In this document: one piece after another, positions 1-64,000 of the stretch
Position numbering within the stretch: position 1 is the stretch's first letter
Layout: each line of letters begins with the position of its first letter
Notes under the pieces: generated by a model
The model's input: the letters and a program-made list of their open reading frames with translations, nothing else
The model's database searches: none
Told to the model about the DNA's origin: nothing
Program-made: the position numbers and the translations under genes
Assembly: GCA_021780535.1 (NCBI GenBank)
Contig: JAJXYN010000012.1
Span: 69,688-133,687 of the forward strand
Source of the DNA: a bacterium
GTDB taxonomy: Bacteria > Patescibacteriota > Patescibacteriia > JAGPKW01
Length of the DNA: 64,000 nt
Reading direction: 5' to 3'

Positions 1-2869
1 CTTGTTTTATAGAAGTTAAATCTTTTTCATCTAGTAATTCAATTATTTTTTGATATAAATCCAAGCATGATAAATCTTCCAAATTATTAAATATATTTTT
101 ATATTTATCATTCAAAATCAAAGTTTCATCTTCTATTAATTTTTTTAATCTATTTAATAAAAACTTATTATTAATATCAAAATTTAAATTTAATTCTTGT
201 TTTAGACTTTCATAATTAGAAAATATTATATTTATAACCTTTTCTATAGTCTCTTTATTAAAATTATTTATCAAATATTCTTTCAAATTATTTTTTAATA
301 ATTCTAAATTTTCTTTATTTTTTCCTATCAGTTCAGCTTTTTTTGCTGTTGTTAATACAGCTTTTCTTTCTATACTTATATCTTCTGTATTTAAAAATGA
401 CCTAGAATCTAATTTTCCAGAAATATCTATATCTCTTATATCTTCCTGTGATAAATCCATAGAAACATTTAATCTGTAGTCACTTATTTCGCACCAATTA
501 TTTGGATTCAAACTTTGCTGTAATAGTTCATCTGTATAGCTGGATTTTTTTGAAAAAAATTCTTTTGGTTTTGTAAGTAAAGATTTAAGACCGTCTATAG
601 ATGCTGATTCATGAGTTAATAAGTCTTCAAAATATTGATAAATCTTTAGATTTTTTTCTTTTAATTCTTGCAACTTGTGATGTTCTTTTGTAAAAGAAGA
701 ATACATTCTAGTTATTTTGAATAAAGTCAAAAAATCTCTATAATATCCTTTTTCATGAAATATTTCTGAAACTATCTCACTAGATTTTCCATTTTTTAGA
801 TTAACAATATCAACAACATAAGATGGAGTTTTCTTTTCTTCTTCTGTTAGTTCATGTTGAACAACGTTTTGCAAGAAATCTTCTGATAAGTAACCATCAA
901 TAAGAGTTCCAAGTATTTCGTATTTATCTTTACCGAAATCATTTGGATTAGAATTTGGCACAAGAACAGCAAATAATTGATATAAATCTTGTATTTGAAA
1001 TTTACTAAATAATTCTAAATTACTTATTTTTTCAAGCGGAATATGATATTCATTCTCAAATGATTTATTTTTTGGTAAATATTTATATAAAATATCCAAA
1101 GAATTAAATTTCTCAGGTTTTACATAATTTAAAGTTGATATATAAGAATAAAAATCAGAATCTTTTTTGTCTGGATTTTCTAGTAAATAACTATTTTTCC
1201 AGTTATCTATAAAAATTTTATATTCTTCAGATCTTCCTTCTAAATATTTTTTTAAATTATCAAATATCTCTTTATGTTTTTCTTCAAAGACATTTGCAAA
1301 TCTAAATTCTAATAATTCTTTTTCATTATTTTTCTTTTTTAATATAGTCTCTAATTCTTTTTCTTTTCCATTTTCAACTACTTGAAATAGTTGTGGTTGA
1401 GTAAAACCATCATAAAGAGATGCATTTTCTAATACATTTTCCAATACTTTCTTGTATCTATCTAAAATATCTATCAAACCATTAGCATTGTGCTTTTTTA
1501 ATAAATCACATAGAGATTTCGGGGTATGTTCCTCATTTAAAAAATCGTTATTTAACAATATTAAAAGATCCTCATCCAATAAACAATCTTTAAAAATTGA
1601 TTCTAATCCTTTTATGTCTTGAGAATTGTTTGTAAAATTTTCTAAAAAATACATAAAATCTTCTTTTGTGTATTTTGTATTCTTGGTTTTTATTAAATTA
1701 ATAAAAAAACTTAAGTCATAATATTCTAATTTTTGTGGATCTTGTATTTGAGAACGCTTTATAACAAAATCAACCTCTCTTGCTAAGATGCTATCATTAT
1801 TAATTTTATTTATTATCTTTTCTTTTATTAATTCACCACATATTTTTCCATCAGTTTCTTGATAAAGACTGATAAGCACTCCTAAAGGATCAGTTTCGCT
1901 ATCTTCACTCAAGCTTTCTTTTATATTGTCAAAATTATGTTTTATGTTTTTTTCCAAAGCATCATCTAAATCTTTATGATTTAAGATATCTTGAATATCT
2001 ATAAAATTCAAAACGTCTTTTAATCCATAATCTATATTAAGAGCATAAAATCTTTCTGATATAGGCTTCATAAAATATTTTTGGATATACATTTCTTTTA
2101 TTTCTGGATCTGATTGTATTATTTCTTTAAAATAATTAGAAACTTCTTCTTTACTATTAAATTCTTTTGAATTTAAAAAATATAATATTCTGCAAAACAT
2201 TTCTTCTGGTGAAAAATAATGTATCATCTTCCTATTCTCCATAAAACTTAATAGTATAGATTTACATCCTTCTTCGTTTTTATTAACGCCGTCTTCTTTA
2301 TCAATAAGAATGCTCCATTTTAATTTTTCTGGAAATAGATTATCTAGGTAATTTTTTAGATCACATATTTTATTTTTTATTTTTTTGGTATCATCATTAT
2401 ACTCAATAGATCTACTACTAAGTTTTTCTAATAAAACAACAATTAATTTAGAAATTAAATCATCTAATCGTCTAAAATTTTTATCAGAACTCAATATAGG
2501 TATTTTCTTCAAATTATCTTTTCCTATAATTTTTTCCAATATGATAGTAATATTTTTAAAATGAAAAAAGTATTTTTTCATATATTCTAAATCCTGATCT
2601 ATTTTTTCAACCTCACCACTTATAATATTTTTAGACTTTCTTTCTAAGTCAAAATAAAATTTTATATCGTCAATAAACCAATTTAAAAATTCATTATTAC
2701 TTCTTACAAATTCTATAAGTCTTTTATTTTTTAAAAACTCTTCAAGATCTTCTATTTTTATATGATTATCAGAAATCGGTTTCATGATATCAAAAAATTC
2801 ATTAACAGATAATTCTTTTAATTCTTCAGTTGATTCTTGATTAATTGTTATATTATTAAATCTTTCCAT
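1..2869 (-). CDS. large hypothetical protein, partial (start ATG at 2869; ORF runs off the window edge, >950 aa)
   Basis: Minus-strand ATG at 2867-2869, preceded in frame by TAA. Hand translation gives MERFNNITINQESTEELKE... with no stop reached to position 1; the full length was not rigorously checked. The six-frame track lists nothing in 1-2900, as expected if it excludes ORFs truncated by the edge. No recognisable motifs. It lies directly downstream of, and co-oriented with, the serine recombinase. Confidence 0.5.
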   Translation of the reverse strand, partial: MERFNNITINQESTEELKELSVNEFFDIMKPISDNHIKIEDLEEFLKNKRLIEFVRSNNEFLNWFIDDIKFYFDLERKSKNIISGEVEKIDQDLEYMKKYFFHFKNITIILEKIIGKDNLKKIPILSSDKNFRRLDDLISKLIVVLLEKLSSRSIEYNDDTKKIKNKICDLKNYLDNLFPEKLKWSILIDKEDGVNKNEEGCKSILLSFMENRKMIHYFSPEEMFCRILYFLNSKEFNSKEEVSNYFKEIIQSDPEIKEMYIQKYFMKPISERFYALNIDYGLKDVLNFIDIQDILNHKDLDDALEKNIKHNFDNIKESLSEDSETDPLGVLISLYQETDGKICGELIKEKIINKINNDSILAREVDFVIKRSQIQDPQKLEYYDLSFFINLIKTKNTKYTKEDFMYFLENFTNNSQDIKGLESIFKDCLLDEDLLILLNNDFLNEEHTPKSLCDLLKKHNANGLIDILDRYKKVLENVLENASLYDGFTQPQLFQVVENGKEKELETILKKKNNEKELLEFRFANVFEEKHKEIFDNLKKYLEGRSEEYKIFIDNWKNSYLLENPDKKDSDFYSYISTLNYVKPEKFNSLDILYKYLPKNKSFENEYHIPLEKISNLELFSKFQIQDLYQLFAVLVPNSNPNDFGKDKYEILGTLIDGYLSEDFLQNVVQHELTEEEKKTPSYVVDIVNLKNGKSSEIVSEIFHEKGYYRDFLTLFKITRMYSSFTKEHHKLQELKEKNLKIYQYFEDLLTHESASIDGLKSLLTKPKEFFSKKSSYTDELLQQSLNPNNWCEISDYRLNVSMDLSQEDIRDIDISGKLDSRSFLNTEDISIERKAVLTTAKKAELIGKNKENLELLKNNLKEYLINNFNKETIEKVINIIFSNYESLKQELNLNFDINNKFLLNRLKKLIEDETLILNDKYKNIFNNLEDLSCLDLYQKIIELLDEKDLTSIKQ

Positions 2870-2906
2870 TCGGATTTCTTTTATTTATAAGAGTATTTTA
2901 TCATTT

Positions 2907-3494
2907 TTATCTAACATAGTCATATTGTTGATAAGATAAAATCTTGTTTTCCAAAACAATCTTTCCACCACTAAAACATCTCACAATCTCTCTTTTCTCA
3001 TCAACACTTCCATTAACCAAAACATGCTTAACATAATCCTTAATATTAATTTCTTTCTTATCCTTATTATCATCCTTATAAATAAGCCTATAAAAGCTAT
3101 TAAACCTATTAATTTCAAGTTTTAATTTATCGCTTATCATTTTCTCATCAATTCTAACCTTATCGACTATTTCTATAAGTTGTTTAATAATCAGATCTTC
3201 TCTCACATAACCATTCTTACAATTTTTATCTTTAGACTTTGTACAACCATAATAAATATAACTTAGAGGCTTTCCATTTTTTAATTTCTTTATTTTTTCT
3301 CTTGCAGATATTCCAGAATTACAAAGTCCACACGTAAATAAATTAGTAAATGCAAATTCTTTATTATTACTTCTGTAATCACATTCACTAGATATTTTCT
3401 CTCTTATTTTTTCAAATACTTCTTTTGTTATTATTGGTTCATGCTGTCCTTTATACCATTTACCATTTCCTTTAGGGATATTCAAAATATCCAT
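2907..3494 (-). CDS. large serine recombinase, C-terminal fragment (recombinase domain + zinc-ribbon), separated from the N-terminal fragment by a frameshift
   Basis: KGNGKWYKGQHEPIITKEVFEKI matches the conserved W..G.HEPII..E.F..VQ block of large serine recombinases. A Cys cluster CGLCNS...YYGC...C forms a zinc ribbon. It overlaps the upstream fragment in a different frame. Confidence 0.7.
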   Translation of the reverse strand: MDILNIPKGNGKWYKGQHEPIITKEVFEKIREKISSECDYRSNNKEFAFTNLFTCGLCNSGISAREKIKKLKNGKPLSYIYYGCTKSKDKNCKNGYVREDLIIKQLIEIVDKVRIDEKMISDKLKLEINRFNSFYRLIYKDDNKDKKEINIKDYVKHVLVNGSVDEKREIVRCFSGGKIVLENKILSYQQYDYVR

Positions 3495-4203
3495 AATAAA
3501 AAGTATTATTAAGCATTAAATAAATATTACTTAATGAAAAATCTTTTCCTGATTTTGTTTTGAAATTTATATCTTTTAACCAATTAAATATCTTTCTTCC
3601 TGAATAATTATCATAAGCAACTTTCTCAAATATTTCTCTTATAATATTCCATCTATCAGGATCTAAATGAATACATCCAGTTCTATCTTTTCTTAAATCA
3701 TTTAGATACCCAGTAGGAGCTACAGCAGGCCATAAACCTTGTTCTACTTTTGCTCTTAAACCTCTTTTTACATTAATACTCTTATTATCATTTTCAAGTT
3801 TTGCTTGTCCTCCTAGAATCATAAGCATAAATTTATCATTAGGAGTATTTTTAAATACTTGATTATATGTTTTTATTTCTATTAATAAGTTTTTATCTAC
3901 TAAGTCTATTAAAGATCCAAGATCTCCAGCGTTTCTAGATAATCTATCAGTATTCCAAGTTAGAAGGGAATTAAACTTCTTATTTTTTAGATCAGAAATA
4001 ATAGAGTTAAAAATATCTCTCTTGCTTGATTCTTTAGCTGAATGACTTTCTTTTTTAATATCAACTATTTCTAATCCTTCTTTTTCTGCTATTTGCATCA
4101 TTTCTTTAATCTGAGAATCAATAGAAAGAGCTTGTCTTTCGTCTTCTTCGCTAGACTTTCTAGCATAAAGACAATATTTCTTTTGAATTATTTGATTATC
4201 CAT
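3472..4203 (-). CDS. large serine recombinase, N-terminal resolvase/invertase catalytic domain fragment
   Basis: YARKSSEEDERQALSIDSQ carries the catalytic Ser in the Y.R.S....Q context, and TDRLSRN is the resolvase DRLSR motif. It ends ...LNNTFYYGYFEYP*; the motif continues KGNGKW in the other frame. Confidence 0.75.
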   Translation of the reverse strand: MDNQIIQKKYCLYARKSSEEDERQALSIDSQIKEMMQIAEKEGLEIVDIKKESHSAKESSKRDIFNSIISDLKNKKFNSLLTWNTDRLSRNAGDLGSLIDLVDKNLLIEIKTYNQVFKNTPNDKFMLMILGGQAKLENDNKSINVKRGLRAKVEQGLWPAVAPTGYLNDLRKDRTGCIHLDPDRWNIIREIFEKVAYDNYSGRKIFNWLKDINFKTKSGKDFSLSNIYLMLNNTFYYGYFEYP

Positions 4204-4217
4204 CTTTTTTATTTTTA

Positions 4218-4310
4218 TTTATCTTTTATTACATTAATGACGTAATAAAAAATTTATATCTAGACTTAAAGAGTAGGTAAACAGTAGATAAAAATGCTTT
4301 TAATTAATCT
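4218..4310. repeat. 92-bp direct repeat, copy A (promoter/operator-like module immediately 5' of the serine recombinase start)
   Basis: About 93% identical to 9418-9509. Contains the imperfect palindrome TTACATTAATGACGTAA with CATTAATG core. On the minus strand a TTTACC-17-TATAAA promoter-like arrangement places the palindrome at or just after the predicted TSS. Confidence 0.65.
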
Positions 4311-4353
4311 GTTTTTGAGCTAGAATATTAACAACTATTAAAAACTAAAAAAT

Positions 4354-4518
4354 ATGACAAATAAAGAAAAACTATTAAAAATCTATGATATTTATAAAAA
4401 ATATCTAGAGAGTATATATGAATTTAATATCAAAGAAAGAAATTTAGTGTTAAAATTTGAAGAAGAAATTGATAAAGCTAAAATAAGCCAAATAAAAAAT
4501 AAATTAAATAAATAAATT
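4354..4518 (+). CDS. small hypothetical protein (54 aa), below the ORF-track cutoff
   Basis: ATG..TAA ORF MTNKEKLLKIYDIYKKYLESIYEFNIKERNLVLKFEEEIDKAKISQIKNKLNK. Its stop lies 3 nt before the 4519 start codon. Confidence 0.25.
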
Positions 4519-6024
4519 ATGTCACTTGAAAATTATCATGAAGAACACGAGAAAAAACAAGAACAAATACAAGAGCTAATTAATACTCTAGAACAAAGAA
4601 AGGACCAATTATTACAAAAAGAAAATATTTCACAAGAAGAGCTAATTGAAGTTAAAAATCAAATAGAATCAGAAATAAATAAGAAAGCACAAGTCGCTGA
4701 ACACGTAGATGATGATTGTTTACTTTCTATAGCTCATGAAATGAAAGCAATAGACATTGATTTGCCAGTAGAAAGAAAAAGAGAAATGTATGAAGCTGTA
4801 GAGGCTTTAGATTCTCAAGTTATAAAAGCAAGAGTTGATGCAAAAATTCAAATAGGTGAAGTATTATATAAAGACCTAGACGCTTCTAATTTTGATTTTG
4901 AAAATTTAAAACAAAACTTTAAAAAATTATATTTAGAATTTTTAGAAATAAGAAAACAACTCATAGACAATAAAGAAAGTCCGGAAATACTTTCTAGCTT
5001 AAAAAGTAAAAAATATGAATTAGGTAAATTATCTCAAATTCTATACTCTAATTCAGAAAATTATGAAGAATTTATAAATAGAATAAAAGAAATATTTATA
5101 GACATAAAAGGTATAGATGAAAAAGATTTTAATGAATATTTTTCAGCAACATTTTTATACCCAGCAAATTTGAAGCCCATAGAAGATAAAGAATATTTAC
5201 CAGGACCTTTTGAATCTATTATATCAACTATAGAGTGCTTAAAAGTTGCAGAAAAAGTTAGAGATTCTGTATCTGATAGTTGTTCTTCTCTTTTATTCTC
5301 AGGATCTTCAATATGGGGTTCATTTTATGCTACAAAAGGTCAAGTACCTCAAGAAGCTGGTGATTATATGTTAGAACAAAGAAAATTAAAAAATATATCA
5401 GATACAGATTTTGTAAGTATATTTGAAGATTTTAACTCTATGGAAGCTGGTATTAAAAAATTAGTTGCTGATAAGATAATATCTGAAGATAGCGTTCAAA
5501 GATTTGAAGAATTTATAAAACTAAAAAAAGACAAGAAGGTTAATTATTTATCTTGTAGAGGTGAAATAAACGGAATAGAAACTAGTATGCATTTTTTTGA
5601 TAAAGAAACCTTTTCTTCATTAAGCGGTTTTATTGATAGTATAAATCCAGAAATAGATGACAGTTTAGTATTTTCTGATTTTAGAAAAGATAGACCAAAA
5701 GGAACTGGATATGAATTAATTAATCCAAATGAAGATGAAAAATCTGAAAAAATAGAGTTTGAAGATTTGGGTGGAATAAAATCTGTTGAACAAGGAAATA
5801 TAGTTCCAGTTGTATTCTTGCTTGAAAATAATAAAAATTTTTATTTAGGTTTAATACCAACACAATTAATGCAAAGTCCAATAAAAATGATTGATAAAGA
5901 TGGATTTGTAGAAGATATATCTAAAAAATTAAAAGATTTTATAATAAAAAATGGTGGCAACCCTGACTCTATAATTAAAAAATTAAGAGCTAGTAGATTA
6001 CCACCTGAATTCCTAGAATCATGA
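4519..6024 (+). CDS. hypothetical protein (501 aa) with coiled-coil N-terminal region
   Basis: Long ORF with no recognised catalytic motif. Confidence 0.55.
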   Translation: MSLENYHEEHEKKQEQIQELINTLEQRKDQLLQKENISQEELIEVKNQIESEINKKAQVAEHVDDDCLLSIAHEMKAIDIDLPVERKREMYEAVEALDSQVIKARVDAKIQIGEVLYKDLDASNFDFENLKQNFKKLYLEFLEIRKQLIDNKESPEILSSLKSKKYELGKLSQILYSNSENYEEFINRIKEIFIDIKGIDEKDFNEYFSATFLYPANLKPIEDKEYLPGPFESIISTIECLKVAEKVRDSVSDSCSSLLFSGSSIWGSFYATKGQVPQEAGDYMLEQRKLKNISDTDFVSIFEDFNSMEAGIKKLVADKIISEDSVQRFEEFIKLKKDKKVNYLSCRGEINGIETSMHFFDKETFSSLSGFIDSINPEIDDSLVFSDFRKDRPKGTGYELINPNEDEKSEKIEFEDLGGIKSVEQGNIVPVVFLLENNKNFYLGLIPTQLMQSPIKMIDKDGFVEDISKKLKDFIIKNGGNPDSIIKKLRASRLPPEFLES

Positions 6025-6204
6025 TGATTCTTTCGGAGACCAGACAGATACTTCGATTTTTGATCCGTCGGGTCTATGTCCAGTAATTCTTTTCTTTGTG
6101 TGTGTTTTTTCAAGTTCCTTAGCGGATTCTTGAAAAAGCATGCAGTCTTCATCATTGTCAGGATTCAATTCATTTTCCTGACTAGAAGTGTTCTTGTCTG
6201 ACAT
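6019..6204 (-). CDS. small hypothetical protein (61 aa), acidic N-terminus
   Basis: ORF in a locally GC-richer stretch; no motif recognised. Confidence 0.3.
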   Translation of the reverse strand: MSDKNTSSQENELNPDNDEDCMLFQESAKELEKTHTKKRITGHRPDGSKIEVSVWSPKESS

Positions 6205-6242
6205 AAGTCCTCCATATAAATATATTATAACACAAAAATATT

Positions 6243-6770
6243 ATGTTTGCAACATATAAACCAATAAAATCTTATTTAAACTTATTAGACAGTAAAAATA
6301 AGAAACCATCTACAGAATTAATGACTTTTTTAGAAAAAGAATATAAAGAAGTTCCTGGATCTTCCAATAATCATCAAACATGGAAAGGTGGTTATTTTGG
6401 ACATATAGAAGATTTGCTAAATATAGCAAATACTTTATACAAAACTTTTGATAAAAAAAGAAAGTTAGATTTTGATTTTAAAGATTGTATAATTGTTTTT
6501 TTACTTCATGATATAGAAAAACCTTTTAGATATGGGAAAGATAATGAATTTAAAAATGAAAAAGAAGAAATAATTCAAGAATTTATTATTAAAAAATATA
6601 ACTTTAAGCTTAATAAAGACCAAAAAAATGCTTTAAAGTATATTCACGGAGAAGAACAAGATTATTCTAGTAAAAAAAGAGTTATGTGTCCTTTGGCGGC
6701 TTTTTGTCATGTTTGTGACAATATAAGTGCTAGAATTTACTTTAATTATCCTCAAAAATTTGGTTGGTAA
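6243..6770 (+). CDS. HD-domain metal-dependent phosphohydrolase-like protein
   Basis: His ... His-Asp pattern: YFGHIEDLL followed by FLLHDIEKP. Confidence 0.55.
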   Translation: MFATYKPIKSYLNLLDSKNKKPSTELMTFLEKEYKEVPGSSNNHQTWKGGYFGHIEDLLNIANTLYKTFDKKRKLDFDFKDCIIVFLLHDIEKPFRYGKDNEFKNEKEEIIQEFIIKKYNFKLNKDQKNALKYIHGEEQDYSSKKRVMCPLAAFCHVCDNISARIYFNYPQKFGW

Positions 6771-6853
6771 TATTTACTTAATATTAGCCAATAAATATCA
6801 AAACGACTCAAATACCTAGTGTCGCATATGTCGCATTAAGCCTCTATTTTTTA
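6771..6853. repeat. ~80-bp intergenic repeat family, copy 1 (TATTTACTTA...ATATTAGCCAATAAATA.CAAAA...AGTGTCGCAT...CCTCTATTTTTT)
   Basis: About 85% identical, with indels, to 11077-11160. Confidence 0.6.
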
Positions 6854-6971
6854 TGTGTAACATTTGTAACATTTTATACTCTACGTACTGTCCAATTTGT
6901 CCAATTTTTTAAGACCGAATTGCTTAGAATATTTTAATAATTTATATTACAAAACGCTTATTGGTATTGAT

Positions 6972-7067
6972 TGCTATAATTTACAGACCGTAATGCTCAG
7001 CCATCCTTCGCATAGCTACGGCTGGCGATGCCAATTTGAGAGATAGACCGTAGTGGGTCTATTTTTT
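6972..7067 (+). promoter_or_regulatory. candidate leader/attenuator or small RNA: extended -10 promoter, three AGACCG(TA) direct repeats and an intrinsic terminator upstream of the 7129 gene
   Basis: TGcTATAAT at 6972-6980. AGACCGTA at 6985-6992 is repeated inside the terminator stem at 7045-7052; AGACCG also occurs at 6912. A hairpin AGCC...GGCT spans 6996-7028, and the segment is GC-rich relative to its surroundings. Confidence 0.3.
7044..7067 (+). terminator. intrinsic terminator-like hairpin (TAGACC-gtagtg-GGTCTA + TTTTTT)
   Basis: 6-bp stem followed by a T6 run. Confidence 0.45.
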
Positions 7068-7128
7068 GTTTATTTATTAATATTGTGTTAATATTTATTA
7101 AAATATAACCAATATTAATCAAATAATT

Positions 7129-7824
7129 ATGAGCAAACTAAAAGAATTTAGTAATTTTTTAAAAAATGTTGATTTGGACTCTTACAGAGTTAAATATAGA
7201 CCAATAAAAATAGTTGAAATGGATTTACCATCAGAGATACAAGCATTAAAATTAATATATAAAACTTATTGGGAAAAAAAGGATTTTATGTCTTTTGATG
7301 ACTTTTATAAAAAATATGAAGATGAATTGAACGAAAAATTAGAAAATTTTAGAAAAAAAATACAAATGTGTGAGCAATGTTTTTATCTTGGTTTACCAGC
7401 AAGAATATATAGAACATGGGCTAGTATTATAACTCAAATACATGCTGGTTATATTGCGGAATCTGTTTTTGGAGATGGTTCTGTTGATATGTCGGAAAAA
7501 TTAGATCATGCTGGAATAGATTTTTTAGTAAATTACAATGGATATATACTAAATTATCAAGTAAAGAAAGAAACTGAAAGTAGAGAAGTAAGAAAAGAAA
7601 AAAAACATAAAAATGAAAATAAAGGAGAATCTATAAATATATTTTATAAAGTACCTCAATCAAAAATATTTGAAGACCCAAAGACAAAAAAAGGAGAGTT
7701 TAGAAAACCATACTTAGATTTTATAAATAATAAAAACTTAGAAAGATATAATAATGGTTTTATTGTTTTTACAAAAGAACAATTTGAAAATAAAAAAAAT
7801 GAAATTGATAATAAAATAAATTAA
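7129..7824 (+). CDS. hypothetical protein (231 aa); candidate restriction endonuclease partner of the adjacent methyltransferase
   Basis: Convergent with the MTase gene, with 3' ends overlapping by 4 nt. Possible degenerate PD-(D/E)xK-like stretch GIDFLV...NYQVKK. No confident motif. Confidence 0.5.
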   Translation: MSKLKEFSNFLKNVDLDSYRVKYRPIKIVEMDLPSEIQALKLIYKTYWEKKDFMSFDDFYKKYEDELNEKLENFRKKIQMCEQCFYLGLPARIYRTWASIITQIHAGYIAESVFGDGSVDMSEKLDHAGIDFLVNYNGYILNYQVKKETESREVRKEKKHKNENKGESINIFYKVPQSKIFEDPKTKKGEFRKPYLDFINNKNLERYNNGFIVFTKEQFENKKNEIDNKIN

Positions 7825-9338
7825 ACTGACTTCAAAAATTCTTCTGCTATTTTTATATAATCAGGATTTATTTCAAATCCTATAAAACTACCTCCGAGTT
7901 TTTTTGTAGCAACACATTCAGAACCAGATCCAACAAAAGGAACTAAAACATTAAAATTACCAATTGGTTTGCAAGATTTTATTAACTTTTCAGATAATTC
8001 AAGCGGTTTTTGAGTCGGATGTTTTATAATATTATGGTCAAGATGTTTTTTTAGTAATTTAGGATTAAAACTTTTATTGCATGTTTTACAATAAAAAAAT
8101 CTTTCTTTTATTCCACTACCCCCAGCTAATGTTGATATTTTAATAACATCTCTTGGTAGGGCGCCGTTTTCATTTGCATTATATATAGTTGTTTTCCCTG
8201 TTTTGTTTAATCTTCCAATAGTGCCTGTTCTGGTTTTGCCAGCAGAATTTTTAAGAAAGCCTTCGGTATATGGCTCTCTTACGTCGTCTTTATTAAAAAT
8301 TTTATTATTTTTCCAACAACATATAATGGATTCATGACTTCTTTGCCAAAAATTTAAAGTTGGCATATTTTTATTTGTATAATGCCACACTAACCATCTT
8401 TTGTTTAAATCTATATTAATGAAAATATATGATAAAATTTCACTAAAACCATAAATAAATATTGTTCCTGTATCTTTTAAGACTCTTTTACATTCAGCCA
8501 TATATTTATTTGTCCAAGATATATAATCTTGAATATCCATGTTATCAAAATTGTTTCCAAAATTTTTTCCTATATTATAAGGAGGATCTATAATTACTAT
8601 ATCAAAAAAGTTATCTGGTAAATCTTTTATACCAATTAATAAGTCTTTCAAATATATTGAATTTAGTTTAATTATATTTTTTTTTGTCTTTTTCTTTTTA
8701 TCTTCTTTAATTTTTTTATTTTTTTCATCACTTAAATTTCTTATAATCTTAACAACAATGCCTCGCACTTCAACTTCTTTTCTAAAAAATGGTAACATTT
8801 GTTGATTTGCTGGTTGTAATCTAAATCCGTTTTTTTCTTTATATATTTTTTTTAAGGTAGCTTTATTTTCATCTATTATAGCAACAACGGTTTGTCCGTT
8901 ATCTGCATATGCTTGTTTTTTTATAACAACCACATCTCCATCAAATATTCCATCATCTATCATGCTATCACCACTAACTTTTAAAGAATAATAATCATTA
9001 TAGGAATTTTTTATTTCCTGTTTTGATAATATAATATCTCTTTCTTTATATTCAATTGCTTCTATTGGTAATCCAGCTGTTATAATCCCTATTAACGGTA
9101 TTTTTATTGTATCATTTCTTTTGTTTAAATTAATTAATTTAATAGATCTACTACTGTGGTTGTCTTTTTTGATAAATTTTTTATTAACCAATGATTCTAT
9201 ATGTTCGTGCACAGTTGACACGGAGGATAAATTAAAATTATTTTTTATTTCTTCTATTGTTGGCGATATATTATTTTTTAATATATAATTTTTTATAAAA
9301 TCATAAATTTCTTTTTGTCTTTTAGTTATTGTTTCCAT
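7821..9338 (-). CDS. LexA-like repressor (wHTH + S24 peptidase) fused to a beta-class DNA methyltransferase (N6-adenine/N4-cytosine)
   Basis: N-terminus KRQKEIYDFIKNY...SPTIEEI...STVHEHIESLVNKKFI is a LexA-type winged HTH. ITAGLPIEA matches the LexA Ala-Gly autocleavage site. VSGDSM plus TLKK form the S24 Ser/Lys dyad. The C-terminal half has DPPY motif IV (DIVIIDPPYNIG) before FxGxG motif I (VPFVGSGSE). Confidence 0.85.
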   Translation of the reverse strand: METITKRQKEIYDFIKNYILKNNISPTIEEIKNNFNLSSVSTVHEHIESLVNKKFIKKDNHSSRSIKLINLNKRNDTIKIPLIGIITAGLPIEAIEYKERDIILSKQEIKNSYNDYYSLKVSGDSMIDDGIFDGDVVVIKKQAYADNGQTVVAIIDENKATLKKIYKEKNGFRLQPANQQMLPFFRKEVEVRGIVVKIIRNLSDEKNKKIKEDKKKKTKKNIIKLNSIYLKDLLIGIKDLPDNFFDIVIIDPPYNIGKNFGNNFDNMDIQDYISWTNKYMAECKRVLKDTGTIFIYGFSEILSYIFINIDLNKRWLVWHYTNKNMPTLNFWQRSHESIICCWKNNKIFNKDDVREPYTEGFLKNSAGKTRTGTIGRLNKTGKTTIYNANENGALPRDVIKISTLAGGSGIKERFFYCKTCNKSFNPKLLKKHLDHNIIKHPTQKPLELSEKLIKSCKPIGNFNVLVPFVGSGSECVATKKLGGSFIGFEINPDYIKIAEEFLKSV

Positions 9339-9417
9339 GTATTTTTATTTATAATAATAATTATATTATACCGAAAATTTTCCGAAAATGTAAATATACT
9401 TTTCCACACGAGATAGT
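9339..9417 (-). promoter_or_regulatory. putative promoter of the LexA-MTase gene, with a near-palindrome in the spacer
   Basis: Minus strand reads TTTACA-18-TATAAT, and the spacer contains the 10-bp perfect palindrome GAAAATTTTC within CCGAAAATTTTCCG. CCGAAAAT is directly repeated. Confidence 0.35.
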
Positions 9418-9509
9418 TTATCTTTTATTACATTAATGACGCAATAAAAAAATTATATCTAGGCTTAAAGAGTAGATAAACAGTAGATAAAAATGCTTTT
9501 AATTAGATA
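9418..9509. repeat. 92-bp direct repeat, copy B (upstream of the LexA-MTase gene)
   Basis: About 93% identical to 4218-4310. Confidence 0.65.
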
Positions 9510-9550
9510 GAGTTTATATTATAATTGATTTATATAATTAAAAAATAAAA

Positions 9551-9904
9551 ATGACTCAGGAAATTCAAGAATTGTTAAATAAAATATATAATGATTTTAG
9601 TATTGAAAAATTTGGATTAAAAAAAGAATCTAGAATTTTTTTGGATAAGTTATTGTTGAATAATGAACATTTAAAAAAATTTTTTGAACTTGAATCTGAT
9701 GAATATGTTTTTAAGTTTATTAATATTATTTATTTAGATTTGATCGAAATAAGAAGTAAAATTAATGGAATTAAAAAAGTGGCTAAAAATTCTAGAAAAT
9801 TTGAAATTTTATTTATAAAATATTTTGGTCATAACTTAGAAAACCTAGAACAAGAGAAAAAAGAAAAGTTAAAAGAATTTATAGAAAAAGAATATAATAA
9901 TTAA
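9551..9904 (+). CDS. hypothetical protein (117 aa)
   Basis: ORF only. Confidence 0.45.
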   Translation: MTQEIQELLNKIYNDFSIEKFGLKKESRIFLDKLLLNNEHLKKFFELESDEYVFKFINIIYLDLIEIRSKINGIKKVAKNSRKFEILFIKYFGHNLENLEQEKKEKLKEFIEKEYNN

Positions 9905-9912
9905 TTGATAAT

Positions 9913-10605
9913 ATGAATTTAGAAAATCTTAATCAAAAAAATTTAATTCCAGAAATTAAAAAAGATATTTTAGAAAAAGTAGAAGCAGATTTATCCATAC
10001 TAAAAAATATAAATATTTTTATTGATAATTATGTTAAAGACTTTGAAGATGAGATTGAAAAATCTAGCTTAGAAGAATCTAAAAAGAAAGAATTGCAAGA
10101 TAAATTAAGATCCAATCTATCTGATATTAAAGATCTTTCATCTGAAATTGATGATATTATCGAAATTAAAATAGAGGTAAGAAATGTTGTCTTAAGTATA
10201 GAAGATAAATTTAAAGATTTAATAAGAGAAGAATTACCTGAAAAATGGCAAGAAATAATTTCTCAAGAAGATTTTAATATTGCAAATATTCAAAAAGACA
10301 AAGAAGATTTATTAAGAGCTAAAGAGTTTAGTGCAAATAGAAAAGAAACCATAGAACTTTATGACATATTATTAGCTACAATTCATCAAATAAATACTGA
10401 TAAACATAGTGGAATTAATGAAATAGACGAGAATGATATACAAAAAATTATAAATGATTTTAAACTTGTTAATAGATTAAATAAAATACTTAATGAAAAT
10501 TTGAATGAAAAAGATTTCAAAAAAAGATATATTTTAATGCAAATGTTAAAAAATAGAATTAAAAGTTTAGAATTTCAAGAAATAAAACAAAAATATCAAA
10601 AATAA
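9913..10605 (+). CDS. hypothetical coiled-coil protein (230 aa)
   Basis: ORF only; charged and coiled-coil-like. Confidence 0.5.
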   Translation: MNLENLNQKNLIPEIKKDILEKVEADLSILKNINIFIDNYVKDFEDEIEKSSLEESKKKELQDKLRSNLSDIKDLSSEIDDIIEIKIEVRNVVLSIEDKFKDLIREELPEKWQEIISQEDFNIANIQKDKEDLLRAKEFSANRKETIELYDILLATIHQINTDKHSGINEIDENDIQKIINDFKLVNRLNKILNENLNEKDFKKRYILMQMLKNRIKSLEFQEIKQKYQK

Positions 10606-10640
10606 AAAAGCGACTCATGTTAGAATCGCTCTTGCGGATG

Positions 10641-10979
10641 TTATCTTTTTCTTTTTTTCCATCCACGAATTGTTGCTATTGCATCGAAATTTTTTTCGTA
10701 ATAAACAAGAAGTTCAAACGCTATATAACTAGCAACTGCATGTTGTTCATATTTTTCAGTTAATTCTTCTAATTTTTTATCTATTTCTTCAAGATTAAAT
10801 TTTTCTGAAAACCAAACTTCTTCATTATAAACTAATTTTGAATCAATTTGACCCTTTTCAATATTATGAATCAATTCAAATTCAATATTAGCTCCAAAAA
10901 TTTCCTTATCAAAAACAATTTTCAAATTTAATGGATCATTTGGATCTTTTATAGTTTGAATAGCGTTTGATTCACTCAT
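10641..10979 (-). CDS. hypothetical protein (112 aa)
   Basis: ORF preceded by tandem duplicated GGAGGA Shine-Dalgarno sequences. Confidence 0.5.
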   Translation of the reverse strand: MSESNAIQTIKDPNDPLNLKIVFDKEIFGANIEFELIHNIEKGQIDSKLVYNEEVWFSEKFNLEEIDKKLEELTEKYEQHAVASYIAFELLVYYEKNFDAIATIRGWKKRKR

Positions 10980-11076
10980 TTTTATCCTCCAATTTATCCT
11001 CCAATATCATCAATCGATATTTTTGTATTTAACCACATTTTTAACAAAAAAGCAACTAATTTTATATTATAGTTTT

Positions 11077-11160
11077 ATTTACTTATATTTTATTTAATAT
11101 TAGCCAATAAATACCAAAATAAATCAAATACTTAGTGTCGCATTAAACCTCTATTTTTTG
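11077..11160. repeat. ~80-bp intergenic repeat family, copy 2
   Basis: About 85% identical to 6771-6853. Confidence 0.6.
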
Positions 11161-11178
11161 TTGTTTTTAGAAGTAAAT

Positions 11179-12258
11179 TTATTTGTTAAAACAAGAATTG
11201 CTATTTTGTTTTGTGTCATCAAATATTAAATTAACTCCATCACATTTTTCTCCTCTTAATGTTGAGATTGCTTGATATATAGCATCTTCTGTTTGTTGTC
11301 CTATTAATCTTGAAACCTCATTGTTATTTTTATCTATTAGAATAAATGTTGGTACTCCTATAATTTTGAATTCATTTTTTAGATAAAAATTTTCAGGTTT
11401 TGAAACGTCTATTTTTTTTAAATTTATATTTTTACCATCACATTTTGCAAATACTTGATTTAGAATTGGATCCATTTGTTTACAGATACTACAGTCGCTT
11501 GAATAAAATTCAATTAATGTTGGATAATTATTTTCAGAATTTAATATATAAGATTTTATATTATTTTTTGGACCATTATCTTTATTGAATATATTAAAAT
11601 CAAAAGATGTTGAGAATAGATATATTGATGATATTATCATTAAAATTCCTATTATTATTTCTATTTTTTTAAAATATTTATATATGTATGTTATTTTTGG
11701 TAATAAAATTTCAGAAAAAATTGATACAAGTATAAATGGTGAAAATAAACCAAATCCATATACAAATAAATAGAAAAATCCTAATAATGGACTTATTGAT
11801 TTGCTTAATATGAATGCTAATATACTTCCAAGTATAGGCCCTATACATGGTGACCAACCAGCTCCAAATACAAATCCTAATAAAAAATTATTTAGAATTT
11901 TAAATTTTGTATGAATTTTTGTTTCATTGATTTTTAGAGTTCTTTCAAGAAAAGATATTTTTACAATTCCTAAAAATTTTAAACCAAAAATAAATATTAT
12001 AAAACTACTTAGTATTGAAATGATGCTTTGATATTTATTTAAAAATAAACCAAAAATTGCGAATAAACCGCCAATTAATGCGAATGATGTGATGAATCCA
12101 AAACTGAAAGATAATGATGATTTGATTATATTTGCTTTATTTTTTGTTGATAAATCATTTGATAATATTCCTATATAAATTGGTATCAATGGTAATATGC
12201 AGGGAGTGAAAAATGTTAATGCGCCAGCGAAAAATATTGATATTATGGATAGATCCAT
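11179..12258 (-). CDS. DsbD/CcdA-like transmembrane thiol-disulfide transporter fused to a C-terminal thioredoxin domain
   Basis: Polytopic membrane N-terminal part with the two conserved Cys contexts FTPCILPLIP and GWSPCIGPIL. C-terminal thioredoxin CxxC motif YSSDCSICKQM. Confidence 0.7.
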   Translation of the reverse strand: MDLSIISIFFAGALTFFTPCILPLIPIYIGILSNDLSTKNKANIIKSSLSFSFGFITSFALIGGLFAIFGLFLNKYQSIISILSSFIIFIFGLKFLGIVKISFLERTLKINETKIHTKFKILNNFLLGFVFGAGWSPCIGPILGSILAFILSKSISPLLGFFYLFVYGFGLFSPFILVSIFSEILLPKITYIYKYFKKIEIIIGILMIISSIYLFSTSFDFNIFNKDNGPKNNIKSYILNSENNYPTLIEFYSSDCSICKQMDPILNQVFAKCDGKNINLKKIDVSKPENFYLKNEFKIIGVPTFILIDKNNNEVSRLIGQQTEDAIYQAISTLRGEKCDGVNLIFDDTKQNSNSCFNK

Positions 12259-12297
12259 TTTAACTATTTTTAAATTATTTAATTATATTATTGATTT

Positions 12298-12325
12298 ATT
12301 ATAACATAGGGGGAGGGGGTGTCAA
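12298..12325 (-). promoter_or_regulatory. sigma70-like promoter (TTGACA-16-TATAAT) with an unusual CCCCCTCCCCC spacer, driving the DsbD-like gene
   Basis: Minus-strand TTGACA at 12320-12325 and TATAAT at 12298-12303, with a 16-nt C-rich spacer. Confidence 0.45.
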
Positions 12326-12401
12326 ATATATTTTATTTGAGATAGTGATAAAAATAGGCTATTATTTATTTAATAGATTTATTTTATTTTTATAATAAAT
12401 T

Positions 12402-12824
12402 ATGAATAATAAATTTTTAACGTATTCTATATCTGTATCAATCTTATTGGTTTCAATTTCTATTAGTTTTTATTTATTTAAAGTCTTGCCAGATGTTAAT
12501 AAACAAAAATTAAATCTTGAAATACAACAAAATATTGAAGCAATAAAAACAAAATGTACAGAATTAGGGAAAGAACAATATGCCCAAGAATTAAAGATAT
12601 CTAATAATAAAACATCTTTTGGTACTCCTGTATATTTTTATAATGAGAAACTTAGTCAATGTTTATATGAAAATGTATTTATTGCAGAAAATTATACTTC
12701 TAATTATGTAGTTGATCTTTATACAAATAAACCTATTCTTGAAAGTGATTATTCAAATTCAAAACTTCAGTATGGATTAACAAAAGATGAGTTTAATAAA
12801 AAAGCATATGAATTAATGAATTAG
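12402..12824 (+). CDS. hypothetical protein with N-terminal TM/signal anchor (140 aa)
   Basis: ORF with a hydrophobic N-terminus. Confidence 0.45.
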   Translation: MNNKFLTYSISVSILLVSISISFYLFKVLPDVNKQKLNLEIQQNIEAIKTKCTELGKEQYAQELKISNNKTSFGTPVYFYNEKLSQCLYENVFIAENYTSNYVVDLYTNKPILESDYSNSKLQYGLTKDEFNKKAYELMN

Positions 12825-12890
12825 GTGTTTGGTTGATTGGTTTTTATAATAAAATCAAGTTAATGAATAATATAAAATAATATTTTAGTT

Positions 12891-13397
12891 ATGAATGATA
12901 CGGAGATGATAAAATTTAACCATGAAATTTTTGTTTGTGTGAATTTTTTGCATATTTATAATAAAAGTATACATTTTTTGAAACATGGCGACCCTTTAAT
13001 ACGAGAACCTGATTGTATTTGCGATAGAAATACTGCTATAGAAATTGTTGGTATTTATGATAGTGATAAACAGGCAGAAAAACTTTGGAATAATGATCTT
13101 GATATTAAAACTGAAAATATTTTTAGTTTTGATTTGCTTGCTTTTGAAAATTTGAATAAAAATATTTCAAAAAAACTTTTTAAATTAAATAAAGGTTTGT
13201 ATAAAGGATTTAATGGGAGAGTGATGTTAGTTTGTGATATTTTAAGCCCGCTTGTTACGGATAAGGATATTGATATTTTTGTGAAATCATACATTCCATT
13301 TAATGGTAATAGTGATTATGAAAAATATTTTTATGAAATTTGGATTTTATGGAAATCTAATGTTGCTGGTTGTTTTAGGATTAAAAAATTGGAATAA
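12891..13397 (+). CDS. hypothetical protein (168 aa)
   Basis: ORF only. Confidence 0.45.
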   Translation: MNDTEMIKFNHEIFVCVNFLHIYNKSIHFLKHGDPLIREPDCICDRNTAIEIVGIYDSDKQAEKLWNNDLDIKTENIFSFDLLAFENLNKNISKKLFKLNKGLYKGFNGRVMLVCDILSPLVTDKDIDIFVKSYIPFNGNSDYEKYFYEIWILWKSNVAGCFRIKKLE

Positions 13398-13466
13398 TTT
13401 ATTAATGAACTGCCGTGTTGATTAAATATTGTAAAAATATTAAAAATATGGTTTTATATAGATATC

Positions 13467-13769
13467 TTGTGTTATATAGGAGGTGGCGATATGTTGGAAG
13501 AAGTTGTTGCTCAAAAAGATGAAGAAATTAACCCAACAGAAAGATTGGATAAAATTATAGAAAAAGTTGACTTTACTAGGTTTGTATTACTTTCTGCTTC
13601 TTTGAAAATGACCACTAATGGTAATTTATCACAATTTCTTCAAGATATTGATCAGCAAGAAGATAGACAAATACTAATTCTTGCTAGAATATTTCAAACA
13701 AAAATAACAAGTAAGAGGGAACTTGTTAGGTTTAAAAACAAAATCAGAGAATTTAGCTTTTTTTTGTGA
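13467..13769 (+). CDS. hypothetical protein (100 aa)
   Basis: ORF followed by an intrinsic terminator. Confidence 0.4.
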   Translation: MCYIGGGDMLEEVVAQKDEEINPTERLDKIIEKVDFTRFVLLSASLKMTTNGNLSQFLQDIDQQEDRQILILARIFQTKITSKRELVRFKNKIREFSFFL

Positions 13770-13780
13770 TTGCTAATAAG

Positions 13781-13810
13781 GCCTTGGAAAATACAACCAA
13801 GGCTTTTTTA
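13781..13810 (+). terminator. intrinsic terminator (GCCTTGG-loop-CCAAGGC + T6)
   Basis: 7-bp GC-rich stem followed by a T run. Confidence 0.6.
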
Positions 13811-13846
13811 ATAAATAAAATAGGGGATAATACATTGTTTATCCCC
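13811..13846 (-). terminator. intrinsic terminator on the minus strand (GGGGATA-loop-TATCCCC + T-rich tract)
   Basis: Stem-loop with a T-rich run on the minus strand, downstream of the 13878-14135 gene. Confidence 0.5.
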
Positions 13847-13877
13847 ATGTGACCAATAGGCTTGAGATCTAGAAGTG

Positions 13878-14135
13878 CTAAGAAATTCTTCTAGCTCTTT
13901 TTTGCCCCGGTCCAACTTTCTCTACACACCATACTTCTATGGATTTGTGTTTTTCGCACAATCGTTCTGCGTAATTGGCAGATGATTGTGAAAAACTTCC
14001 TCTTGTTTCAAATTGTTTTTCAAATTCTTCCTTGATTTGCCTTCTTCGCATCTCGCTATTCATAATCATTTCCATTTTTTGTCTTGAAATTTGTTTTTTT
14101 TGTTGAGATTCAGGCGTTGTTGTAGAGTTTGTCAT
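13878..14135 (-). CDS. small hypothetical basic protein (85 aa)
   Basis: ORF in a locally GC-richer segment. Confidence 0.35.
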   Translation of the reverse strand: MTNSTTTPESQQKKQISRQKMEMIMNSEMRRRQIKEEFEKQFETRGSFSQSSANYAERLCEKHKSIEVWCVEKVGPGQKRARRIS

Positions 14136-14195
14136 TAAATTCCTCCCGTTGTTTAAATATATAACTTTGTGTCTGTTTTGTCAAAGCTAGTAACA

Positions 14196-15413
14196 TTATT
14201 CGGCAGTTTCTTTTTTTATTTTTTTTCTTATTGCGAAAAATATTATTATAATGATTTCAAATATTTGTATAAACATTGCTAGTGTGTAGCTTATTACTTT
14301 CAGTAAATTTATACTTTTACCAGAAAGTGCTGTAGCAATTAAATAGTTAAATGAATCCTCTATTACTTTTATCTTTATTGGGATATCAAATGTTATATAT
14401 CTTCCTATTATTACTATTAATCCAAGAAATACAAATAACCCGAATATTAAAAGCAATAAATCTTTTTTTTGTTTTTTGTTTTTTACTATATTCAAGTAAT
14501 ATTTTTTTGATTCTTCCATTAGATTTTCTCTATCTAATAAATCTGCAAAAAATAAATAAATATCCGTTTTTATAAATATAAGAAATTGCCATATTATTCC
14601 TAAAAACTCTATAAGAATAAAGGACTTTAGTAATAAATATAGCATATTTGAGATATGTATTATGCTAGTATTATTTAGAAATATTATTAATAAATATATC
14701 CCTAAAAAAAATAAATCAGAAAATATTCCGCTTAAATAAAGTCTGTATCTGTTTTTTTCTTTTATTGTGTATGCATTTTCAAAAATTGTTTCAGCAACAA
14801 TATAATTTGCTCTGGAGCTTATTCCAAATGATGTTACTATGTTTCTACTTCTTGCTGCTAAGAAATGGAAAAACTCATGTCTAAATGTTGATAGCCAAGA
14901 GTATGTGAATGATACTAATAAGCATAATAAATAATTTGAATTGAAAAAAAAGTCTTCATATTTTGGTAAATAGTTTAGATTTGTAATTGTTATGATAAAA
15001 GAAAATGCTATAAGTAGTATTAATAATGTTTTTACTGGTATAGAAAAAAATAATTTAGCAAAATTTTGTTTTATAAAAGGTAAATCGTTTTTTAATTTTA
15101 TATGTTCATTTTTAAATTTTTTTGATCCTATTTTTTTTATAATTTTTATTTCTAAAAAATTATTAATTCTTGTTTGTATCTCTTTTTTCGTATAATATTT
15201 TGTGTTTTTTAATATATTTTCTATTGAGTGGTGTTTTTGTAATAGTTTTATTATATGCTCTGAATCGTGATCTATGAGAATAGCGTTACCGTTTATTGTA
15301 ATAAAAAAATCTCCATCTTTTTCGCCCGTAGTTTTAAAATTGAAAAAATATATCTTGTCTGTAGCTTTTATTTTCATGATTATTATTTTATCATTTTTAA
15401 TTAAAACTGTCAT
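14196..15413 (-). CDS. polytopic membrane protein with HExxH motif (putative intramembrane zinc metalloprotease, M50-like) and a ~100-aa soluble N-terminal domain
   Basis: FRHEFFHFLAA contains HExxH in a hydrophobic segment; multiple TM helices. Confidence 0.45.
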   Translation of the reverse strand: MTVLIKNDKIIIMKIKATDKIYFFNFKTTGEKDGDFFITINGNAILIDHDSEHIIKLLQKHHSIENILKNTKYYTKKEIQTRINNFLEIKIIKKIGSKKFKNEHIKLKNDLPFIKQNFAKLFFSIPVKTLLILLIAFSFIITITNLNYLPKYEDFFFNSNYLLCLLVSFTYSWLSTFRHEFFHFLAARSRNIVTSFGISSRANYIVAETIFENAYTIKEKNRYRLYLSGIFSDLFFLGIYLLIIFLNNTSIIHISNMLYLLLKSFILIEFLGIIWQFLIFIKTDIYLFFADLLDRENLMEESKKYYLNIVKNKKQKKDLLLLIFGLFVFLGLIVIIGRYITFDIPIKIKVIEDSFNYLIATALSGKSINLLKVISYTLAMFIQIFEIIIIIFFAIRKKIKKETAE

Positions 15414-15576
15414 ATGAATTGTAAAAATTATGTTGATAAAATATCTAAAGAAAAATAACTGTGGATTACTTTTATAAATAGCTTATATTGGATAAAAATA
15501 TATTATGTGGAACGTATTGAACAGATGATTTATGAATGATATAATATTACACATAATCAGTTTAAATTAATTTAAA

Positions 15577-15717
15577 ATGGCTACTACAAAAAAGGCTGCA
15601 ACAAAAAAAGTTGTCGCAAAGAAACCGGTTGCAACAAAAAAAGTTGTTGCAAAAAAAACAGTTGCAAAAAAGGCTCCTGTTAAAAAAGCAAAATCTACAA
15701 GACAAGCTAATGGTTAA
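15577..15717 (+). CDS. small Lys/Ala-rich basic protein (46 aa), histone H1/Hc1-like low-complexity
   Basis: MATTKKAATKKVVAKKPVATKKVVAKKTVAKKAPVKKAKSTRQANG. Followed immediately by a strong terminator. Below the ORF-track cutoff. Confidence 0.45.
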   Translation: MATTKKAATKKVVAKKPVATKKVVAKKTVAKKAPVKKAKSTRQANG

Positions 15718-15746
15718 AAGAAAGACGTTTCGTCTTTCTTTTTTTA
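15718..15746 (+). terminator. intrinsic terminator (AAGAAAGACG-ttt-CGTCTTTCTT + T run)
   Basis: 10-bp perfect stem followed by a T run. Confidence 0.6.
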
Positions 15747-15796
15747 TACTATTGATATATCATAATACTGATTAAAATCGAATCAAGGAGGGCACT

Positions 15797-17707
15797 ATGT
15801 TTTTTAATAGAAAAGACGCTGTTAAGAGCAATCTTTATGATAGAATTATAGAAAAACAACTTCAGATTTATTTTTTCTTTGAAAACGAAGAAAAGAAACT
15901 GGGAATTTTTAAAAAATTTGTTTTGAATAATAAATATTTATTTATTATTTTTTTGCAAAAAAGTAATAGTAAAAAAATTAAATTAAAAAATGAACTCAAT
16001 ACTATTATCAAAAATGAATTAAATGTTGTTATTAATGATTTGCATAGTTATCAAAGTGAACTTGAACTTATAAAGAAAATTGCTATAGATTTTTTCCTTT
16101 TTGATAATAATGATATTGATGTATATCTTGATATTTATATTGCCAGAGAGATATTCTTAAAACTTCATGAGTATTATTATAATTATAATAATAGAACTAA
16201 GTATTTGGAAGTAAACTATTGGTTAATAAGGATATCTTATGCAGTTTCTGATCAACTAAAAGGGTTAGAATATTATTCAAATGCTGATTATTATTTGAAA
16301 TCTTCAGACGGAAGTGATCTTCTAGAAGAAGAAATTTATTTTATTATTAGAACCGTTGTTAATAAGACAAATATTCTTTCTCTCAGTGATGATGGTAAAC
16401 GTAAGTTAATGACTGAGTTTAAAAATCTTTTGGATATTTTTGAACGTTATGATTATTTAACTTCTGGCGAACTTGTTAACCGTGAGTTTTTAAACAGAAT
16501 TAAGTCTATATTGTTTTCAAATATTGCTGATTCTGGTTTAAGTCTTGCTAGGGTTGGAAAATTGGATGATAAAAATGTTGAATTAGTTTTGATGTTTGCT
16601 ACAAATGCTAAAAGATTTAGAAATCTTATGTCTAATAGTGATTCTATTTCTACAGCTGATATAGCACTTTCCGAAGCTATGTTTTATAATGGTAAGTATA
16701 AAACTAGAGAGGAATACACAGAAATTCTTAGGGATTTTATAAATAAACTTGAATCGGATCATAAAGTTTCTGATAATACAAAAGAAGAATTAATTGTTTC
16801 TATTGAAGAATTACTTTTAATTGAATGTCTTAGTAATAACGAGAACTCAAAGAAAAAGAAAAGAGAATTTTCTAAAAAATCTTTTGAACGAATATTTGGA
16901 TATATTTCATCTGCTAAAATGTCTTTTGATGGAATGTTTTTCTTTAATTATGTTAAGATTTATGTTGAGATGGTTAAAGATTTCCTTGATGAGTTTGAAA
17001 TAAGAGATGACATAATGGACATTATATTTACTTGTGACAAAAGAACGTATCTTCATATTTTGGAAGTTGAATTTATAAGCAAACCAATAATTGAAGAATA
17101 TATTGATGTTAACCCAGAATCTTTTATTGGTGTCTTTGATTTTTGTAATAATGTTGAAGATGTATATAGAAATAGAAAAGTTATTGTTGATAAGATTTTG
17201 CTGGCAGTTTCTTTGCATGATACTGGCAAAATTGCTATTTCTCAAATAGTTTCAAAGTCTATAACATTAACTGATTATGAGTTTGGAACTATAAAAACAC
17301 ATGCTAAATTGGGTTATGATTTAAATATTTCGTTTTCTAAATTATCTGCTGTTGTTGCTTTGTGTCACCATAAACCTTATGATCTTACTTTAAAAGGAAG
17401 GGATGCTGGGTATCCCGAATTTATCCCGGAGGAGCTTAAGAAGTATTTAATTGTTTCTCAAATTTGTTCATTAGCTGATTCTATATCAGCTGCTACGAGT
17501 GATGTATTGAGGGATTATAGCAACCCTAAGACTTTACCTCAAATAATTGATGATATTAGAATGAAGTCTGGCACTATTTATAATCCTAAGATTGTTACTT
17601 GTTTTGATAATCCAAAAGTCGTTGCCAAGATACAGAATATTATTACTAGAGTTAGAACTGATAAAATATGGAAGGTTCTTGCTAAAAATGAAAAAATTAA
17701 TTTCTAA
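15797..17707 (+). CDS. HD-GYP-type phosphohydrolase domain protein with large uncharacterised N-terminal region
   Basis: Strong SD AAGGAGG. C-terminal SLHDTGK and CHHKPYDL...GRDAGYP match the HD ... HHE...GYP pattern of HD-GYP domains. Confidence 0.5.
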   Translation: MFFNRKDAVKSNLYDRIIEKQLQIYFFFENEEKKLGIFKKFVLNNKYLFIIFLQKSNSKKIKLKNELNTIIKNELNVVINDLHSYQSELELIKKIAIDFFLFDNNDIDVYLDIYIAREIFLKLHEYYYNYNNRTKYLEVNYWLIRISYAVSDQLKGLEYYSNADYYLKSSDGSDLLEEEIYFIIRTVVNKTNILSLSDDGKRKLMTEFKNLLDIFERYDYLTSGELVNREFLNRIKSILFSNIADSGLSLARVGKLDDKNVELVLMFATNAKRFRNLMSNSDSISTADIALSEAMFYNGKYKTREEYTEILRDFINKLESDHKVSDNTKEELIVSIEELLLIECLSNNENSKKKKREFSKKSFERIFGYISSAKMSFDGMFFFNYVKIYVEMVKDFLDEFEIRDDIMDIIFTCDKRTYLHILEVEFISKPIIEEYIDVNPESFIGVFDFCNNVEDVYRNRKVIVDKILLAVSLHDTGKIAISQIVSKSITLTDYEFGTIKTHAKLGYDLNISFSKLSAVVALCHHKPYDLTLKGRDAGYPEFIPEELKKYLIVSQICSLADSISAATSDVLRDYSNPKTLPQIIDDIRMKSGTIYNPKIVTCFDNPKVVAKIQNIITRVRTDKIWKVLAKNEKINF

Positions 17708-17724
17708 TTAATTTTTTGGTTTAT

Positions 17725-17752
17725 AGCTCGCTGAAATATGCGAGCTTTTTTA
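17725..17752 (+). terminator. intrinsic terminator (AGCTCGC-loop-GCGAGCT + T5)
   Basis: Perfect 7-bp stem followed by a T run. Confidence 0.6.
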
Positions 17753-17849
17753 ATTTAATTATTAAATATAAGATTATTAATTAACAATAGACAATAAACT
17801 TTATAGATATTATACTTTAAAGATTATTAATTTGAATAAGTAAAAGAAA

Positions 17850-19016
17850 ATGAATATAGGTATTTTTACTGAAGCTTATTTCCCACAAATAAGTGGAGTA
17901 GCAACTTTGGTTGACGTTTTAGATAAAGAGCTTACTAAACTCGGTCATAACGTTTATATTTTTACAAATTACTATCCTGATACTATTGATGAAAATAAAA
18001 ATGTGTTTAGGCTTCCTAGTATTCCTTTTGTTTTTGATAAAGCTTGTCGTGTTGGTTCTTTCTATTCTCATAAGATAATGAAAGAGATTAAAAAAATAAA
18101 ACTTGATGTTATTCACACTCATACTGAGTTTTCTATGGGGTTGTTTGGCAGGATAGTTGCAAAAAAACTTAAAATTCCAATAGTACATACTTATCATACG
18201 ATGTATGGTGATTGGATAGATAGTTCTATAGGTAAAAATCCTGTTGGATTTGTTGCCTCAAATATAATATCTGACATTAGTAAGAAACATTGCAATTTTT
18301 GTTATAAGATTATTGCCCCAAGTGGAAAAATAAAAGAAGTATTAGAAGGTTATGGAATTAAAAAACCAATAGAAATAATTTCTAATGGAGTTAATTTAGA
18401 ACCTTTTATAAAAGCAAATGAAGAATACGATTTAGAAAAAATAAAAAAACTAAAAGAAGAATTGAATATAAATATTAATGATAAGATTTTATTAAATTTA
18501 GGAAGACAATCTAAAGAAAAAAGCGTGGATGTTATTGTAAGATCTTTACCAGAACTAATAAAAATTAGAAAAGATGTTAAATTTGTTGTGATTGGTGATG
18601 GTCCAGGAAAACAAGATTTAGAAAAATTAGTAAAAGATCTAAATTTAGAAAAGTATGTGATATTTCTAGGAAAAAGACCGAGACAAGATATAGAGAAATT
18701 TTATAAAATAGCAGATTTATTTATAACAGCTTCATTGTTTGAAGTTCAGCCAGTTACCGTTATAGAAGCGATGGCTGCTAAATTGCCGGTAATGGTTAAA
18801 AAAGATAAGGCTTTTGAGGGTGTGATTGAAAAGGATGTTACTGGATTTGTTTTTGAAAAAGATGAAGAATTGCCTTTGATATTGAACCAAATATTGGATA
18901 ATAAACTTTTATTAAATACTATTTCTAATAATGCTTTTGAAAAAATAGGTAATTTTTCTTCTATTAATTTTACAAAAAATGTTGAGAGAGTTTATTTTGA
19001 GGCAATAAAAAAATAA
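17850..19016 (+). CDS. glycosyltransferase family 4 (GT-B fold)
   Basis: N-terminal GIFTEAYFPQISGVATLV and C-terminal EVQPVTVIEAMAAKLPVMV, the GT4 E..EAMA signature. Confidence 0.8.
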   Translation: MNIGIFTEAYFPQISGVATLVDVLDKELTKLGHNVYIFTNYYPDTIDENKNVFRLPSIPFVFDKACRVGSFYSHKIMKEIKKIKLDVIHTHTEFSMGLFGRIVAKKLKIPIVHTYHTMYGDWIDSSIGKNPVGFVASNIISDISKKHCNFCYKIIAPSGKIKEVLEGYGIKKPIEIISNGVNLEPFIKANEEYDLEKIKKLKEELNININDKILLNLGRQSKEKSVDVIVRSLPELIKIRKDVKFVVIGDGPGKQDLEKLVKDLNLEKYVIFLGKRPRQDIEKFYKIADLFITASLFEVQPVTVIEAMAAKLPVMVKKDKAFEGVIEKDVTGFVFEKDEELPLILNQILDNKLLLNTISNNAFEKIGNFSSINFTKNVERVYFEAIKK

Positions 19017-19092
19017 TATTTTTTAATGCTTCTTCTTTTAAAATTAACAATTAAATATTATAATACTTAAATAACAAATTAATTAAAAAATT

Positions 19093-19710
19093 ATGAACAA
19101 GAAATTATTATTACTTTCTTTGATTATTCCGGTTATATTTATGGCTGGATGTACTAATAGTAATAATACAAATAATTCTAATAATAAAATAACTAACGAG
19201 AAGATGATACAACAACAAGATGTTAAAAATTCTATGGTTACTATAAATACAAATATGGGTGCTATTGGTCTTGAATTATATGCAAAAGATGCTCCAAATA
19301 CCGTTGCTAATTTTATAAAACTTGCGAAATCTGGTTTTTATGATGGTGTTAAATTTCATAGAGTTATTGAAGGTTTTATGATACAAGGTGGCGATCCTTT
19401 GACAAAAGATAATTCTAAAAAATCTTCTTGGGGTACTGGTGGTCCTGGATATAAGTTTAATGATGAAATTAATTCACACTTATTATTAAAGGGTGCTTTA
19501 GCTATGGCAAATTCTGGTGCTAATACTAACGGTAGTCAATTTTTTATAGTTACAGCTGATTCTACTCCTTGGCTTGATGGTAAACATACTGTTTTTGGTA
19601 ATGTTACAAGCGGAATGGATGTTGTTATGAATATTGAAAAAGTAAAAACAGATAGTAACGACAGGCCATTGTCAGATGTGACAATAAATAGTATAAAGAT
19701 AAATGAATAA
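19093..19710 (+). CDS. ppi: peptidyl-prolyl cis-trans isomerase, cyclophilin type, lipoprotein
   Basis: Lipobox [14 protein letters not shown] plus cyclophilin core [15 protein letters not shown]...GGPGYKF...SQFFI. Confidence 0.9.
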
Positions 19711-19726
19711 ATTTTAAATTAAAAAT

Positions 19727-21016
19727 ATGGTTTCTATTAAAGATATTCCTAGTTTTTTAGGTAAAGAGGTTTCTATTGCTGGTTGGGTCTCTAATTTTAG
19801 ATCTTCTGGCAAAATCATGTTCTTACAATTACGTGATGGTTCTGGCTTTATGCAGGCTGTTGCACAAAAATCTTCTTTTTCTGAAGAAGAATGGTTGAAT
19901 TTAGAAAAAATTAATCAAGAAGCTAGTATTGAACTTACTGGTATTGTTAAGGAAAATACTAGAGATACATTTGGTTTTGAACTTTCTGTTTCTAAGTTTT
20001 CTATTTTAAATTATTCTAATGAAGATTATCCTATATCAAATAAGGATCATGGTGTTGATTTTCTTATGGATCATAGACATCTTTGGCTTAGATCTAAAAG
20101 ACAATGGGCAATTCTTAGAATTAGAAATACTATAATAAATGCTACTTATGAATTTTTTAACAAAGAAGGATTTATTAAAATAGATTCTCCTATATTAACT
20201 GGAAATGCATGTGAGGGTACTACGGAACTTTTTGAATTAGATTATTTTGATAGACCAGCTTATTTATCTCAATCTGGACAATTATACCTTGAAGCTGCTA
20301 TTTTTGGTTTTGGTAAATGTTTTGATTTTGGGCCAGTATTTAGAGCTGAAAAATCAAAAACAAGAAGACATCTTACAGAATTTTGGATGATGGATGCTGA
20401 AATGGCTTTTCATGATTATATTGATAATATGAGAGTGCAAGAAAGTTTAATTTGTTTTATATTAGAGAAAGTTTTGAAAGATAATAGAAATGAGTTGCAA
20501 ATATTAGAAAGAAATGTTGAAATTTTAGAAAAGGTTAAAGCCCCATTTATAATTAAAACTCATAAAGATGTTGTAAAAGAACTACAAGAAATGGGTTCTG
20601 ATATTAAAGAAGATGATGATATGGGAGCTGATGATGAAACTATGCTTACTAAAAAATATGATAAACCTATATTTGTTACAAAATATCCTAAAACGGTTAA
20701 AGCTTTTTATATGAAAGAAGATCCAGAAGATTCATCTCGTGTTCTTTGTTCTGATTTACTTGCTCCAGAGGGGTATGGTGAAATTATTGGTGGAAGTCAA
20801 AGAGAAGATGATTATGATAAATTGATTTCTAGAATAAAAGATCATAAGTTAGATCCAAAAACATTTGAATGGTATTTGGATTTGAGAAAATATGGATCTG
20901 TACCACATTCTGGTTTTGGATATGGACTTGAAAGAATAGTAACTTGGATTTGTGGACTTGAACATGTTAGAGAGTCTATTCCATTTGCTAGAACTATCCA
21001 GCGTTTAGAACCATAG
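19727..21016 (+). CDS. asnS: asparaginyl-tRNA synthetase
   Basis: Class IIb aaRS; motif FRAEKSKTRRHLTEFWMMDAEMAF closely matches AsnRS, and the C-terminal GYGLERIV...ARTIQRLEP fits. Confidence 0.8.
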   Translation: MVSIKDIPSFLGKEVSIAGWVSNFRSSGKIMFLQLRDGSGFMQAVAQKSSFSEEEWLNLEKINQEASIELTGIVKENTRDTFGFELSVSKFSILNYSNEDYPISNKDHGVDFLMDHRHLWLRSKRQWAILRIRNTIINATYEFFNKEGFIKIDSPILTGNACEGTTELFELDYFDRPAYLSQSGQLYLEAAIFGFGKCFDFGPVFRAEKSKTRRHLTEFWMMDAEMAFHDYIDNMRVQESLICFILEKVLKDNRNELQILERNVEILEKVKAPFIIKTHKDVVKELQEMGSDIKEDDDMGADDETMLTKKYDKPIFVTKYPKTVKAFYMKEDPEDSSRVLCSDLLAPEGYGEIIGGSQREDDYDKLISRIKDHKLDPKTFEWYLDLRKYGSVPHSGFGYGLERIVTWICGLEHVRESIPFARTIQRLEP

Positions 21017-21125
21017 AACAAAATTAAAAATTGAAAAACTGAAAAATTCAAAACAATTTTAAATACTAAATTTTAAATTTTAAAACAAAATACAAATAAT
21101 AGGTAGCGTTTTAAGATTTGGTCAG

Positions 21126-21155
21126 TTGACACTAGGGAGAATTTTATGATACAAT
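21126..21155 (+). promoter_or_regulatory. near-consensus sigma70 promoter (TTGACA-18-TGaTACAAT) upstream of infA-rpmJ-rpsM
   Basis: TTGACA at 21126-21131, TG at 21147-21148, TACAAT at 21150-21155. Confidence 0.5.
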
Positions 21156-21224
21156 TTTGAGAATGCTTATTACATTACGACGTGAATTTTTAATTAACCA
21201 TAAATTATACTAATCTAAAAATAA

Positions 21225-21440
21225 ATGAGTTCAGGCGATTTTATTGAGGTTGATGGGGTAATAACTGAATTATTGCCAGCTACAACTTTTAGGGTGAAAT
21301 TACCAGATGGGAGAGAAATCATAGCTTATCTATGTGGTAAAATGAGGAAAAATAATATAAAATTAATAGTAGGTGATAAAGTAAAATTAGAAATTAGTCC
21401 TTATGATTTAGAAAAAGGAAGAATTGTCTATAGAGCCTAA
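21225..21440 (+). CDS. infA: translation initiation factor IF-1
   Basis: S1-like IF-1 sequence ...[38 protein letters not shown]. Confidence 0.9.
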
Positions 21441-21530
21441 AATTAAGCAAATATGTTTATTAACATATTGATTTATTTTTAAATTAATGTATAATTTTGT
21501 TTTATTGAATTGATAATTAAATAAAAAACT

Positions 21531-21647
21531 ATGAAAGTTAGAGCTTCTGTGAAAAAAATATGTAAAGATTGTAGAGTTATCCGTAGAGAGGGTCGTGTTT
21601 GGGTTGTTTGTAGTAAAAATGCAAAACATAAACAAAGACAAGGATAG
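21531..21647 (+). CDS. rpmJ: 50S ribosomal protein L36 (38 aa); below ORF-track cutoff
   Basis: [38 protein letters not shown]. Confidence 0.9.
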
Positions 21648-21716
21648 AATTTAGTGCCTAGTGCCTAGTGCCTGGTACCTAGTAAATGAAGACTAAATAA
21701 AGTAATAATTAAAAGT

Positions 21717-22100
21717 ATGATTCGTATTTCAGGTATAATTTTACCAAACAATAAAAGAATAGAAGTTGCTCTTACCTATCTTTATGGTATTGGGCCTACA
21801 AGATCTAAACAAATTTTAGCTGAATGTAATATTGATCCAAATCTTAGAGTTAAAGATGCTACAGAAGATCAAGCTAATGTTATTAGAGTTGCTACAACAA
21901 AATTTAAAGTTGAAGGCGATCTTAAAAAAGATATTTCAAGAAATATAAATTTAATGAAAGAAATTGGTTGTTATAAAGGATCAAGACATGCTAAAAGATT
22001 ACCAGTAAGAGGTCAAAGAACGAAAACTAATTCTAGAACTGTTAGAGGTAATAAGAGAGGTAGTGCTGGAAGTGGAAGAGTGGCTGCTGTAAAAAAGTAA
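21717..22100 (+). CDS. rpsM: 30S ribosomal protein S13
   Basis: MIRISGIILPNNKRIEVALTYLYGIGPTRSKQIL. Confidence 0.95.
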   Translation: MIRISGIILPNNKRIEVALTYLYGIGPTRSKQILAECNIDPNLRVKDATEDQANVIRVATTKFKVEGDLKKDISRNINLMKEIGCYKGSRHAKRLPVRGQRTKTNSRTVRGNKRGSAGSGRVAAVKK

Positions 22101-22131
22101 TTTAAAATAATTAACGTCTATACAAAATAAA

Positions 22132-22578
22132 ATGGCTGAAAAAGAAACAAAAAAAGTTGAAGCTAAAACATCTGCTTCAAAAAAACCTGTATCATCTACA
22201 AAGAAAGGTACTAAAAAAAGAGCTATAAAATTTATTAAAAAAGGTGTTGCTCATATTAACGCAACTTATAATAATACTATAATATCTATTTCTGATATGA
22301 ATGGTAATGTTATAGCTTGGTCTTCTGCTGGAATAAATGGATTTAAAGGGCCAAAAAAGGCTACTCCATTTGCTGCTTCTATAATAGTTGAAGATGTTTG
22401 TAATAAAGTAAAAAATTTTGGTCTTGAGGAAGTTAATGTTTTTATTAAAGGCGTTGGACTTGGAAGAGATGCTGCTGTGAGAGCTTTTAATGCTAATGGT
22501 ATTAATGTTACAAGTATTAAAGATATAACTCCAGTTCCTCATAATGGTTGTAGAAAACCAAAACCAAGAAGAGTATAA
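22132..22578 (+). CDS. rpsK: 30S ribosomal protein S11 (with Lys-rich N-terminal extension)
   Basis: HINATYNNTIISISDMNGNVIAWSSAG...KGPKKATPFAA. Confidence 0.9.
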   Translation: MAEKETKKVEAKTSASKKPVSSTKKGTKKRAIKFIKKGVAHINATYNNTIISISDMNGNVIAWSSAGINGFKGPKKATPFAASIIVEDVCNKVKNFGLEEVNVFIKGVGLGRDAAVRAFNANGINVTSIKDITPVPHNGCRKPKPRRV

Positions 22579-22608
22579 TAAAGAAGAATTAAATTAATTA
22601 TAAATAAT

Positions 22609-23205
22609 ATGGCGAATAAAATAGCTGCAAAAAAGACAAGAAGATTATTTGGGAAAAAAGGAAGCAAATCAGAAAGATTAAAAGCTGAAAGTGGCATCGT
22701 TAAAAGAGAATCAAAAAAAAGACTTACAGATTATGGTGAACGTTTTAAAGCTAAACAAGACTGTAAAAAAATTTATGGTTTAACAGAAAAATCTTTTAAA
22801 AAGTATTTTGATTTTGCTCAAAAATCTTCAGCTAATACAGAAGATATGTTTTTGATTTTGATTGAAAAAAGATTAGATAATACTGTTTTTGCGACTGGAT
22901 TTTTTAAGACAAGAGCTATGGCAAGACAAGTTGTGTCTCATGGTCATGTTTTGGTAAATGGTAGAAAACTTGATATTCCTTCTGCTCAAGTAAAAATTGG
23001 TGAAGTTATAACTTTAAAAATAACTGAAAAATTACAAAAAAAATTAGAAGACGAATTTAAAATGGATAAAAAAGAAATCAAATCAGCTGACCATGTTTAT
23101 TTTGAACCGTCAAAAATGGAAGCAAAAATTTTGAGAGATCCAGATGTAACTCCAATGAAAGAATTAGTAAATACTAGATTAATAGTAGAGTATTATTCAA
23201 GATAA
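22609..23205 (+). CDS. rpsD: 30S ribosomal protein S4
   Basis: S4 RNA-binding domain RLDNTVFATGFFKTRAMARQVVSHGHVLVNGRKLDIPS. Confidence 0.85.
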   Translation: MANKIAAKKTRRLFGKKGSKSERLKAESGIVKRESKKRLTDYGERFKAKQDCKKIYGLTEKSFKKYFDFAQKSSANTEDMFLILIEKRLDNTVFATGFFKTRAMARQVVSHGHVLVNGRKLDIPSAQVKIGEVITLKITEKLQKKLEDEFKMDKKEIKSADHVYFEPSKMEAKILRDPDVTPMKELVNTRLIVEYYSR

Positions 23206-23251
23206 TAATATTATAAAATAACTATTTAAAAAAGATTTAATATAATAAAAC

Positions 23252-24109
23252 ATGGAAAACAACATCCTATTGCCAGAGAAATTTCAAATTATAGAAGACA
23301 AAAACAGTTTATATTCTTTGGACTTGGTAATGGAACCTTTTCAATCTGGCTATGGCTTAACAATTGGTAATGCTTTAAGAAGAATATTACTTTCTTCTTT
23401 AGAAGGTTCATCTGTATTTGCTATAAAGATAAAAGGAGTAAAACATGAATTTGACACATTGTCTGGGGTTAAGGAAGATATGATAGAAATTATTATTAAC
23501 ACAAAAAACCTTGTTGTAAAATCATTTGCAAACGAACCTGTTGTTCTTGAAATAAAGAAAAAAGGTAAAGGTGAGGTTTTTGCTTCTGATATAAAAGCTA
23601 ATGCGGATGTTGAGATTTTAAACCCAAATTTAAAAATAGCAACAATTACTGATTCTAGCACTGAAATAGATATAAAACTTTGGGTGAAAAAAGGGTATGG
23701 ATTTTATCCAACCGAAGAAAGAAAAGAAGTTATAGATGAAGTTGGTGTTATCGCTATAGATGCTTTGTTCAGCCCAGTTGTGAATGCAAACTTTAAAGTT
23801 GAAAAAACTAGAGTTGGAGATATGGTTGATTTGGATAGAATTATTTTGTCTTTAAAAACAAATGGTTCTATTGGCCCAAGAAAAGCTATATTTGATTCAT
23901 TGGATATTTTAATGAAAAATTTAGAATTAATTAAAAACAATATCAACATTAATGATGACAAAGATGTTTTAGTTAGTTCTAAGAAAGTTGATCAAACTTC
24001 TGTAAAAAAAGAAAAATCTGAATCAAAAAAAGAAGAAAAGAAAACAATAAAAAAAACAACAGCCAAAAAAGAAGAACCTGCTGCAAAGAAGGCTAAAACT
24101 AAGAAATAG
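23252..24109 (+). CDS. rpoA: DNA-directed RNA polymerase alpha subunit; N-terminal domain only, with Lys-rich tail in place of the alpha-CTD
   Basis: Alpha-NTD motifs ...PFQSGYGLTIGNALRRILLSSLEGS.... The C-terminal ~50 aa are K/E-rich low complexity with no HhH alpha-CTD. Confidence 0.85.
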   Translation: MENNILLPEKFQIIEDKNSLYSLDLVMEPFQSGYGLTIGNALRRILLSSLEGSSVFAIKIKGVKHEFDTLSGVKEDMIEIIINTKNLVVKSFANEPVVLEIKKKGKGEVFASDIKANADVEILNPNLKIATITDSSTEIDIKLWVKKGYGFYPTEERKEVIDEVGVIAIDALFSPVVNANFKVEKTRVGDMVDLDRIILSLKTNGSIGPRKAIFDSLDILMKNLELIKNNININDDKDVLVSSKKVDQTSVKKEKSESKKEEKKTIKKTTAKKEEPAAKKAKTKK

Positions 24110-24124
24110 TTAATTTATTTTGAA

Positions 24125-24622
24125 ATGAGACATAAGAATAATAATAAAATTTTAGGTAGAGAAAAAGGACCAAGAAATTCATTATATAGAGCTACAGCCA
24201 CTAATTTATTTATTGCTGAATCTATAAAAACAACATTAGCTAAAGCTAAAGCTATTAGACCTTATACTGAAAAACTTATAACTAAAGCTAAAAGTGGTAC
24301 ATTGCATGATGTTAGAGAAGTTGTAAAAGAGATTCATGATAAAGATGTTGTTAAAAAATTATTTGGTGATATAGCCAAGAGGTTCACAAAAAGAAATGGC
24401 GGCTATACAAGAATAATTAAAACTGGACCAAGAATAAATGATGGTGCAGAAATGGCAATATTTGAATTAGTTGAGAAAGTAGAAAAAGTAAAGCCAACAA
24501 AAGAAATTAAAAAAGCTGAAAAGAAGGCTGAAAAAGTTGGAAATACTGCAAGAAAAGTAGAAAAGAAAGCTGCTTTTAAGACTAAGAAGGCTACAACTAA
24601 AAAAGAAGAAGTTGGTTCTTAA
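24125..24622 (+). CDS. rplQ: 50S ribosomal protein L17 (Lys-rich C-terminal extension)
   Basis: RHKNNNKILGREKGPRNSLYRATATNLFIAESIKTTLAKAKAIRPYTEKLIT. Confidence 0.9.
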   Translation: MRHKNNNKILGREKGPRNSLYRATATNLFIAESIKTTLAKAKAIRPYTEKLITKAKSGTLHDVREVVKEIHDKDVVKKLFGDIAKRFTKRNGGYTRIIKTGPRINDGAEMAIFELVEKVEKVKPTKEIKKAEKKAEKVGNTARKVEKKAAFKTKKATTKKEEVGS

Positions 24623-24703
24623 TTATTTAAAAGTTCCTAATGCCAAGTTCCAAGTTGAATGAGGTTTGTGGAAGATTAGAATATTAATGTTTATTTAAAA
24701 AAT

Positions 24704-25048
24704 ATGATAGAAAGAAAAATACAAAAAATTGATGCGACTGATGTTTCTTTTGGAAGATTAGCTACTAAAGTGGCAAATATTTTGAGAGGAAAGATAAAAA
24801 TTGATTACACTCCTCATATAGATAATGGTGATTTTGTTATTGTTGAAAATTTAAATTCAGTTAAAATAACTGGAGACAAAATGAACCAAAGAGAATATAT
24901 CAACCATTCTGGTTGGATTGGTGGATTAAGAAAGAGATTAATGAAGGATGTTTCAAAAGAGGAAGCTTTTAAAATAGCGGTTTTTGAAATGTTACCAAAT
25001 AACAAGACTAGAAAAGCTGTTATGAAGAGATTAAGTTTTAAAAACTAA
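24704..25048 (+). CDS. rplM: 50S ribosomal protein L13
   Basis: ...GRLATKVANILRGK.KIDYTPHIDNGDFVIVEN...KITG.K. Confidence 0.85.
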   Translation: MIERKIQKIDATDVSFGRLATKVANILRGKIKIDYTPHIDNGDFVIVENLNSVKITGDKMNQREYINHSGWIGGLRKRLMKDVSKEEAFKIAVFEMLPNNKTRKAVMKRLSFKN

Positions 25049-25057
25049 AAAACTGAT

Positions 25058-25495
25058 ATGCAAAAACAAGAAATTAAAAAACAAGATAAGAAAGAGATAA
25101 AATTTCCGGAAGGAAAATATCTTTATGCTGTTGGTAGAAGAAAATCTGCTATAGCTCAAGTTAGACTTTATAGTGGAAGAGGAAAATCTATTGTTAATGG
25201 AGTTGAGGCTGAAAAATATTTTGCAACTCCACTTATTAATAAAATGATTGAACCTTTGAAGCAAGTTTCAAAAGAAGGTGAATATGATGTTTATGTTAAA
25301 GTTGTTGGTGGTGGAACAAATGGGCAATCAGAGGCTATTAGACACGGAGTTTCAAGAGCAATATCAGAAGGTGATAAAGCTATTAGAACTACATTGAAGA
25401 AGTTAGGATTTTTAACTAGGGATCCTAGAGTAGTTGAAAGAAAGAAACCAGGTTTGAAGAAAGCTAGAAGAGCTCCTCAATGGGCAAAGCGTTAA
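25058..25495 (+). CDS. rpsI: 30S ribosomal protein S9
   Basis: YAVGRRKSAIAQVRL..G.G...NG... and C-terminal ...RRAPQWAKR. Confidence 0.9.
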   Translation: MQKQEIKKQDKKEIKFPEGKYLYAVGRRKSAIAQVRLYSGRGKSIVNGVEAEKYFATPLINKMIEPLKQVSKEGEYDVYVKVVGGGTNGQSEAIRHGVSRAISEGDKAIRTTLKKLGFLTRDPRVVERKKPGLKKARRAPQWAKR

Positions 25496-25561
25496 GCTTT
25501 GGCACCACAATTGGGAATATATCCCAAATTTATGCATTTTTCTAAAATCATATTTAAAAGG

Positions 25562-25593
25562 GACGTTCATTATTGTTATGAACGTCTTTTTTG
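25562..25593 (+). terminator. intrinsic terminator after rpsI (GACGTTCAT-loop-ATGAACGTC + T6)
   Basis: Perfect 9-bp stem followed by a T run. Confidence 0.65.
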
Positions 25594-25595
25594 TT

Positions 25596-25666
25596 CCTCA
25601 TGTGATTTTATCGGTGATAGATTAGTTACGTCATTACTTTTCTATCCCCGATAAAATCACACGAGG
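25596..25666. repeat. long imperfect inverted repeat (26-bp arms, ~19-nt spacer) at the ribosomal operon / accessory element junction
   Basis: CCTCATGTGATTTTATCGGTGATAGA ... TCTATCCCCGATAAAATCACACGAGG matches 24/26. The spacer contains TTACGTCATTA, an 11-mer shared with the palindrome of the 92-bp repeat. Confidence 0.6.
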
Positions 25667-25686
25667 CGATAATAGATTGCCTCCGA

Positions 25687-25726
25687 TAAAGACTTTTTAA
25701 ACTTATAAAGGTCTTTATTTTTTTAA
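25687..25726 (+). terminator. second terminator-like hairpin (TAAAGAC...GTCTTTA + T run)
   Basis: 7-bp stem with a T9 tract. Confidence 0.4.
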
Positions 25727-25972
25727 TAATCAAAATAGGATTTAAAAAATCTTATAGAAAGGAATAAATTTAAATAAAAAATTAAATAAAAAGTCAGTAA
25801 TCTCTTATAAATTAACTAATTAAATAATGAATAATGAAAATAATCTAAAAAGTTATATATTTTATTCTAATTGGAAAAAGAATAAAACTATTTTTAGAAA
25901 AATAAAAATAAAATTAATAGTTCTTTTTTATAGAATAAAAAGAAATTTTTTTAATAAATTAATCAAAACAAC

Positions 25973-26167
25973 ATGAATATAAAATTTATAAGCTCTATAT
26001 TAGAGTCTTTTTCTGATATCTTAGACGGTGATTTTTTGGTAGATGATAACTTTATTTTTATAGAAAAGCAGTTATCAAATGAAGAAAATAAAAGTGTTTT
26101 ATTTAAATTTGATCATGAGGGTAAACTCATAGAGACAAGAGTAAAAGATTTTAAGGAAATTTACTAA
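25973..26167 (+). CDS. hypothetical protein (64 aa)
   Basis: ORF only. Confidence 0.35.
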   Translation: MNIKFISSILESFSDILDGDFLVDDNFIFIEKQLSNEENKSVLFKFDHEGKLIETRVKDFKEIY

Positions 26168-26184
26168 ATAATTAGATATTTATA

Positions 26185-26916
26185 ATGGAAAATAGTGGTT
26201 GGATAAAACTTCATAGAAAAATAGAAGAAAACTGGATATTTCAAGAAAAAAGAGTTTTCAGTAAATTTGAAGCTTGGCTACATTTTTTATTAAGAGCAAA
26301 CCATAAAGATAATAGAATATCACTCGGAAATGAAATAATAGAAATCAAACAAGGAAGTTTTATCACATCAGAAATTAAATTAATGAATCTTTTTAATTGG
26401 TCAAAGACTAAAATCAGATCTTTTTTAGAAGTCTTAGAAAAAGAAAAAATGATTATTAAAAAATCTGATACAAAAAAGACCACTATTTCCATTGTAAATT
26501 ATAATATTTACCAGAATTTAGAAACCACAAAAAAACCAAACAAAAACCAAAACAAAACTATAACAGAACCACAAAAAGACACAGACGAAGAATTTAAAAA
26601 TGAAAAGAATTATATAAATAACGATAATAGAAATTTTAAAAAATTTTCAGAAGATGAATTATTTAAAATAGATTATCTTTTAGAAAAAATAGGAAGTGAA
26701 AAAGAAAAACAAACTCTACTCGCAATAGCTTATCAATTAGGAATAAATTGGTTAGAAACTAGAATACCTTTTATTTTAGAAGATAGAGCAAATATAAATA
26801 ATATAGGTGCATATATTATGACTTTGGCTAAAAAAGATGGTTATGTACCAAAAAAGATAACAAAAAATAATTTTAGAGAAATGAAAAATATGATAATGGA
26901 AAAATTATCAATCTAA
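26185..26916 (+). CDS. phage/plasmid replication initiator-like protein (winged-helix N-terminal domain)
   Basis: N-terminus MENSGWIKLHRKIEENWIFQ...AWLHFLLRANHKDN...IKQGSFITSEIKL...WSKTKIRSFLEVLEKEKMI resembles the conserved GWIKLHRK...LLL.ANHKD N-terminus of a replication-protein family from Firmicutes phages and plasmids. Recalled from memory, not searched. Confidence 0.45.
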   Translation: MENSGWIKLHRKIEENWIFQEKRVFSKFEAWLHFLLRANHKDNRISLGNEIIEIKQGSFITSEIKLMNLFNWSKTKIRSFLEVLEKEKMIIKKSDTKKTTISIVNYNIYQNLETTKKPNKNQNKTITEPQKDTDEEFKNEKNYINNDNRNFKKFSEDELFKIDYLLEKIGSEKEKQTLLAIAYQLGINWLETRIPFILEDRANINNIGAYIMTLAKKDGYVPKKITKNNFREMKNMIMEKLSI

Positions 26917-26933
26917 AAAATCCAATAAAGACA

Positions 26934-27815
26934 ATGTCTAAAACAAGTTTTATACAAGTACCAGAAGAAATAACAGAAAAATATTATAACAATTTGCAAT
27001 CAGCAGATAGATTTATAATACCAAGAATGAGATTTAAAAAGACAATATTATCGAGACAATTTATAAAAGGATTAAAACAAAAAACTTATTTAAAACAAAT
27101 ATCAGAAATATGGAAAGAATTCACAAAAGAGCAAAAACAAGCATGGAAAAATGTGGATTCTAGGAAATACCCTCATGGTTGGAGAATGTTTGTAACTGAT
27201 CAAAGTTTAAGAATAAAGCTAGGACTTACCGGAATAGTAACGCCTAATATTTATCATCAAGACTTGGTTGGTAAAATTCAAATACAATCGCCAGCACAAG
27301 AAATAAAATTAATTCAATTACATCCAAATAGTTATTGGATAAGTAAAAAAGTAAAAGGTTCAAAAAACATGTACGAGCCTGTGAAGATTGAAGAATATTT
27401 ATCTTTACCTTTAAAAATAGGGATAAGTTATAAATCAAATTTAGAAGTAACCGGCGAAGGAGCTTTTGCAAAATATTTCGTACGAATAAGGCATTTATAT
27501 CAAGGCAGAAATTTATTTACAGATGTAAGTATAGATATGCTTGCAAATACAGATTGGACATATAAAGAAGCTCAAAATACTTTCATGTTAGGTCAAGCAA
27601 TTTCTTATGATTTATATATTCATTTATACAAAGTAAAAGGAGAATTATTATTTGATAATTTAAAAGCTATTCATTCAGGAAGTAATTGGGCAAGAGATCA
27701 ATATTGTAAAAAGATAGAAAGAACATACACGAGAGGATTTTATCAAATACCAGAACATTGGTCGCCAGTGATAATCTCTCAAGGTGCTGATTATAAATCA
27801 ATTTATCCTATTTAA
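26934..27815 (+). CDS. hypothetical protein (293 aa)
   Basis: ORF tightly packed with its neighbours. Confidence 0.5.
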   Translation: MSKTSFIQVPEEITEKYYNNLQSADRFIIPRMRFKKTILSRQFIKGLKQKTYLKQISEIWKEFTKEQKQAWKNVDSRKYPHGWRMFVTDQSLRIKLGLTGIVTPNIYHQDLVGKIQIQSPAQEIKLIQLHPNSYWISKKVKGSKNMYEPVKIEEYLSLPLKIGISYKSNLEVTGEGAFAKYFVRIRHLYQGRNLFTDVSIDMLANTDWTYKEAQNTFMLGQAISYDLYIHLYKVKGELLFDNLKAIHSGSNWARDQYCKKIERTYTRGFYQIPEHWSPVIISQGADYKSIYPI

Positions 27816-27823
27816 TTAAAAAT

Positions 27824-28645
27824 ATGTCAGATTTTCCAAATACAATTTATAACCCAAGAGCAAAAGAAAATATTTATGGTGTTGTTTTTGATACAGCAAA
27901 TAAAAAGATGGCTTATGCGGAAGATTTTCAATTTTTAGATAATGAGGTTGTCGCTATTGAAAATGAGTTAGGAATAAATATAAAAGGCGTTTATCTAACT
28001 TTGAGAGAAAGAATAGAAAAAATGGAAATTGATATTTTTTTAGCAAATGATACTTTAGAGCCAAAAGCAAATAAATTTGAAATAGTAGATTTCTCAAATT
28101 TTACAGCAAGTAAAGTAGGTTCAGGTTCTAATATTAAAACGTGTTTTAGATTAAAACTTGCAACAGGAACTACAATAAACAGCAATGCAATAGCATATTT
28201 AAAATATTATAATTACGGGAATGCAGAATTTAGTTTTGATGAGAGTTTTCGTTTAATATTTTTTATAACTCAAATTTCAGGCGTTTTAAACGCTAATACT
28301 TTCTTAAAGGTAGATAATGACATAAATCCAGTAAATCCATCTAGCAAGGCCATAGGATTCAAATTAAATGGGTATAAATTGTTTGGCATTATTCACAATG
28401 GTACAAGTCTTCAAGAAATTGATTTGACTAAAAACCTTAATGCAAATGGAAAATTTAAACTAGAAATAAAATTTTTTATGTATAGTAAAATTGAATTTTA
28501 TGTAAATGATGTTAAGAGAGGCGAAAGTCAAAATATTCCTAATAGCTCAATGACTAATTCTAATATTTCAGTAAGTGTTGCAAATAATGCAGTTGCTAGT
28601 AATCAAGAAATTGCAGTGGGAAAAATATATTTAAGTGCTATATAA
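27824..28645 (+). CDS. hypothetical protein (273 aa), paralog of the next gene
   Basis: Shares the C-terminal block KIEFYVNDVKRG with 28651-29454 (IEFYVNDLLLA). Confidence 0.5.
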   Translation: MSDFPNTIYNPRAKENIYGVVFDTANKKMAYAEDFQFLDNEVVAIENELGINIKGVYLTLRERIEKMEIDIFLANDTLEPKANKFEIVDFSNFTASKVGSGSNIKTCFRLKLATGTTINSNAIAYLKYYNYGNAEFSFDESFRLIFFITQISGVLNANTFLKVDNDINPVNPSSKAIGFKLNGYKLFGIIHNGTSLQEIDLTKNLNANGKFKLEIKFFMYSKIEFYVNDVKRGESQNIPNSSMTNSNISVSVANNAVASNQEIAVGKIYLSAI

Positions 28646-28650
28646 AAAAT

Positions 28651-29454
28651 ATGAGTATAGAAAATTGGTGTAATTTACCAAAATCACAAATTGATAATGA
28701 AACAATAGAAAATGCTATAAAAAGATTAATACAAGCACATTGCAATGATGTTAATGCACATTTGGAAGATGGTCAGAGCTTACACTCTCATAAAGCAAGT
28801 GAGGTTATAGATCATTTAGCATTTTCAATAGTGTCAGACAAAATTCAACAAGGAGCTATAAAATTCTATCAAGTTGAAGATAATTTGAGGGTTAAATATA
28901 CTCCACCGCTTGAAAGTATGGATGGTTGGAATTCGTATGGTGTTAATTTAACTTTGGGTGGTTTTTCCATGTATCAAGCTAATTTGCAGAATGTTTTATA
29001 TTATGCGATGACTTCCGGAATAGTTCCATTGAATTGGGAAAAGAATTTTACTTTTTCATTTCTTTGTAAAATTGGAGATACTACAAACTGTGTTGCTTAT
29101 GCTCTTGCTGGTGATGTTATGTATGATTCAGAAGATCAAGGAATTGGTTTTAAATTCATGAATAATAAAGTTTATACAACGCATGTAAGTATGATTAATG
29201 ATGTTCTTACTGAATTTTTAACTGAAATAAATGTTCAAAATAAAAATAGTTTTAATTTATATAGAGTTGAATTTGTTGCAGGTCAAAAAATTGAATTTTA
29301 TGTAAATGATCTTTTACTTGCTACACATACAATAAATTTTCCAAGTCAGTATTATTGTCACGGAATTATATTTTGTTTCAATATAAAGAATGTAAAAGTT
29401 GGATATGGTGCAATGTATGAAGTTGGGCAATTATATTTTGCTCAAGATAAATAA
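28651..29454 (+). CDS. hypothetical protein (267 aa), paralog of the previous gene
   Basis: Shared IEFYVND block. Confidence 0.5.
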   Translation: MSIENWCNLPKSQIDNETIENAIKRLIQAHCNDVNAHLEDGQSLHSHKASEVIDHLAFSIVSDKIQQGAIKFYQVEDNLRVKYTPPLESMDGWNSYGVNLTLGGFSMYQANLQNVLYYAMTSGIVPLNWEKNFTFSFLCKIGDTTNCVAYALAGDVMYDSEDQGIGFKFMNNKVYTTHVSMINDVLTEFLTEINVQNKNSFNLYRVEFVAGQKIEFYVNDLLLATHTINFPSQYYCHGIIFCFNIKNVKVGYGAMYEVGQLYFAQDK

Positions 29455-29469
29455 TTAATAAAAATAATA

Positions 29470-29904
29470 ATGGAAATAGCTGAAATAATAACAGGGAAGG
29501 AATATCCTGAAAAAGTTATACCGATGATAGAAAATTGTAAAAAATCTATAGATATAGTTGTATTTGATTGGCGATGGTATCCGGATCAAATAGGGTCTAG
29601 TATTCAAAGATTTAATAATGCAATTGTTAAAAAAGGAAATACTGGAAAGCAAATAAGGGCAATAACAAATACAAAAGAAATTTCAAATGTTTTAATTCAA
29701 GGAAATATAAAAGCAAAAATATGGAAATCAAAAAGATTATTACATACAAAATTAATGATGATAGATGATGAAATTGCAATAATAGGAAGTCATAATTATA
29801 CATTAAATGCTTTTACAATAAATCAAGAAGTTTCTTTAATTATCAAGCAGAAACAAGTTTTAGAAAAATTAAAATTATATTTTGAAAATTTATGGCAGTT
29901 ATAA
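29470..29904 (+). CDS. phospholipase D-family (single HKD) Nuc-like endonuclease
   Basis: HTKLMMIDDEIAIIGSHN matches HxK(x4)D(x6)GSxN. The ~144-aa size is typical of dimeric Nuc-type PLD nucleases. Confidence 0.7.
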   Translation: MEIAEIITGKEYPEKVIPMIENCKKSIDIVVFDWRWYPDQIGSSIQRFNNAIVKKGNTGKQIRAITNTKEISNVLIQGNIKAKIWKSKRLLHTKLMMIDDEIAIIGSHNYTLNAFTINQEVSLIIKQKQVLEKLKLYFENLWQL

Positions 29905-30254
29905 AGCCAATACAGGAAGTTAAATCTTTAAATATTAAAAATAAATTAGGTACTTCATCTAATTTTGGTCAATTAACATTTGGTGAGACTAGATTTGGTC
30001 AATTTAAAAGTGAATATGGAATATATCAACAAAGAAGAAAAAGAAAAATTAAAATAACGATAAAAACTAAATTCTACTTACCAAAAAATCCAAAAACAGA
30101 AAGACAAATGATAAACCGATTAAAATTTAAAGAAGCAGTAAAAAAATGGCAAAATTTGACAAATAATGAGAAAGAAAAATATAATATAAGTACAAAATAT
30201 AAAAACTTATCAGGATATAATTTATTTATTAAACTAACTTTACTATCTAATTAA
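29892..30254 (+). CDS. hypothetical basic protein (120 aa)
   Basis: ORF overlapping the upstream gene by 13 nt. Confidence 0.4.
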   Translation: MAVIKPIQEVKSLNIKNKLGTSSNFGQLTFGETRFGQFKSEYGIYQQRRKRKIKITIKTKFYLPKNPKTERQMINRLKFKEAVKKWQNLTNNEKEKYNISTKYKNLSGYNLFIKLTLLSN

Positions 30255-30306
30255 AGAGTCGAGTAAAAGCAAAACATTTTATTAAATAGTTTAAAAATAA
30301 AAATAT

Positions 30307-30882
30307 ATGCCAAAAGTTTCAGGGCCATTAATGTCTATGGACGCTAGTGGTAAACTCGGAAATTCAATTGTGTTTGGTAAATGGAAAGGTCAACATACAG
30401 TTAGAAGTTATGTAAAACCAGCAAATCCAAAAAAACCAGAGCAAGGTGATGTTAGACTTATATTAGGTGGACTTGGTAGGGCTTGTGGTTTTGTAGCAAA
30501 AGATAAAGGTTATCATACAAAATTGTTAGCTTTAAATATTATTCCATCATCTCAAAGTAAACAATCTTTTTTAGTTAAATACTTCAAAGATTTATTTATA
30601 AATGGAAGTGGAACAGTAATGAATACTAATTACGATGATCTTTTACTAGAGTTACAAGCACATACTGCTTATGCTGATTTTAATACAAAAGCTGTATCAA
30701 TAGGAATATCAGATTTTAGTTTGAGTTATGCTAGTTTAGCACCATTTGAAAAAGCTCTTTGTCTTTATATATTAGCAAAAGGCGCAATTTCTTTGGGATT
30801 TACAGGAACACCTTACACAAAATCACTTGCAACTTGGACATCAACAGATATTCAATCTTTGATAGTAGATTTACAAGGTTAA
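30307..30882 (+). CDS. hypothetical protein (191 aa)
   Basis: ORF followed by a hairpin. Confidence 0.45.
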   Translation: MPKVSGPLMSMDASGKLGNSIVFGKWKGQHTVRSYVKPANPKKPEQGDVRLILGGLGRACGFVAKDKGYHTKLLALNIIPSSQSKQSFLVKYFKDLFINGSGTVMNTNYDDLLLELQAHTAYADFNTKAVSIGISDFSLSYASLAPFEKALCLYILAKGAISLGFTGTPYTKSLATWTSTDIQSLIVDLQG

Positions 30883-30916
30883 AAATAGGAGGTCTCATTT
30901 TATATGAGGCCTCTTA

Positions 30917-31990
30917 CGATTAAAAAAATTCAAAATACAATTTAAACCACCCACGATAAACTCAATAACAAACCTTTATCGGTTCAGAAATGCTATTTAA
31001 CTTTAACTTGATAAAGTCTTATACAAAGTATGAAGTACGCTCGCTAAATTTTTTATTCCGGAGTACCTCCATAAAAAAATAAGCTCGCTGATGAACGTTT
31101 ATCTATAATCAACGTTTTTTATCTAGTCCATCCCGCTCCTTTCTTATTAATGTTCGCAGTAGCTCACATAAATAAGAAATCCGCTAGCTAAAATTGCCCA
31201 TAATTTTTTGAGTACAAAAAAATAGGCAATTTCTCTGCTAATAAACTTCAGTTTGCAAAATAGACAAGTGCTAACCCGTAAAATTTTTATAAATCTTCGT
31301 AGTAACTACGATTAATAAAAAATTTTACTCACTGCATCACATTATTTTTATGTTCCGCTATCGCTACACATAAAAATAAGTGATTTATGAAAATTAAAAA
31401 GTAAGAAGTGCTAACCCGGAAAAAAATAATAAACTAAGGTTAAAAAATCCGGTGAACGTAACGGTGCTCGCATAACAAGACATTTTGCGACACCTCGCTA
31501 CGTGATTGCTAGTTTAAAAGCACATCTAAAGAACCGCTCGCCGCTCGCAAAATGCTATGTTATGCGACACCTATACAGACCATCACGTTTATTGCCCCGG
31601 ACTTTTTAGAAAATTAATCTATTTTTTTCCTAACTTCCGTAATCCTGCTATAACGTGCATCTCGTTTCGCCCTCTGCAAACTATAAACAGTCCATCACGT
31701 AAGTGCTTCGGGCGACCAAAAAACAACGATAAAAAGCGTAAATACAACGCAAAACAAGTCTTAAAAAACAAAACAAAATTTAAAATAAAAATAAAGCCTT
31801 CCGATTATGATAAGAAACGGAATGCCTCTAAGGATTTACTCATAGACTATTTTAGATAAAAAAAGCCTATAAACAATATTTTAAAAAAATAAAAACTTTA
31901 AAAATTAGCCATTTTTAATAAAACAAAAAAGCATAAAAGCTTTATATTTTTTTGCTATTTATAAAATACTTTTAGTGTTTTGGTTTTATA
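30917..31990. other. ~1-kb non-coding, GC-enriched, repeat-laden region (candidate origin/iteron array, att/regulatory region or structured RNA)
   Basis: No convincing ORF in any frame. Local GC is far above the window background (stretches near 50%). Several short direct repeats and a 15-bp palindrome are present; see the findings for details. Confidence 0.5.
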
Positions 31991-32015
31991 AAATAACAGC
32001 GTAATTACAATATAA

Positions 32016-32639
32016 ATGGAAATAAATAAAAGATATAAACAAAATATATTAATACCAGATCAATTTTTGACCCAGAACGAAGTTGGGTGCTTGTTGAAAT
32101 CCATAGATACAAGAACATTTTTAGGAAAAAGAGATAAAGTAATTCTGTTGTTATTTTTAAATACAGGACTTAGAAAAAATGAATTATTAAGTTTGAATAT
32201 AGAAAACTATAAAAAAGAAAATAATGATTATTGGTTAGAATTCAAAGCAAAAGGCGGACAAATACATATACAAAATATATCTCAAATAGAAGTTATAAAA
32301 GCCGTAGATTCATATTTAAAATTATGGAAAATAGGAAACAATGAATTAGAGCCTATATTTCAAAGTACTTATGATTGCAAAAATAAGAGTGGCAAAAGAT
32401 TAAGTAAACAGTCATTAGAATTTATGCTTAAAAAATATGGCAAACAAGCAGGAATTCAAAAAAAATTACATATTCATATGTTAAGACATACAGCAGGAAG
32501 TGAATTTTATAGATTAACTCAAAATTTACCTTTAACTCAAATGTTTTTAAGACATAAAAGTATAAATTCAACTCTTATCTATATGCACGCAGACAAAACA
32601 AAAGTAAAAGAAGTTCAAAAATTGATGTTCAAAAATTAG
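32016..32639 (+). CDS. tyrosine recombinase, catalytic-domain-only (207 aa; lacks N-terminal core-binding domain)
   Basis: R...HxxR...Y motifs: GLRKNELLSL, HMLRHTAGSEF and LRHKSINSTLIYMH (Tyr nucleophile). Confidence 0.7.
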   Translation: MEINKRYKQNILIPDQFLTQNEVGCLLKSIDTRTFLGKRDKVILLLFLNTGLRKNELLSLNIENYKKENNDYWLEFKAKGGQIHIQNISQIEVIKAVDSYLKLWKIGNNELEPIFQSTYDCKNKSGKRLSKQSLEFMLKKYGKQAGIQKKLHIHMLRHTAGSEFYRLTQNLPLTQMFLRHKSINSTLIYMHADKTKVKEVQKLMFKN

Positions 32640-32790
32640 AAAAAAATCTCAAAGAAATCATCAAAAAAATACAGGACAAATCTTGAAAAATAACTCAGAT
32701 CAAACTCGAAAAAAATATCAGAAAAAACTTTGAAAAAATATCAAACTAAATATCAATAAAAACCTAAATAAAATATCTAACAAACAAAAG
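32640..32790. repeat. array of short direct repeats (AAAT[A/C]TCA, ~7 copies at ~12-35-nt spacing), arm-type-site-like, downstream of the recombinase gene
   Basis: AAAATCTCA, AAATCATCA, AAATCTTGA, AAATATCAG, AAATATCAAAC, AAATATCAAT and AAATATCTA. Confidence 0.35.
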
Positions 32791-32792
32791 AT

Positions 32793-33212
32793 ATGATTAT
32801 AAAAGATCTAAATAGATTAAATAAAAAAGTAAAAGAATTATGCGAAAAATTTATCAATGAGTGTAAAAACAAAGATATAACTGTAATTATCACAGAAACA
32901 TTTAGAGATAAATCAAGACAAGAACAAGCAGTAATCGAAAATAAAAGCAATGCTCATTTTGGTTACTCATTTCATAATTATGGATTAGCTTTCGATTTTG
33001 CTGTGTTAAATAAAAATAAAGGAATCACTTGGAATGTAAATAAAGATAAAAATTGGTTTATTTGCGGTGAAATCGGTAAGAAACTAGGTCTTTCTTGGGG
33101 TGGTGATTGGAAAATGAAAGATTATTGTCATTTTGAGTTCTATTTTAATATAAATAGAGATGTTTTGCTTAATAAATTATTAAAAGGATTTGATGCTAAT
33201 AAATTAAGTTAA
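32793..33212 (+). CDS. M15-family zinc peptidase (VanY / L-Ala-D-Glu endopeptidase-like), phage endolysin-like
   Basis: SFHNYGLAFDFAV matches the H..G.A.D zinc-ligand pattern, and DYCHFE matches D..H. Confidence 0.7.
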   Translation: MIIKDLNRLNKKVKELCEKFINECKNKDITVIITETFRDKSRQEQAVIENKSNAHFGYSFHNYGLAFDFAVLNKNKGITWNVNKDKNWFICGEIGKKLGLSWGGDWKMKDYCHFEFYFNINRDVLLNKLLKGFDANKLS

Positions 33213-33216
33213 AAAT

Positions 33217-33420
33217 ATGCCAGAAACAAAACAAATTTATCAATCAATGACGATTATGGGCGCTGTTATCGTAATAATTTCTTTTGTTGTTAATAGATTA
33301 AATATTGATATTTCAAATAAAGAAGTTGTTGATGTAGTGAGTGCGGTTTTTGTAATAGGAGGCGCTTTGATTTCTATTATTGGACGAATTAGGGCTAATA
33401 AGAGGATAGGGAAAAAATAA
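33217..33420 (+). CDS. small two-TM membrane protein (holin-like), adjacent to the M15 peptidase
   Basis: 67 aa with two hydrophobic helices and a basic C-terminus. Its start is 4 nt after the peptidase stop. Confidence 0.4.
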   Translation: MPETKQIYQSMTIMGAVIVIISFVVNRLNIDISNKEVVDVVSAVFVIGGALISIIGRIRANKRIGKK

Positions 33421-33858
33421 CAATTATGTTTTATATTAGATAATTATTTATAATTAGGATTTCTTCATCATTTCTTCATTTTGTTTTGCTATAATATTTC
33501 TATTTATTTTTTAAAATATAATTTATGTTTTACTTTATGACTGATAAAAATGAAGTATTAGTTTTTATCAGTGCCGTTATTATATTTATTTTGTCTGTTA
33601 TTGTATATTATAAATTTTTTTATAATAGAAATAAGTAGTTTATAAATTTGTACACTGGTTGATTTTGTTATATTTAAAAGGTATATTATTTAAAATATTT
33701 CAATTAAATAAAAGAATTAATTTAAAATAGCTTGTAAAAAGCTTATTTTGAAAATATTTTTTGTGCACAACCACAAATGCGGTAAAGATGTTATAATTAA
33801 AATATATATTAAGATATAAATTATAACTATTTAATTTTTAAAGAAGTATGTTAAAAGT

Positions 33859-35982
33859 ATGTTAAAAGTTCAAATAGAAAAAAATAAAATATTTTCTCCT
33901 CTTAGAAAAAAATGGTTAATAAATACTCCAGAAGAAGAAGTCAGACAAGGTTATATTTGTAAGCTTGTTAATGATTATGGGTATGATTTAGAACAAATAG
34001 ATGAAGAGTTGCAGGTAAATAATAGTTTAAGAGGACAAGGTAAATCAAGAGCAGATATTGTCATTTGGAAATCAAAAGAAGAAAGGTTGAGCAAAAAAAA
34101 TGCTTTTATTGTTGTTGAATGTAAATCTGATAATGTTGTTATACATCCAGAAGATTATTATCAAGGTAATAACTATGCTTCTTGGGCAAGGGCTAAATTT
34201 TTTATTACTCACAATAATGCTGAAACAAAGTATTTTCAGATGCTTGAAGATAAATTACCTATTGATTTAAATGAAATAGCTAATATACCCAAAGCGGAAG
34301 AAGTAAATAATGAGATTAGATTGAAAGAGTTAGTTGATGAAACTAAAGTATTTACTAGAGATGAATTTTCAAAGTTACTTTATAAATGTCATACAATAAT
34401 TAGAAATAATGACAAACTTTCTCCTGAAGGTGCTTTTGATGAAATTAGTAAAATATTATTTATTAAGATAAGATATGAAAGACAAAAAGGGAAAAATATA
34501 TTTTCTCTTGCTCGTTTTAATGAATTAAAAAATAATTATGAAGAAACTGCTTCTAGAAACTCTAAGCCGTTTTATCAAAATTTATTTGAAAAAACAAAAG
34601 ATGATTTAGAGAAAGATGAACTTTTTGAAACGAATGAAGAGATAAAAATTCGTGAAAATAGCTTTGAACAAATAGTAAAAGAACTGGAGAAATATAATCT
34701 TTCAGATACAGGAGATGATGTTAAAGGAATAGCTTTTGAGCAATTTTTAGGCAAAACATTTAGAGGTGAGCTTGGGCAATTTTTTACTCCTAGAACAATA
34801 GTTGATTTCATGGTTGATATTTTAGACCCAAAAGAAAATGATTTAATTTGTGATCCTTGTTGTGGATCTGGTGGTTTTCTTATTAAAGCTTTTGACTATA
34901 TTAGAGCTAAAATTGAAGCTGATATTTTGAGACAAAAAGAAGAAATCAAAAATAAATATTTTGATGAAAAGTATCAAAAATTAGATGATAAAGAAAAGCA
35001 AAAGATTGATGATACTGTAGAACGTGAATTTAAGAAATTGAATCAAGAACTAGATAATAAAATAGAAAAATCTAGATTACATAATTTATCTCATAATTGT
35101 ATATATGGTTCTGACGCTAATCCAAGAATGGCAAGAACTAGTAAAATGAATATGATTATGCATGGTGATGGTCATGGTGGAGTTCATCATAATGATGGAT
35201 TATTGGATGTTAATGGTATCTTTGAAAACCGTTTTGATATAATTCTTACAAACCCTCCTTTTGGTTCAAGAGTTGGCAAAGATCACAAAATAACAGATAA
35301 TGATAATAAATATAAAGGCAAAGAATCTTATATTAAAGAAAAATTTGGTGATGCAGGTTTAAATGCAATATCTAATTTAGAGAATAACATTGGTAAAAAT
35401 CTTATAGAAACTTATGAAACTGGAAGTTTTTCAACTCTTACAGAAGTTTTGTTTATGGAACGTTATCTAAGATTGCTTAAGCAAGGTGGGAAAATGGCCG
35501 TTGTTTTGCCAGAGGGTTTTTTAAATAATCCAAATTTACAAAAAGTAAGAGAATATTTTGAAGGTAGAGCTAAGATTGAGCTTATCGTTTCTATCCCTCA
35601 GGATGTATTTATAGCTAGCGGGGCTACGGTAAAGCCCAGTTTGGTGTTTTTACAAAAATTTACTCAAGTAGATAGTAAAAAATATGAAAAAATAAAAGAG
35701 GAAGTAAATAAAAATATTATAGAAAAATATCAAATTCAAATAGATGAATTAGAAAATGAATTAGAAAAACTAAAAGGAGATAAAAGAAAACTAAAGAAAA
35801 AAGAATTGGATAATTTAGAAATTCTTATTGAAACTGAGATAAAACAGGAGATTAAAAATAAATTTGATTATCAAATACCAATAGTAGAAGTTGAAAAAGC
35901 TGGCATTACAACAACAGGAGAAAAATGTGAAAATGAACTTTTAGATGTAGTAAAAGAGTATAGAAAATATAAATCTAAATAA
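33859..35982 (+). CDS. restriction-modification enzyme subunit: N-terminal HsdR_N-like PD-(D/E)xK nuclease domain fused to a gamma-class N6-adenine methyltransferase (BcgI A-subunit-like type IIB; alternatively an unusual type I HsdM)
   Basis: N-terminus RGQGKSRADIVIW...IVVECKSDN gives a D...ExK motif. MTase motif I DPCCGSGGFL and motif IV ILTNPPFGS. The adjacent HsdS-like gene and the absence of a helicase-type HsdR in the window fit a BcgI-like A/B system. Confidence 0.7.
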   Translation: MLKVQIEKNKIFSPLRKKWLINTPEEEVRQGYICKLVNDYGYDLEQIDEELQVNNSLRGQGKSRADIVIWKSKEERLSKKNAFIVVECKSDNVVIHPEDYYQGNNYASWARAKFFITHNNAETKYFQMLEDKLPIDLNEIANIPKAEEVNNEIRLKELVDETKVFTRDEFSKLLYKCHTIIRNNDKLSPEGAFDEISKILFIKIRYERQKGKNIFSLARFNELKNNYEETASRNSKPFYQNLFEKTKDDLEKDELFETNEEIKIRENSFEQIVKELEKYNLSDTGDDVKGIAFEQFLGKTFRGELGQFFTPRTIVDFMVDILDPKENDLICDPCCGSGGFLIKAFDYIRAKIEADILRQKEEIKNKYFDEKYQKLDDKEKQKIDDTVEREFKKLNQELDNKIEKSRLHNLSHNCIYGSDANPRMARTSKMNMIMHGDGHGGVHHNDGLLDVNGIFENRFDIILTNPPFGSRVGKDHKITDNDNKYKGKESYIKEKFGDAGLNAISNLENNIGKNLIETYETGSFSTLTEVLFMERYLRLLKQGGKMAVVLPEGFLNNPNLQKVREYFEGRAKIELIVSIPQDVFIASGATVKPSLVFLQKFTQVDSKKYEKIKEEVNKNIIEKYQIQIDELENELEKLKGDKRKLKKKELDNLEILIETEIKQEIKNKFDYQIPIVEVEKAGITTTGEKCENELLDVVKEYRKYKSK

Positions 35983-35983
35983 C

Positions 35984-37339
35984 ATGGTTTCTGTGATAAA
36001 TAAAATTGAATATAAATATTTACAATTCACATCTTTTAAAAATTGGTTAAATTGGGATGTAAAAAGTTATGCAAAAAACAATCTTAAATCAGATTATGAG
36101 TTTATAAAATTAGGCTCTGTGTTAAAAGAACATGTTGAAAAAGTAAAATTAAAAGATTTTCCAGACAAAGAGTTTGGTATTTTAGGTGTAAATAATAAAA
36201 TTGGTATTTTCGATGCTTATTTGGAAAAAGGTTCAAAAATAAATCAGCCATATAAAATATTAAAAAACAATTGGATTGCTTATAATCCTTATCGTGTAAA
36301 TGTTGGTTCAATAGGAATTAAAACACAAAATGAAAAATATGAGTATATAAGTAATGCTTATGTTGTTTTTAGTTGTGATGAACAAAGATTAGATACGGAT
36401 TTCTTTTTTAGACTTTTTAAAACAGATACATTTAATAATCTTGTTAAGAAATCAACGAAAGGTTCTGTTCGTCAAAATCTTTCTTTTGATTTACTTAGTA
36501 ATATTCAAATTCCTTTGCCTTCTATTAGTGCTCAAAAAGAATTTATAAAAATTTATAATAATAAAATATCAGACATTAAAAAACTAGAAATTCAAGTTAA
36601 CGAAATAAGTAGTAAAATTGAAAGTTATTTAATGAAAGAGCTTAATATAAGCGTAGAGAAAACTCAAAAAATAAAAGGTCTTCATTTTGTAAATTTTAAA
36701 AATTTAAATAAGTGGACATTAAATGAAACAACTTTAGAGAAAATACAAGAAAAATCAAAATATAAGGCTGTCCCAATAGAAAAAATATCAGAAAGTATTT
36801 TAAGAGGAAAATCTCCAAAATATGACGATAATTCTAATTGTGTTATTTTAAATCAAAAATGTAATCGTTGGGATGAAATTGATTTGGAATTTGCAAAAAC
36901 AGTAAATAAAGAATGGCTAAATAAGCAAACTCTTTTTACTAAAGAAAGTGATGTTTTGATAAATTCAACCGGCGAAGGAACAATTGGAAGATCTACGTAT
37001 ATATTAAAAAGTTATGAGGGGTTACTTTTTGATAGTCATCTACTTTTATTTAGGGGAGATAAAAAAATTATAAATGGAAAATATTTTGTGTATTGGTTTA
37101 ATTCAACAATAAATCAACAATATCTGAATGAAATAAAATCAGCGCAAACAACAAAACAAACAGAATTAGGATCTAATAATTTAAGTAATATGTTGATTCC
37201 TTTACCACCTCTTGAAACGCAAGAAGAAATAGTAAATCAAATAGATTCTTGGAAAAATAAAATTAAGGATATTAATGAAAAAATTGAGTCATTAAGAGAA
37301 GGTGCTCAAAAAGAATTTGAAGTTAATCTTTTTAAATAG
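35984..37339 (+). CDS. HsdS-like specificity subunit (two target-recognition domains), partner of the upstream nuclease-MTase
   Basis: Start is 2 nt after the upstream stop. Bipartite repeated TRD architecture with conserved central and C-terminal coiled regions. Confidence 0.75.
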   Translation: MVSVINKIEYKYLQFTSFKNWLNWDVKSYAKNNLKSDYEFIKLGSVLKEHVEKVKLKDFPDKEFGILGVNNKIGIFDAYLEKGSKINQPYKILKNNWIAYNPYRVNVGSIGIKTQNEKYEYISNAYVVFSCDEQRLDTDFFFRLFKTDTFNNLVKKSTKGSVRQNLSFDLLSNIQIPLPSISAQKEFIKIYNNKISDIKKLEIQVNEISSKIESYLMKELNISVEKTQKIKGLHFVNFKNLNKWTLNETTLEKIQEKSKYKAVPIEKISESILRGKSPKYDDNSNCVILNQKCNRWDEIDLEFAKTVNKEWLNKQTLFTKESDVLINSTGEGTIGRSTYILKSYEGLLFDSHLLLFRGDKKIINGKYFVYWFNSTINQQYLNEIKSAQTTKQTELGSNNLSNMLIPLPPLETQEEIVNQIDSWKNKIKDINEKIESLREGAQKEFEVNLFK

Positions 37340-37368
37340 ATGCAATAAAGTAAAATTTATAAAAAATA

Positions 37369-37398
37369 AAAAACTAAGATTTATTTCTTAGTTTTTTT
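37369..37398 (+). terminator. intrinsic terminator (AAAAACTAAGA-loop-TCTTAGTTTTT + T run)
   Basis: Hairpin followed by a T run after the HsdS-like gene. Confidence 0.55.
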
Positions 37399-37506
37399 AT
37401 TTTTTATAAAGTTCATGATTTGTTCATTTTTTGCATACCTTATTGAAAAAACATTTAAAAGGTGTATCATTAAATAGTAAATATACTAAATGATTTTTAT
37501 AAAAAT

Positions 37507-38781
37507 ATGAATGAAATTATATGTCCAAATTGTAAAAAAGCTTTTAAAGTTGATGAGGCTGGTTTTGCTGATATTCTTAAACAAGTCCGCGATGAAGCGT
37601 TTAGTAAAGAATTAAAAGAACGTGAGAGAATGTTTGCTGAAGATAAAGAGAATTCTATTAAATTAGCTGAAGCAAATATTAAAAATTTGTTACAAAAAGA
37701 TATTTCAAAAAAAGAAACGGAAATAGCTGAAATAAAAGCTAAAAAAGATTTAGAGATTGCTGAACTTGATGCAAAAAAAGAAGCTGAATTGGCTGAAATG
37801 AAATCAAAAATAGATAATGCAGAAATTGAGAAAAAACTTGCCGTAACTGAAGCAGTAAATAAAATTGAGAAAGATCGTGATAATCTTGCAGGTGAATTAA
37901 AAATTAAAGATACAGAAAAACAATTACTTGAAACATCATTAAAAGAAAAATATATCACAGAACTTAAAACAAAGGATGATATTATTAAAATGAAAGATGA
38001 TGAAATTGCTCTTCGTAAAGATATGAAAGTTAAACTTTCTACAAAAATGATAGGTGAAACATTAGAACAACATTGCGAAACAGAGTTTAATAAACTTCGT
38101 GCTACTGGTTTTCAAAATGCATATTTTGAAAAAGATAATGATGTAAAAACTGGTAGTAAGGGTGATTATATTTATCGTGAAAATACTGAAGAAGGTAATG
38201 AAATTATTTCTATTATGTTTGAAATGAAAAATGAAGGAGATGAAACTGCTACAAAGAAAAAAAATGAAGATTTTTTACGTGAGCTTGATAAAGATCGTAT
38301 AGAGAAAAAATGTGAATACGCGGTGCTTGTTACTCTTCTTGAATCTGAAAATGAATTATATAACACTGGTATCGTTGATGTTTTTCATAAATATCCAAAA
38401 ATGTATGTAATTCGTCCACAATTTTTTATTCAAATAATAACTTTATTACGTAATGCAGCTACGAATTCTCTAAAATATAAAGCAGAACTTGCATTAGTAA
38501 GAAATCAAAATGTTGATATTACAAATTTTGAGGACAATGTAAATAAATTTAAAGAAGAATTTGGAAGAAATTATGAATTGGCCAGTCGTAAGTTTAAAAC
38601 AGCTATTGAAGAAATAGATAAAACAATAGATCATCTTCAAAAAACTAAAGAAGAACTTTTATCATCTGAAAACAACCTTCGTTTAGCCAATAATAAAACA
38701 GAGGATTTAACCATTAAAAAACTAACACGTGGTAATCCTACTATGACAGCTAAATTTGCAGAGATTACAAATATTAAATAA
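37507..38781 (+). CDS. DUF2130-family protein: N-terminal zinc ribbon, long coiled coil, C-terminal PD-(D/E)xK-like region
   Basis: N-terminus [32 protein letters not shown] matches the characteristic DUF2130 start (from memory). The C-terminal GDYIY...IMFEMKNE...CEYAVLV has a D...E.K pattern. Confidence 0.55.
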
Positions 38782-38795
38782 TAACTAAAATATAT

Positions 38796-39008
38796 ATGCA
38801 AAGACAAAATGTTTCATCTTCTGATATTGCTTCAATTGGGTACGATCAAAATTTATTCATATTAGAAATTGAATTTTTAAGTGGAGGAATATATCAATAT
38901 ATTAATGTGCCAAGTAGTATTTTTCAAGGAATAATGTCCGCTTCTTCTCATGGTGTTTATTTTCATCAATATATTAAAGATAAATATAGCTGTAATAAAA
39001 TTAAATAA
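38796..39008 (+). CDS. KTSC-domain small protein (70 aa)
   Basis: ...IASIGYDQNLFILEIEFLSGGIYQYINVPSSIFQGIMSASSHGVYFHQYIKDKY matches the KTSC domain pattern (I..GYD.....L.VEF..G..Y.Y..VP...........SKG.YFN..I...Y). Confidence 0.6.
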   Translation: MQRQNVSSSDIASIGYDQNLFILEIEFLSGGIYQYINVPSSIFQGIMSASSHGVYFHQYIKDKYSCNKIK

Positions 39009-39010
39009 AT

Positions 39011-40897
39011 ATGTTTTTAACAAAATTAATAATAATAAATAACAAAAGTTGCAAAAGAGTAATTTTAGAACCATCTAAGGATGAGCCAGAAATTTTGATT
39101 GGTATAAACGATTGCGGAAAGTCTACAATTTTAAAGTCTTTAGATTTATTTTTTGATGAGAAAAAAAATTTTAGTTTTATTAAAGAAGATCAACAAAAAA
39201 ATGATCTTTCAAACTCTCCTTTAAACAACTTAGAAATCAATGAATTATTAGAAGAAAATAAGTATCCAAGTTTTTTTGAGTATTCTGGTGATGTTATTAT
39301 CGTTATTTGTCAATTTGAGGTAGAAGAAAATGATTTAAAAAATAATGAATTTCAAGAAAGTTCAAAAAATGCTCATTTAAAATGGAGTATTATTGATAAT
39401 AAAATAAATTTAATGCGTGTATTTCATAATTCTGAACAAGGATCACAGAATTTGAGCGGGTATTATTTACTAACTAATGATTATAAAGATAATGAAAGTT
39501 ATTTAGAGTTATGGAATAAGCCAGCTAAAGAATTAACAGAAATTAAGAAAAAATTTAATATTGATAATAAAGATGTAGATAATGAAAATAATGTTGGTCG
39601 TTTAAAGAATATTGAAAATATAGAGGCAATTTATAAAAAAATGCCTACCTTATGTATGAAATGGTCTAAATATAGTGATTTTTCAAAAGATAAAACATTC
39701 TACCCAAATTTTAAATATTTGGATTGGAATTTTTCTTTAAAGGAATTAGAAGATATAGCTACTGAGGCAATGAATAAGGTGACAGAACCACTACTTCAAG
39801 AGATAAGACAGTTGGTTTCTGAAAAACAATCCGAAGCTATAATCGGTGTTAATAATGAATTTGCTAGTATGATGGGAGATTTGAAAGATGATCTACCTAA
39901 GTGTGTAAAAAAAATTAGCTCATCAGTATTTTTTGATGTAAGTCAAAAGGTTACTGATATAAAACTAGAAAAAGAAAATGTTGATGGAGAAATACATATA
40001 GATAATCAAGGAGAGGGCATAAAGAGGCAGATTTGGTTTGCGTTGTTAAAGTGGCGTAGTAAATTAATATCTAATGAAAATAAATCAAATAAATATGTTT
40101 GGTGTTTTGATGAACCAGAAACACATTTATATCCTGCCGCACAAAGGCAACTCTTTGAGACATTAAAAGAAATGTGTAGTAATGAATTTCAAATATTATT
40201 GAGCACACACTCAACAATTTTTATAGATAGAACAAAAATTAGTGATGTTAAGCAAGTAACTTTAGAAGGTGGTTACTCAACTATTTATAAAAGCGATAAC
40301 TCAACAGATCTTTTTAATTGTTTGGGTATAAAAAATAGTGATTTTTTGTTTTTTGATAAGTTTTTAGCCGTAGAAGGCTTTACTGAGTATGGTTTAATTC
40401 CATATTTGTATCAGTTGAAATATTCTAGGTCATTATTAAATGATGGAATACAAATCATCAACTTAAAAGGGGAAGACCAATATTTAAATAATAAAGGTAT
40501 CTTAGAAAATATTTTATCTGATTTTCAGAAGACTAGTGATAAAATTTTTTATTTATTTGATAATGATACAGGAATGTCTGGCGACAATATTTTTACTTCT
40601 GGCACTTATGATATAGAAGATTCTATTGAAAATAATATTTGGATTGAATTTGTAAAAGATAATTGTGATATAGATATAACGGAAGATATTTTGAATAATG
40701 ATATAAGAAAAAAATTAGAAAACAAGAATGGTAAAAAATTTTATAAGTTACTTGGAGATTATGTAGTAAAAAATTTAAAAGATGAAAAATATTTGCCATC
40801 TAAAGCTAGATCGGGTTATTTGTTAACTAAGTATTTTAAAGACATTAAAGATATTCCTAAAAAAATTGATAACCTTTTTAACGCATTAAGTTCTTAA
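39011..40897 (+). CDS. OLD-family ATP-dependent endonuclease (N-terminal ABC/AAA_15-type ATPase + C-terminal TOPRIM)
   Basis: Walker A GINDCGKST. Walker B / D-loop region VWCFDEPETHLYP...ILLSTHS. TOPRIM motifs LAVEGFTE and FYLFDNDTG (DxD). Confidence 0.65.
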   Translation: MFLTKLIIINNKSCKRVILEPSKDEPEILIGINDCGKSTILKSLDLFFDEKKNFSFIKEDQQKNDLSNSPLNNLEINELLEENKYPSFFEYSGDVIIVICQFEVEENDLKNNEFQESSKNAHLKWSIIDNKINLMRVFHNSEQGSQNLSGYYLLTNDYKDNESYLELWNKPAKELTEIKKKFNIDNKDVDNENNVGRLKNIENIEAIYKKMPTLCMKWSKYSDFSKDKTFYPNFKYLDWNFSLKELEDIATEAMNKVTEPLLQEIRQLVSEKQSEAIIGVNNEFASMMGDLKDDLPKCVKKISSSVFFDVSQKVTDIKLEKENVDGEIHIDNQGEGIKRQIWFALLKWRSKLISNENKSNKYVWCFDEPETHLYPAAQRQLFETLKEMCSNEFQILLSTHSTIFIDRTKISDVKQVTLEGGYSTIYKSDNSTDLFNCLGIKNSDFLFFDKFLAVEGFTEYGLIPYLYQLKYSRSLLNDGIQIINLKGEDQYLNNKGILENILSDFQKTSDKIFYLFDNDTGMSGDNIFTSGTYDIEDSIENNIWIEFVKDNCDIDITEDILNNDIRKKLENKNGKKFYKLLGDYVVKNLKDEKYLPSKARSGYLLTKYFKDIKDIPKKIDNLFNALSS

Positions 40898-40946
40898 TAT
40901 AATTTGTACACAATAATTGTTCAAATATTTCTCTAAAACTAAACAA

Positions 40947-40976
40947 AAAAGCACTTATACACAGTGCTTTTTTTGT
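40947..40976 (+). terminator. intrinsic terminator (AAAAGCACT-loop-AGTGCTTTT + T run)
   Basis: Hairpin followed by a T run after the OLD-family gene. Confidence 0.6.
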
Positions 40977-41160
40977 TGGTTCTAAGATGAATTTTCAGAA
41001 ATTTAATAAGATTTTAATTAGAAAATTAATAATTTGTTCATCACCACTATGTTATAGTTTCTTTTGTTAAAAACTTAATAGAAGGGGATTTAAAAATATT
41101 ATTTTAAGACATAAGGAAATCTTAAAATAGTGATTTTAATTAAAAATGGTTTGTAATTTC

Positions 41161-41352
41161 TTATTTTTTCTTTTCTTTGGCTTCTGGAAATACTTTTAAG
41201 AAATCATCTTCATTTACTACTACGATTTCTTTTTTTATTTCTCTTTTTGAGGCTTTTAGTTCTTTTGATAAGACTTTTCTTCTTATTGTTTCATAATGTA
41301 CGCCGTATTTTTTTGATAATTCTAGTAGAGTATATTCTTTATTATCGGACAT
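41161..41352 (-). CDS. excisionase/MerR-like HTH DNA-binding protein (63 aa)
   Basis: YTLLELSKKYGVHYETIRRKV is HTH_17-like. Divergent from the integrase gene, with an intergenic 7-bp inverted repeat TGTGTAT-ca-ATACACA. Confidence 0.5.
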   Translation of the reverse strand: MSDNKEYTLLELSKKYGVHYETIRRKVLSKELKASKREIKKEIVVVNEDDFLKVFPEAKEKKK

Positions 41353-41575
41353 TTGATTTTTTGTTTATCTGATTTTATTAGATGTAATATATATTTTATC
41401 AGTAATTTTGGCTAATATAAATACTTTTTGAAATATGTTGATAGGTCTATTGTGTATCAATACACATTATGATATAATTTTTACATAAGAGATTGCTGAC
41501 CATTTTAAAAGTGGTTGGTATTTTTATTTTTTTAAATATTAAATACTGACAATATCTAATAATTAACTTAAAAAA

Positions 41576-42505
41576 ATGGCAGAAATTATTAATATTGATA
41601 AGAGTAATATTAAAATAGTAAATGATTTTTTAGATTGGTTGGCTATCGGACATTCTTTGGAAACAGTTGATTCATATAAGTGGCCTTTGAGATTATTTTG
41701 TAAATGGTTATCTGGCAAAGAAAAAAATGTTATTGATATGAAAGAAAAAGATTTTGTAGCCTTTCATTTATTTTTAAAAGAAGACAGGCAGGTAAAAAAT
41801 TCAACGATGGCTCATTATTTTACATCTATTAGAACACTTTGGAGATATATGTATAGAAATGAAATGGTAAATTATGGTGATGATAAAATTCCAATGCCAA
41901 AAGCTGATGATAAACAATCTTATCCTTATGCGGAAGAGGCTGATATAAATAAAATACTTGATTCATTTAGGGGCTGGGATATAAAAGATATTAGAGATAA
42001 AGCTATTGTTTCTTTATTGTATAAGACAGGTTTAAGAATAGGAGAGTTGAGAAGTCTTGATATTTCTGATGTTGATTTAGAATTTAAAAAAGCTACTGTT
42101 CAAACTGAAAAAAGGATAGGACACAAAAGAGAAATTTATTGGGATGATAAAACAAATGAATTTTTAAAAAACTGGATAGATACAAGAGAAGAATTTTTAC
42201 TACAAGAAAGACGATCAGAAAATGCTTTATTTATAGGTATGACAATGGGTAGTAAAGATAAAAGAATAGATAGATCAACAGTACAAAAGATGTTTAGAAA
42301 AAAAAGAGATGAGTTAGGAATAAATAAAAAACTAACACCACATTCTTGCAGACATGGATTCGGACATAGAGCAGTAGAAAAGAATGTAAATATTAGATAT
42401 CTTCAAGTAATGCTTGGGCATTCAAAAATAGACACAACAATGATTTATATGGGTTGTAAAAATAAAGACGTAGAAACTGCTTATAGACAATTAATGTTCG
42501 CTTAG
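41576..42505 (+). CDS. tyrosine site-specific integrase (XerC/XerD-like, full length with N-terminal core-binding domain)
   Basis: RIGELRSL (Arg), HSCRHGFGHR (HxxR) and LGHSKIDTTMIYM (His and Tyr nucleophile). Confidence 0.85.
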   Translation: MAEIINIDKSNIKIVNDFLDWLAIGHSLETVDSYKWPLRLFCKWLSGKEKNVIDMKEKDFVAFHLFLKEDRQVKNSTMAHYFTSIRTLWRYMYRNEMVNYGDDKIPMPKADDKQSYPYAEEADINKILDSFRGWDIKDIRDKAIVSLLYKTGLRIGELRSLDISDVDLEFKKATVQTEKRIGHKREIYWDDKTNEFLKNWIDTREEFLLQERRSENALFIGMTMGSKDKRIDRSTVQKMFRKKRDELGINKKLTPHSCRHGFGHRAVEKNVNIRYLQVMLGHSKIDTTMIYMGCKNKDVETAYRQLMFA

Positions 42506-42512
42506 ACTAATC

Positions 42513-42542
42513 AAAAGAAGTTCCTAAAAAACTTCTTTTTGG
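42513..42542 (+). terminator. terminator-like hairpin after the integrase (AAAGAAGTT-loop-AACTTCTTT + T run)
   Basis: Hairpin followed by a T run. Confidence 0.5.
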
Positions 42543-42989
42543 TTTAAAAATATAAATACTGTTGTGGTAAAAGTTAATCTCCACAATTAAATTTTACAAA
42601 ATATTTAGTAGTTGATATAATGAAAAGAATTAAATATCTCTTAGGTTTAAAAATACTTATTGGAATAACAGCAATGACGAAACCCCAATGGGCAAAAAGA
42701 TAATTTTCTGTTTATTTTTTCTATCATAGTAAAAACAATTCTGAGAAATCGGAATTGTTTTTTTGTTTTATCTTATCAATTTATGATTTGCTGAAATTTT
42801 AAGATTGCAGTGATTTTTTCATCTTCATTTTTTTAAGTTTTCACACATACATGTGTTCGAATTAAAAATAATGAAGCATGAAAAAACACTATTAATGTTT
42901 TTGGAATAGATTGTTATTTATTTGAATTAATCCTCTATATCGTGTTATATTTATTATAATAATACTAACTAATATTTAAATATAAAAAC

Positions 42990-43250
42990 ATGGAAGAAGA
43001 AAAAGCATCTAACACAACTGCGACTAATGAAGAATGTTGTAAGGATAATTGTTGTAGTGAAAATTATAAAAAATATAAGCATGGTAATGCTAATGGTGGT
43101 GGAGCTATTTATGGTTTAGGTTTTATTGGAGCCGCTATTTATTTTATTGGTCATGCTGCAACTTTTGGTCTTGGAATTCTTGGTTTTTTAAAAGCTATTG
43201 TTTGGCCAGCTTTTGTTATTTATAAGCTTTTAGAATTTTTTCATTTATAG
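42990..43250 (+). CDS. small membrane protein with Cys-rich N-terminus and Gly-zipper TM helices (86 aa)
   Basis: CCKDNCC N-terminus and G..G...G-rich hydrophobic segments. Confidence 0.4.
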   Translation: MEEEKASNTTATNEECCKDNCCSENYKKYKHGNANGGGAIYGLGFIGAAIYFIGHAATFGLGILGFLKAIVWPAFVIYKLLEFFHL

Positions 43251-43322
43251 AAATTAATTAAAAATACCTTTCTATTAAAATAGTTTGGTGTTTTTATTTT
43301 TTGTGATAATATTTAGTTTGTT

Positions 43323-43673
43323 ATGAAAGGCAAAAAACTTAGAAAAATTATTCATAAAGCTAGATTACAAGCTAAGTTGGAATTTGAAAATTCTGATGGT
43401 TTTGATATTGGTTTTGATCAAAATTCTGATGTTAATGATTGCTTGGATTTGCATGGTCATACAAAAAGAGAGGCTCAATTTCTTGTTGATGATTTTATTT
43501 CTTTTGCTGTTTCTAATAATTTTTCTAAAATTAGAATAATAACTGGGATTGGAGAGGATGGTTATAGTGTTTTAAAAAATTTTATTTATGATTATTTAAA
43601 AGAAAATGATTATAAATTTAATAAATCTCCACATAATAGAGGAGGAGATGGGGCGGTGGATATTTATTTATAG
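43323..43673 (+). CDS. Smr (small MutS-related) domain protein
   Basis: LDLHGHTKREAQFLVDDFI...IRIITGIGEDG matches the Smr pattern LDLHG....EA......F.......V.VI.GKG. Confidence 0.6.
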   Translation: MKGKKLRKIIHKARLQAKLEFENSDGFDIGFDQNSDVNDCLDLHGHTKREAQFLVDDFISFAVSNNFSKIRIITGIGEDGYSVLKNFIYDYLKENDYKFNKSPHNRGGDGAVDIYL

Positions 43674-43835
43674 AATGAACGAGAATGAATGAAGATGAAT
43701 GAGATTTGAACACAAAAGTGTTTCAATTTGAATAGGTGTTGTTTATAGTGTAAGATTTATATTATGGAAATATAGAAATATTAAAATATTTAAAAGTTGC
43801 TTCTTTTTAATATTTTAATATTTTAATATTTTAAT

Positions 43836-45116
43836 TTGTATTCTATGCTTGATATTAAATTTATTATTGAAAACCAAGAACTGGTAAAACAGAACTGTAT
43901 TAATAGACTTTCTAAGGTTGATGTTGATTTGTTGTTGTCTAAATATGAAGAGAGATTAAGTATTCTAAAAAAAATTGAATTATTACAAGCTGAGAGAAAT
44001 AAAAATTCTAAGACAAAACCTACTTTAGAAATTATTGAAGAAATAAAAAAGAAAAATTTAGAGATTGAAGAATTACAACCTAAATTAAATATTTTGGAAT
44101 CTGAGGTTAGAGAATTATTGTTGCAAGTGCCAAATATGACTCACAAAGATGTTTTTGTTAGTTTTAATGAAGATGAAAATCCTGTTCTTGAGATTTGTGG
44201 GGAACCTACTAAATTTGATTTTATTCCTAAAGATCATGTTGAACTTGCTGAATCTTTGGATTTGATAGATTTTGATAGAGGTACTAAAGTTGCTGGAGCT
44301 AAATTTTACTATTTAAAAAATGAATTAGCTCTTTTGGAATTTGCATTAACTCAATATGCGCTTGAAGTTTGTGTTAATAGAGGGTTTACTCCATTTGTAA
44401 CTCCAGATTTGGCTAAAAAAGAAATTTTAGAAGGTTTAGGATTTCAACCAAGAGGAGAATCTACACAGATTTATAGTATTGAAAATTCTGATTTATGTTT
44501 AGTTGGAACTGCTGAAATTACTATGGGTGGTTATCATGCAAATGAAGTTTTAGATGAAAAAATTTTACCACTTAAATATGCTGCAGTTTCTCATTGTTTT
44601 AGAACTGAAGCTGGTGCTGCTTCTAAATTTTCAAAAGGTATTTTTAGAGTTCATCAATTTAGTAAAATTGAAATGTTTGCTTACACAACTCCAGAAACAA
44701 GTGAATCTATTCATAAAGAATTACTTGAAATAGAAAAAGAAATTTTTAAAGGATTAAAAATCCCTTTTAGAGTTATTGATCACTGCACTGCTGATCTTGG
44801 TGGGCCATCTATTAGAACTTATGATTTAGAAGCTTGGATGCCTGGAAAACCAAAATCTGACGGGGTTATGGGAAATTGGGGTGAAATAACTTCAACATCT
44901 AATTGTACTGATTTTCAAGCAAGGGGTTTAAATATTAAATATAAAAAAGAAGATGGATCAAAGGAATTTATCCATACTTTAAATGGAACTGCTATATCTA
45001 TGGCTAGAGCTTTGATTTGTATAATGGAAAATAACCAAACGAAAGATGGGGAAATAATAATACCAGAAGTGTTGAGAAAATATTTGAATGGAAGAGAAAA
45101 AATAAGTAGAAAATAA
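43836..45116 (+). CDS. serS: seryl-tRNA synthetase (true start possibly the internal ATG at 43845, MLDIKF...)
   Basis: N-terminal coiled-coil arm. Class II motifs FRTEAGAASKFSKGIFRVHQFSKIEMF and GRE...; C-terminal ...NGTAISMARALICIMEN. Confidence 0.9.
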   Translation: MYSMLDIKFIIENQELVKQNCINRLSKVDVDLLLSKYEERLSILKKIELLQAERNKNSKTKPTLEIIEEIKKKNLEIEELQPKLNILESEVRELLLQVPNMTHKDVFVSFNEDENPVLEICGEPTKFDFIPKDHVELAESLDLIDFDRGTKVAGAKFYYLKNELALLEFALTQYALEVCVNRGFTPFVTPDLAKKEILEGLGFQPRGESTQIYSIENSDLCLVGTAEITMGGYHANEVLDEKILPLKYAAVSHCFRTEAGAASKFSKGIFRVHQFSKIEMFAYTTPETSESIHKELLEIEKEIFKGLKIPFRVIDHCTADLGGPSIRTYDLEAWMPGKPKSDGVMGNWGEITSTSNCTDFQARGLNIKYKKEDGSKEFIHTLNGTAISMARALICIMENNQTKDGEIIIPEVLRKYLNGREKISRK

Positions 45117-45119
45117 ATT

Positions 45120-46130
45120 ATGTTTATAAAGAAAATTGGAATTGATCTTGGTACTATTAATACTTTAGTTTTTGTTCCAAAAAAAGGTATTGTTGTGAAC
45201 GAGCCTTCTGTTGTTGCTATTGATACGAAAACAAAAAAACCTATAGCTATAGGAAATGAAGCCAAAGAAATGATAGGAAGAAACCCAGATGAAATAAGAG
45301 TTTTAAAACCATTGAAAGATGGTGTTATTGCTGATTATACTGCTACTGAGGCTATGCTTAGATATTTTATTACCAAAACTACTGGTAATTTTAAATTTAT
45401 TCATCCAGAAATAATGATTTCTGTGCCTTCTTGTATTACATCTACCGAGAAAAAGGCTGTTATTGATGCTACTATTTCTGCTGGAGCTAAGTCAGCTTAT
45501 ATTATTAAAGAATCTATAGCATCTGCTATTGGTGCTGGTATTCCTGTTGCAGAGGCTTCTGGTCACATGATTATTGATATTGGTGGAGGAACGAGTGAAA
45601 TTGCTGTTATATCTCTCGGTGGTATAGTTGTTTCTCATTCTATTAAAATAGCTGGAAATAAATTTGATAGTGCTATTATTGATTATATTAAAAAAAATTA
45701 TAATTTTTCTATAGGCGAAAGAACCGCTGAAATTGTTAAAATTAAGGTTGGTAGTGCTTTATTTTCTAAAGAAAAACTAACTACCGAAATTACTGGTATA
45801 GATGTTGTGTCTGGTTTGCCTAAAGTTTTTACTGTTAATTCTGATGATGTTACTTTTGCTATACAAGAAGAACTGAAAGCTATAATTGAAGCTATAAAAA
45901 AAGTTTTGCATGATATTCCACCAGAATTATCTTCTGACATTATGGAGAATGGTATAGTTCTTGCTGGTGGTAGTTCTTTGGTTAGAAATATTGATAAATT
46001 ATTTTGTAATGCTCTTGGTATAAAAGTTAGAGTTGCGGAAAACCCTTTGCTTTGTGTTGTAAAAGGTATTAGTATAGTATTAGATCATTTAAATATGTAT
46101 AAAAAAAGTATATTTAGTGGCAGGGGATAA
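45120..46130 (+). CDS. mreB: rod shape-determining protein MreB
   Basis: IGIDLGTINTLVF...NEPSVVAI, actin-fold phosphate motifs, and C-terminal LAGGSSLVRNIDKL. Confidence 0.9.
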   Translation: MFIKKIGIDLGTINTLVFVPKKGIVVNEPSVVAIDTKTKKPIAIGNEAKEMIGRNPDEIRVLKPLKDGVIADYTATEAMLRYFITKTTGNFKFIHPEIMISVPSCITSTEKKAVIDATISAGAKSAYIIKESIASAIGAGIPVAEASGHMIIDIGGGTSEIAVISLGGIVVSHSIKIAGNKFDSAIIDYIKKNYNFSIGERTAEIVKIKVGSALFSKEKLTTEITGIDVVSGLPKVFTVNSDDVTFAIQEELKAIIEAIKKVLHDIPPELSSDIMENGIVLAGGSSLVRNIDKLFCNALGIKVRVAENPLLCVVKGISIVLDHLNMYKKSIFSGRG

Positions 46131-47328
46131 TTTGAAAAAAAGCGAGAAAAAATACAAAACAAATATGAAAATTGCTATTGATGCCTCTCGTGCTAATCTT
46201 GAAAAAAAGACTGGTGTTGAGTGGTATTCTCATAATTTGATACAAGCTTTGAAGAACATAGACAAAGAAAATCAATATTTTTTATATTCTCAAAATGAAT
46301 TAAAAAATGATTTATCTAATTTGCCTGATAATTTTTATACAAGAGTTCTTGCTTGGAATCGTAAAAAATTTTGGACCCAATTAAAATTGTGGTGGCATGT
46401 TAATTATGATAAAAATCGTGTCTTGTTTGTTCCTTCTGGGATGATACCTGTTATTCCTTTTAGAACTTTTAAACTTGTTACGACTATACACGATGTTTGT
46501 TTTCTTGATCATCCAGAATATTATTCAAAAAAAGATTTAATTATGCAAAAAATAGCATTTAGATTAGGTGTTTTTTTTGCAAATAAAATTATAACTGTAT
46601 CAGAATTTTCAAAACAACAAATTATAAAATATTCTAATTGTCGTCCCGGTAAAATTTTTGTTACTCATTTAGGATATGATAAAAATATATATAAAAAAAT
46701 AAATAATAACGACTTTTTTGATAGAATAAAAAAGAAATACTCTTTGCCAGATAAATTTATCCTTTTTATTGGAAGAATTGAGGAAAAGAAAAATATTTTG
46801 AATCAAGTGAAAGCATTTGTTAAATTTAATCAAAAATATTTGGATTATAAGTTTGTTTTGATAGGTAAACCAGGATATGGTTATGATTCTATTAAAACCG
46901 AAATATTTGAACAAAATTTACAAAAAAATTTAATAGAATTAGGTTATGTAAATAAAGACGAAATAGCTCCAATTATAAATATGGCATCTGTATTTCTTTT
47001 TGTTTCTAATTATGAAGGTTTTGGGATACCTATTGTAGAGGCTATGAAATGTGGTACTCCTGTAATAACTTCAAATATGACATCTATGCCAGAAGTTGCC
47101 GGAGATGCCGCATTATACTCTGAGCCAAATAATATTTTGAAAATTAGTGAAAATCTTTGTAATGTGATAGAAAATAAAGATGGCATAAGGGATGAACTTA
47201 TTTTAAAAGGATTTGAAAGAGCCTCTTTGTTTGATTGGGAAAAATGTGCAAGAGAAACATTGTTTGTTTTAAAACAATTAAGAAAAAAAACTTTACGAGA
47301 ATGGATTGCAGAAAAAACTAAAAGATAA
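46117..47328 (+). CDS. glycosyltransferase family 4 (likely true start at internal MKIAIDAS, ~46165)
   Basis: EGFGIPIVEAMKCGTPVITSN, the GT4 E..EAMA signature. Confidence 0.8.
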   Translation: MAGDNLKKSEKKYKTNMKIAIDASRANLEKKTGVEWYSHNLIQALKNIDKENQYFLYSQNELKNDLSNLPDNFYTRVLAWNRKKFWTQLKLWWHVNYDKNRVLFVPSGMIPVIPFRTFKLVTTIHDVCFLDHPEYYSKKDLIMQKIAFRLGVFFANKIITVSEFSKQQIIKYSNCRPGKIFVTHLGYDKNIYKKINNNDFFDRIKKKYSLPDKFILFIGRIEEKKNILNQVKAFVKFNQKYLDYKFVLIGKPGYGYDSIKTEIFEQNLQKNLIELGYVNKDEIAPIINMASVFLFVSNYEGFGIPIVEAMKCGTPVITSNMTSMPEVAGDAALYSEPNNILKISENLCNVIENKDGIRDELILKGFERASLFDWEKCARETLFVLKQLRKKTLREWIAEKTKR

Positions 47329-47457
47329 TATTTTTTATTTTGATTTAATAAAAATTAAAAATACGAGATTTTTATAACCTTGTATTTTTTTTGCACCATT
47401 TTGTTAATATTATTCGTATTAATTAATATATGAAATAATTTAATAAATTATAAAATC

Positions 47458-47853
47458 ATGCAAAATTTAATAAATTTATATAAAACCCCATCAGATTTAT
47501 ATCAAAAAGTTTTAAATAGAATAGAAAACGAGAAAAATATTGCCATAATAAAGAAAAGACTAATAGTATCTTCTGTTGTTTTTAGTATAGCAATAACTTG
47601 TTTTGTGTTTTCTATATTATTCTTTTTAACGGCTGCTTCTCAAAGTGGCTTTTCTCAAATGTTTTCTTTGATATTTTCTGACTTTAACATTATTCCTACA
47701 TACTTTACTAATTTTATTTTGTCTTTACTTGAGAGCTTACCAACATTTAATATAATATTGTCTTTATTGATGGTGTTATTTGTTTCTTCTGTTTCAAGAT
47801 TTTTGACAAAAGATATTAAAAATTTTGTTATTTATTCTCATGTTAAATATTAA
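47458..47853 (+). CDS. hypothetical membrane protein (131 aa)
   Basis: Multiple hydrophobic helices. Confidence 0.4.
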   Translation: MQNLINLYKTPSDLYQKVLNRIENEKNIAIIKKRLIVSSVVFSIAITCFVFSILFFLTAASQSGFSQMFSLIFSDFNIIPTYFTNFILSLLESLPTFNIILSLLMVLFVSSVSRFLTKDIKNFVIYSHVKY

Positions 47854-47864
47854 ATTATAATTTT

Positions 47865-48422
47865 ATGGAAAAAAATGAAAAAAATTCAATAATCAATGAT
47901 TTGTTTAATTCAAAAGTTTTTATTATTTCTATGATATCTGTTGCATCTTTAATTCTTCTTTTATTGGTTTTTAGATTAGGTGTTTTTGTTGGTTTTGAGA
48001 AAGCTAGATTTTCTTATAAATGGAGTGATAATTATTATAGAAACTTTGATGGCCCAAGAAATAATTTTAATGAAATGATGCCATCTCCATTTTCTTTTAA
48101 TGGAGATAGATTTATGAATGCTCATGGCGTTTTTGGAGAAATAATTAAAGTGGATACAAATAGTATAGTAATAAAAGATAAAAATAATATTGAAAAAGTT
48201 GTGTCAATTGGATCTGATACTTCAATACGAGAATTTAAAAAAGATATTAAAATAACTGATTTAAAAATAAATGATAAAATTGTTGTTATAGGCGAACCAG
48301 ACTCTACTGGAAATATTATTGCAAAATTTATAAGAATTTTACCAGATAATATGCCAAATCCTCCACAAGATAATACCGCCTTGCCACCTGCTAATATAGA
48401 TCAGAATTCTTTAAATAAATAA
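47865..48422 (+). CDS. hypothetical protein with N-terminal TM anchor (185 aa)
   Basis: ORF with a hydrophobic N-terminus. Confidence 0.4.
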   Translation: MEKNEKNSIINDLFNSKVFIISMISVASLILLLLVFRLGVFVGFEKARFSYKWSDNYYRNFDGPRNNFNEMMPSPFSFNGDRFMNAHGVFGEIIKVDTNSIVIKDKNNIEKVVSIGSDTSIREFKKDIKITDLKINDKIVVIGEPDSTGNIIAKFIRILPDNMPNPPQDNTALPPANIDQNSLNK

Positions 48423-48443
48423 AATTGATAATCAAAAATAATT

Positions 48444-50459
48444 ATGAACAGAATTTCAGAAAAACCAAAAAGAAAGAAAAAAATTATAATTTCTATAATT
48501 CTTGTTGTTCTTGTTATTATAGGGTTTGTTATTTTTAATACAATTTCTAAACAAGCTTCTGGTGAAACCAAATATACTATGGGTGCTGTAACAAAAGATA
48601 TGTTTATAAAAACATTATCTGGTGGTGGTCAGGTTTATGCTTCAAATCAATATGATATTAAATCTAAAGTATCAACAACTATAACTGATGTTTTGAAAAA
48701 AAATGGAGATAAGGTTAAAAAAGGTGATATAATTTTAAAATTAGATTCTTCAGATTTGAGTCAACAATTAAGAAGTGCTCAAAATAATTTAGCTAATGCA
48801 GAACTTAATTATCAAAAGGCTATTGCTCCAGCCGATGCTGTTAGTTTGGCTCAAGCTCAATCTTCTTTACAAAGTGCAAAAGATAATTTAGAAAAATTAA
48901 AATCTTCTCAAATAACAAATTTATCTTCTGCTAATGACGCTGTTACAAATGCACAAATTTCAGTTTCTAATTCTTATGCAACGACTTTGAATAATATAGA
49001 TACTGCTTTTGCTGGTTTTAACACGATAATTAATGATTCTCAGCAAGTTCTTTATTTGACAGATACTCTTTTACCACAAGATATAACTGGTAATTCTACC
49101 ACTGATCAAAATCTTATAGATATAAATGCATTTTGGAATGTTACTATACCAAAATATTGGCAAGATATTTTAAATTCTACAAATTTTGATTCTGATTCTG
49201 ATAAACAAACATTGCAAACTCTTATACAAAAAGCTACTATTTATTATAAAAATGCGCAAATTATTTACGGAAAGAATGTTATTGATTATAGAAATTTAAA
49301 TAAAACATCTTCTAACGACCAAATAAAGGCGTTTTTGGATGAGGCTATAGCAACATCTCAGTCTATCTCTGATTGTGTTAGAGGATTGAATAATGTTTAT
49401 GGTTATTATATAGATTATAGTAATCAAAGACACAGAACTCTATATTCTAGTATAAATTCTTATAATAATACATTAAAAACAGACACGATTTCAGCCACGA
49501 ATTATCTATCTTCTTTAACTAGCTCTAAAACTGGTTCTAATGGTATTTATGGTGCGGAATCAAATTATCAAGATGCTGTTAATGCTTTAAATTCATTAAA
49601 ACAAACTCAGCCAATGGATCTTAGTGCTGCTCAAAATAATTTGGATATTCAACAAAAATCTTATGATAAATTAAAAAATGGCCCAACGGCATTAGATATA
49701 AAATCTTATCAATTATCTATTGCTTCTGCTCAAGCATCCCTTGCAGATACACAATCTCAACTATCTAATTATATTATAACATCTCCAATAGATGGGGTTA
49801 TAGCTAATCTTCCAGCTTCTGTTGGTAACGATATAACCAACGGAACTACATTGGTTAGTATTGTTAGTCCGGATAGTATTGCTGAATTAACTTTTAATGA
49901 AATTGATGTTGCAAAAATAAAAATTGGACAAAAGGCTACTTTAACTTTTGATGCTATCCCGGATTTAAATTTGACTGGGGAAGTTATAGATATAGATACT
50001 CTAGGTACAGTTTCTCAAGGAGTTGTTTCTTATACTGTTAAAATTGCTTTTGATACTAATGATTCAAGAATTATGCCTGGCATGAGTGTGAATGCGGATG
50101 TTGTAATAACTGCAAATAGTGATGTATTGCTTGTTCCTAATGCTGCCATTAAAACTTCAACATCTGATGGCTCTAGTTATGTCCAAGTTTTCCCTGATAA
50201 TAAATCAACGGGGACGATTACTTCTTCAACTCCTCCTGTTGAAAAAACCGTTGAAGTTGGTTTAAGCAATGATAGTTATACAGAGATTACAAGTGGTTTA
50301 AATGAAGGTGATTTGGTTGTTGTAAAGACAACTATCCCAACTACAACTTCTAAAACTTCTGGCTCTAGTTTACTTCCTGTTGGTGGTGCTAATAGATCTG
50401 GCTTTGGTGGTGGTACTGGTAATATGAGATCATCTGGTGCTGCTAGAATTGGTGGATAA
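48444..50459 (+). CDS. efflux transporter periplasmic adaptor (membrane fusion protein, MacA/HlyD family) with greatly extended coiled-coil region
   Basis: N-terminal TM anchor. Lipoyl and beta-barrel segments ...ITSPIDGVIANLPASVGN...IGQKATLTFDAIPDLNLTGEVIDID. Confidence 0.7.
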   Translation: MNRISEKPKRKKKIIISIILVVLVIIGFVIFNTISKQASGETKYTMGAVTKDMFIKTLSGGGQVYASNQYDIKSKVSTTITDVLKKNGDKVKKGDIILKLDSSDLSQQLRSAQNNLANAELNYQKAIAPADAVSLAQAQSSLQSAKDNLEKLKSSQITNLSSANDAVTNAQISVSNSYATTLNNIDTAFAGFNTIINDSQQVLYLTDTLLPQDITGNSTTDQNLIDINAFWNVTIPKYWQDILNSTNFDSDSDKQTLQTLIQKATIYYKNAQIIYGKNVIDYRNLNKTSSNDQIKAFLDEAIATSQSISDCVRGLNNVYGYYIDYSNQRHRTLYSSINSYNNTLKTDTISATNYLSSLTSSKTGSNGIYGAESNYQDAVNALNSLKQTQPMDLSAAQNNLDIQQKSYDKLKNGPTALDIKSYQLSIASAQASLADTQSQLSNYIITSPIDGVIANLPASVGNDITNGTTLVSIVSPDSIAELTFNEIDVAKIKIGQKATLTFDAIPDLNLTGEVIDIDTLGTVSQGVVSYTVKIAFDTNDSRIMPGMSVNADVVITANSDVLLVPNAAIKTSTSDGSSYVQVFPDNKSTGTITSSTPPVEKTVEVGLSNDSYTEITSGLNEGDLVVVKTTIPTTTSKTSGSSLLPVGGANRSGFGGGTGNMRSSGAARIGG

Positions 50460-50473
50460 TTATAATAAATTAT

Positions 50474-51193
50474 ATGAAAAAAAATAAAAATATAATTGAA
50501 TGTAAAAATATAACTAAAACATATATTAATGGTGGTATTGAAACAAAAGTTTTAAAAGGTATTTCTTTTGAGATTAAAGAAGGTGAATTTGTTGCTATTA
50601 TGGGACCATCTGGTTCTGGGAAATCAACATTAATGCATATATTGGGTGCATTAGATGTTGCTACTAGTGGTGAATATCTTTTAGATGAACACAATGTTTC
50701 AACTTTTACAGATGATGAATTAGCTGATATTAGAATGAACAAAATTGGGTTTGTTTTTCAAGCTTTTAATCTTTTGCCACGTACTACTGTTATGAGGAAT
50801 GTTATGCTTCCTTTAATATATCAAAACGTTCCAGAAGATGAGGCTGAGGATAGAGCTGTGGAAGCTTTAAAAAGTGCTAGTTTTGATGAGGCTAGAATAT
50901 ATAATTTATCAAATCAATTATCTGGAGGACAAATGCAAAGAGTTGCTATTGCTAGAGCTTTAATTAATGATCCATCATTGATATTAGCTGATGAACCAAC
51001 TGGTAATCTTGATAGTAAAACCGGAGAGATTGTTTTAGCTACTTTTGAAAAACTTAATAAAGAAGATGGACATACTATAGTTTTAATTACTCACGAACCT
51101 GACATAGCTATGCATGCTGACAGAACTATTGTTTTAAAAGATGGAGTAATAATTGAAGATAGGGATAATGTTAAATTAAAAATTAAGAAATAA
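50474..51193 (+). CDS. ABC transporter ATP-binding protein (MacB/LolD/FtsE family)
   Basis: Walker A GPSGSGKST, signature LSGGQMQRVAIARAL, Walker B ILADEPTGNLD. Confidence 0.9.
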   Translation: MKKNKNIIECKNITKTYINGGIETKVLKGISFEIKEGEFVAIMGPSGSGKSTLMHILGALDVATSGEYLLDEHNVSTFTDDELADIRMNKIGFVFQAFNLLPRTTVMRNVMLPLIYQNVPEDEAEDRAVEALKSASFDEARIYNLSNQLSGGQMQRVAIARALINDPSLILADEPTGNLDSKTGEIVLATFEKLNKEDGHTIVLITHEPDIAMHADRTIVLKDGVIIEDRDNVKLKIKK

Positions 51194-51202
51194 AAAAATA
51201 AA

Positions 51203-52441
51203 ATGAAACCATATTATTTTTTAAAAGAAGTTTATTATGCTCTCGTATCTAATAAGGTTAGATCTGGCCTTACTGTTCTTGGTATTGTTATAGGTATTGC
51301 TTCTGTAATTTCTATGATAGCTATAGGTCAAGGTTCACAGAATAGTATAAAAGCTAGTGTTGAATCGTTGGGATCTAATCTTATAATTGTTACACCTGGA
51401 CAGCAAAGAGGTTTTGGTTTTCAAGTTAGTGGTGGTAGGGGCGGAGCTCAAACTTTAACTTCAGCTGACGCTGATGCAATATCTCAAAATGTTTCATCAA
51501 TACAAATAATGGACCAAGAATTAAATGGTAGATATCAATTAATAGGAAAAGGAACTAATACAAATACATCTGTAATGGGAACAACAGAAAATTATCCAAG
51601 TGTGAGAAATGTCCAAATTGATCAGGGGAATTTTATATCATCTGCTGATGTTTCTAATATGAATAAAGTTGTTGTTCTTGGTGCAACTGTATTAACTGAT
51701 CTTTTTGGTGATGGAACAGATCCGGCTTCTGTTATTGGACAAACTATTCAAATAAAAACATTGCAAGTAAAAATTATAGGCGTTACGAAGGCTAAAGGTG
51801 GTAACGGATTTAATAATCAAGACGACATGGTTTATATACCATTAACAACAGCTCAACATTATTTAGCGGGTACTAAAACTAAATATATTAGCACACTTGC
51901 TATCCAGGCTGTTGATGAACAATCTATGAGTGATATACAAAATCAAGTAACGCAATTACTTTTAACACGTCATAATATTTCTGATCCAACTGCTGCTGAT
52001 TTTACAGTTACTAATCAATCAGATGTTGTTTCTACGGCGTCTTCTGTAACTGGTACTTTTACAACATTACTTGGTGCTGTTGCTGGTATATCTTTGGTTG
52101 TTGGTGGTATTGGTATTATGAATATGATGCTTACAACCGTTACAGAGAGAACAAGAGAAATAGGACTACGAAAAGCTATTGGAGCAAAAAGAAAAGATAT
52201 AAATTTACAATTTTTGGCGGAAGCTGTTGCTTTAACTTTCATAGGTGGCGCTATAGGAATTTTACTTGGTTGGATAGTTTCAATGATTGTTACAAAATTT
52301 AGCGGTATTGCTACACAAGTTTCTTTATCTTCTGTAATTCTTTCATTTGGTGTTTCTGCTTTAATCGGTGTTGTGTTTGGATATTATCCAGCAAATAGAG
52401 CTTCAAAATTAAGTCCAATAGAGGCGTTAAAATATGAATAA
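51203..52441 (+). CDS. ABC transporter permease (MacB-type periplasmic domain + FtsX TM domain)
   Basis: N-terminal TM helix, large periplasmic domain, and C-terminal FtsX-like 3-TM module ...RTREIGLRKAIGAKRKDI.... Confidence 0.8.
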   Translation: MKPYYFLKEVYYALVSNKVRSGLTVLGIVIGIASVISMIAIGQGSQNSIKASVESLGSNLIIVTPGQQRGFGFQVSGGRGGAQTLTSADADAISQNVSSIQIMDQELNGRYQLIGKGTNTNTSVMGTTENYPSVRNVQIDQGNFISSADVSNMNKVVVLGATVLTDLFGDGTDPASVIGQTIQIKTLQVKIIGVTKAKGGNGFNNQDDMVYIPLTTAQHYLAGTKTKYISTLAIQAVDEQSMSDIQNQVTQLLLTRHNISDPTAADFTVTNQSDVVSTASSVTGTFTTLLGAVAGISLVVGGIGIMNMMLTTVTERTREIGLRKAIGAKRKDINLQFLAEAVALTFIGGAIGILLGWIVSMIVTKFSGIATQVSLSSVILSFGVSALIGVVFGYYPANRASKLSPIEALKYE

Positions 52442-52464
52442 AATTAAAAAATAAAATAAATTAT

Positions 52465-52929
52465 ATGGAAAAAAATAATATGAATAAACAAATTGCTATA
52501 TTTATCGTATCTATAATAATAGTTGGAGGTGGTTCTTTTTTTGGTGGCATGCAATTTCAAAAAAGCCAAAAAACTTCAAATTCAAGTTTTGGAAATTTTC
52601 AAAGACAAGGTGGTGGAATTGGTACTGGAATGACAAGAAGAAATAATGGTGGTGGTTTTTCTAATGGTACTATTTTATCTATGGATGATAAAAGTATTAC
52701 TTTAAAACTTAGGAACGGTGGTTCTCAGATCATATTTTTTGGAGATTCAACTTCAATTTTAAAATCGGATACTGGTGCTAAAAGTGATTTAGCTGTTGAC
52801 CAAAATATTACTGTTACTGGCAAAACTAATTCAGATGGTAGTGTGACTGCTAATTCTATTCAAATAATGCCGATAAGACCTATAAATAATACAGTTAGTA
52901 ATCAACCTCTTATACCAGCTAATAATTAA
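52465..52929 (+). CDS. hypothetical secreted/anchored Gly-rich protein (154 aa)
   Basis: N-terminal TM or signal peptide followed by a G-rich region. Confidence 0.4.
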   Translation: MEKNNMNKQIAIFIVSIIIVGGGSFFGGMQFQKSQKTSNSSFGNFQRQGGGIGTGMTRRNNGGGFSNGTILSMDDKSITLKLRNGGSQIIFFGDSTSILKSDTGAKSDLAVDQNITVTGKTNSDGSVTANSIQIMPIRPINNTVSNQPLIPANN

Positions 52930-52960
52930 ATTTCTAAAATATAAAAAATAATTATATTTT

Positions 52961-53545
52961 ATGGACCAAGCTTCTGATATTGAACTTATAAATAAATATT
53001 TAAAAAATAATGATCAAGAGTCATTTAATCTTTTGATAAAAAAATATTTAGATATGATTTATAATTTTACTTGTATTTATGTTGGAAACAAAGAAGATGT
53101 AGATGATGTTGTGCAAAATACTTTCGTAAAAGTTTGGAAAAATATAAAAAAATTTAATATTGATAAAAATTTTAAAACTTGGATATTTGAAATAGCAAAA
53201 AATACATCACTAGATTATTTAAAAAAGAAAAAAAATATTAATTTTTCTGAATTAAATAATTCTAGTGATAATGATGATGAATTTATAAATTTAATAAAAG
53301 ATGATAACTTTTCTCCAAGTGAGATTTTTGAGAACAAAGAGAACGCTTATTTGGTAAAATCAGAAATTGAAAAGCTTTCAATAAAGTATAAACAAATAAT
53401 AAATCTTTATTATTTTAATGATTTTAACTTTAGGGAGATTTCTGAAATATTAAAAGAGTCTATAGACACAGTAAAAAGTAAGCACAGAAGAGCATTAATC
53501 TTACTTAGAGAAAATTTAAATAAAAATCGTAACATAATTAATTAA
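52961..53545 (+). CDS. RNA polymerase sigma factor, ECF (sigma-70 region 2 + region 4)
   Basis: Region 2 VQNTFVKVWKNIKKFN...FKTWIFEIAKN. Region 4 HTH REISEILKESIDTVKSKHRRAL. Confidence 0.8.
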   Translation: MDQASDIELINKYLKNNDQESFNLLIKKYLDMIYNFTCIYVGNKEDVDDVVQNTFVKVWKNIKKFNIDKNFKTWIFEIAKNTSLDYLKKKKNINFSELNNSSDNDDEFINLIKDDNFSPSEIFENKENAYLVKSEIEKLSIKYKQIINLYYFNDFNFREISEILKESIDTVKSKHRRALILLRENLNKNRNIIN

Positions 53546-53622
53546 TTTAAAATTGTTACGATTTTTGTTTTCGCTAATATTTACTTTTTTAATAAAATAA
53601 TGTATTATATAACTTGTTAAAT

Positions 53623-53697
53623 GGCCTCATCGTCTAGTGGTTAGGACATATCCTTCTCAAGGATGGAACCGGAGTTCGATTCTCCGTGGGGCTACCA
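53623..53697 (+). tRNA. tRNA-Glu (anticodon CTC), encoded 3' CCA
   Basis: Cloverleaf folds by hand. Acceptor GGCCTCA/TGGGGCT (two G-U pairs). D-arm GTCT-AGTGGTTA-GGAC. Anticodon stem TATCC/GGATG with loop TTCTCAA. T-arm CGGAG-TTCGATT-CTCCG. The 5' half TCGTCTAGTGGTTAGGAC resembles bacterial tRNA-Glu. Confidence 0.8.
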
Positions 53698-53726
53698 AAA
53701 AATTAATAATTTAATAATTTAAAAAA

Positions 53727-53912
53727 ATGAAGATAGAAAAAGACATTGAAGAAAAAAAATTAGCCAATTCATCTATTTCATCTTTTGAATCTGATGATTG
53801 GGATGAAGAAGATTGTGATTGTGAAGAAGGTTGTTGTGATAGTGAAGACGTAGAGGGGAATTGTCCAGCTAGTGGATGTATTGGATGTTCTGGCGGACAT
53901 TGTAGTAGATAG
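53727..53912 (+). CDS. small acidic Cys-rich peptide (61 aa; 10 Cys in the C-terminal 32 residues)
   Basis: MKIEKDIEEKKLANSSISSFESDDWDEEDCDCEEGCCDSEDVEGNCPASGCIGCSGGHCSR. Has its own terminator. Confidence 0.45.
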   Translation: MKIEKDIEEKKLANSSISSFESDDWDEEDCDCEEGCCDSEDVEGNCPASGCIGCSGGHCSR

Positions 53913-53920
53913 TAAAATTG

Positions 53921-53946
53921 TACGTGACTTTTCACGTATTTTTTAT
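53921..53946 (+). terminator. intrinsic terminator (TACGTGA-cttt-TCACGTA + T run)
   Basis: Perfect 7-bp stem followed by a T7 run. Confidence 0.6.
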
Positions 53947-54071
53947 TTAAGTTTATAAACATTGAATAATAATATTTTACACTTCATTTGTTATTTTATA
54001 AGTGATATAATAAAAGAAAATAATTATCTCTAATTTAGATTTGGTAACTATTAAAAAAGGTAAAACAAATT

Positions 54072-56291
54072 ATGATTGTAGATCCTAAAGAACTTACAAT
54101 TATTGGCGAAACCAATTTCCGTAATATGAGAAAAAAGTTTGGCATAAAAGTTGACGATAGACGTCGTCATGTTTATGTTATTGGAAAATCTGGTTCTGGT
54201 AAATCTGCTCTTCTAGAAAATATGATCATGCAAGATATTATGAACGGCAACGGATGTTGTGTCATGGATCCTCATGGAGAATTAGCAGAATCTATTGTTA
54301 GATGTATTCCTCCAGAAAGACAGAAAGATGTTATTTATTTTAATCCATCTGATGTAGAATATCCTATTGCTTTTAATATTTTAGAAGGTACTGGGGATGA
54401 TTCTAGTAAAAATTTAGTAACTTCTGGTCTTATTGGTATATTTAAAAAAATATGGGCTGATTCTTGGGGACCTAGACTTGAATATGTTTTGAGAAATACT
54501 ATTCTATCTCTTATGTATGCTGAAGGGAGTACTCTTCTTGGAATTAATAGAATGCTTACTGATAAAAAATACAGAAACTCTGTTCTTGAAAATGTTCACG
54601 ATCCTATTTTGAAAGCTTTTTGGACTCAAGAATACGAAAATTATCCTGCAAAAGAATTGCCAATGATTATAAGCCCTATACAAAATAAAGTTGGACAGTT
54701 TTTGTCTAACCCTATTGTTCGTAATATTCTTGGTCAACCGAATAGTACTATAGATTTGAGAGAAATAATGGATAAGAAAAAAATATTTTTAGTAAATCTT
54801 TCAAAGGGTAGAATTGGTGAAGATAATTCATCTCTTATTGGTTCTATGATTGTTACAAAATTATATTTGGCAGCAATGAGCCGTGTTAATATTTCAGAGA
54901 GTGAAAGAAGTGATTTTTATCTTTATGTAGATGAATTTCAAAATTTTGCTACGGATTCTTTCGCAGATATTTTATCAGAAGCTAGAAAATATAGACTTGC
55001 ACTTATTATTGCTCATCAATATGTATTACAACTTCCAGAAAAAGTTTCTGATGCTATTTTTGGTAATGGAGGTACGTTAATAACTTTTCGTCTTGGACCA
55101 CAAGATGCTGAAATTTTTGAAAAAGAATTTGGGCCAGATTTTTTATTGGAAGATTTGGTAAATATTCCAAAATATAATATTGTTCTAAAACTTCTTATAG
55201 ATGGAGTTGCGTCTAGATCTTTTTCAGCAGCTACGCTTCCCCCTATAACAAAAACTATTGGATATGAAGATAGGTCAGCTTTTATTATTGCTGAATCAAG
55301 AAAAAAATACTCAAGAAGTAAAGATCTTGTTGAAAATCAGATTAGAGAATGGAGTATGAGTGAAGATGAGAGGCGTTCTGTAGAAAAAAAGAAAAAAGAA
55401 GAAGATTTTAAAAAAGAAAATTCTATTAAAGGTATTGTTGAGGAAAAAACTGGAGAAAAAATGTATTATACTAATTGTTGGGTTTGTGGTATGAAAATAG
55501 AAGTTCCATTCGCCCCAGATGATAAAAGACCTATATATTGTATTGATGATTTAAAAAAAGTTAGAGAAAAAATAATTCAAGAACCTATATTTAATAGATT
55601 TGTTGAAAATAAAGAAAAAAAAATAGAGAAAAATAAAAAAGAAGAAAAAAGAGAACAAAAACCAAGACAAGAAAATAATATTAATAATAAACAACAAGAT
55701 AGAAATAGAGAAAATAAAAAAGAAAGCATAAAGAGAGATGATAATAGAAATAAAGATGGGAGAGATAATAAACAACAAAACAACAACCAACAAAGACAAG
55801 ATATAAAAAAACCTGTTGAGCAAGTTGTGAGACCTATAATAAATAATAATATTGGAAAAATTATTCCTATTGAAGAAGAAAAATTAATTAAACCAATAAT
55901 TAAAGAAATAATTATTGAACCTGAAAAAGAAATAAAAAAAATAGAAGAAGTTAAACCAGTTATTAAAATAGAACAACCAAAAGAAGAAATAAAAGAGTTG
56001 GACTTTAAATCTATGCTTGGAGATATTATGAAGGAAACTGGAATAGAGGAAAAACAAAAAAGAGAAAAAATGGAAAAAGAAAAAAATGAAAAAGGGATAG
56101 AAAAAGAAAATGAAAAATTAATTGAACCAATACAAGATATAAAAGAGATTGAAAATGTTATTATTAAACCAGGAATGAGTTTGAATCAATTAAAAGAGAA
56201 GAGTTTTGATGAGATTAAACAAGAATTAAGTCAAAATAATAAGAATAATCAGTCTAATATTTTAAAGGCTGGAGAAGTTATTAAATTATAG
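54072..56291 (+). CDS. FtsK/HerA/TraG-superfamily P-loop ATPase (DUF87/T4CP-like, no TM segments) with Cys cluster and long K/E/N/Q-rich low-complexity C-terminal tail
   Basis: Walker A YVIGKSGSGKSALLENMI...CVMDPHGE, Walker B LYVDEFQNFAT, and a LALIIAHQYVLQL Q-motif-like segment. CWVCG...YC cluster, then ~240 aa of low complexity. Confidence 0.55.
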   Translation: MIVDPKELTIIGETNFRNMRKKFGIKVDDRRRHVYVIGKSGSGKSALLENMIMQDIMNGNGCCVMDPHGELAESIVRCIPPERQKDVIYFNPSDVEYPIAFNILEGTGDDSSKNLVTSGLIGIFKKIWADSWGPRLEYVLRNTILSLMYAEGSTLLGINRMLTDKKYRNSVLENVHDPILKAFWTQEYENYPAKELPMIISPIQNKVGQFLSNPIVRNILGQPNSTIDLREIMDKKKIFLVNLSKGRIGEDNSSLIGSMIVTKLYLAAMSRVNISESERSDFYLYVDEFQNFATDSFADILSEARKYRLALIIAHQYVLQLPEKVSDAIFGNGGTLITFRLGPQDAEIFEKEFGPDFLLEDLVNIPKYNIVLKLLIDGVASRSFSAATLPPITKTIGYEDRSAFIIAESRKKYSRSKDLVENQIREWSMSEDERRSVEKKKKEEDFKKENSIKGIVEEKTGEKMYYTNCWVCGMKIEVPFAPDDKRPIYCIDDLKKVREKIIQEPIFNRFVENKEKKIEKNKKEEKREQKPRQENNINNKQQDRNRENKKESIKRDDNRNKDGRDNKQQNNNQQRQDIKKPVEQVVRPIINNNIGKIIPIEEEKLIKPIIKEIIIEPEKEIKKIEEVKPVIKIEQPKEEIKELDFKSMLGDIMKETGIEEKQKREKMEKEKNEKGIEKENEKLIEPIQDIKEIENVIIKPGMSLNQLKEKSFDEIKQELSQNNKNNQSNILKAGEVIKL

Positions 56292-56293
56292 TT

Positions 56294-57586
56294 ATGAATA
56301 ATTATAAAAAGGGAAGTAATTTCATAATAATTATATTTGTGGTTCTCGTACTACTTCCTTCTTTTGTTTTGGTTCCTATAACTAACTTTATATTAAATAA
56401 TGGTGGTGTGGCGTTTTTAGAACTACCTATATTTGCAAAAATATCCGCCTTTATAGCATCTTTTTCTACGATGCTTGGTATTTTTATGATCTATAGACAA
56501 ATAGAAAAAGATAAGAAGGTTAATTCTTCTAGGTTCTTGGTAGATCTAAATGATTCTATAATGTCATTTGAAAGTACTAGAAATGTTTATAAAAAGTTAT
56601 TAGATCTTGAAGATAAGAAATATGATAGAAAGCTTTATGAAAAAGCTTTTAAAACTGATGAGGATAAATATAATTTATTGTCATATTTTGGTTTTTTTGA
56701 AAATTTACAATTTTTTTTAGAAAAGAAAATAATTAAAATCTCGGAAATAAATGATTTATTTTCTAAAAGATTTTTTATAGCTATTAATAATCCTTATATT
56801 CAAGAGGAAATATCAAAAAATGCTGAATCTTGGGTGAATATTTATAAATTATATAAAACTTTTGTTGTTTATAAAAATGATAAAAATATTAAAATCCCGT
56901 ATAAACAATATGCTTTATCAAAGACAAAAGAATATTCTAAATATTCGAAAAACTATTTCAATTATAAATCAATTAAAAACAATTTATTTATAATATTTAT
57001 TTTATCATCATCTATTTTTACATTGTTGTTGTTTTTTTTGTTGATTGCATTTGGTTATCCTGTAAATAATATTTCTAGTATAATAGGTTCTTGTGGTACA
57101 GTTATTGGTGCTTTAGCTATATTTTTTCAACTTAATGTGGAGAATGGAATAAATAAATCTAGATTTCTTTTTGAATTGAATAAATCATTTCTCTCTAAAG
57201 AATATTTTAAAGAAATAAATGTTTTAGCTTCATATAATATTAATTATAATAAAAAATTTAATTTAAAAAATAATTTGTTTAGTAAGGTAAAAATAGAAAA
57301 TTTGTTTAATTATTTAACATTTTTTGAATCAATAAATATAATGTTAGAAAACCATGGATTAGATGCTTCTGAAATAAATTCATTTTTTGGTTTTAGATTT
57401 TTTGTTGTAGTAAATAATCCTTATATTCAAGATATTTTATTAATAAAAGATGCTGTATATTTTAAAAATATTTATAGATTGCATGATAAATTAATAAAAT
57501 ATAGAAAATTTAAGTTTTTAGATGTTATATATGGTAACTATTCTTTAGAAAAAAGATATCAAAACTATAAGCAATTATTAAAATAA
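56294..57586 (+). CDS. hypothetical membrane protein (430 aa) with internal tandem duplication; paralog of 58387-59688
   Basis: Two repeats of a TM-hairpin plus soluble module (..YRQIEKDKK..SRFLVDLN.. and ..KSRFLFELNKSFLSKE..). Aligns end to end with 58387-59688. Confidence 0.5.
   Translation: MNNYKKGSNFIIIIFVVLVLLPSFVLVPITNFILNNGGVAFLELPIFAKISAFIASFSTMLGIFMIYRQIEKDKKVNSSRFLVDLNDSIMSFESTRNVYKKLLDLEDKKYDRKLYEKAFKTDEDKYNLLSYFGFFENLQFFLEKKIIKISEINDLFSKRFFIAINNPYIQEEISKNAESWVNIYKLYKTFVVYKNDKNIKIPYKQYALSKTKEYSKYSKNYFNYKSIKNNLFIIFILSSSIFTLLLFFLLIAFGYPVNNISSIIGSCGTVIGALAIFFQLNVENGINKSRFLFELNKSFLSKEYFKEINVLASYNINYNKKFNLKNNLFSKVKIENLFNYLTFFESINIMLENHGLDASEINSFFGFRFFVVVNNPYIQDILLIKDAVYFKNIYRLHDKLIKYRKFKFLDVIYGNYSLEKRYQNYKQLLK
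57305..57418. repeat. 114-bp direct repeat, copy 1 (inside the coding region of 56294-57586)
   Basis: About 96% identical to 58275-58388. Confidence 0.6.
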
Positions 57587-57588
57587 AA

Positions 57589-58287
57589 ATGGATAAAATA
57601 AAAAAATTAGGAATAATTGGTGGTTTGGGACCAGAATCAACAGCTAGATTTTATTTAGATATTATAAAATATTTTAAGATAAAAAATCCGAATACATATC
57701 CATCTATTGTTATAGATAGTGTTTCTTTTGATAAACATTTAGAGGGAGAAATAATTGTTGAAAACAAAAATGAGAATAAAATGAAAGAGATATTGATTAA
57801 TAGTGCTAAAAAAATTAAAAGATCAGGTGCTGATATATGTGTTATGCCCTGTAATACGTTACATATATTTTTTAATGATATATCAAAAAATATGAAAATG
57901 ATTAGTATTATAGATTCTGTTATTAATGAAATTAAAATTAAAAAATTAAAAAAAGTTTTATTATTAGCTACTACAAAAACAATTGAATCTAAAATATATT
58001 CAAACGCTTTTTTAAAAAATAAAATAAATTTCATAATACCATCCAGCGTTGATCAGAAAAAGATATCTCAAATAATAATAAAAATATTAGATAATAAATA
58101 TGTTAAAAAAGATTTTGAACTATTAAAAAAAATAATATATAAATTCAAGAAAAATGGTGTAGATTCAATAATTCTAGGTTGCACGGATTTTGATATTATT
58201 CTGGATGATTTAAAAAAACTAGATATAAAAATTATAGATTCTTTAGATGTTTTAGCTAAAACAACGGTAGAATATTTAATTATTTAA
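57589..58287 (+). CDS. Asp/Glu/hydantoin-family racemase (aspartate racemase-like)
   Basis: GIIGGLGPEST, VMPCNTLH (first catalytic Cys) and ILGCTDF (second Cys). Confidence 0.75.
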   Translation: MDKIKKLGIIGGLGPESTARFYLDIIKYFKIKNPNTYPSIVIDSVSFDKHLEGEIIVENKNENKMKEILINSAKKIKRSGADICVMPCNTLHIFFNDISKNMKMISIIDSVINEIKIKKLKKVLLLATTKTIESKIYSNAFLKNKINFIIPSSVDQKKISQIIIKILDNKYVKKDFELLKKIIYKFKKNGVDSIILGCTDFDIILDDLKKLDIKIIDSLDVLAKTTVEYLII

Positions 58288-58388
58288 CATTTTTTGAATC
58301 AATAAATATAATGTTGGAAAATCATGGATTAGATGTTCCTGAAATAAATTCATTTTTTGGTTTTAGATTTTTTATTGTAGTAAATAAT
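58275..58388. repeat. 114-bp direct repeat, copy 2 (spanning the racemase stop codon and the start of the second paralog)
   Basis: About 96% identical to 57305-57418. Confidence 0.6.
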
Positions 58389-59688
58389 GAAAAGAAAAAG
58401 TAATAATTTAATATTGATTTTTGTAATACTAATATTGTTACCATCTCTTTTTATTATTCCTATTGTAAATGTTGTATTGAAAAATGTTGGAATAGGTGAT
58501 GTATTTCGTTCTAATCCTTTATTTGCCATTATATCATCTATTGCTTCATCTATCTCTGTTATTATTGGTATTTTAGTTGTTTATAGACAAATAGAAAAAG
58601 AAAAGAAAATTAATTCTAATACTTTTTTGATAAGTCTTAATGATTATTTTGCTACAGATGAAAATATTAAAAGATGTTTTCATAAATTAATGAAGCTTGA
58701 GAAAAGAAAGTATTCTTTTAGTGTTTATGAAAAAGAATTTAAGACTGATGAAGATAAATATGATTTGCTTGAATATTTGAATTTTATGGAAAGTCTTCAA
58801 TATTTTATTGCGGAAAGAGTTATTAAGATAAGTGAAATAAACGAATTATTTTCAAAAAGATTTTTTATAGCCATTAATAGCCCGTATATTCAAGAAATAA
58901 AACTTAAAAAATATGATTATTCTTGGGTGAGTTTATATAGACTTGCTAGGTCTTTGATTGACTACAGAAGAGAGAAAGGATACCAGGTGCCATATGAACA
59001 ATATTCCCTAGAAAATATGCCAAATTATGAAAAATACTCAAAAGGGTATTATGATCATAAGTCTTTAATGGCAAATTATTTTAAATTGTTTATTGTAGCC
59101 TCTACCGTATTTTTAATTACTTTTTTTATAGTATTACATTTTGTGTTCAGCTTGCAACTTCAAGATACTTCTAAGGCTATATCTATAACCGGAGTTATAA
59201 TTGGAGCTTTGGCTTTGTTATTTCAGAAAATTGAAGAAAATAATATTGATAGAGCAAGGTTTTTGTTTGAATTGAATAAAATTTTTTTAAGTAAACAACT
59301 TTTCGGAGATGTCTATATGGCTACAACTAAAAATTTTTATCGCAATGAACCTTTTGATGAAAAGCATAATTATGTAAAACATTTAAGCAAAATTGATGCT
59401 GTACAGTACCTTTCTTTTTTTGAAGAACTATATATTTTAATAAATAAAAAAATTATTAATATTCAAGAAGCGAGTTTTTTTTTCAGTCATAAATTTTTTG
59501 CAGTTGTTAATAATAAATTCTTTTTAAAAATGTTTATATTAAAAAATAAAAAAAATCTATTAAATATATATAAACTTTTTAAAATATTTGACGACTGTGT
59601 TATAAAGTATGCAACCTATGAAGATGGAAAATATGTTTTAAAAAATATTGATAAAAATTATTATAATTTGATAAATAATATAAAATAA
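58387..59688 (+). CDS. hypothetical membrane protein (433 aa), paralog of 56294-57586 with the same internal duplication
   Basis: Shared ..VYRQIEKEKKINSNTFLISLND.. and ..RARFLFELNKIFLSKQ.. blocks. Confidence 0.5.
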   Translation: MKRKSNNLILIFVILILLPSLFIIPIVNVVLKNVGIGDVFRSNPLFAIISSIASSISVIIGILVVYRQIEKEKKINSNTFLISLNDYFATDENIKRCFHKLMKLEKRKYSFSVYEKEFKTDEDKYDLLEYLNFMESLQYFIAERVIKISEINELFSKRFFIAINSPYIQEIKLKKYDYSWVSLYRLARSLIDYRREKGYQVPYEQYSLENMPNYEKYSKGYYDHKSLMANYFKLFIVASTVFLITFFIVLHFVFSLQLQDTSKAISITGVIIGALALLFQKIEENNIDRARFLFELNKIFLSKQLFGDVYMATTKNFYRNEPFDEKHNYVKHLSKIDAVQYLSFFEELYILINKKIINIQEASFFFSHKFFAVVNNKFFLKMFILKNKKNLLNIYKLFKIFDDCVIKYATYEDGKYVLKNIDKNYYNLINNIK

Positions 59689-59689
59689 T

Positions 59690-60763
59690 ATGGAAAAATA
59701 TAAAATAAATATTTTAACAGGAGGAAATTCTTCAGAATATTATTCTTCTGTTAAATCTTATGAGAATATTATTGATATTTTGAATAAAAAAAAATCAAAA
59801 ATAAAAATAGAAAATGTTTTTTTTATTCAAAAAGATTTTGTTATTGTACATAATTCAAAGAAGTTACCAAAAAATGAGAAAGAACTTCATAAGGGTGGTA
59901 TTAAAATTGATATATTTAATTTACCAGAAGAATTAAAAAAAACAGATATTTATTCTTTTTCTTTATTAATGGGTAACCATGGTGAAGATGGTGATATTCA
60001 GGGCCTTGCTGAATTTTATGATTTAAATGGTTCTTTTGGTAGAGTTGCTTCATCTTCTTGTTCTATGAATAAGAATATGATGTCTAGAATAATAAAATCA
60101 GACTTTGATCCCAGTTTGTTAAAAATTATTCCTGAAATTAAAATAACAAAAAGTACAAAAATTAGTGAAATAAATAAATTCATAGATTCTTTAAATTCTG
60201 AATATTTTGTGATAAAACCAAATAAATTAGGTTCTTCTATATTAACTTATAAAATTGATAGAAATAAAATTATTAATTTTATAAAGAACAATAAAAGTAT
60301 TTTTAAATACGATGATCAATTTTTATTACAGGAATTTATATTAGGAAGCGATATCACGGTTGGTATTTTTGAAAATGAAAATAAAATAATAATCTTAGAT
60401 CCTATAGATCAGATAACAAAAAAACATTTTTTAGGTTATAACGAAAAACATGATGTAAGTAGTAGTATAAAAATGTCTTATAAAATTGAAGATAAATTGA
60501 AAGATAAATTAACAAACATATCAAAGACTATTTTTGAAAACTATTTTGAAAATTATGTTAGAATAGATTATGTGGTTAATGATTATGGTATATATTTTTT
60601 AGAGGTTAATACAATACCTGGCTTAACAAAATATAGTCCATTTACATTAATGTTAGATAAAAGAAATATTTCTATTGATTCTATGATATGCGGTTTTATT
60701 GAAAAATCTCTAAAAATAAAGAAATTGGATATAGATTTTGATAAATTTAAAATGAAAGGTTAA
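59690..60763 (+). CDS. D-alanine--D-alanine ligase-family ATP-grasp enzyme
   Basis: N-terminal KINILTGGNSSEYYSSVKS, EYFVIKPNKLGSSI, and C-terminal RIDYVVNDYGIYFLEVNTIPGLT. Confidence 0.65.
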   Translation: MEKYKINILTGGNSSEYYSSVKSYENIIDILNKKKSKIKIENVFFIQKDFVIVHNSKKLPKNEKELHKGGIKIDIFNLPEELKKTDIYSFSLLMGNHGEDGDIQGLAEFYDLNGSFGRVASSSCSMNKNMMSRIIKSDFDPSLLKIIPEIKITKSTKISEINKFIDSLNSEYFVIKPNKLGSSILTYKIDRNKIINFIKNNKSIFKYDDQFLLQEFILGSDITVGIFENENKIIILDPIDQITKKHFLGYNEKHDVSSSIKMSYKIEDKLKDKLTNISKTIFENYFENYVRIDYVVNDYGIYFLEVNTIPGLTKYSPFTLMLDKRNISIDSMICGFIEKSLKIKKLDIDFDKFKMKG

Positions 60764-60913
60764 TAAAATTAAAATATTAGAGAAAACCAAGAGAAAGGCT
60801 AAAACTTTAAAAAGGCAATTAATTGAGGAGATTGATGAAAAGGATTTGAAGAAAAAAAATAAGGGCAACTAAAAGATTTCTCTTCTTTGTTACCCTGGGG
60901 CCGTATTTGTTGT

Positions 60914-61042
60914 TCAATACGGTCCGCTTTCGTTCGAAGTGTCCACGTCGTCGGTTTCGGTGTTGCCCTGCTCTTCTGCGGTGCTCATATCCGCACCGTC
61001 GTCTCCGCCAGTGAAATCATCGTCTGTGCTTTCTTCGGGCAT
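60914..61042 (-). CDS. 42-aa highly acidic micro-protein encoded in a ~155-bp GC-rich patch (below ORF-track cutoff)
   Basis: MPEESTDDDFTGGDDGADMSTAEEQGNTETDDVDTSNESGPY. GGAGG SD 7 nt upstream of the ATG. G/C-ending codons contrast with the host AT-rich usage. Confidence 0.4.
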   Translation of the reverse strand: MPEESTDDDFTGGDDGADMSTAEEQGNTETDDVDTSNESGPY

Positions 61043-61142
61043 TTTATGCCTCCAAACTATCTAGTATAGCTAGTATAAATACTTATGCTATTGTGTTATA
61101 TCTGAGATTAGAGTAGCATATTTAATAAAAAAAGTCAATTTT

Positions 61143-62138
61143 ATGAAGTATATTTTTAATATAAATAAAGATTTAAATTTTTTAGAATTTATTAGAAGTA
61201 TTTTAAAGTTTGAAAAAACTAATGGCTTTTTATTTAGTTGTAATACTTATTTTCATTCAATAATAGGTGATTTATCAGAGGAAGAAAAAATTGTTTTAAA
61301 TTATTTTGGAAATAAGTTTTTTACAGATGATTATATAATAGTTCATAACATTAAAATAAAATCTGGTTTAAGCTTTTTATGGAATATTTATTCTGATAAT
61401 TCTAAAATTTTAGAATTAGAAAATACCATAGAATGGAAAAATATGAAAGAAAAAATGTATTCTAAATTTGAAAATATATGGTCTATAGAATATCCAAAGC
61501 TTATTAAATGGAAGGAGATATTGGAAATTTATAATCATAATAATATAATAGATATTGTTTTAAAAGTTAATAATTTTTTTGATGTAGATAATGTGAATGA
61601 AATAAATATTAATTTGTTTATTAATGGGGATAAAAATTTTTCAGCAGGATACGCCAATCCTATTTCTGAAAACGTTTTTAATCTTTTTTTGTCTAATGTT
61701 GAAATAAAAAATACAGAAAATGTCTTATGTAATATTATTCATGAAACTGTTCATGTTTTAAATAATAAATCAGAATTATATAAAAGCTTATATAAAAAAC
61801 TTTATAATAAAAGGAAGAATGATATTTTAAGATTTAAAAATATAAATTGGAGGGTTTTAGCATTACCAGAAGTAATCGCGTATAATGTGTCTTCCGTAAA
61901 TTATCCAAGTAAAAGCTATATTGGCAGAAAAATATTCAATTCAATAAAATCAAAAGAATTTGTTGATGATCAGAGCATTAGAAGGGATAATTTTGCTTAT
62001 CGATATATAGAAGTTTCCTTTTTATGCTTAGAAAAAACAATAAAATATTTAGAAAATGATAAAAAAATGGATATAAATTATTTAGAATTTGTTTTTGATA
62101 ATTGGATAGAGTATTTGAATAAATTAAATGCACGATAA
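61143..62138 (+). CDS. hypothetical protein (331 aa)
   Basis: ORF only. Confidence 0.5.
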   Translation: MKYIFNINKDLNFLEFIRSILKFEKTNGFLFSCNTYFHSIIGDLSEEEKIVLNYFGNKFFTDDYIIVHNIKIKSGLSFLWNIYSDNSKILELENTIEWKNMKEKMYSKFENIWSIEYPKLIKWKEILEIYNHNNIIDIVLKVNNFFDVDNVNEININLFINGDKNFSAGYANPISENVFNLFLSNVEIKNTENVLCNIIHETVHVLNNKSELYKSLYKKLYNKRKNDILRFKNINWRVLALPEVIAYNVSSVNYPSKSYIGRKIFNSIKSKEFVDDQSIRRDNFAYRYIEVSFLCLEKTIKYLENDKKMDINYLEFVFDNWIEYLNKLNAR

Positions 62139-62391
62139 ATTGTTGCAATGAAATTAAATTTGTAATGGATAAAAATAAAGACAAATTGAATTTTTTAGTC
62201 TTTTTTTGTTTGTTAATATCAAATTAATCGATTTATTAATATTCTATAAAATTGATGGTGTTATATTTTTTGATTATTAATTTAATTAGAAAATATATGT
62301 TTATAAAACATGATAAAAAATCAATTAGACTACCAAATTATGATTATTAGATAATTAATGAACGAAGTGAATATAATTATCTTATGCCGCT

Positions 62392-62924
62392 ATGTCGGCG
62401 TCTAAAAATGATTTATATTTCATAACAATATGTACATATAATAAAAATAATTATTTTGGAAAAATTAAAAATGGGAAGATGGTGTTAAATTGGTGTGGGG
62501 GTGTTGTAAACGAATATTGGTTTGAGATACCAAAATATTTCCCATTTGTTAAATTGCATGAATTTGTAATTATGCCAAATCATATCCATGGAATTATTCA
62601 AATTGATAAAAAAATTTGTTATCATTTCACAATGTAGGGGCATGCCGTTTTTGTTTTGTAGGGGCATGCCATGGCATGCCCCTACGGGAATTCGGGAAAC
62701 AAATTTCAAATTCATTGCCAATAATTATAAATCATTTGAAAGGTGCAATTACACGAAAAATCAACAAAATCCAACCAAATTATTTCAAATGGCAATGTAA
62801 TTATTATGAACATATTATTCGTAATGAAAAATCATATCTGAAAATAATTAATTATATTATTAATAATCCGAAAATTTGGTATAGGGACAGGAATAATGTT
62901 AAAAATATTGACATTTTGATATAA
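62392..62924 (+). pseudogene. IS200/IS605-family Y1 (HUH) transposase / RAYT-like gene, disrupted by a frameshift at an embedded GC-rich palindrome
   Basis: N-terminal part YFITICTYNKNNYFG...HEFVIMPNHIHGIIQI has the HuH motif and stops at TAG 62635-62637. The C-terminal part continues in another frame with LPIIINHLKGAITRKIN...FKWQCNYYEHIIRNEKSYLKIINYIINNP, which carries the catalytic-Tyr block. A perfect 28-bp palindrome GTAGGGGCATGCCATGGCATGCCCCTAC sits between the two parts. Confidence 0.65.
62638..62690. repeat. GC-rich REP-like palindromic element (partial copy + perfect 28-bp palindrome) inside the RAYT-like gene
   Basis: TAGGGGCATGCCG...GTAGGGGCATGCCATGGCATGCCCCTAC. Confidence 0.6.
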
Positions 62925-62966
62925 AAAGTGTATTTTGAAGATGCAAAATCTTTATAGGAGGCTATC

Positions 62967-63827
62967 ATGAAGATTGGACGTCTTATCATGATCGCAGTGA
63001 TGCTGATGGTCGCATCCTTGACCATTTCCGCCCAGAGTGTGCCGAGGGACTTGCAAACGGAACTGTCGAAGTTCTGGCCGGATCAGGCCAGTCTCGACAA
63101 GAATGTTTGGCAGCTTTTCCCGGTGGACGTGTCGGAGATCGACGTGTACCCGGAAGGATTTTTCGCTATCAAAGCTCCTTTGGGTGGTTATGCTGAAGAA
63201 TTTTATGTCAGCGACCAGAGTAATGGGGCTGTCGAATTTGACTCAGAGTTCTATAAGCTAAACTTTGACAAAACTGCCCCAACTGTCAAAGGTCTTGTTT
63301 TCTACTTGAATTCGAAATATCATCCCAAAGATGTATATATCGGCATTATTTATGATGATCGAATTGTTAAGAGTAATATTGGGAAACAAAGAAACAAGGA
63401 CGATAAGGATGAGTTTAATAGGCCTTTCTATAAGGTAAACCAGGCTGACTTTAAGGCCGATAATGACCAAGATCCTGGAAGTTACGACACTGGTATTCCT
63501 ATCATCAGGTACGGTGCGAACAGCGAAAACAACCTCGTCGCAACGCCGAAGATGATCGTGAAGGTCTTCAAGGTTGCACATCCCGTTGGTGATTTCATGG
63601 AATATCATCAGGGACAAAAGTTGGAAAAAATTATTCTTGAGGGGCTTGACAAAAGCCAGCCGGAGAGTTTAAGAATAATCAAGGAGTTCCCTAATGATTA
63701 TTTTTACCCTCTCGATGTTGGTTTTGTTTTCGATGATAAAAAAGAAGAATTCTATGGTCTTTATGGAACATCTTCTGGTTATCTCATTCTTGCTTCCTTG
63801 GATTTTTTCGATAACTGGAAGCCGTAA
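62967..63827 (+). CDS. secreted hypothetical protein (signal peptide) with atypically high GC in its 5' half
   Basis: SD GGAGG. N-terminal MKIGRLIMIAVMLMVASLTISAQS signal. Codon composition switches abruptly from the AT-rich background. Confidence 0.55.
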   Translation: MKIGRLIMIAVMLMVASLTISAQSVPRDLQTELSKFWPDQASLDKNVWQLFPVDVSEIDVYPEGFFAIKAPLGGYAEEFYVSDQSNGAVEFDSEFYKLNFDKTAPTVKGLVFYLNSKYHPKDVYIGIIYDDRIVKSNIGKQRNKDDKDEFNRPFYKVNQADFKADNDQDPGSYDTGIPIIRYGANSENNLVATPKMIVKVFKVAHPVGDFMEYHQGQKLEKIILEGLDKSQPESLRIIKEFPNDYFYPLDVGFVFDDKKEEFYGLYGTSSGYLILASLDFFDNWKP

Positions 63828-63834
63828 ATAACCT

Positions 63835-63876
63835 GACCCTTTCGTGCTTGATTGCACGATCGGGTCTTTTTATTTT
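63835..63876 (+). terminator. compound intrinsic terminator (GACCC..TCGTGC-ttgatt-GCACGA..GGGTC + T run)
   Basis: Nested GC-rich hairpin followed by TTTTTATTTT. Confidence 0.6.
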
Positions 63877-63968
63877 GTATTAAATTTGCTTATTATATCT
63901 AAGTGTTTAATTGACTTTTATGGTAAAATGTTGTATAATTTATATATCAAATTTTAGGAGGCACTCTT

Positions 63969-64000
63969 GTGAACTACAAGATTGTAAGAAAAAAAGAAAC
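63969..64000 (+). CDS. start of a gene running off the window (GTG/TTG start after TG-TATAAT-like -10 and AGGAGG SD)
   Basis: tgttgtataat ... ttttaggaggcactcTTGTGaactacaag... Confidence 0.25.
   Translation, partial: MNYKIVRKKE

Follow-up and report, generated by a model that had tools for sequence, protein, structure and literature searches.

A short sequence module tied to a serine recombinase gene recurs at the edge of a 5.2-kb gene block in a Patescibacteria genome

The closest described parallels to the locus analysed here are the res sites of serine resolvases. Those of Tn3/gamma-delta and of Sin are ~90-120 bp long and immediately precede the resolvase gene, overlapping the promoters of the divergent intergenic region in which they lie. 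Sites of this type act as two direct repeats on one molecule, and the site II motifs of Sin are themselves arranged as a direct repeat. The large serine integrases of TP901-1, phiC31 and Bxb1 use attachment sites (attP, attL and attR) of ~40-50 bp that are unlike one another and, once integration has occurred, have only a core in common, and in these systems the integrase is encoded inside the element. In integrons, the gene of a tyrosine integrase (intI) is transcribed away from its site (attI), beside an outward promoter (Pc) that reads into variable cassettes, most of which are promoterless and end in attC hairpins. Two further classes concern repeated promoter regions, namely the mobile promoters, together with the -35 ends of insertion sequences, in which near-identical 5' regions stand before non-homologous genes, and the operators of the SOS repressor LexA. 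To our knowledge, almost nothing is known about the mobile genetics of the Patescibacteria.

The window analysed here is a 64-kb stretch of DNA in which a sequence-only reading had noticed a near-identical repeat upstream of both a large serine recombinase gene and a gene encoding a LexA-methyltransferase fusion, and had interpreted it as one operator common to the two genes. We refer to this repeat as the module and to its two copies as A1 and A2. Away from the features given below, the window is ordinary chromosome (aminoacyl-tRNA synthetases, glycosyltransferases) of 22-32% G+C.

2907-4203, minus strand: large serine recombinase gene in two overlapping frames (ORF1, 3472-4203; ORF2, 2907-3494)
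4218-4306, no strand: module copy A1, which ends 14 nt short of the recombinase ATG (4203) and on its other side precedes plus-strand operon 1; the modules of contigs L001-L008 are homologous to it
4307-9416, no strand: inter-module block, comprising operon 1, repeat B1, the sRNA-like element, the TaqI-like nuclease and the LexA-methyltransferase; missing from L001/L007
4354-6770, plus strand: operon 1, with 53-aa, 501-aa and 175-aa genes, the last with a weak HD-domain match
6773-6852, no strand: repeat B1, which pairs with B2 (55 nt, 89%)
6983-7075, plus strand: GC-rich sRNA-like element that ends in a terminator
7129-7824, plus strand: TaqI-family (TaqI-like) nuclease
7821-9338, minus strand: LexA-S24-N6/N4 methyltransferase, convergent with the TaqI-like nuclease
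9365-9394, minus strand: near-consensus promoter of the LexA-methyltransferase gene itself, TTTACA-18-TATAAT, with TTCGGAAAATTTTCGG (9371-9386) in its spacer
9417-9505, no strand: module copy A2, with the LexA-methyltransferase promoter on one side and plus-strand operon 2 on the other; the sole copy without an adjoining recombinase gene
9551-10605, plus strand: plus-strand genes of operon 2 (117 aa and 230 aa)
10641-10979, minus strand: 112-aa gene, part of the operon 2 block (9551-10979)
11089-11159, no strand: repeat B2, the partner of B1
11179-12258, minus strand: chromosomal DsbD/thioredoxin gene

B1 and B2 stand one at the far end of each cargo block, and a further copy of B is present in L001. 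Apart from the weak HD-domain match, Pfam and PADLOC gave no assignment for the genes of operon 1 and operon 2, the 1347-aa neighbour of the recombinase gene or the flanking genes on L001-L005.

A search of the 64 kb for repeats confirmed that the module precedes both genes: A1 and A2 are direct copies, identical at 85 of 89 nt (96%) and 5199 nt apart. The identity of 93% reported earlier is reproduced when the copies are stretched to 4310 and 9509, which adds three mismatches and gives about 92.5%; the start of the second copy had to be moved from 9418 to 9417. In pairwise alignment the flanks of A1 and A2 are unrelated on both sides and identity ends abruptly. When up to three mismatches were allowed, a 23-nt core pattern found A1 and A2 only, against 0 matches expected from shuffled sequences, and an nhmmer profile built from all known copies found no diverged third copy in the 64-kb window. 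Since independent assemblies of the same sample (L010 and L013) contain each copy joined to the unique sequence on either side of it, an assembly artefact is ruled out. Occurrence at many unrelated loci, the mark of a generic dispersed repeat, was not seen: the window contains two copies and matches in databases are very rare, on which grounds a dispersed repeat or MITE was rejected. The left-arm pattern had one match among 185,579 species genomes, and the pattern of the invariant core had two among 241 million metagenome records. No match to the module was found in viral contigs, and a viral origin was rejected because these contain no relatives.

The search for further copies, which the sequence-only reading had proposed, bore out the repeat and returned few external copies, all of them linked to a recombinase gene. 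Three of these (L001, L002 and L003) came from unbiased DNA scans of genomes and metagenomes, and each of them is found immediately before a gene closely related to that of the recombinase; five more (L004-L008) occupy the same position on the contigs of its closest homologues. As L007 equals L001, L008 equals L003 and L006 is partial, the eight contigs, all of them short, amount to about five to six distinct sequences. None of the eight carries a LexA-methyltransferase gene beside the module. The distance from the module to the recombinase ATG is 14-20 nt in most copies, with an extra insert of ~60 nt in L003 and L008. At least three unrelated families can be distinguished among the right flanks: A1 and the modules of L003 and L008 are followed by the beginning of operon 1 (L002 matches its first ~24 nt and then diverges), operon 2 follows A2 and the modules of L001 and L007, and two further unrelated genes follow those of L004 and L005. 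The DNA past the 3' end of the recombinase gene is variable too, with the 1347-aa ORF in the window, a HindIII-type restriction-modification pair in L004 and genes lacking any assignment in L003/L008. With both flanks variable, conservation extends over the module and most of the recombinase gene, which together form the conserved unit. The module is the joining point of the recombinase gene and unrelated blocks of genes, and its placement in a mobile, variable region was rightly proposed; its partners differ between contigs. The closest homologues of the recombinase and of the LexA-methyltransferase are both labelled Patescibacteria/CPR, and the module and its recombinase gene are restricted to a narrow lineage, most likely one of Patescibacteria.

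The comparison that explains why this genome has two copies is with L001/L007, which share one sequence. On this 3.2-kb contig the order is recombinase gene, module and operon 2, with a single module and no LexA-methyltransferase gene; the recombinase DNA is about 91-94% identical to that of the window and the 230-aa protein is 88% identical. Relative to L001/L007 the window has an additional 5199 nt, made up of the block 4307-9416 and a single copy of the module. Given this single-module form, the 5.2 kb between A1 and A2 is an insertion/deletion bracketed by the module: the genome has two copies because the block separates the recombinase gene from operon 2, with the module on each side, and the position of A2 beside the LexA-methyltransferase gene is a by-product of this event. 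The arrangement earlier described as that of an SOS-inducible mobile element is thus accounted for by the insertion or deletion, since L001/L007 lack the gene. The module is not native to operon 2, because the pair of 230-aa and 112-aa genes also occurs in L023, where both the module and the 117-aa gene are missing, and the possibility that the module is the native regulatory region of this operon was rejected. Incoming DNA bearing a module may have recombined with a resident module or, in the reverse direction, L001 may have lost the block; the agent would be either the adjacent recombinase, with the module as a res- or att-like site, or homologous recombination across the 89 bp. No deletion was seen within one population, as L010 and L013 span both copies intact. 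We consider it reasonably probable that the module is a control and junction region linked to the recombinase gene, and that its second copy is the footprint of recombination at the edge of the 5.2-kb block.

How far this locus resembles the known systems depends on the feature that is compared. Like the res sites of Tn3/gamma-delta and Sin, the module immediately precedes a serine recombinase gene and overlaps its promoter region. It differs from them in that the enzyme is a large serine recombinase and not a small resolvase, no dyad crossover site stands out, the module alone is duplicated rather than a whole transposon, and the system is known here from sequence. It resembles the attachment sites of large serine integrases in adjoining the recombinase gene and in the presence of occupied and empty forms among relatives; unlike those short and dissimilar sites, it is an 89-bp duplicated sequence, and the recombinase gene is located outside the inserted block. 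The likeness to integrons lies in a recombinase gene that is transcribed away from the site, a putative outward promoter that reads into variable blocks and a repeat (B) at the far end of each block, whereas here the enzyme is not a tyrosine integrase, the upstream module is what is repeated and the 'cassettes' are multi-gene blocks. As with mobile promoters and insertion-sequence ends, near-identical 5' regions precede non-homologous genes, with a predicted hybrid promoter whose -35 would come from the module and whose -10 from the flank, but the module is of very low copy number, is always tied to the recombinase gene and is conserved over its full length beyond the needs of a promoter. With LexA operators it shares a nearby repressor-type gene and a palindrome close to a promoter-like element; however, the palindrome is not conserved, and the motif of the LexA-methyltransferase family is a different one that lies within the promoter of that gene. 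Both sequence tests of the LexA-operator class, for the motif in the cognate promoter and for its conservation among homologous promoters, gave negative answers. As membership of each known class fails on at least one of the defining features tested, we describe the module as a repeated regulatory and recombination junction beside a site-specific recombinase. This removes the tempting account of a recombinase under SOS control, and what takes its place is a short, seemingly strongly constrained sequence that accompanies a serine recombinase gene in AT-rich, uncultivated bacteria and marks where unrelated blocks, a restriction-modification system among them, are exchanged. If the recombinase does act on the module, the locus would be a simple natural system of cassette exchange in Patescibacteria.

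Within the module we distinguish the following elements, with coordinates for A1.

4224-4250, no strand: inverted repeat TTTTATTAC-N9-GTAATAAAA around CATTAATG (4232-4239), the 'operator' of the sequence-only reading
4231-4306 (9430-9505 in A2), no strand: 76-nt core ACATTAATGACG...GCTTTTAATTA, apparently constrained, with 1-5 differences per 76 nt between copies
4253-4281, minus strand: leftward promoter-like element TTTACC-17-TATAAA, facing the recombinase gene, as read from the sequence
4273-4292, plus strand: tandem repeats GTAGGTAAA (4273-4281) and GTAGATAAA (4284-4292) with an 11-nt period (9472-9480 and 9483-9491 in A2)
4298-4326, plus strand: rightward promoter-like element TTTTAA (4298-4303)-17-TAGAAT (4321-4326), straddling the module edge (in A2, 9497-9502 and TATAAT at 9520-9525)

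Over the core, the seven distinct sequences differ from one another at the 1-5 positions given above, and A2 differs from L003 and L004 at 1 of 76, against 0.19-0.24 substitutions per synonymous site in ORF1 of the recombinase gene. The divergence of the core is thus 3-15 times below that of the synonymous sites, which suggests that the module is constrained or has been homogenised by recombination; part of this low divergence could reflect gene conversion and not purifying selection. The inverted repeat that had been proposed as an operator does not share in this conservation: it is perfect in A1 only, has a G-T mismatch in most copies and has lost its left arm, replaced by TTTATATAC, in three of the seven distinct variants (L002, L003 and L005). 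Nor does it define a regulon, as had been envisaged, since ATTAC-N9-GTAAT shows no enrichment in the window (8 matches against 5.8 expected). The part of this region that is conserved is the CATTAATG box with the ACGCAA that follows it. Conservation of the box before the recombinase gene speaks for this part of the sequence-only reading, and it extends to L022, which encodes a recombinase that is 69% identical and also retains GCGTCATTAATGT, CCTAGA and TTTATCAAC.

The tandem repeats are invariant across all relatives that carry the module. They fall in its most invariant stretch, the 43-nt AAAGAGTAGATAAACAGTAGATAAAAATGCTTTTAATTA, which contains two GTAGATAAA repeats 11 nt apart, for which TTATATCTA is a weak inverted partner. 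In L021, a relative with 66% identity, GAGTTGATAAA-GAGTTGATAAG occupies the equivalent position and supplies two GTTGATAA repeats, again with an 11-nt period. Since position and period are kept while the sequence drifts, this element looks like a site of protein binding. The candidate protein-binding sites conserved in the module would then be the two GTAGATAAA repeats, one helical turn apart, the CTAG block and the CATTAATG box. Promoter activity, protein binding and the mechanism of recombination are properties that we infer for the module from its sequence and its relatives.

The promoter-like character of the module was recovered as first read, with TTTACC-17-TATAAA at 4281-4253 on the minus strand, apart from the last base of its -10 hexamer, which is variable. 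In A2 the element reads TTTATC-17-TATAAT, and the final base among the copies is A, T, G and G, so the leftward promoter is uncertain. On the other side, all seven sequences, drawn from three flank families unrelated to one another, have a TAnnnT hexamer (TAGAAT, TATAAT, TAAAAT, TATACT or TAAGAT) exactly 17 nt past the module-terminal TTTTAA; TAnnnT has a background frequency of 0.039 per position. This invariant spacing across unrelated flanks points to an outward promoter with its upstream half inside the module. The module could thus form a compact two-way control region, in which the end of the module would provide the rightward -35, the attached block would supply the -10, and a weaker promoter-like element would face the recombinase gene. 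It probably drives the expression of the attached blocks, including restriction-modification genes. A1 and A2 each lie within a divergent intergenic region, and the term 'downstream' applies to the plus-strand operons no less than to the two minus-strand genes.

The promoter of the LexA-methyltransferase gene leads to a different candidate operator. A2 is 78 nt from the ATG of this gene (9338) and upstream of the gene's own promoter, which has the 18-nt spacer TTTTCGGAAAATTTTCGG. In the relatives examined, which are 54-59% identical, the corresponding promoters read TTGACT-TCGGTAAATTTTCGG-TATATA (L015), TTGATG-TTCGGGTAATCTTCGGG-TATAAT (L016) and TTGATT-TTCTATTTTCTTTCGAT-TATACT (L018, where the motif is degenerate), and a TTCGG-N6-TTCGG direct repeat with an 11-nt period lies in the -35/-10 spacer of four of four family members. 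In the window the exact motif occurs once, at 9371-9386, and the module has none. A regulon based on it was rejected for the window, which has this one exact site and where relaxed matches do not exceed chance. TTCGG-N6-TTCGG is a much better candidate for the operator of the LexA domain than the palindrome of the module, and its absence from the module contradicts the claim that the LexA-like protein represses both genes through it. The broader claim of one operator common to the two genes fares no better, given that every external module is linked to a recombinase gene and that the LexA-methyltransferase gene has a promoter of its own. The LexA-methyltransferase thus appears to be a passenger with its own predicted promoter and a putative operator. 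A regulator other than the LexA-like protein may act on both copies of the module.

The recombinase has the Pfam domains Resolvase, Recombinase and Zn_ribbon_recom, and its nearest solved relative is the catalytic domain of TP901-1 integrase; the C-terminal helix-turn-helix of a small resolvase is not part of this architecture, the fused protein being about 431 aa long. The gene is split at TAT-CCC-TAA-AGG (about 3469-3480), and the same site is split in all close relatives and in L022. A relative with 66% identity has a single ORF of 426 aa, and the 431-aa product expected from a +1 shift after CCC can be aligned with this homologue across the junction without a gap. Both halves are under purifying selection (pN/pS 0.05-0.12 and 0.16-0.35, with pS up to 0.42). 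The recombinase is probably functional on these grounds, and the split looks like a conserved programmed +1 frameshift. We found no paper on frameshifting in large serine recombinases. This frameshift, and the sharing of an operator-like motif by the LexA-methyltransferase/TaqI-like family, are side findings of possibly wider interest than the repeat.

If the module were a res- or att-like site of the adjacent recombinase, the 5.2-kb block would be a cassette that had been inserted and could be excised as a circle, after which the recombinase gene, one module and operon 2 would remain. We regard this as an appreciable but tentative possibility. The module invariably adjoins the recombinase gene, its direct copies bracket the insertion/deletion for which L001/L007 provide the single-module form, the near-invariance of the 43-nt stretch goes beyond what a promoter needs, the tandem repeats are retained in the 66% relative, purifying selection acts on both parts of the recombinase, and the res sites of Tn3 and Sin offer an analogy. 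It is also consistent with a restriction-modification segment found in both orientations beside a serine recombinase in L018/L020, although this inversion may be an ambiguity of assembly over a 294-nt repeat. On the other hand, the best candidate arms of a dyad, 12/20 and 14-15/24, do not rise above the AT-rich background (means 11.5 and 13.2), so the module is unlike a typical crossover site of serine recombinases, which normally, in the case of the large enzymes, recombine unlike attP and attB and not identical 89-bp pairs. Moreover, the recombinase gene (2907-4203) is outside the insertion/deletion (4307-9416), and hence outside the cassette, and the junctions are spread and do not fall at one nucleotide: the flanks of different families part at +3 to +5 from the module edge, those of L004 and L005 at +19 and those of L002 and L003 at +24, all within about 25 nt. 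This spread fits exchange by ordinary homologous recombination at least as well as site-specific exchange. Homologous recombination could have acted at the module, for which 89 bp of identity is sufficient, and it accords with the lack of an att-like dyad and with a recombinase gene outside the insertion/deletion. A bolder reading joins the recombinase and the module into a Patescibacteria cassette platform, with the module as both crossover site and outward promoter and with a programmed +1 frameshift at CCC-UAA-A; we hold this combination to be rather unlikely. If true, it would amount to the logic of an integron with unrelated enzymology, in which the module captures and expresses multi-gene and restriction-modification blocks and the frameshift could set the dosage of the recombinase. 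Somewhat less likely still is that the recombinase gene and module together form a mobile unit of ~1.4 kb with an outward -35 at its right end, A2 being the solo end of a second such unit after loss or replacement of its recombinase gene. Conservation limited to the module and most of the recombinase gene, amid variable flanks, is what such a unit would produce, and the hybrid promoter geometry recurs at every junction; the 12 nt of CATTTTTATCTA form an inverted repeat between 2901-2912 and 4285-4296, and the 64 kb contain only three occurrences of its internal 11-mer AGATAAAAATG. Against this, the inverted repeat drops to 8/12 in L003 and L004, the copy number is very low (the one match in the genome collection and the two metagenome records), and alignment of the flanks revealed neither target-site duplications nor any remnant of a recombinase gene beside A2.

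An operator common to the recombinase and LexA-methyltransferase genes, repressed by the LexA-like protein and SOS-inducible, was the reading from which this analysis started, and we now judge it very unlikely. Both copies do present TTTAYC-17-TATAAW followed by the CATTAATG box, the LexA-methyltransferase keeps the residues of self-cleavage, and transcripts initiated in A2 could run into its gene. Yet the other LexA-methyltransferase genes examined (L015-L020) have no module beside them, the left arm of the palindrome is gone in the three variants named above, the promoter of the gene carries the family-conserved TTCGG-N6-TTCGG in its stead, and on the 3.2-kb contig of L001/L007 the module precedes operon 2 with no LexA-methyltransferase gene. 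The least credible proposal, in our view, is that the module encodes an RNA (a small RNA or a 5' leader) and is conserved for the structure of that RNA. A fold of the A2 minus strand with z = -2.6, and a T-to-C difference between the copies that keeps a G-U pair on the minus strand, are in its favour, but A1 folds no better than shuffled sequence (z = -0.5 and -1.6), the consensus fold reaches -7.3 kcal/mol with 0 covarying pairs, Rfam has no match even at E = 1, and the left arm of the hairpin is replaced in three variants. We retain the reading of the module as a recombinase-linked control and junction region.

The LexA-methyltransferase belongs to a very large family of Patescibacteria, with 6174 matches at E < 1e-10, whose members are typically about 506 aa long and about 55% identical. 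We found no paper on LexA-methyltransferase fusions; a 2017 comparative study of the SOS network in Patescibacteria is cited in PMC8565304. The Ala-Gly cleavage site of self-cleaving LexA, with its Ser and Lys, can be read in the sequence of the window's protein, and with these residues retained the restriction-modification system may respond to RecA-dependent cleavage. In the family member of L018/L020, the restriction-modification segment is bounded by 294-nt inverted repeats beside a serine recombinase gene; we do not rely on its inversion, because an assembler could give either orientation across a repeat of this length. In every context examined, the LexA-methyltransferase gene is convergently paired with that of a TaqI-family nuclease.

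The gene for the serine recombinase is divided between two overlapping reading frames, with one arm of a short inverted repeat on each side:

3472-4203, minus strand: recombinase ORF1
2907-3494, minus strand, +1 frame: recombinase ORF2
3469-3480, minus strand: split site TAT-CCC-TAA-AGG
2901-2912 and 4285-4296: arms of the 12-nt inverted repeat CATTTTTATCTA

The split at TAT-CCC-TAA-AGG is kept in every close relative and in the relative whose recombinase is 69% identical (contigs L003, L004, L005, L007, L011 and L022), and both halves of the gene are under purifying selection. The +1-shifted product, of 431 aa, is collinear with a single-ORF homologue of 426 aa. We consider it likely that this large serine recombinase is made by programmed +1 frameshifting at the split site. 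One arm of CATTTTTATCTA overlaps the recombinase stop codon and the other lies inside the 89-nt module upstream of the gene. The 11-mer AGATAAAAATG contained in this repeat occurs only three times in the 64 kb, and the inverted repeat is matched at only 8 of 12 positions in L003 and L004.

The window also carries an N6/N4 methyltransferase fused to a complete LexA, comprising the DNA-binding domain and an S24 peptidase with its Ala-Gly, Ser and Lys, next to a TaqI-family nuclease:

7129-9394: LexA-methyltransferase and TaqI-family nuclease locus
9371-9386: TTCGG-N6-TTCGG in the LexA-methyltransferase promoter, between -35 and -10
9401-9409, minus strand: DnaA-box-like sequence, window form TGTGGAAAA

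The LexA-methyltransferase family has more than 6000 matches in Patescibacteria, and the nuclease gene is convergent with that of the methyltransferase in all contexts examined, namely the window and the related contigs L015, L016/L017 and L018-L020, where the locus is also found. A version of TTCGG-N6-TTCGG, degenerate in L018, is placed between -35 and -10 in all four LexA-methyltransferase promoters examined. The pair may constitute a restriction-modification system with an autoregulated methylase, possibly responsive to RecA. A DnaA-box-like sequence, TGTGGATAA, recurs 5′ of the LexA-methyltransferase genes (window, L015, L016 and L018), taking the form TGGGGATAA in L018; the module repeats GTAGATAAA are like it at 7 of 9 positions.

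Tandem repeats lie on the 5′ side of the nuclease gene, and a longer repeat, B, occurs twice in the window:

6828-7075: region containing three tandem 9-mer pairs, TGTCGCATATGTCGCATT, TGTAACATTTGTAACATT and TGTCCAATTTGTCCAATT
6773-6852 and 11089-11159: repeat pair B (further copy in L001, 499-573)

The tandem 9-mers are followed by a promoter-like site, TGCTATAAT, and then by a GC-rich element, roughly 90 nt long, whose 3′ end forms an intrinsic terminator (-28.9 kcal/mol, z = -2.9), with the TaqI-like nuclease gene immediately downstream. This element could be a small RNA or attenuator controlling the nuclease. Breakpoints of short-read assemblies of the sample fall within 6828-7075. Each cargo block has a copy of repeat B at its far end. 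The two copies are 89% identical over 55 nt, and the match reaches about 80 nt if a 9-nt indel is allowed. Read on the minus strand, the repeat has a mini-ORF, MRH(MRH)*, preceded by a sequence resembling a Shine-Dalgarno site.

The relatives show possible traces of recombination. In L018, a 4.1-kb segment encoding a TIR/SEFIR protein, the LexA-methyltransferase, the TaqI-like nuclease and an HTH protein is enclosed by inverted repeats:

L018 1150-1443 and 5563-5856: inverted repeats, 294 nt, 98% identical

A gene for a 394-aa serine recombinase adjoins this segment and has its own inverted repeats of 82-116 nt on either side. The orientation of the segment relative to QueH is opposite in two samples (L018 and L020). 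It may be a defence segment capable of inversion; alternatively, ambiguous assembly may account for the two orientations. In the 69% relative, L022 (~6250-6330), an opposite-strand tRNA gene is found about 140 nt past the recombinase stop codon and a divergent ArsR/thioredoxin/ArsP operon lies upstream of the recombinase, as is typical of integrative elements that sit beside tRNA genes. In two different contigs, cargo-gene copies that are truncated or chimeric end in a common sequence, which suggests more recombination scars in these islands:

L001 26-51 and L003 4119-4144: junction TGGCAAGAAAT-TGGA-TAATGTTGC, encoding ...KWQE[IM]W[IN]NVA*

Further defence-like or mobile-element-like genes are present elsewhere in the window:

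33859-40897 and 54072-58915: further defence-like or mobile-element-like genes
57305-57418 and 58275-58388: repeat of 114 nt at 96% identity

These are an N6-methylase/HsdR-N fusion with a specificity subunit, an OLD-family ATPase-TOPRIM protein and a TrwB/TraG-like coupling protein, and are followed by repeated segments at 56741-58915, within which the 114-nt repeat lies.

Follow-up and report, generated by a model that had tools for sequence, protein, structure and literature searches.

A LexA repressor fused to a beta-class DNA methyltransferase as the predicted modification subunit of a patescibacterial Type II restriction-modification system

The 64-kb stretch of DNA analyzed here (the window) carries on its minus strand a gene (7821..9338) that joins a LexA repressor to a DNA methyltransferase (MTase) in a 505-aa protein, to which we assign a double role as the M subunit of a restriction-modification (R-M) system and as its own repressor. 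On translation, the ORF opens with ATG, closes with TAA and has zero internal stops, and all three Pfam domains of the product pass the curated HMM cut-offs. The first is a LexA winged-HTH DNA-binding domain (aa 1-64, 9147..9338; PF01726 LexA_DNA_bind, 1.6e-15), which AF2 models with pLDDT values of 78-90 and which contains the recognition helix SSVSTVHEHIESL (aa 38-50, nt 9189-9227). The second is an S24 peptidase/dimerisation domain (aa 81-196, 8751..9098; PF00717 Peptidase_S24, 6.5e-25) bearing a predicted cleavage site at Ala88-Gly89 (nt 9072-9077) and the S24 dyad, composed of Ser125 in GDSM (nt 8964-8966) and Lys163 in TLKK (nt 8850-8852). Residues 1-202 score 174 bits against the NCBIfam equivalog TIGR00498 'lexA' (cut-off 111), and the best PDB match to the LexA part is T. 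maritima LexA (3k2z, 9e-31, aa 4-202).

The third domain is an N6_N4 DNA methyltransferase (aa 246-500, 7839..8603; PF01555 N6_N4_Mtase, 7.5e-36; PADLOC MTase_II, 3.4e-43), separated from the LexA part by a Lys/Glu-rich flexible linker (aa 203-225, 8664..8732). Residues 204-223 of this linker have AF2 pLDDT values below 50, and among aligned homologues its conservation is low and its length varies. The MTase is assigned to the beta class because DPPY (aa 251-254, nt 8577-8588) precedes the FxGxG motif, here FVGSGS (aa 468-473, nt 7920-7937), and its PDB relatives are M.RsrI, M.MboIIA and CcrM. An invariant C417-x2-C420...H432-x2-H435...H440 array (nt 8019-8090) forms a candidate Zn site. All of these features lie on the minus strand. 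The original prediction of a single 505-aa ORF combining LexA with a beta-class MTase is thus borne out by an uninterrupted reading frame with Pfam and TIGR00498 scores above their cut-offs, and translation also confirms the predicted Ser/Lys dyad and the placement of DPPY before FVGSGS. The predicted Ala-Gly autocleavage site is present as well, but its bond falls at IITA|GLPIEA and not, as had been proposed, at ITAG|LPIEA.

A search for homologous fusions, as the original prediction had advised, recovered full-length copies in at least 294 species genomes. The 120 top database matches and the 80 best genome loci show the same unbroken three-domain layout at 50-59% identity, and an alignment of 78 fusion homologues shows no exception to A88, G89, S125 and K163, nor to DPPY, FxGxG and the Cys/His candidate Zn residues of the MTase. 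No frameshift or stop, which the original prediction had named as a refuting result, was found at the junction. That a lexA gene and an orphan MTase gene were merely joined by a sequencing error, in assembly or annotation, is a reading we consider refuted: independent assemblies from NCBI, Logan and ENA contain the identical protein, and hundreds of full-length homologues have the same junction. By these comparisons the ORF is a true in-frame fusion of a complete LexA and a beta-class MTase, the LexA moiety of which appears to be cleavable. None of the literature searched describes a LexA-MTase fusion, in agreement with the earlier statement that no characterised example was known; a 2017 study of the SOS response in Patescibacteria lies outside the scope of that search. 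Homologues are annotated by NCBI as 'transcriptional repressor LexA', a plain label that would mislead SOS-regulon reconstructions in the phylum.

The convergent gene (7129..7824, plus strand) encodes a 231-aa predicted TaqI-family Type II restriction endonuclease (R), with matches to Pfam RE_TaqI (3.8e-36, 222/229 profile positions) and PADLOC REase_II (5.4e-32) and zero matches in a PDB sequence search. Its PD-(D/E)xK-like core is conserved, with D126, D131 and N142-Y-Q-V-K146-K147 invariant among 61 full-length copies. The stop codons of R and M overlap by 4 nt, an arrangement conserved in homologous loci, and ~70 of the 80 related loci have the nuclease downstream of the fusion gene and convergent with it, so that the co-occurrence of the two genes raised in the original prediction proved strongly positive. 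In silico, LexA-MTase and nuclease form a conserved convergent pair across Patescibacteria, which identifies the fusion as the predicted M subunit of a Type II R-M system. The conserved cognate nuclease alongside also led us to reject an orphan, CcrM-like cell-cycle methylase. The earlier view of a methylase simply placed under SOS-like control had left the RE_TaqI neighbour unrecognised, and it does not stand in that form, the MTase being an M subunit and not an orphan.

Of the 16 4-bp palindromes, TCGA is the one most strongly avoided in the 80 loci, with 917 occurrences against 2137 expected (O/E 0.43), and it is likewise low in the window (O/E 0.54), counts that refer only to DNA of system-bearing loci and the window; the probable target of the system is TCGA, with N6-adenine methylation. 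The TaqI R-M system (R.TaqI/M.TaqI, TCGA) resembles the window system in its RE_TaqI nuclease and in the avoidance of TCGA in host DNA, whereas M.TaqI is a gamma-class enzyme (N6_Mtase/Eco57I plus TaqI_C) without a regulator and the window partner is a beta-class N6_N4 enzyme fused to LexA. In approximately 28 of the 61 homologous loci, the start of R is overlapped by a gene for a 72-aa C protein of the XRE type, the classic C-R operon of C-protein R-M systems (PvuII, BamHI, AhdI). In contrast, the window copy has no C gene upstream of R, where a terminator-like hairpin and non-coding DNA are found and Rfam detects no RNA gene, and its LexA module is predicted to control M, not R.

The R-M pair lies in a 5.2-kb segment flanked on both sides by copies of a direct repeat. 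Copy A (4218..4306) lies directly upstream of a serine recombinase gene (3472-4203, minus strand; Resolvase/Recombinase Pfam matches) and copy B (9417..9505) starts just beyond the fusion promoter. A module shared with the recombinase had been reported at this place with a length of 92 bp; the repeat is indeed present there, but it measures 89 nt, the two copies being 96% identical. The neighbouring genes (a 501-aa ORF, an HD protein and ORFs of 117 and 230 aa) gave zero PADLOC matches and do not accompany the R-M pair in other loci, in which the fusion gene is tightly linked to the nuclease; tRNA genes or recombinases are linked to it in some of them. The sole Rfam match in the 64-kb window is a tRNA (53623-53694). 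Neither a second LexA nor a RecA was found within the window; RecA is presumably encoded elsewhere in the host genome, as we assume from general knowledge of Patescibacteria.

The promoter of the fusion gene, read from the sequence on the minus strand, consists of a -35 hexamer TTTACA (9389..9394; TTGAC(T/A)-like in homologues) and a -10 hexamer TATAAT (9365..9370), and the 18-nt spacer between them is filled entirely by a predicted operator, the tandem LexA boxes TTTTCGG-AAAA-TTTTCGG with a period of 11 bp (9371..9388, minus strand). An exact 7-mer direct repeat of period 11 is found in 60 of 79 homologous promoters, compared to 0.6 in shuffles; the repeats always lie between -35 and -10, and TATAAT or TATACT follows immediately after the second box. 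Furthermore, the tandem-box motif occurs at promoters of standalone patescibacterial lexA genes. These comparisons point to the tandem direct repeat as the patescibacterial LexA box. The palindrome GAAAATTTTC noted in the original prediction does exist (9373-9382), but it was rejected as the operator: it is the mere junction of the direct repeat, and homologues keep the tandem repeat with its 11-bp period and not the dyad symmetry. A Cheo-box-like GAAC-N4-GTTC site is absent. LexA boxes that are likewise direct repeats with an 11-bp period (GTTC-N7-GTTC) have been described in Alphaproteobacteria (PMC4951493), and to Patescibacteria a direct-repeat motif has been attributed (PMC7739468); the LexA of Verrucomicrobia was rejected as a precedent, its motif being palindromic.

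The 64-kb window has a single copy of the tandem box, and in 59 loci the M promoter is the only place where the box is found, with no convincing extra LexA boxes before R, C or neighbouring genes in the window or the homologous loci. The LexA moiety, dimerised via S24, would thus be strongly expected to bind both tandem boxes in its own promoter; since the predicted binding extends across the whole -35/-10 spacer, the methylase would repress its own synthesis. Autorepression by the fusion protein is well supported in silico, and with boxes at the M promoter and not at the nuclease promoter, M alone would be controlled.

The fusion extends a known kind of regulator, the MTase-fused repressors (SsoII type), and we take M.MspI and M.ScrFIA to be further Type II MTases with a fused N-terminal repressor domain. 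As in M.SsoII, M.Ecl18kI and M.EcoRII (PMC3978073, PMC2760811, PMC12707154), an N-terminal DNA-binding domain is predicted, on the fusion side in silico, to autorepress at an operator in its own promoter, and a flexible linker connects the regulatory and catalytic parts. SsoII-type domains are simple HTHs of ~70 aa on C5-MTases, acting at inverted-repeat operators and devoid of a protease domain, whereas the fusion presents a full LexA of ~200 aa with an S24 autoprotease, a tandem direct-repeat operator and a range of four MTase classes. Moreover, the SsoII/Ecl18kI operator lies between divergent R and M genes, whereas here the two genes are convergent, R has no box and only M is predicted to be controlled. 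With LexA proper (TIGR00498; 3k2z, 1jhh, 3jso) the fusion shares the winged HTH, the Ala-Gly site and the Ser/Lys dyad, as well as an operator that overlaps the promoter of its own gene; unlike LexA, it bears a 300-aa C-terminal DNA methyltransferase, sits in an R-M module and apparently has no nearby targets beyond its own promoter.

The likeness to the SsoII type invites the reading that the LexA module is only a dimerising autorepressor and sensor of free enzyme, in the manner of SsoII and EcoRII, with RecA-stimulated cleavage having no physiological role. Non-cleavable fused HTH domains do suffice in M.SsoII, M.Ecl18kI and M.EcoRII (PMC12707154, PMC2760811), and neither the operator position nor local autoregulation needs cleavage. 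We nevertheless consider this reading unlikely, given that the cleavage site and dyad would be unconstrained by dimerisation alone, yet all four residues are invariant across the 78 aligned fusions at 50-59% overall identity and are likewise kept where the fusion partner is an MTase of another class. This invariance makes cleavage-dependent control of the methylase a reasonable inference.

Far from being unique, the fusion belongs to a large family in which LexA is joined to all MTase classes. LexA domains of the same clade, with the same promoter cassette, are found on C5, D12 (alpha), N6_N4 (beta) and gamma-class MTases, and these other fusions sit in R-M contexts. The LexA-methylase design is, judging from these homologues, widespread in Patescibacteria and found on every DNA methylase class. 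Phage-borne LexA-MTases were sought and rejected, 80 viral loci having the MTase domain only, without LexA and without a nuclease.

Comparison of recognition helices and boxes revealed that the residue at the position of window E44 co-varies without exception with the box, F/Y accompanying TTCTA (49:0) and E/Q accompanying TCGG (0:18) in raw counts that ignore kinship among loci. Natural pairs comprise STVHEH with TTCGG, STAHFH with TTCTA and PSTTHEH with CTCGGG, and such pairs could serve LexA engineering as a specificity code. Most fusions have the diverged TTCTA box, unlike the standalone-lexA type, and in one locus (L051) two co-resident fusions each have a different helix/box pair. The window pair (STVHEH with TTTCGG repeats) is of the type of standalone patescibacterial lexA genes, and the window copy may therefore engage in cross-talk with the chromosomal SOS regulon. 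This shared type, the lack of a second LexA in the 64-kb window and the NCBI annotation of homologues would all suit a fusion acting as the only LexA of the cell, a master SOS repressor of a genome-wide regulon with the methylase as a passenger or as an activity targeted to SOS boxes. Such a role is improbable in view of the single box in 64 kb and its restriction to the M promoter in 59 loci, the diverged box of the majority of fusions, the presence of two fusions in one locus and the linkage of the gene to a nuclease, and at times to tRNA genes or recombinases, as in a mobile module. Standalone LexAs are, furthermore, common in the phylum Patescibacteria.

R-M systems must balance methylase against nuclease, or else the host is killed, and the controls known to date are C proteins, small HTHs on C5-methylases, antisense RNAs and Type I proteolytic restriction alleviation. 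Both fused MTase repressors and SOS induction by unbalanced R-M activity have precedents (PMC12707154, PMC2760811, PMC3978073, PMC3874152). We think it rather likely that the methylase gene is autorepressed and is derepressed by RecA-stimulated self-cleavage of its product, giving a damage-responsive circuit for restriction alleviation and homeostasis. With repressor fused to enzyme, repressor concentration would report free methylase, by analogy with M.SsoII, M.Ecl18kI and M.EcoRII, and M would be expected to be strongly expressed at first, in a naive cell, and to settle at a low level later. The strict conservation of the Ala-Gly site and the Ser/Lys dyad is our reason for proposing RecA-stimulated self-cleavage. 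Its trigger would be RecA-ssDNA filaments that form upon DNA damage, which may include cuts at unmethylated sites by the nuclease of the system itself; cleavage would release the DNA-binding domain, relieve repression of the promoter and let more methylase be made. The design would then probably couple methylase supply to DNA damage; it would be the Type II counterpart of restriction alleviation after damage and would counter autoimmunity by negative feedback. Damage-induced alleviation in Type I systems has the same proposed outcome, a shift of the R/M balance toward protection when the chromosome is damaged (PMC12707154), but proceeds through ClpXP proteolysis of HsdR, whereas here it would consist of transcriptional derepression of a Type II methylase. 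If this circuit operates, a self-cleaving SOS repressor on a methylase would provide a direct link from DNA-damage sensing to Type II R-M control, and would show LexA put to a second use, as a modular and mobile regulator, beyond the SOS regulon. Simple and open to test, the proposed circuit is also common in Patescibacteria, which have tiny genomes and few regulators.

Cleavage could also be imagined to work in the opposite sense, as a damage-triggered suicide switch akin to abortive infection, in which the cleaved S24-MTase product is degraded, methylase falls below nuclease and damaged or infected cells restrict themselves and die. Fragments of E. coli LexA do become protease substrates once the protein is cleaved. 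R-M systems act as toxin-antitoxin pairs whose imbalance leads to SOS induction and cell death (PMC3874152). Such a switch seems very improbable, however, since cleavage would at once derepress the M promoter and old methylation would last until diluted by replication.

Upstream of the promoter lies a DnaA-box-like 9-mer, TGTGGAAAA (9400..9408, minus strand), with one mismatch to TGTGGATAA, the complement of TTATCCACA. In 59 of 79 loci a perfect TGTGGATAA lies upstream of the fusion gene at a distance of no more than 200 nt, and these account for 59/79 of all perfect boxes of this kind in the 795 kb of locus DNA. The element is also found upstream of fusions to other MTase classes and is absent from standalone lexA promoters, and its conservation suggests an extra, replication-linked input. 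More tentatively, the DnaA-box-like site, the tandem-box promoter and the cleavable LexA may constitute a portable cassette that unrelated R-M MTases (C5, alpha, beta and gamma) have repeatedly captured in Patescibacteria. It could represent a general, so far unrecognised mode of R-M regulation in which methylase supply is adjusted to DNA damage and perhaps also to the state of replication, with helix/box pairs diversifying and so insulating co-resident systems from one another and from the host SOS response. If so, Type II systems would gain a built-in circuit for restriction alleviation and against autoimmunity. In other loci a GTCAA motif is found at the ribosome-binding position and, like the DnaA-box-like element, it stands outside the proposed autorepression and cleavage model.

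The fusion gene (7821-9338, minus strand) encodes a 505-aa protein, read from ATG to TAA with no internal stops. Pfam assigned LexA_DNA_bind to residues 1-64 (1.6e-15), Peptidase_S24 to residues 81-196 (6.5e-25) and N6_N4_Mtase to residues 246-500 (7.5e-36), and residues 1-202 scored 174 bits against the NCBIfam LexA equivalog TIGR00498 (cut-off 111), confirming the original prediction of a complete LexA fused in frame to a DNA methyltransferase (MTase). Among solved structures, Thermotoga maritima LexA (3k2z, 9e-31) is closest to the first 200 residues, and solved relatives of the C-terminal part include M.RsrI, M.MboIIA and CcrM-type enzymes. Translation confirmed Ala88-Gly89, Ser125, Lys163, DPPY (251-254) and FVGSGS (468-473). 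An AlphaFold2 model (mean pLDDT 69.9) contains three folded parts, connected by a Lys-rich linker (residues 204-223) that is disordered.

The fusion is real and not unique, and an artefactual origin is excluded. The identical protein is found in independent NCBI (GCA_027355865.1), Logan and ENA assemblies, and the best 120 matches in a 5.8-billion-protein database are all of about 505 aa and carry all three domains (52-59% identity). Scanning a single genome for each species likewise bore out the presence of homologous fusions elsewhere, with a relative in 294 genomes; every one of the best 80 loci encodes a full-length fusion, across many Patescibacteria lineages (including Falkow-, Jorgensen-, Nomura-, Yonath-, Magasanik-, Dojka-, Kaiser- and Taylorbacteria). 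The cleavage site, Ser/Lys dyad, DPPY and FxGxG are 100% invariant among 78 aligned fusions, as is a C417-x2-C420...H432-x2-H435...H440 motif. This last motif (8019-8090, residues 417-440) lies inside the MTase target-recognition region, where AlphaFold2 confidence is moderate, occurs also in the corresponding region of standalone viral MTases, and is a candidate zinc-binding insert.

Convergent with the fusion gene, the nuclease gene R (7129-7824, plus strand) encodes a TaqI-family restriction endonuclease (Pfam RE_TaqI, 3.8e-36; PADLOC REase_II) and overlaps the fusion stop codon by 4 nt; among homologous loci this overlap is usually 9 nt. The proposed co-occurrence of R with the fusion holds in about 70 of the 80 loci, where R takes the equivalent convergent position (53-67% identity), and its D126...D131...N-Y-Q-V-K146-K core is invariant in 61 full-length copies. 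In the pooled loci, all of which encode the fusion, the TaqI site TCGA is the rarest of the sixteen 4-bp palindromes relative to expectation (917 observed, 2137 expected, O/E 0.43), and it is also scarce in the window, which encodes it too (28 versus 52 expected). This points indirectly to TCGA as the probable target. A 72-aa XRE-type HTH gene overlaps the start of R in about 28 of 61 assessable loci, the classic layout of a controller (C) protein; no such gene lies beside R in the window. The fusion is very probably the M subunit of a restriction-modification (R-M) system. Directly upstream of R, seven homologous loci (L002, L006, L022, L029, L041, L056 and L063) carry tRNA-like sequences (GGTTCGAATCC T-arms), as would be expected if the R-M module had inserted beside tRNA genes.

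The fusion promoter in the window reads, in sense orientation from 9408 down to 9365, TGTGGAAAA-N5-TTTACA-TTTTCGGAAAATTTTCGG-TATAAT. The palindrome GAAAATTTTC, originally noted in this promoter, is present there, but it merely spans the point where the two units of the direct repeat TTTTCGG-N4-TTTTCGG meet. Of 79 homologous promoters, 60 contain an exact 7-mer repeated with an 11-bp period, where shuffled sequences gave 0.6; other periods show no enrichment, and in every case the repeat takes up the -35/-10 spacer. Its unit varies by lineage (TTTCTAT, TTTCGGT, GCTCGGG, TTTTAGG), the two copies changing in step, and co-varies perfectly with the recognition-helix residue aligned to E44 of the window protein (helix STVHEHIESL): loci with F/Y at this position carry TTCTA in 49 cases and TCGG in none, while those with E/Q carry TCGG in 18 and TTCTA in none (Fisher 1e-16, not phylogeny-corrected). 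Standalone patescibacterial lexA genes (203-205 aa), which occupy a housekeeping lexA-udg context, show the promoter TTGCGC-TTTCGGT-N4-TTTCGGT-TATAAT and the helix STVHEH; this shared design identifies the tandem repeat as the LexA box of Patescibacteria. Alphaproteobacterial LexA is known to use a direct-repeat box of equal period, GTTC-N7-GTTC (PMC4951493), and Patescibacteria have been listed among lineages whose LexA recognizes direct repeats (PMC7739468).

The window box is of the same type as that of standalone lexA genes, as would befit a master SOS regulator. This role is nonetheless disfavoured, since the boxes are distributed locally (one in the 64-kb window, and none before R or C in 59 loci, where the box is limited to the M promoter), the gene is linked to a nuclease, box types have diverged and standalone LexAs are abundant. 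What the sequences present is a conserved convergent gene pair with LexA, MTase and nuclease intact and a lineage-matched predicted operator at the core promoter. The fusion protein would repress its own gene, a step that we consider likely, and its physical fusion would make repressor occupancy track free methylase, the same logic as has been described for M.Ecl18kI, M.SsoII and M.EcoRII with their fused repressor domains (PMC12707154, PMC2760811, PMC3978073). Activated RecA would then trigger self-cleavage, detaching the DNA-binding domain and derepressing M. The LexA module might instead act as repressor only, its cleavage unused, but this is disfavoured by the invariant cleavage residues: dimerization alone would not require the strictly conserved site and dyad, which therefore point to RecA-triggered cleavage. 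We judge RecA-dependent derepression of M an even prospect. Unbalanced R-M activity induces SOS (PMC3874152), and the circuit would therefore feed back negatively on self-restriction, as a Type II analogue of the damage-induced restriction alleviation described for Type I systems (PMC12707154). Damage-triggered suicide via loss of M is a possible but unlikely alternative.

In 59 of 79 loci, the 200 nt preceding the fusion gene contain a perfect DnaA-box 9-mer, TGTGGATAA (the complement of TTATCCACA); these make up 59 of the 79 perfect TGTGGATAA boxes in all the locus DNA (795 kb). In the window the element has one mismatch (TGTGGAAAA, 9400-9408). It usually sits 8-16 nt upstream of the tandem boxes, sometimes inside the 5' UTR, and is absent from standalone lexA promoters. 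It may provide a DnaA or replication input. Separately, a GTCAA pentamer (often AAGTCAA) occurs 9-11 nt upstream of the fusion ATG in 41 of 79 loci (2.0 expected), occupying the Shine-Dalgarno position yet not being such a sequence; it recurs in gamma-class (L088) and C5 (L089) fusions and is absent from the window.

Searching 1.84 billion cluster representatives with the LexA part alone returned as closest relatives mostly N-terminal modules on proteins of 295-890 aa (43-62% identity). Among 20 relatives analyzed with Pfam, the partners span every DNA-methyltransferase class: C5 (PF00145), several N6_N4 subtypes, gamma (N6_Mtase/Eco57I/TaqI_C) and D12/Dam-like. Contig look-up revealed a common cassette of TGTGGATAA, -35, tandem boxes and -10 in L088, L089 and the Dam-like fusion L090, the last heading an operon with an AlwI-type nuclease, a second MTase and a DpnI-like nuclease. 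Two distinct LexA-MTase systems adjoin in L051, one pairing STAHHH with TTTTCTA and the other STVHEH with TTTTCGG. MTase-fused autorepressors are known; a complete, presumably self-cleaving LexA as the putative repressor, modular across MTase classes, appears to be new. The terms 'LexA' and 'S24' never occur in a comprehensive 2025 review of R-M regulation (PMC12707154), a second comprehensive review (PMC3874152) describes no LexA- or S24-fused methylase, and full-text literature searches, with PMID 28618189 outside their scope, returned no relevant LexA-methyltransferase fusion in R-M systems or in Patescibacteria, candidate phyla radiation or Parcubacteria. An ENA contig (L086; ERZ27257414 k141_1057256) encodes a LexA from the clade of the fused modules, 199 aa long and unfused, lying divergently beside an operon of NgoPII-type nuclease and C5 MTase, with CTTCGGC-N4-ATTCGGG boxes and a near-DnaA box in its promoter; it may represent an unfused form of the same control logic.

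Viral genomes commonly encode close relatives of the MTase domain (46-59% identity) as standalone genes, here in 80 IMG/VR contigs that include jumbo-phage contigs of 300-400 kb and GVMAG giant-virus bins. None of the 80 has a LexA module or TaqI-like nuclease, and these enzymes are presumably anti-restriction self-methylases against TCGA-type systems.

In the window, an 89-nt direct repeat (4218-4306 and 9417-9505, 96% identical) flanks a 5.2-kb segment in which the R-M pair is accompanied by a 501-aa ORF and an HD-domain ORF. Next to this segment, a large serine recombinase (3472-4203, minus strand, and a following Zn_ribbon_recom ORF) was called as two ORFs of 243 and 195 aa, possibly split by a frameshift, and serine recombinases also lie near the R-M pair in four homologous loci (L001, L031, L072 and L078); repeats and recombinase may point to a mobile cassette. 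A second intergenic direct repeat (6773-6827 and 11089-11143; 55 nt, 89% identical, 4.3 kb apart) straddles the R-M region. Elsewhere, tblastn weakly matched 34831-34965 to the beginning of the LexA part's S24 region (E 0.001, 47 aa); this segment is probably unrelated or from an S26-type peptidase.

Follow-up and report, generated by a model that had tools for sequence, protein, structure and literature searches.

The question raised by this locus is what a kilobase of DNA that lacks a recognizable gene is doing directly upstream of a tyrosine recombinase gene in a member of the Patescibacteriota. The window, that is, the whole stretch of DNA that was analysed, comprises 64,000 nucleotides, and the block in question lies at 30917-31990. 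A preliminary description had called this block GC-enriched, repeat-laden and compositionally foreign, and had offered three kinds of explanation: a site of replication origin or partition, a region serving as attP or in regulation, and a large structured RNA. The reading favoured here, with a probability of roughly 0.5 and on the basis of sequence comparison, is that the block is a cis-acting DNA region of a small mobile element, which contains the putative site of the adjacent recombinase and is organised like the folded attP(+) of the Vibrio phage CTXφ.

The absence of a credible gene was confirmed. Between 30882 and 32016, the mechanical ORF list holds only two short frames, of 100 aa (31557-31859, +) and 50 aa (31619-31771, -), and an independent gene call on an identical Logan contig (L001) also left 30882-32016 free of genes. 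The 100-aa frame is rich in Lys, Asn and Phe. It had been proposed that a decayed higher-GC gene or a chimeric assembly would overturn the initial interpretation. Neither is supported: the 100-aa frame gave no Pfam match at E<=1 and no tblastn match in phages, and a chimera is unlikely because the region is identical in the independent assembly (L001). The blastn comparison of 30900-32000 with phages and plasmids, which had been suggested as a check, gave zero matches. Taken as a whole, the block showed neither a DnaA box nor similarity to any Rfam family, Pfam domain, or DNA of phages or plasmids.

With regard to composition, the reported GC peak of about 50% was reproduced in 100-nt windows (0.50 at 31450-31549, 0.46 at 31500-31599 and 0.43 at 31650-31749). 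The contrast with the surroundings also holds, although the mean of the window is about 0.25 (range 0.19-0.33) and not 0.28 as claimed. Enriched GC is limited to about 31400-31750; the remaining kilobase is AT-rich like the genome and includes a very AT-rich stretch at 31850-32000 (GC 0.14-0.17). The label "compositionally foreign" is too strong, since the GC-rich part represents 300 nt of stems and conserved motifs rather than imported DNA. GC skew is negative in the block (-0.2 to -0.4) and positive in all flanking coding DNA. The left edge is marked by a terminator-like hairpin read from the sequence (30886..30914, +; AGGAGGTCTCAT-tttat-ATGAGGCCTCTT; palindrome I25), which is located directly 3′ of the stop codon of the upstream gene and contains one G·T pair on the + strand. 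It was missed by the consensus terminator scan because it has no T run, and promoter and terminator scans of the window region were uninformative in general.

The block most likely belongs to a virus- or plasmid-like element that occupies roughly 25.5-33.5 kb of the window within a Patescibacteria chromosome. The host ribosomal-protein operon ends at 25495, and six genes at 26934-30882, flanked by a DnaD-like gene and an M15 peptidase, are syntenic with genes beside the recombinase in the related loci L244, L006 and L243 (32-53% identity). The recombinase, the non-coding block and the six-gene block are linked in a Patescibacteria mobile-element family, in which, on comparing the window with L244/L006, the module of non-coding block, recombinase and lysin has the opposite orientation with respect to the gene block. 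The upstream genes had been regarded as structural-like, which found no support: one gene product resembles DnaD, another is a PLD nuclease, and the rest have no assigned function. The DnaD-like protein suggests double-stranded replication of the element, and no Rep or Zot-like gene was recognised among its genes. A PDB search with a 293-aa neighbour returned nothing useful, and a search for attL/attR at the island edges found only an unconvincing 12-nt AT-rich repeat (25550 and 33670). In IMG/VR, no true members of the recombinase family were detected, only generic integrases with 31% identity or less, and GTDB genomes contained one member, in Ca. Paceibacterota, with a different upstream context.

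The equivalent region of the relatives changes rapidly. Even at 74% DNA identity between recombinase genes, the non-coding regions of the loci defy alignment, and several relatives carry repeat arrays, such as about 10 copies of a 33-nt unit in L238, 5 of a 22-nt unit in L010 and 3 of a unit of about 100 nt in L009. Assembled contigs of the relatives frequently end here, which is explained by the tandem repeats because identical contigs end at different points within the same array. A telomere of a linear replicon, resolved by a protelomerase, had been considered for contigs that end 0.7-2.3 kb upstream of the recombinase. This idea was rejected since identical contigs from different samples stop variously inside the arrays, and since the long hairpin described below (H1) lacks a perfect dyad centre.

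The downstream gene (32016..32639, +) encodes a Xer-like tyrosine recombinase of 207 aa that consists of the catalytic domain only. PF00589 covers residues 17-194 (E = 4.8e-28), the catalytic R-K-H-R-H-Y set is intact, and the family alignments show no variation at R53, K79, H154, R157, H180 and Y189. As a rule, tyrosine recombinases depend on an N-terminal domain for clamping their DNA site. Here this core-binding domain (Phage_int_SAM) is absent: only about 15 residues precede the catalytic domain, and the protein aligns solely to the C-terminal parts of XerD (111-287), XerA (138-309) and XerH (175-356). Family members also lack matches to PF02899 or PF13495, unlike the full-length relatives found lower in the list. 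Similarity of the catalytic domain is highest to XerA, XerD, XerC and XerS, but the scores fall far below the NCBIfam equivalog cut-offs (104 vs 220, 87 vs 330, 83 vs 335 and 72 vs 267 bits, respectively). Such catalytic-domain-only proteins of about 200 aa form a Patescibacteria family of at least about 90 sequence clusters, and a long non-coding region rich in hairpins consistently accompanies its members.

The most prominent structure in the GC-rich core is H1, an inverted repeat of 154 nt able to form a forked hairpin (31448..31601). Its outer stem (TCCGG-TGAACGT / ACGTTTA..CCGGA) encloses two core-type, dif/lox-like sites that face in opposite directions, their starts being separated by 77 bp: site 1, GGTGC-TCGCATAA-CAAGACA-TTTTGCGA-CACCT (31463..31495), and site 2, GCCGC-TCGCAAAA-TGCTATG-TTATGCGA-CACCT (31540..31572). 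Both are composed of 8-nt inverted arms, TCGCAWAA / TTWTGCGA, around a 7-nt spacer. Dyad symmetry of site 1 is 7/8, and site 2 equals the reverse complement of site 1 apart from the central 3 nt of its spacer, the 19-nt cores on opposite strands having 3 mismatches. In shuffled sequences, such 19-nt matches arose at 0.04 per window, and two were found in 0/100 shuffles. The pattern TCGYAWAA-N6/7-TTWTRCGA occurs only twice in the 64 kb, namely in the H1 pair, 450-550 bp upstream of the recombinase gene; neither a further copy of the site nor a dif-like partner was found elsewhere in the 64 kb. Folded as DNA, H1 has z-scores of -4.1 and -4.5 on the two strands, and it folds as RNA on either strand as well. 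The arms of the two sites pair perfectly while the spacer centres do not, yielding a forked hairpin of roughly 150 nt. A segment of the apical loop, TACGTGAT (31499..31506; I6), is complementary to the two copies of CCATCACGT. In addition, the outer arm GGTGCTCGCATAA resembles a stretch of E. coli dif that we take to be the XerC-binding arm. This stretch is the first 11 nt of dif, GGTGCGCATAA (PMC3025954).

Hairpins homologous to H1, in which the paired sites have different arm sequences, were detected in the metagenome-derived loci L002, L008, L011 and L015/L238, upstream of recombinases that are only 35-45% identical. Across the five loci, 79/79 arm cells are paired, with 6/16 arm pairs showing compensatory changes and neither one-sided changes nor G·U pairs, each covariation count for H1 and H2 (see below) resting on 5-8 sequences. 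On the other hand, 51% of spacer cells are paired, falling to 20-25% at the middle 3-4 positions, and in none of the five loci compared does the spacer pair at its middle. Partner arms show no complementarity defects (0 differences in 80 positions), whereas the two arms within one site differ at 7/40 positions. Because partner arms are exactly complementary and within-site arms are not, base pairing rather than shared recognition by a protein appears to be what is maintained. A bulged C, in GGTG(C)TCGC, is also conserved between the window and L002. Paired TCG-type sites occur in only 5-7 of about 20 family loci, the other members carrying other long hairpins. A generic "paired dyad" detector, the outcome of which depends on the threshold, recovered the window, L002 and L008 vs one control locus in 1 Mb.

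A second conserved element, H2, is located at 31665..31717 (TTTCGCCC-TC-(35 nt)-C-GGGCGA). It is an inverted repeat of 6-8 bp with a spacer fixed at 36-38 nt and was found in 8 loci (the window, L002, L003, L004, L005, L008, L011 and L021), in each case upstream of the recombinase and on its sense strand. All cells pair (42/42), 3/6 pairs are compensatory, and G·U pairs are absent. When viral contigs were scanned with the H2 pattern, 19 matches were obtained, all in high-GC phages and none beside a short recombinase, a number that fits a rough chance estimate. The spacer of H2, the apical loop of H1 and the linker between them have variable segments of 8-9 nt in common, i.e., CCATCACGT in the window, TTGATCTAG and ACTTCTTG in L008, and TCCTGACAT in L002. 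Complementarity between the H1 loop and the H2 spacer was considered as a conserved long-range pairing and discarded: it is present in the window and L008 and is absent from L002, L011 and L238.

All repeats reported in the preliminary description are present, although most of its "direct repeats" are better understood as parts of inverted repeats or hairpins. AAGTGCTAACCCG occurs at 31266 and 31406 (second copy 31406..31418, +; D1), TGCGACACCT at 31486 and 31563, and the 25-nt motif at 31153 and 31352. ACAGACCATCACGT (31575..31588, +; D7) lies just 3′ of site 2, and its related second copy, ACAGTCCATCACGT (31687-31700), lies inside the H2 spacer; AACGTT palindromes are found at 31094 and 31111. 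Upstream of H1, three mutually related AT-stem hairpins could be distinguished: "a" (31043..31084, I11), with a 14-bp stem and the GC-rich loop TCCGGAGTACCTCC; "b" (31140..31179, I8), with a 14-bp stem and the loop TCGCAGTAGCTC, which constitutes half of the 25-nt motif; and "e" (31342..31379, I13), with a 12-bp stem and the loop TCCGCTATCGCTAC. The loop motif of "a", CGGAGTACCTYC, recurs in L002 at 668-680 (10-mer in common). Hairpin "c" is formed by AAATTGCCCATAATTTT / AAAAAAATAGGCAATTT (31191..31232, I5). Hairpin "d" (31267..31333; I19, D1) consists of AGTG, the internal loop CTAACCC, GTAAAATTTTT ... AAAAATTTTAC, T and CACT, with the palindrome TCGTAGTAACTACGA (31297-31311) at its tip; judged by eye, positions 55-140 of L002 are laid out in the same way (GGTG, CTAAC, stem...stem, TA, CACC). 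Finally, an inverted repeat TTCCG-N14-CGGAA (31799..31825) contains AAACGGAATGC, a motif common to the window, L003 (194-204) and L238 (about 1313). H2, the 8-9-nt variable repeats and the upstream AT-stem hairpins are probably accessory or replication-related sites.

Consensus promoters, directed towards the recombinase gene, were confined to the DNA downstream of H1 and H2, and no promoter-like site was found upstream of these hairpins on either strand. A tentative recombinase promoter in the window, identified by eye and with low confidence, lies at 31975..32001 (+; GTGTT..TAAAAT-AACAGCG). It was not called by the consensus scan and resembles the conserved promoter P1 of the relatives, TTGCgg-N17-TATAAT-..AACACAC.

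Among the options first put forward, an attP or regulatory region beside the recombinase is the best supported, as the GC-rich core contains two dyad-symmetric core-type sites whose conservation, with compensatory changes, extends to other genomes that carry this recombinase family alongside. Dyad-symmetric arms around a spacer of 6/7 nt are the architecture of tyrosine-recombinase core sites, and the GC-rich core would carry the recombination site of the adjacent Xer-like enzyme. In the proposed mechanism, the arms of H1 anneal, in single-stranded or cruciform DNA, into one duplex core site whose spacer centre stays unpaired; this folded form would be the substrate, at which the recombinase is predicted to bind and cut, and the outcome could be integration, excision, dimer resolution or inversion of the module. 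Since element genes lie on both sides of H1, it did not serve as the attP for the insertion seen in the window. The similarity of the two arms of each site points to a single protein species rather than to distinct XerC and XerD arms.

The strand composition of the region has a bearing on this mechanism as well as on an RNA. The recombinase-sense strand is asymmetric, being A+C-rich in 16/19 loci, with linkers that are A/C-rich and G-poor as in unpaired regions of RNA. Such asymmetry is needless for double-stranded protein sites and fits a single-stranded form, either RNA or DNA. A rather unlikely alternative is that one large structured non-coding RNA or a number of small ones is transcribed from this strand and works on or together with the recombinase, for instance as a scaffold or guide standing in for the DNA-binding domain that the enzyme lacks, or as a long leader with a regulatory role. 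The compensatory changes in conserved hairpins, the conservation of small unpaired motifs (GTGCTAAC, CGGAGTACCTYC and AAACGGAATGC), the shared variable segments of the H2 spacer, H1 loop and linker, and folding z-scores of -2.3 to -7.3 would all suit it, as would the position of the block upstream of and co-oriented with the recombinase gene, which recalls the IS110 bridge RNAs. However, a search with Rfam 15 (including GOLLD, ROOL, HEARO, OLE, RNase P, tmRNA and group I/II introns) gave only a tRNA at 53623 above threshold in the window, with best E-values of about 1-10 in 30700-32200, and no matches in 20 related loci. The helices are essentially of the Watson-Crick type, with G·U pairs in 0/121 cells of H1 and H2; in the helices of the region in 18 loci, G·T and A·C pairs number 26 and 17 of about 1930 (1.3% vs 0.9%), a ratio that designates neither strand clearly, and both strands fold equally well. 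In addition, the space between H2 and the gene, not the DNA upstream of the hairpins, holds the conserved promoters, the dyad symmetry of the H1 arms is typical of a protein-bound DNA site and needless for an RNA helix, and some relatives have tandem iterons in the region. With neither an Rfam match, wobble pairs in the H1 and H2 helices nor an upstream promoter-like site, the structured RNA suggested earlier is not supported. It is also conceivable, if quite improbable, that the domain-less recombinase obtains its DNA recognition from a folded single-stranded nucleic acid that this region encodes, an RNA or the ssDNA of the element itself, with the 8-9-nt segments being programmable determinants of specificity.

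A replication origin, alone or with a partition site, in which the hairpins and repeats would be initiator-binding and unwinding elements and the adjacency of the recombinase incidental, is unlikely for the block as a whole. In its favour, a DnaD-like helicase loader is among the products of the element, three related AT-stem hairpins and stretches of very high AT content occur in the window, classical iteron arrays occupy the equivalent region in L238, L010 and L009, and exact DnaA boxes are enriched in the relatives (9 in 23 kb of non-coding DNA vs about 0.2 expected). Direct support in the window is lacking: tandem repeats scoring 50 or more are absent, 30917-31990 contains no DnaA box even when 1 mismatch is allowed, and cumulative skew shows no turn. 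Moreover, the iterons of the relatives are conserved neither in sequence nor in position, unlike H1 and H2, most of their DnaA boxes fall within the recombinase promoter, at -114 to -181 relative to the start, and the dyad-site architecture of H1 is that of a recombination site. An origin in the AT-rich left half (30917-31400) could nevertheless accompany the recombination site. The size of the enzyme, its end-to-end alignment with NCBIfam "tyrosine-type DNA invertase" models (positions 11-180 of 200), the inverted orientation of the two sites and the inversion of the module relative to the gene block would agree with an invertible switch of the FimB/FimE type, with the short recombinase flipping a segment between inverted sites and thereby toggling neighbouring genes. 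This is very unlikely: the invertase models give 56 and 55 bits against cut-offs of 221 and 222, with Xer models scoring higher; no promoter lies between the sites; and the sites are only 45-77 bp apart, a distance judged too short for a synapse. The two H1 sites could not recombine productively with each other because their spacer centres differ, and inversion variants were not seen among the assemblies, in which independent contigs from different samples are 100% identical and collinear. The rapid turnover of primary sequence and the frequent contig breaks might instead suggest a region without function, whether a gene in decay, the accumulated remains of miniature inverted-repeat elements or an artefact of assembly. 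This is hardly credible and already largely refuted by the conservation data: motif, structure and position persist across the divergent recombinases, protein similarity that would betray a decayed gene is absent, an independent assembly is identical, and the contig breaks are accounted for by tandem repeats.

If the folded site is the substrate, single-strand recombination in the manner of CTXφ and integrons would extend to a self-encoded minimal enzyme, offering a possible route of movement for the little-characterised mobile elements of this phylum and, for engineering, a very small recombinase whose site is defined. If the guided reading were true, it would represent a nucleic-acid-guided tyrosine recombinase, a counterpart of the IS110 bridge RNAs in a different recombinase superfamily. 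Even if the region is ordinary, comprising an attP or resolution site plus an origin, the analysis annotates a conserved mobile-element family and explains the contig breaks.

Among known systems, the IS110 bridge RNA system depends on a DEDD/Tnp-type recombinase, whereas the enzyme in the window is a tyrosine recombinase. FimB and FimE, also of about 200 aa and essentially catalytic domains, act on inverted repeats near their own genes; they differ in that sequence similarity is weak, the sites in the window are too close, the spacers are unlike, and inversion variants are absent. By analogy with integron IntI/attC, a tyrosine recombinase may here be combined with imperfect inverted repeats that function in folded, single-stranded form; the size of the hairpin is near that of attC (57-141 nt), and a bulged base, the C of GGTG(C)TCGC, is conserved in it. 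In contrast to integrons, however, the TIGR02249 score is 32 bits against a cut-off of 265, there are no cassette ORFs between hairpins, and the RYYYAAC/GTTRRRY pair is missing, GTGCTAAC being unpaired and without a GTTAG partner. The internal resolution site of TnpI from Tn4430 reportedly consists of a core and accessory motifs, with four binding motifs clustered in about 100 bp, and candidate motifs are likewise clustered next to the recombinase gene of a mobile element here. The accessory motifs of Tn4430 differ in being direct repeats with no hairpin implied, and TnpI has an N-terminal domain.

The single-recombinase systems XerS/difSL of streptococci, XerH/difH and archaeal XerA/dif resemble the window in the dyad-symmetric form of the candidate site and in its spacer of 6-7 nt. 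Cognate sites of Xer enzymes have two inverted arms around a central region of 6-8 bp, and candidates of this form are conserved beside the gene here, in doubled arrangement. The difSL site lies just upstream of xerS, much as the candidate site precedes the recombinase gene here, and GGTGCTCGCATAA resembles the XerC arm of E. coli dif. Xer proteins have about 290-360 aa and a core-binding domain, whereas the recombinase of the window has 207 aa, no N-terminal domain and a best score of 104 vs 220 bits; its putative site is also duplicated in inverted orientation, and the module is in a mobile element instead of at the chromosome terminus. In CTXφ attP(+), attP1 and attP2, two inverted sites that resemble dif and lie about 90 bp apart, fold into a forked hairpin of 150 nt, which is recombined by the XerCD of the host (PMC3089051). 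Unlike CTXφ, which has no recombinase of its own and uses host XerC/XerD at distinct arms, the window encodes a dedicated short recombinase 450 bp away and has sites with two similar arms. CTXφ is also a filamentous ssDNA phage, and neither a Zot-like gene nor a rolling-circle Rep gene was recognised in the window. Both nevertheless have two opposed dif-like sites, here 45-77 bp apart start to start in a hairpin of 154 nt, and in both the stem forms a duplex core site whose arms are paired and whose centre is partly unpaired.

The non-coding block (window 30917-31990) is flanked by two ORFs, one of 191 aa that stops at 30882 and one of 207 aa, the recombinase gene, that begins at 32016. The preliminary description saw no credible ORF in it, and this is borne out: only 31557-31859 (forward strand) and 31619-31771 (reverse strand) reach at least 50 aa, and an independent gene call on L001, an identical metagenome contig from another assembly (0 mismatches across 10.6 kb), places zero genes there. 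The 100-aa ORF at 31557-31859, whose composition had been called implausible, is indeed of low complexity (Lys/Asn/Phe), with no Pfam match at E ≤ 1 and no tblastn match in phages. The described GC peak and repeats were recovered as well. GC content peaks at 0.50 (31450-31549), compared with a window value of about 0.25, the enrichment being confined to about 31400-31750, and GC skew is negative in the block and positive in all coding DNA around it. The suggested comparison of the block with phage and plasmid DNA gave no DNA similarity. What is found in the block is real and non-random.

The recombinase is a tyrosine recombinase comprised of the catalytic domain only (PF00589 over residues 17-194 of 207), with the full set of catalytic residues kept. 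In XerA, XerD, and XerH only the C-terminal domain aligns with it, and it falls far under every cut-off of the NCBIfam Xer, integron, and invertase models. A single-sequence search returned only three relatives (66, 56, and 45% identity), while a profile search added about 90 proteins of 196-216 aa, every one catalytic-domain only and one annotated as Ca. Pacebacteria; no family members were found in IMG/VR. The family profile also matches residues 116-290 of PDB 9i5v chain 14 (401 aa, labelled 'ribosome-associated translation inhibitor RaiA'; E = 2.8e-11), a match that reflects either an unusual annotation or a fusion protein.

The host belongs to the Patescibacteria (CPR), as window S11 and L17 share 90%-identity clusters with proteins so named. 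The interval from a ribosomal-protein operon (S13-S11-S4-RpoA-L17-L13-S9, ending at 25495) to a restriction-modification system (from 33859) holds the non-coding block and the recombinase together with a DnaD-like gene, six further genes, an M15 peptidase, and a small membrane ORF. The six genes (26934-30882; one PLD nuclease, the other five without known function) have syntenic homologues of 32-53% identity adjoining related recombinases in the metagenome contigs L244, L006, and L243, which places the region in a conserved small mobile element. Two adjacent proteins of unknown function among them, of 273 aa (27824-28645) and 267 aa (28651-29454), share the C-terminal motif KIEFYVND and a 27-nt stretch 96% identical in DNA, and both, which are probably paralogues and may be capsid-like, have conserved counterparts in L244 and L006. 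A 12-mer, ATATTTAAAAGG, occurs on either side of the putative element (25550-25572 and 33670-33692) and could, on weak evidence, represent attL/attR cores, but may be due to chance because both it and the genome are AT-rich. A long imperfect hairpin (25596-25666; 31-nt arms, 87% complementary, 9-nt loop: CCTCATGTGATTTTATCGGTGATAGATTAGT / ACTTTTCTATCCCCGATAAAATCACACGAGG), possibly related to att or to an origin, lies where the element probably has its left edge, about 100 nt beyond the stop codon of rpsI and about 25 nt beyond the rpsI terminator-like hairpin.

Elsewhere in the window, a 505-aa ORF (7821-9338, reverse strand) joins a full LexA repressor (residues 1-202, over the TIGR00498 cut-off) to an adenine-specific DNA methyltransferase domain, an unusual fusion. 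More mobile or defence genes also lie outside this element, encoding a TraD/coupling-protein-like ATPase with a CxxC-x17-CxxC domain (54072-56291) and a 628-aa protein weakly similar to a methylation-associated defence ATPase (39011-40897). In addition, two tandem small dyads at 15597-15651 (TGCAACAA-aaaaag-TTGTCGCA and TGCAACAA-aaaaag-TTGTTGCA), upstream of a 636-aa ORF at 15797, look like an operator or terminator pair.

Two inverted repeats stand out within the block. H1 (31448-31601) folds on either strand into a 154-nt forked hairpin (DNA folding z = -4.1 and -4.5) and holds the only two sites of their type in the 64-kb window, both dyad-symmetric: site 1 (31463-31495), GGTGC-TCGCATAA-CAAGACA-TTTTGCGA-CACCT, and site 2 (31540-31572), GCCGC-TCGCAAAA-TGCTATG-TTATGCGA-CACCT. 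Bar three middle spacer bases, site 2 is the reverse complement of site 1. Counterpart pairs with other arm sequences, including TCGTACAA, TCACAAAA, TCGGATAG, and TCGTATAA, occur in the related loci L002, L008, L011, and L015/L238. The five site pairs were aligned with GAAA in place of each apical loop. Of the cells of the 16 arm pairs, 79/79 are paired; 6 pairs show two-sided changes, none a one-sided change, and G·U is absent, while the 7-nt spacers are 51% paired overall and 20-25% at the middle positions. Within a locus, the arms of one site differ at 7/40 positions and those pairing across the hairpin at 0/80, which argues that selection acts on base pairing and not just on one protein recognising the four arms.

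H2 (31665-31717; TTTCGCCC-TC-N35-C-GGGCGA) is also present in L002, L003, L004, L005, L008, L011, and L021, in every locus on the recombinase strand and 230-720 nt upstream of the recombinase, with a spacer of 36-38 nt in all but one. Its 6-bp helix is paired in 42/42 cells of a seven-sequence alignment, with 3 pairs changed on both sides and none on one. When viral contigs were scanned for this pattern, the only matches were chance ones in phages of high GC. Locus-specific 8-9-mers (window 31499-31506, 31580-31588, 31692-31700; L008 356-364, 433-440, 470-483; L002 474-482, 544-552; chance probability about 0.02-0.04 per match) occur in the H2 spacer and the H1-H2 linker as direct copies and, in the window and L008, in the H1 apical loop as an inverted copy. 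Hairpin apical loops also abound in a period-5 C/T/G motif, GCTNC (e.g., CTACGCTCCGCTTTCGCC, GCTTCGCTCCGCTCTCGCC, CCGCTCGCCGCTCGC; L005 43-85, L006 2340-2362, L008 45-62 and 186-205, window 31494-31548), for which we know of no binding factor.

Ahead of the recombinase, the closer relatives carry 1-1.6 kb with few or no ORFs, dense in long inverted repeats and without Rfam matches. The primary sequence of these regions changes fast, with only short motifs in common; on the recombinase-sense strand, C exceeds G in 16/19 loci and A exceeds T in 16/19. Two tandem promoters facing the gene, TTGCgg-N17-TATAAT-..AACACACG and TTGACA-N17-TATTAT-GTGTTTATAG, are common to L005 505-650, L008 600-720, L011 905-1040, L013 975-1100, and L238 1330-1450; the conserved leader of about 100 nt between them (AAACTTTGCTAAAATAAG), without a clear counterpart in the window, could be a small RNA or regulated leader. 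Iteron arrays occupy the equivalent region in L238 (1-360, about ten 33-nt units, GAAACGGTTTAAAA..GAGGGG), L010 (1-125, five 22-nt units), and L009 (430-700, three units of about 100 nt), and metagenome contigs break within them. Exact DnaA boxes (TTATCCACA) are strongly enriched in related loci (9 in 23 kb, where about 0.2 would be expected: L002 890; L010 512, 545; L015 1323, equal to L238 1417; L235 1522; L241 1374, 1542; L019 633), and in many cases they overlap the recombinase promoter, 114-181 nt ahead of the gene start. Contigs of relatives ending 0.7-2.3 kb upstream of the recombinase had prompted a telomere reading, which was rejected in favour of assembly breaks because identical contigs from different samples stop at differing points inside tandem repeats. 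In a distant 196-198-aa subfamily (L032 2439-2521; L038, L059, L061, L077, L079), a conserved 13-bp inverted repeat, TTGTTACCCAAAT..(~57 nt)..ATTTGGGTAACAA, lies about 560 nt upstream of the recombinase, with a small ribbon-helix-helix-like ORF (MKRVNYHLT...AEIIRRAVDEYL) after it.

The favoured reading, with a probability of about one half, is that the block serves a Patescibacteria mobile element as a cis-acting DNA region and carries dif/lox-like sites, paired and self-annealing as in CTXφ, for a minimal Xer-like recombinase. A structured RNA is unlikely. Strand-asymmetric A/C-rich linkers, conserved unpaired motifs, and complementarity reaching past the sites in L002 favour a single-stranded form, which could be RNA or ssDNA, whereas DNA is favoured by the arm-spacer-arm symmetry like that of tyrosine-recombinase core sites (dif, lox, FRT), by equally good folding on both strands, by the iteron arrays of relatives, and by helices that are nearly all Watson-Crick in 18 loci (G·T 26 and A·C 17 of about 1930 pairs). 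Consensus promoters, moreover, occur solely between H2 and the gene, with nothing promoter-like upstream of the hairpins on either strand. Also pointing to DNA, GGTGCTCGCATAA resembles GGTGCGCATAA, the XerC arm of E. coli dif. The E. coli dif sequence including GGTGCGCATAA has been published (PMC3025954).

A replication origin, which for the left half of the block may coexist with the recombination-site reading, is quite unlikely. That half is AT-rich, with AT-stem hairpins at 31043-31084, 31140-31179, and 31342-31379 whose loops are related (TCCGGAGTACCTCC, TCGCAGTAGCTC, TCCGCTATCGCTAC), and it may be replication-related; on the other hand, the window has no tandem iterons, and the DnaA-box search proposed in the preliminary description found none in this region. 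An invertible switch is very improbable, and non-functional DNA deserves almost no weight.

If the block does hold recombination sites, the short recombinase would act on H1, probably in a folded form (hairpin or cruciform), with H2 and the short variable repeats as candidate accessory sites. The reaction might be integration/excision elsewhere, dimer resolution, or inversion of the module of non-coding block, recombinase, and lysin, which is oriented differently in the window and in L244/L006. Three findings count against this mechanism: H1 is internal to the window element and is therefore not the crossover point of this insertion, it has no partner site in the 64 kb, and of about 20 family loci only 5-7 yielded TCG-type paired sites. 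The literature mentions a 'Cand' subgroup among the Xer-related recombinases of candidate phyla (PMC8138268), and searches of it turned up no account of an Xer-like recombinase, domain-less or RNA-associated, that has a site of this kind. The known system that shares the anatomy of H1 is attP(+) of CTXφ, in which the dif-like attP1 and attP2, oppositely oriented and separated by about 90 bp, fold on the phage plus strand into a 150-nt forked hairpin whose stem is the XerCD substrate (PMC3089051).
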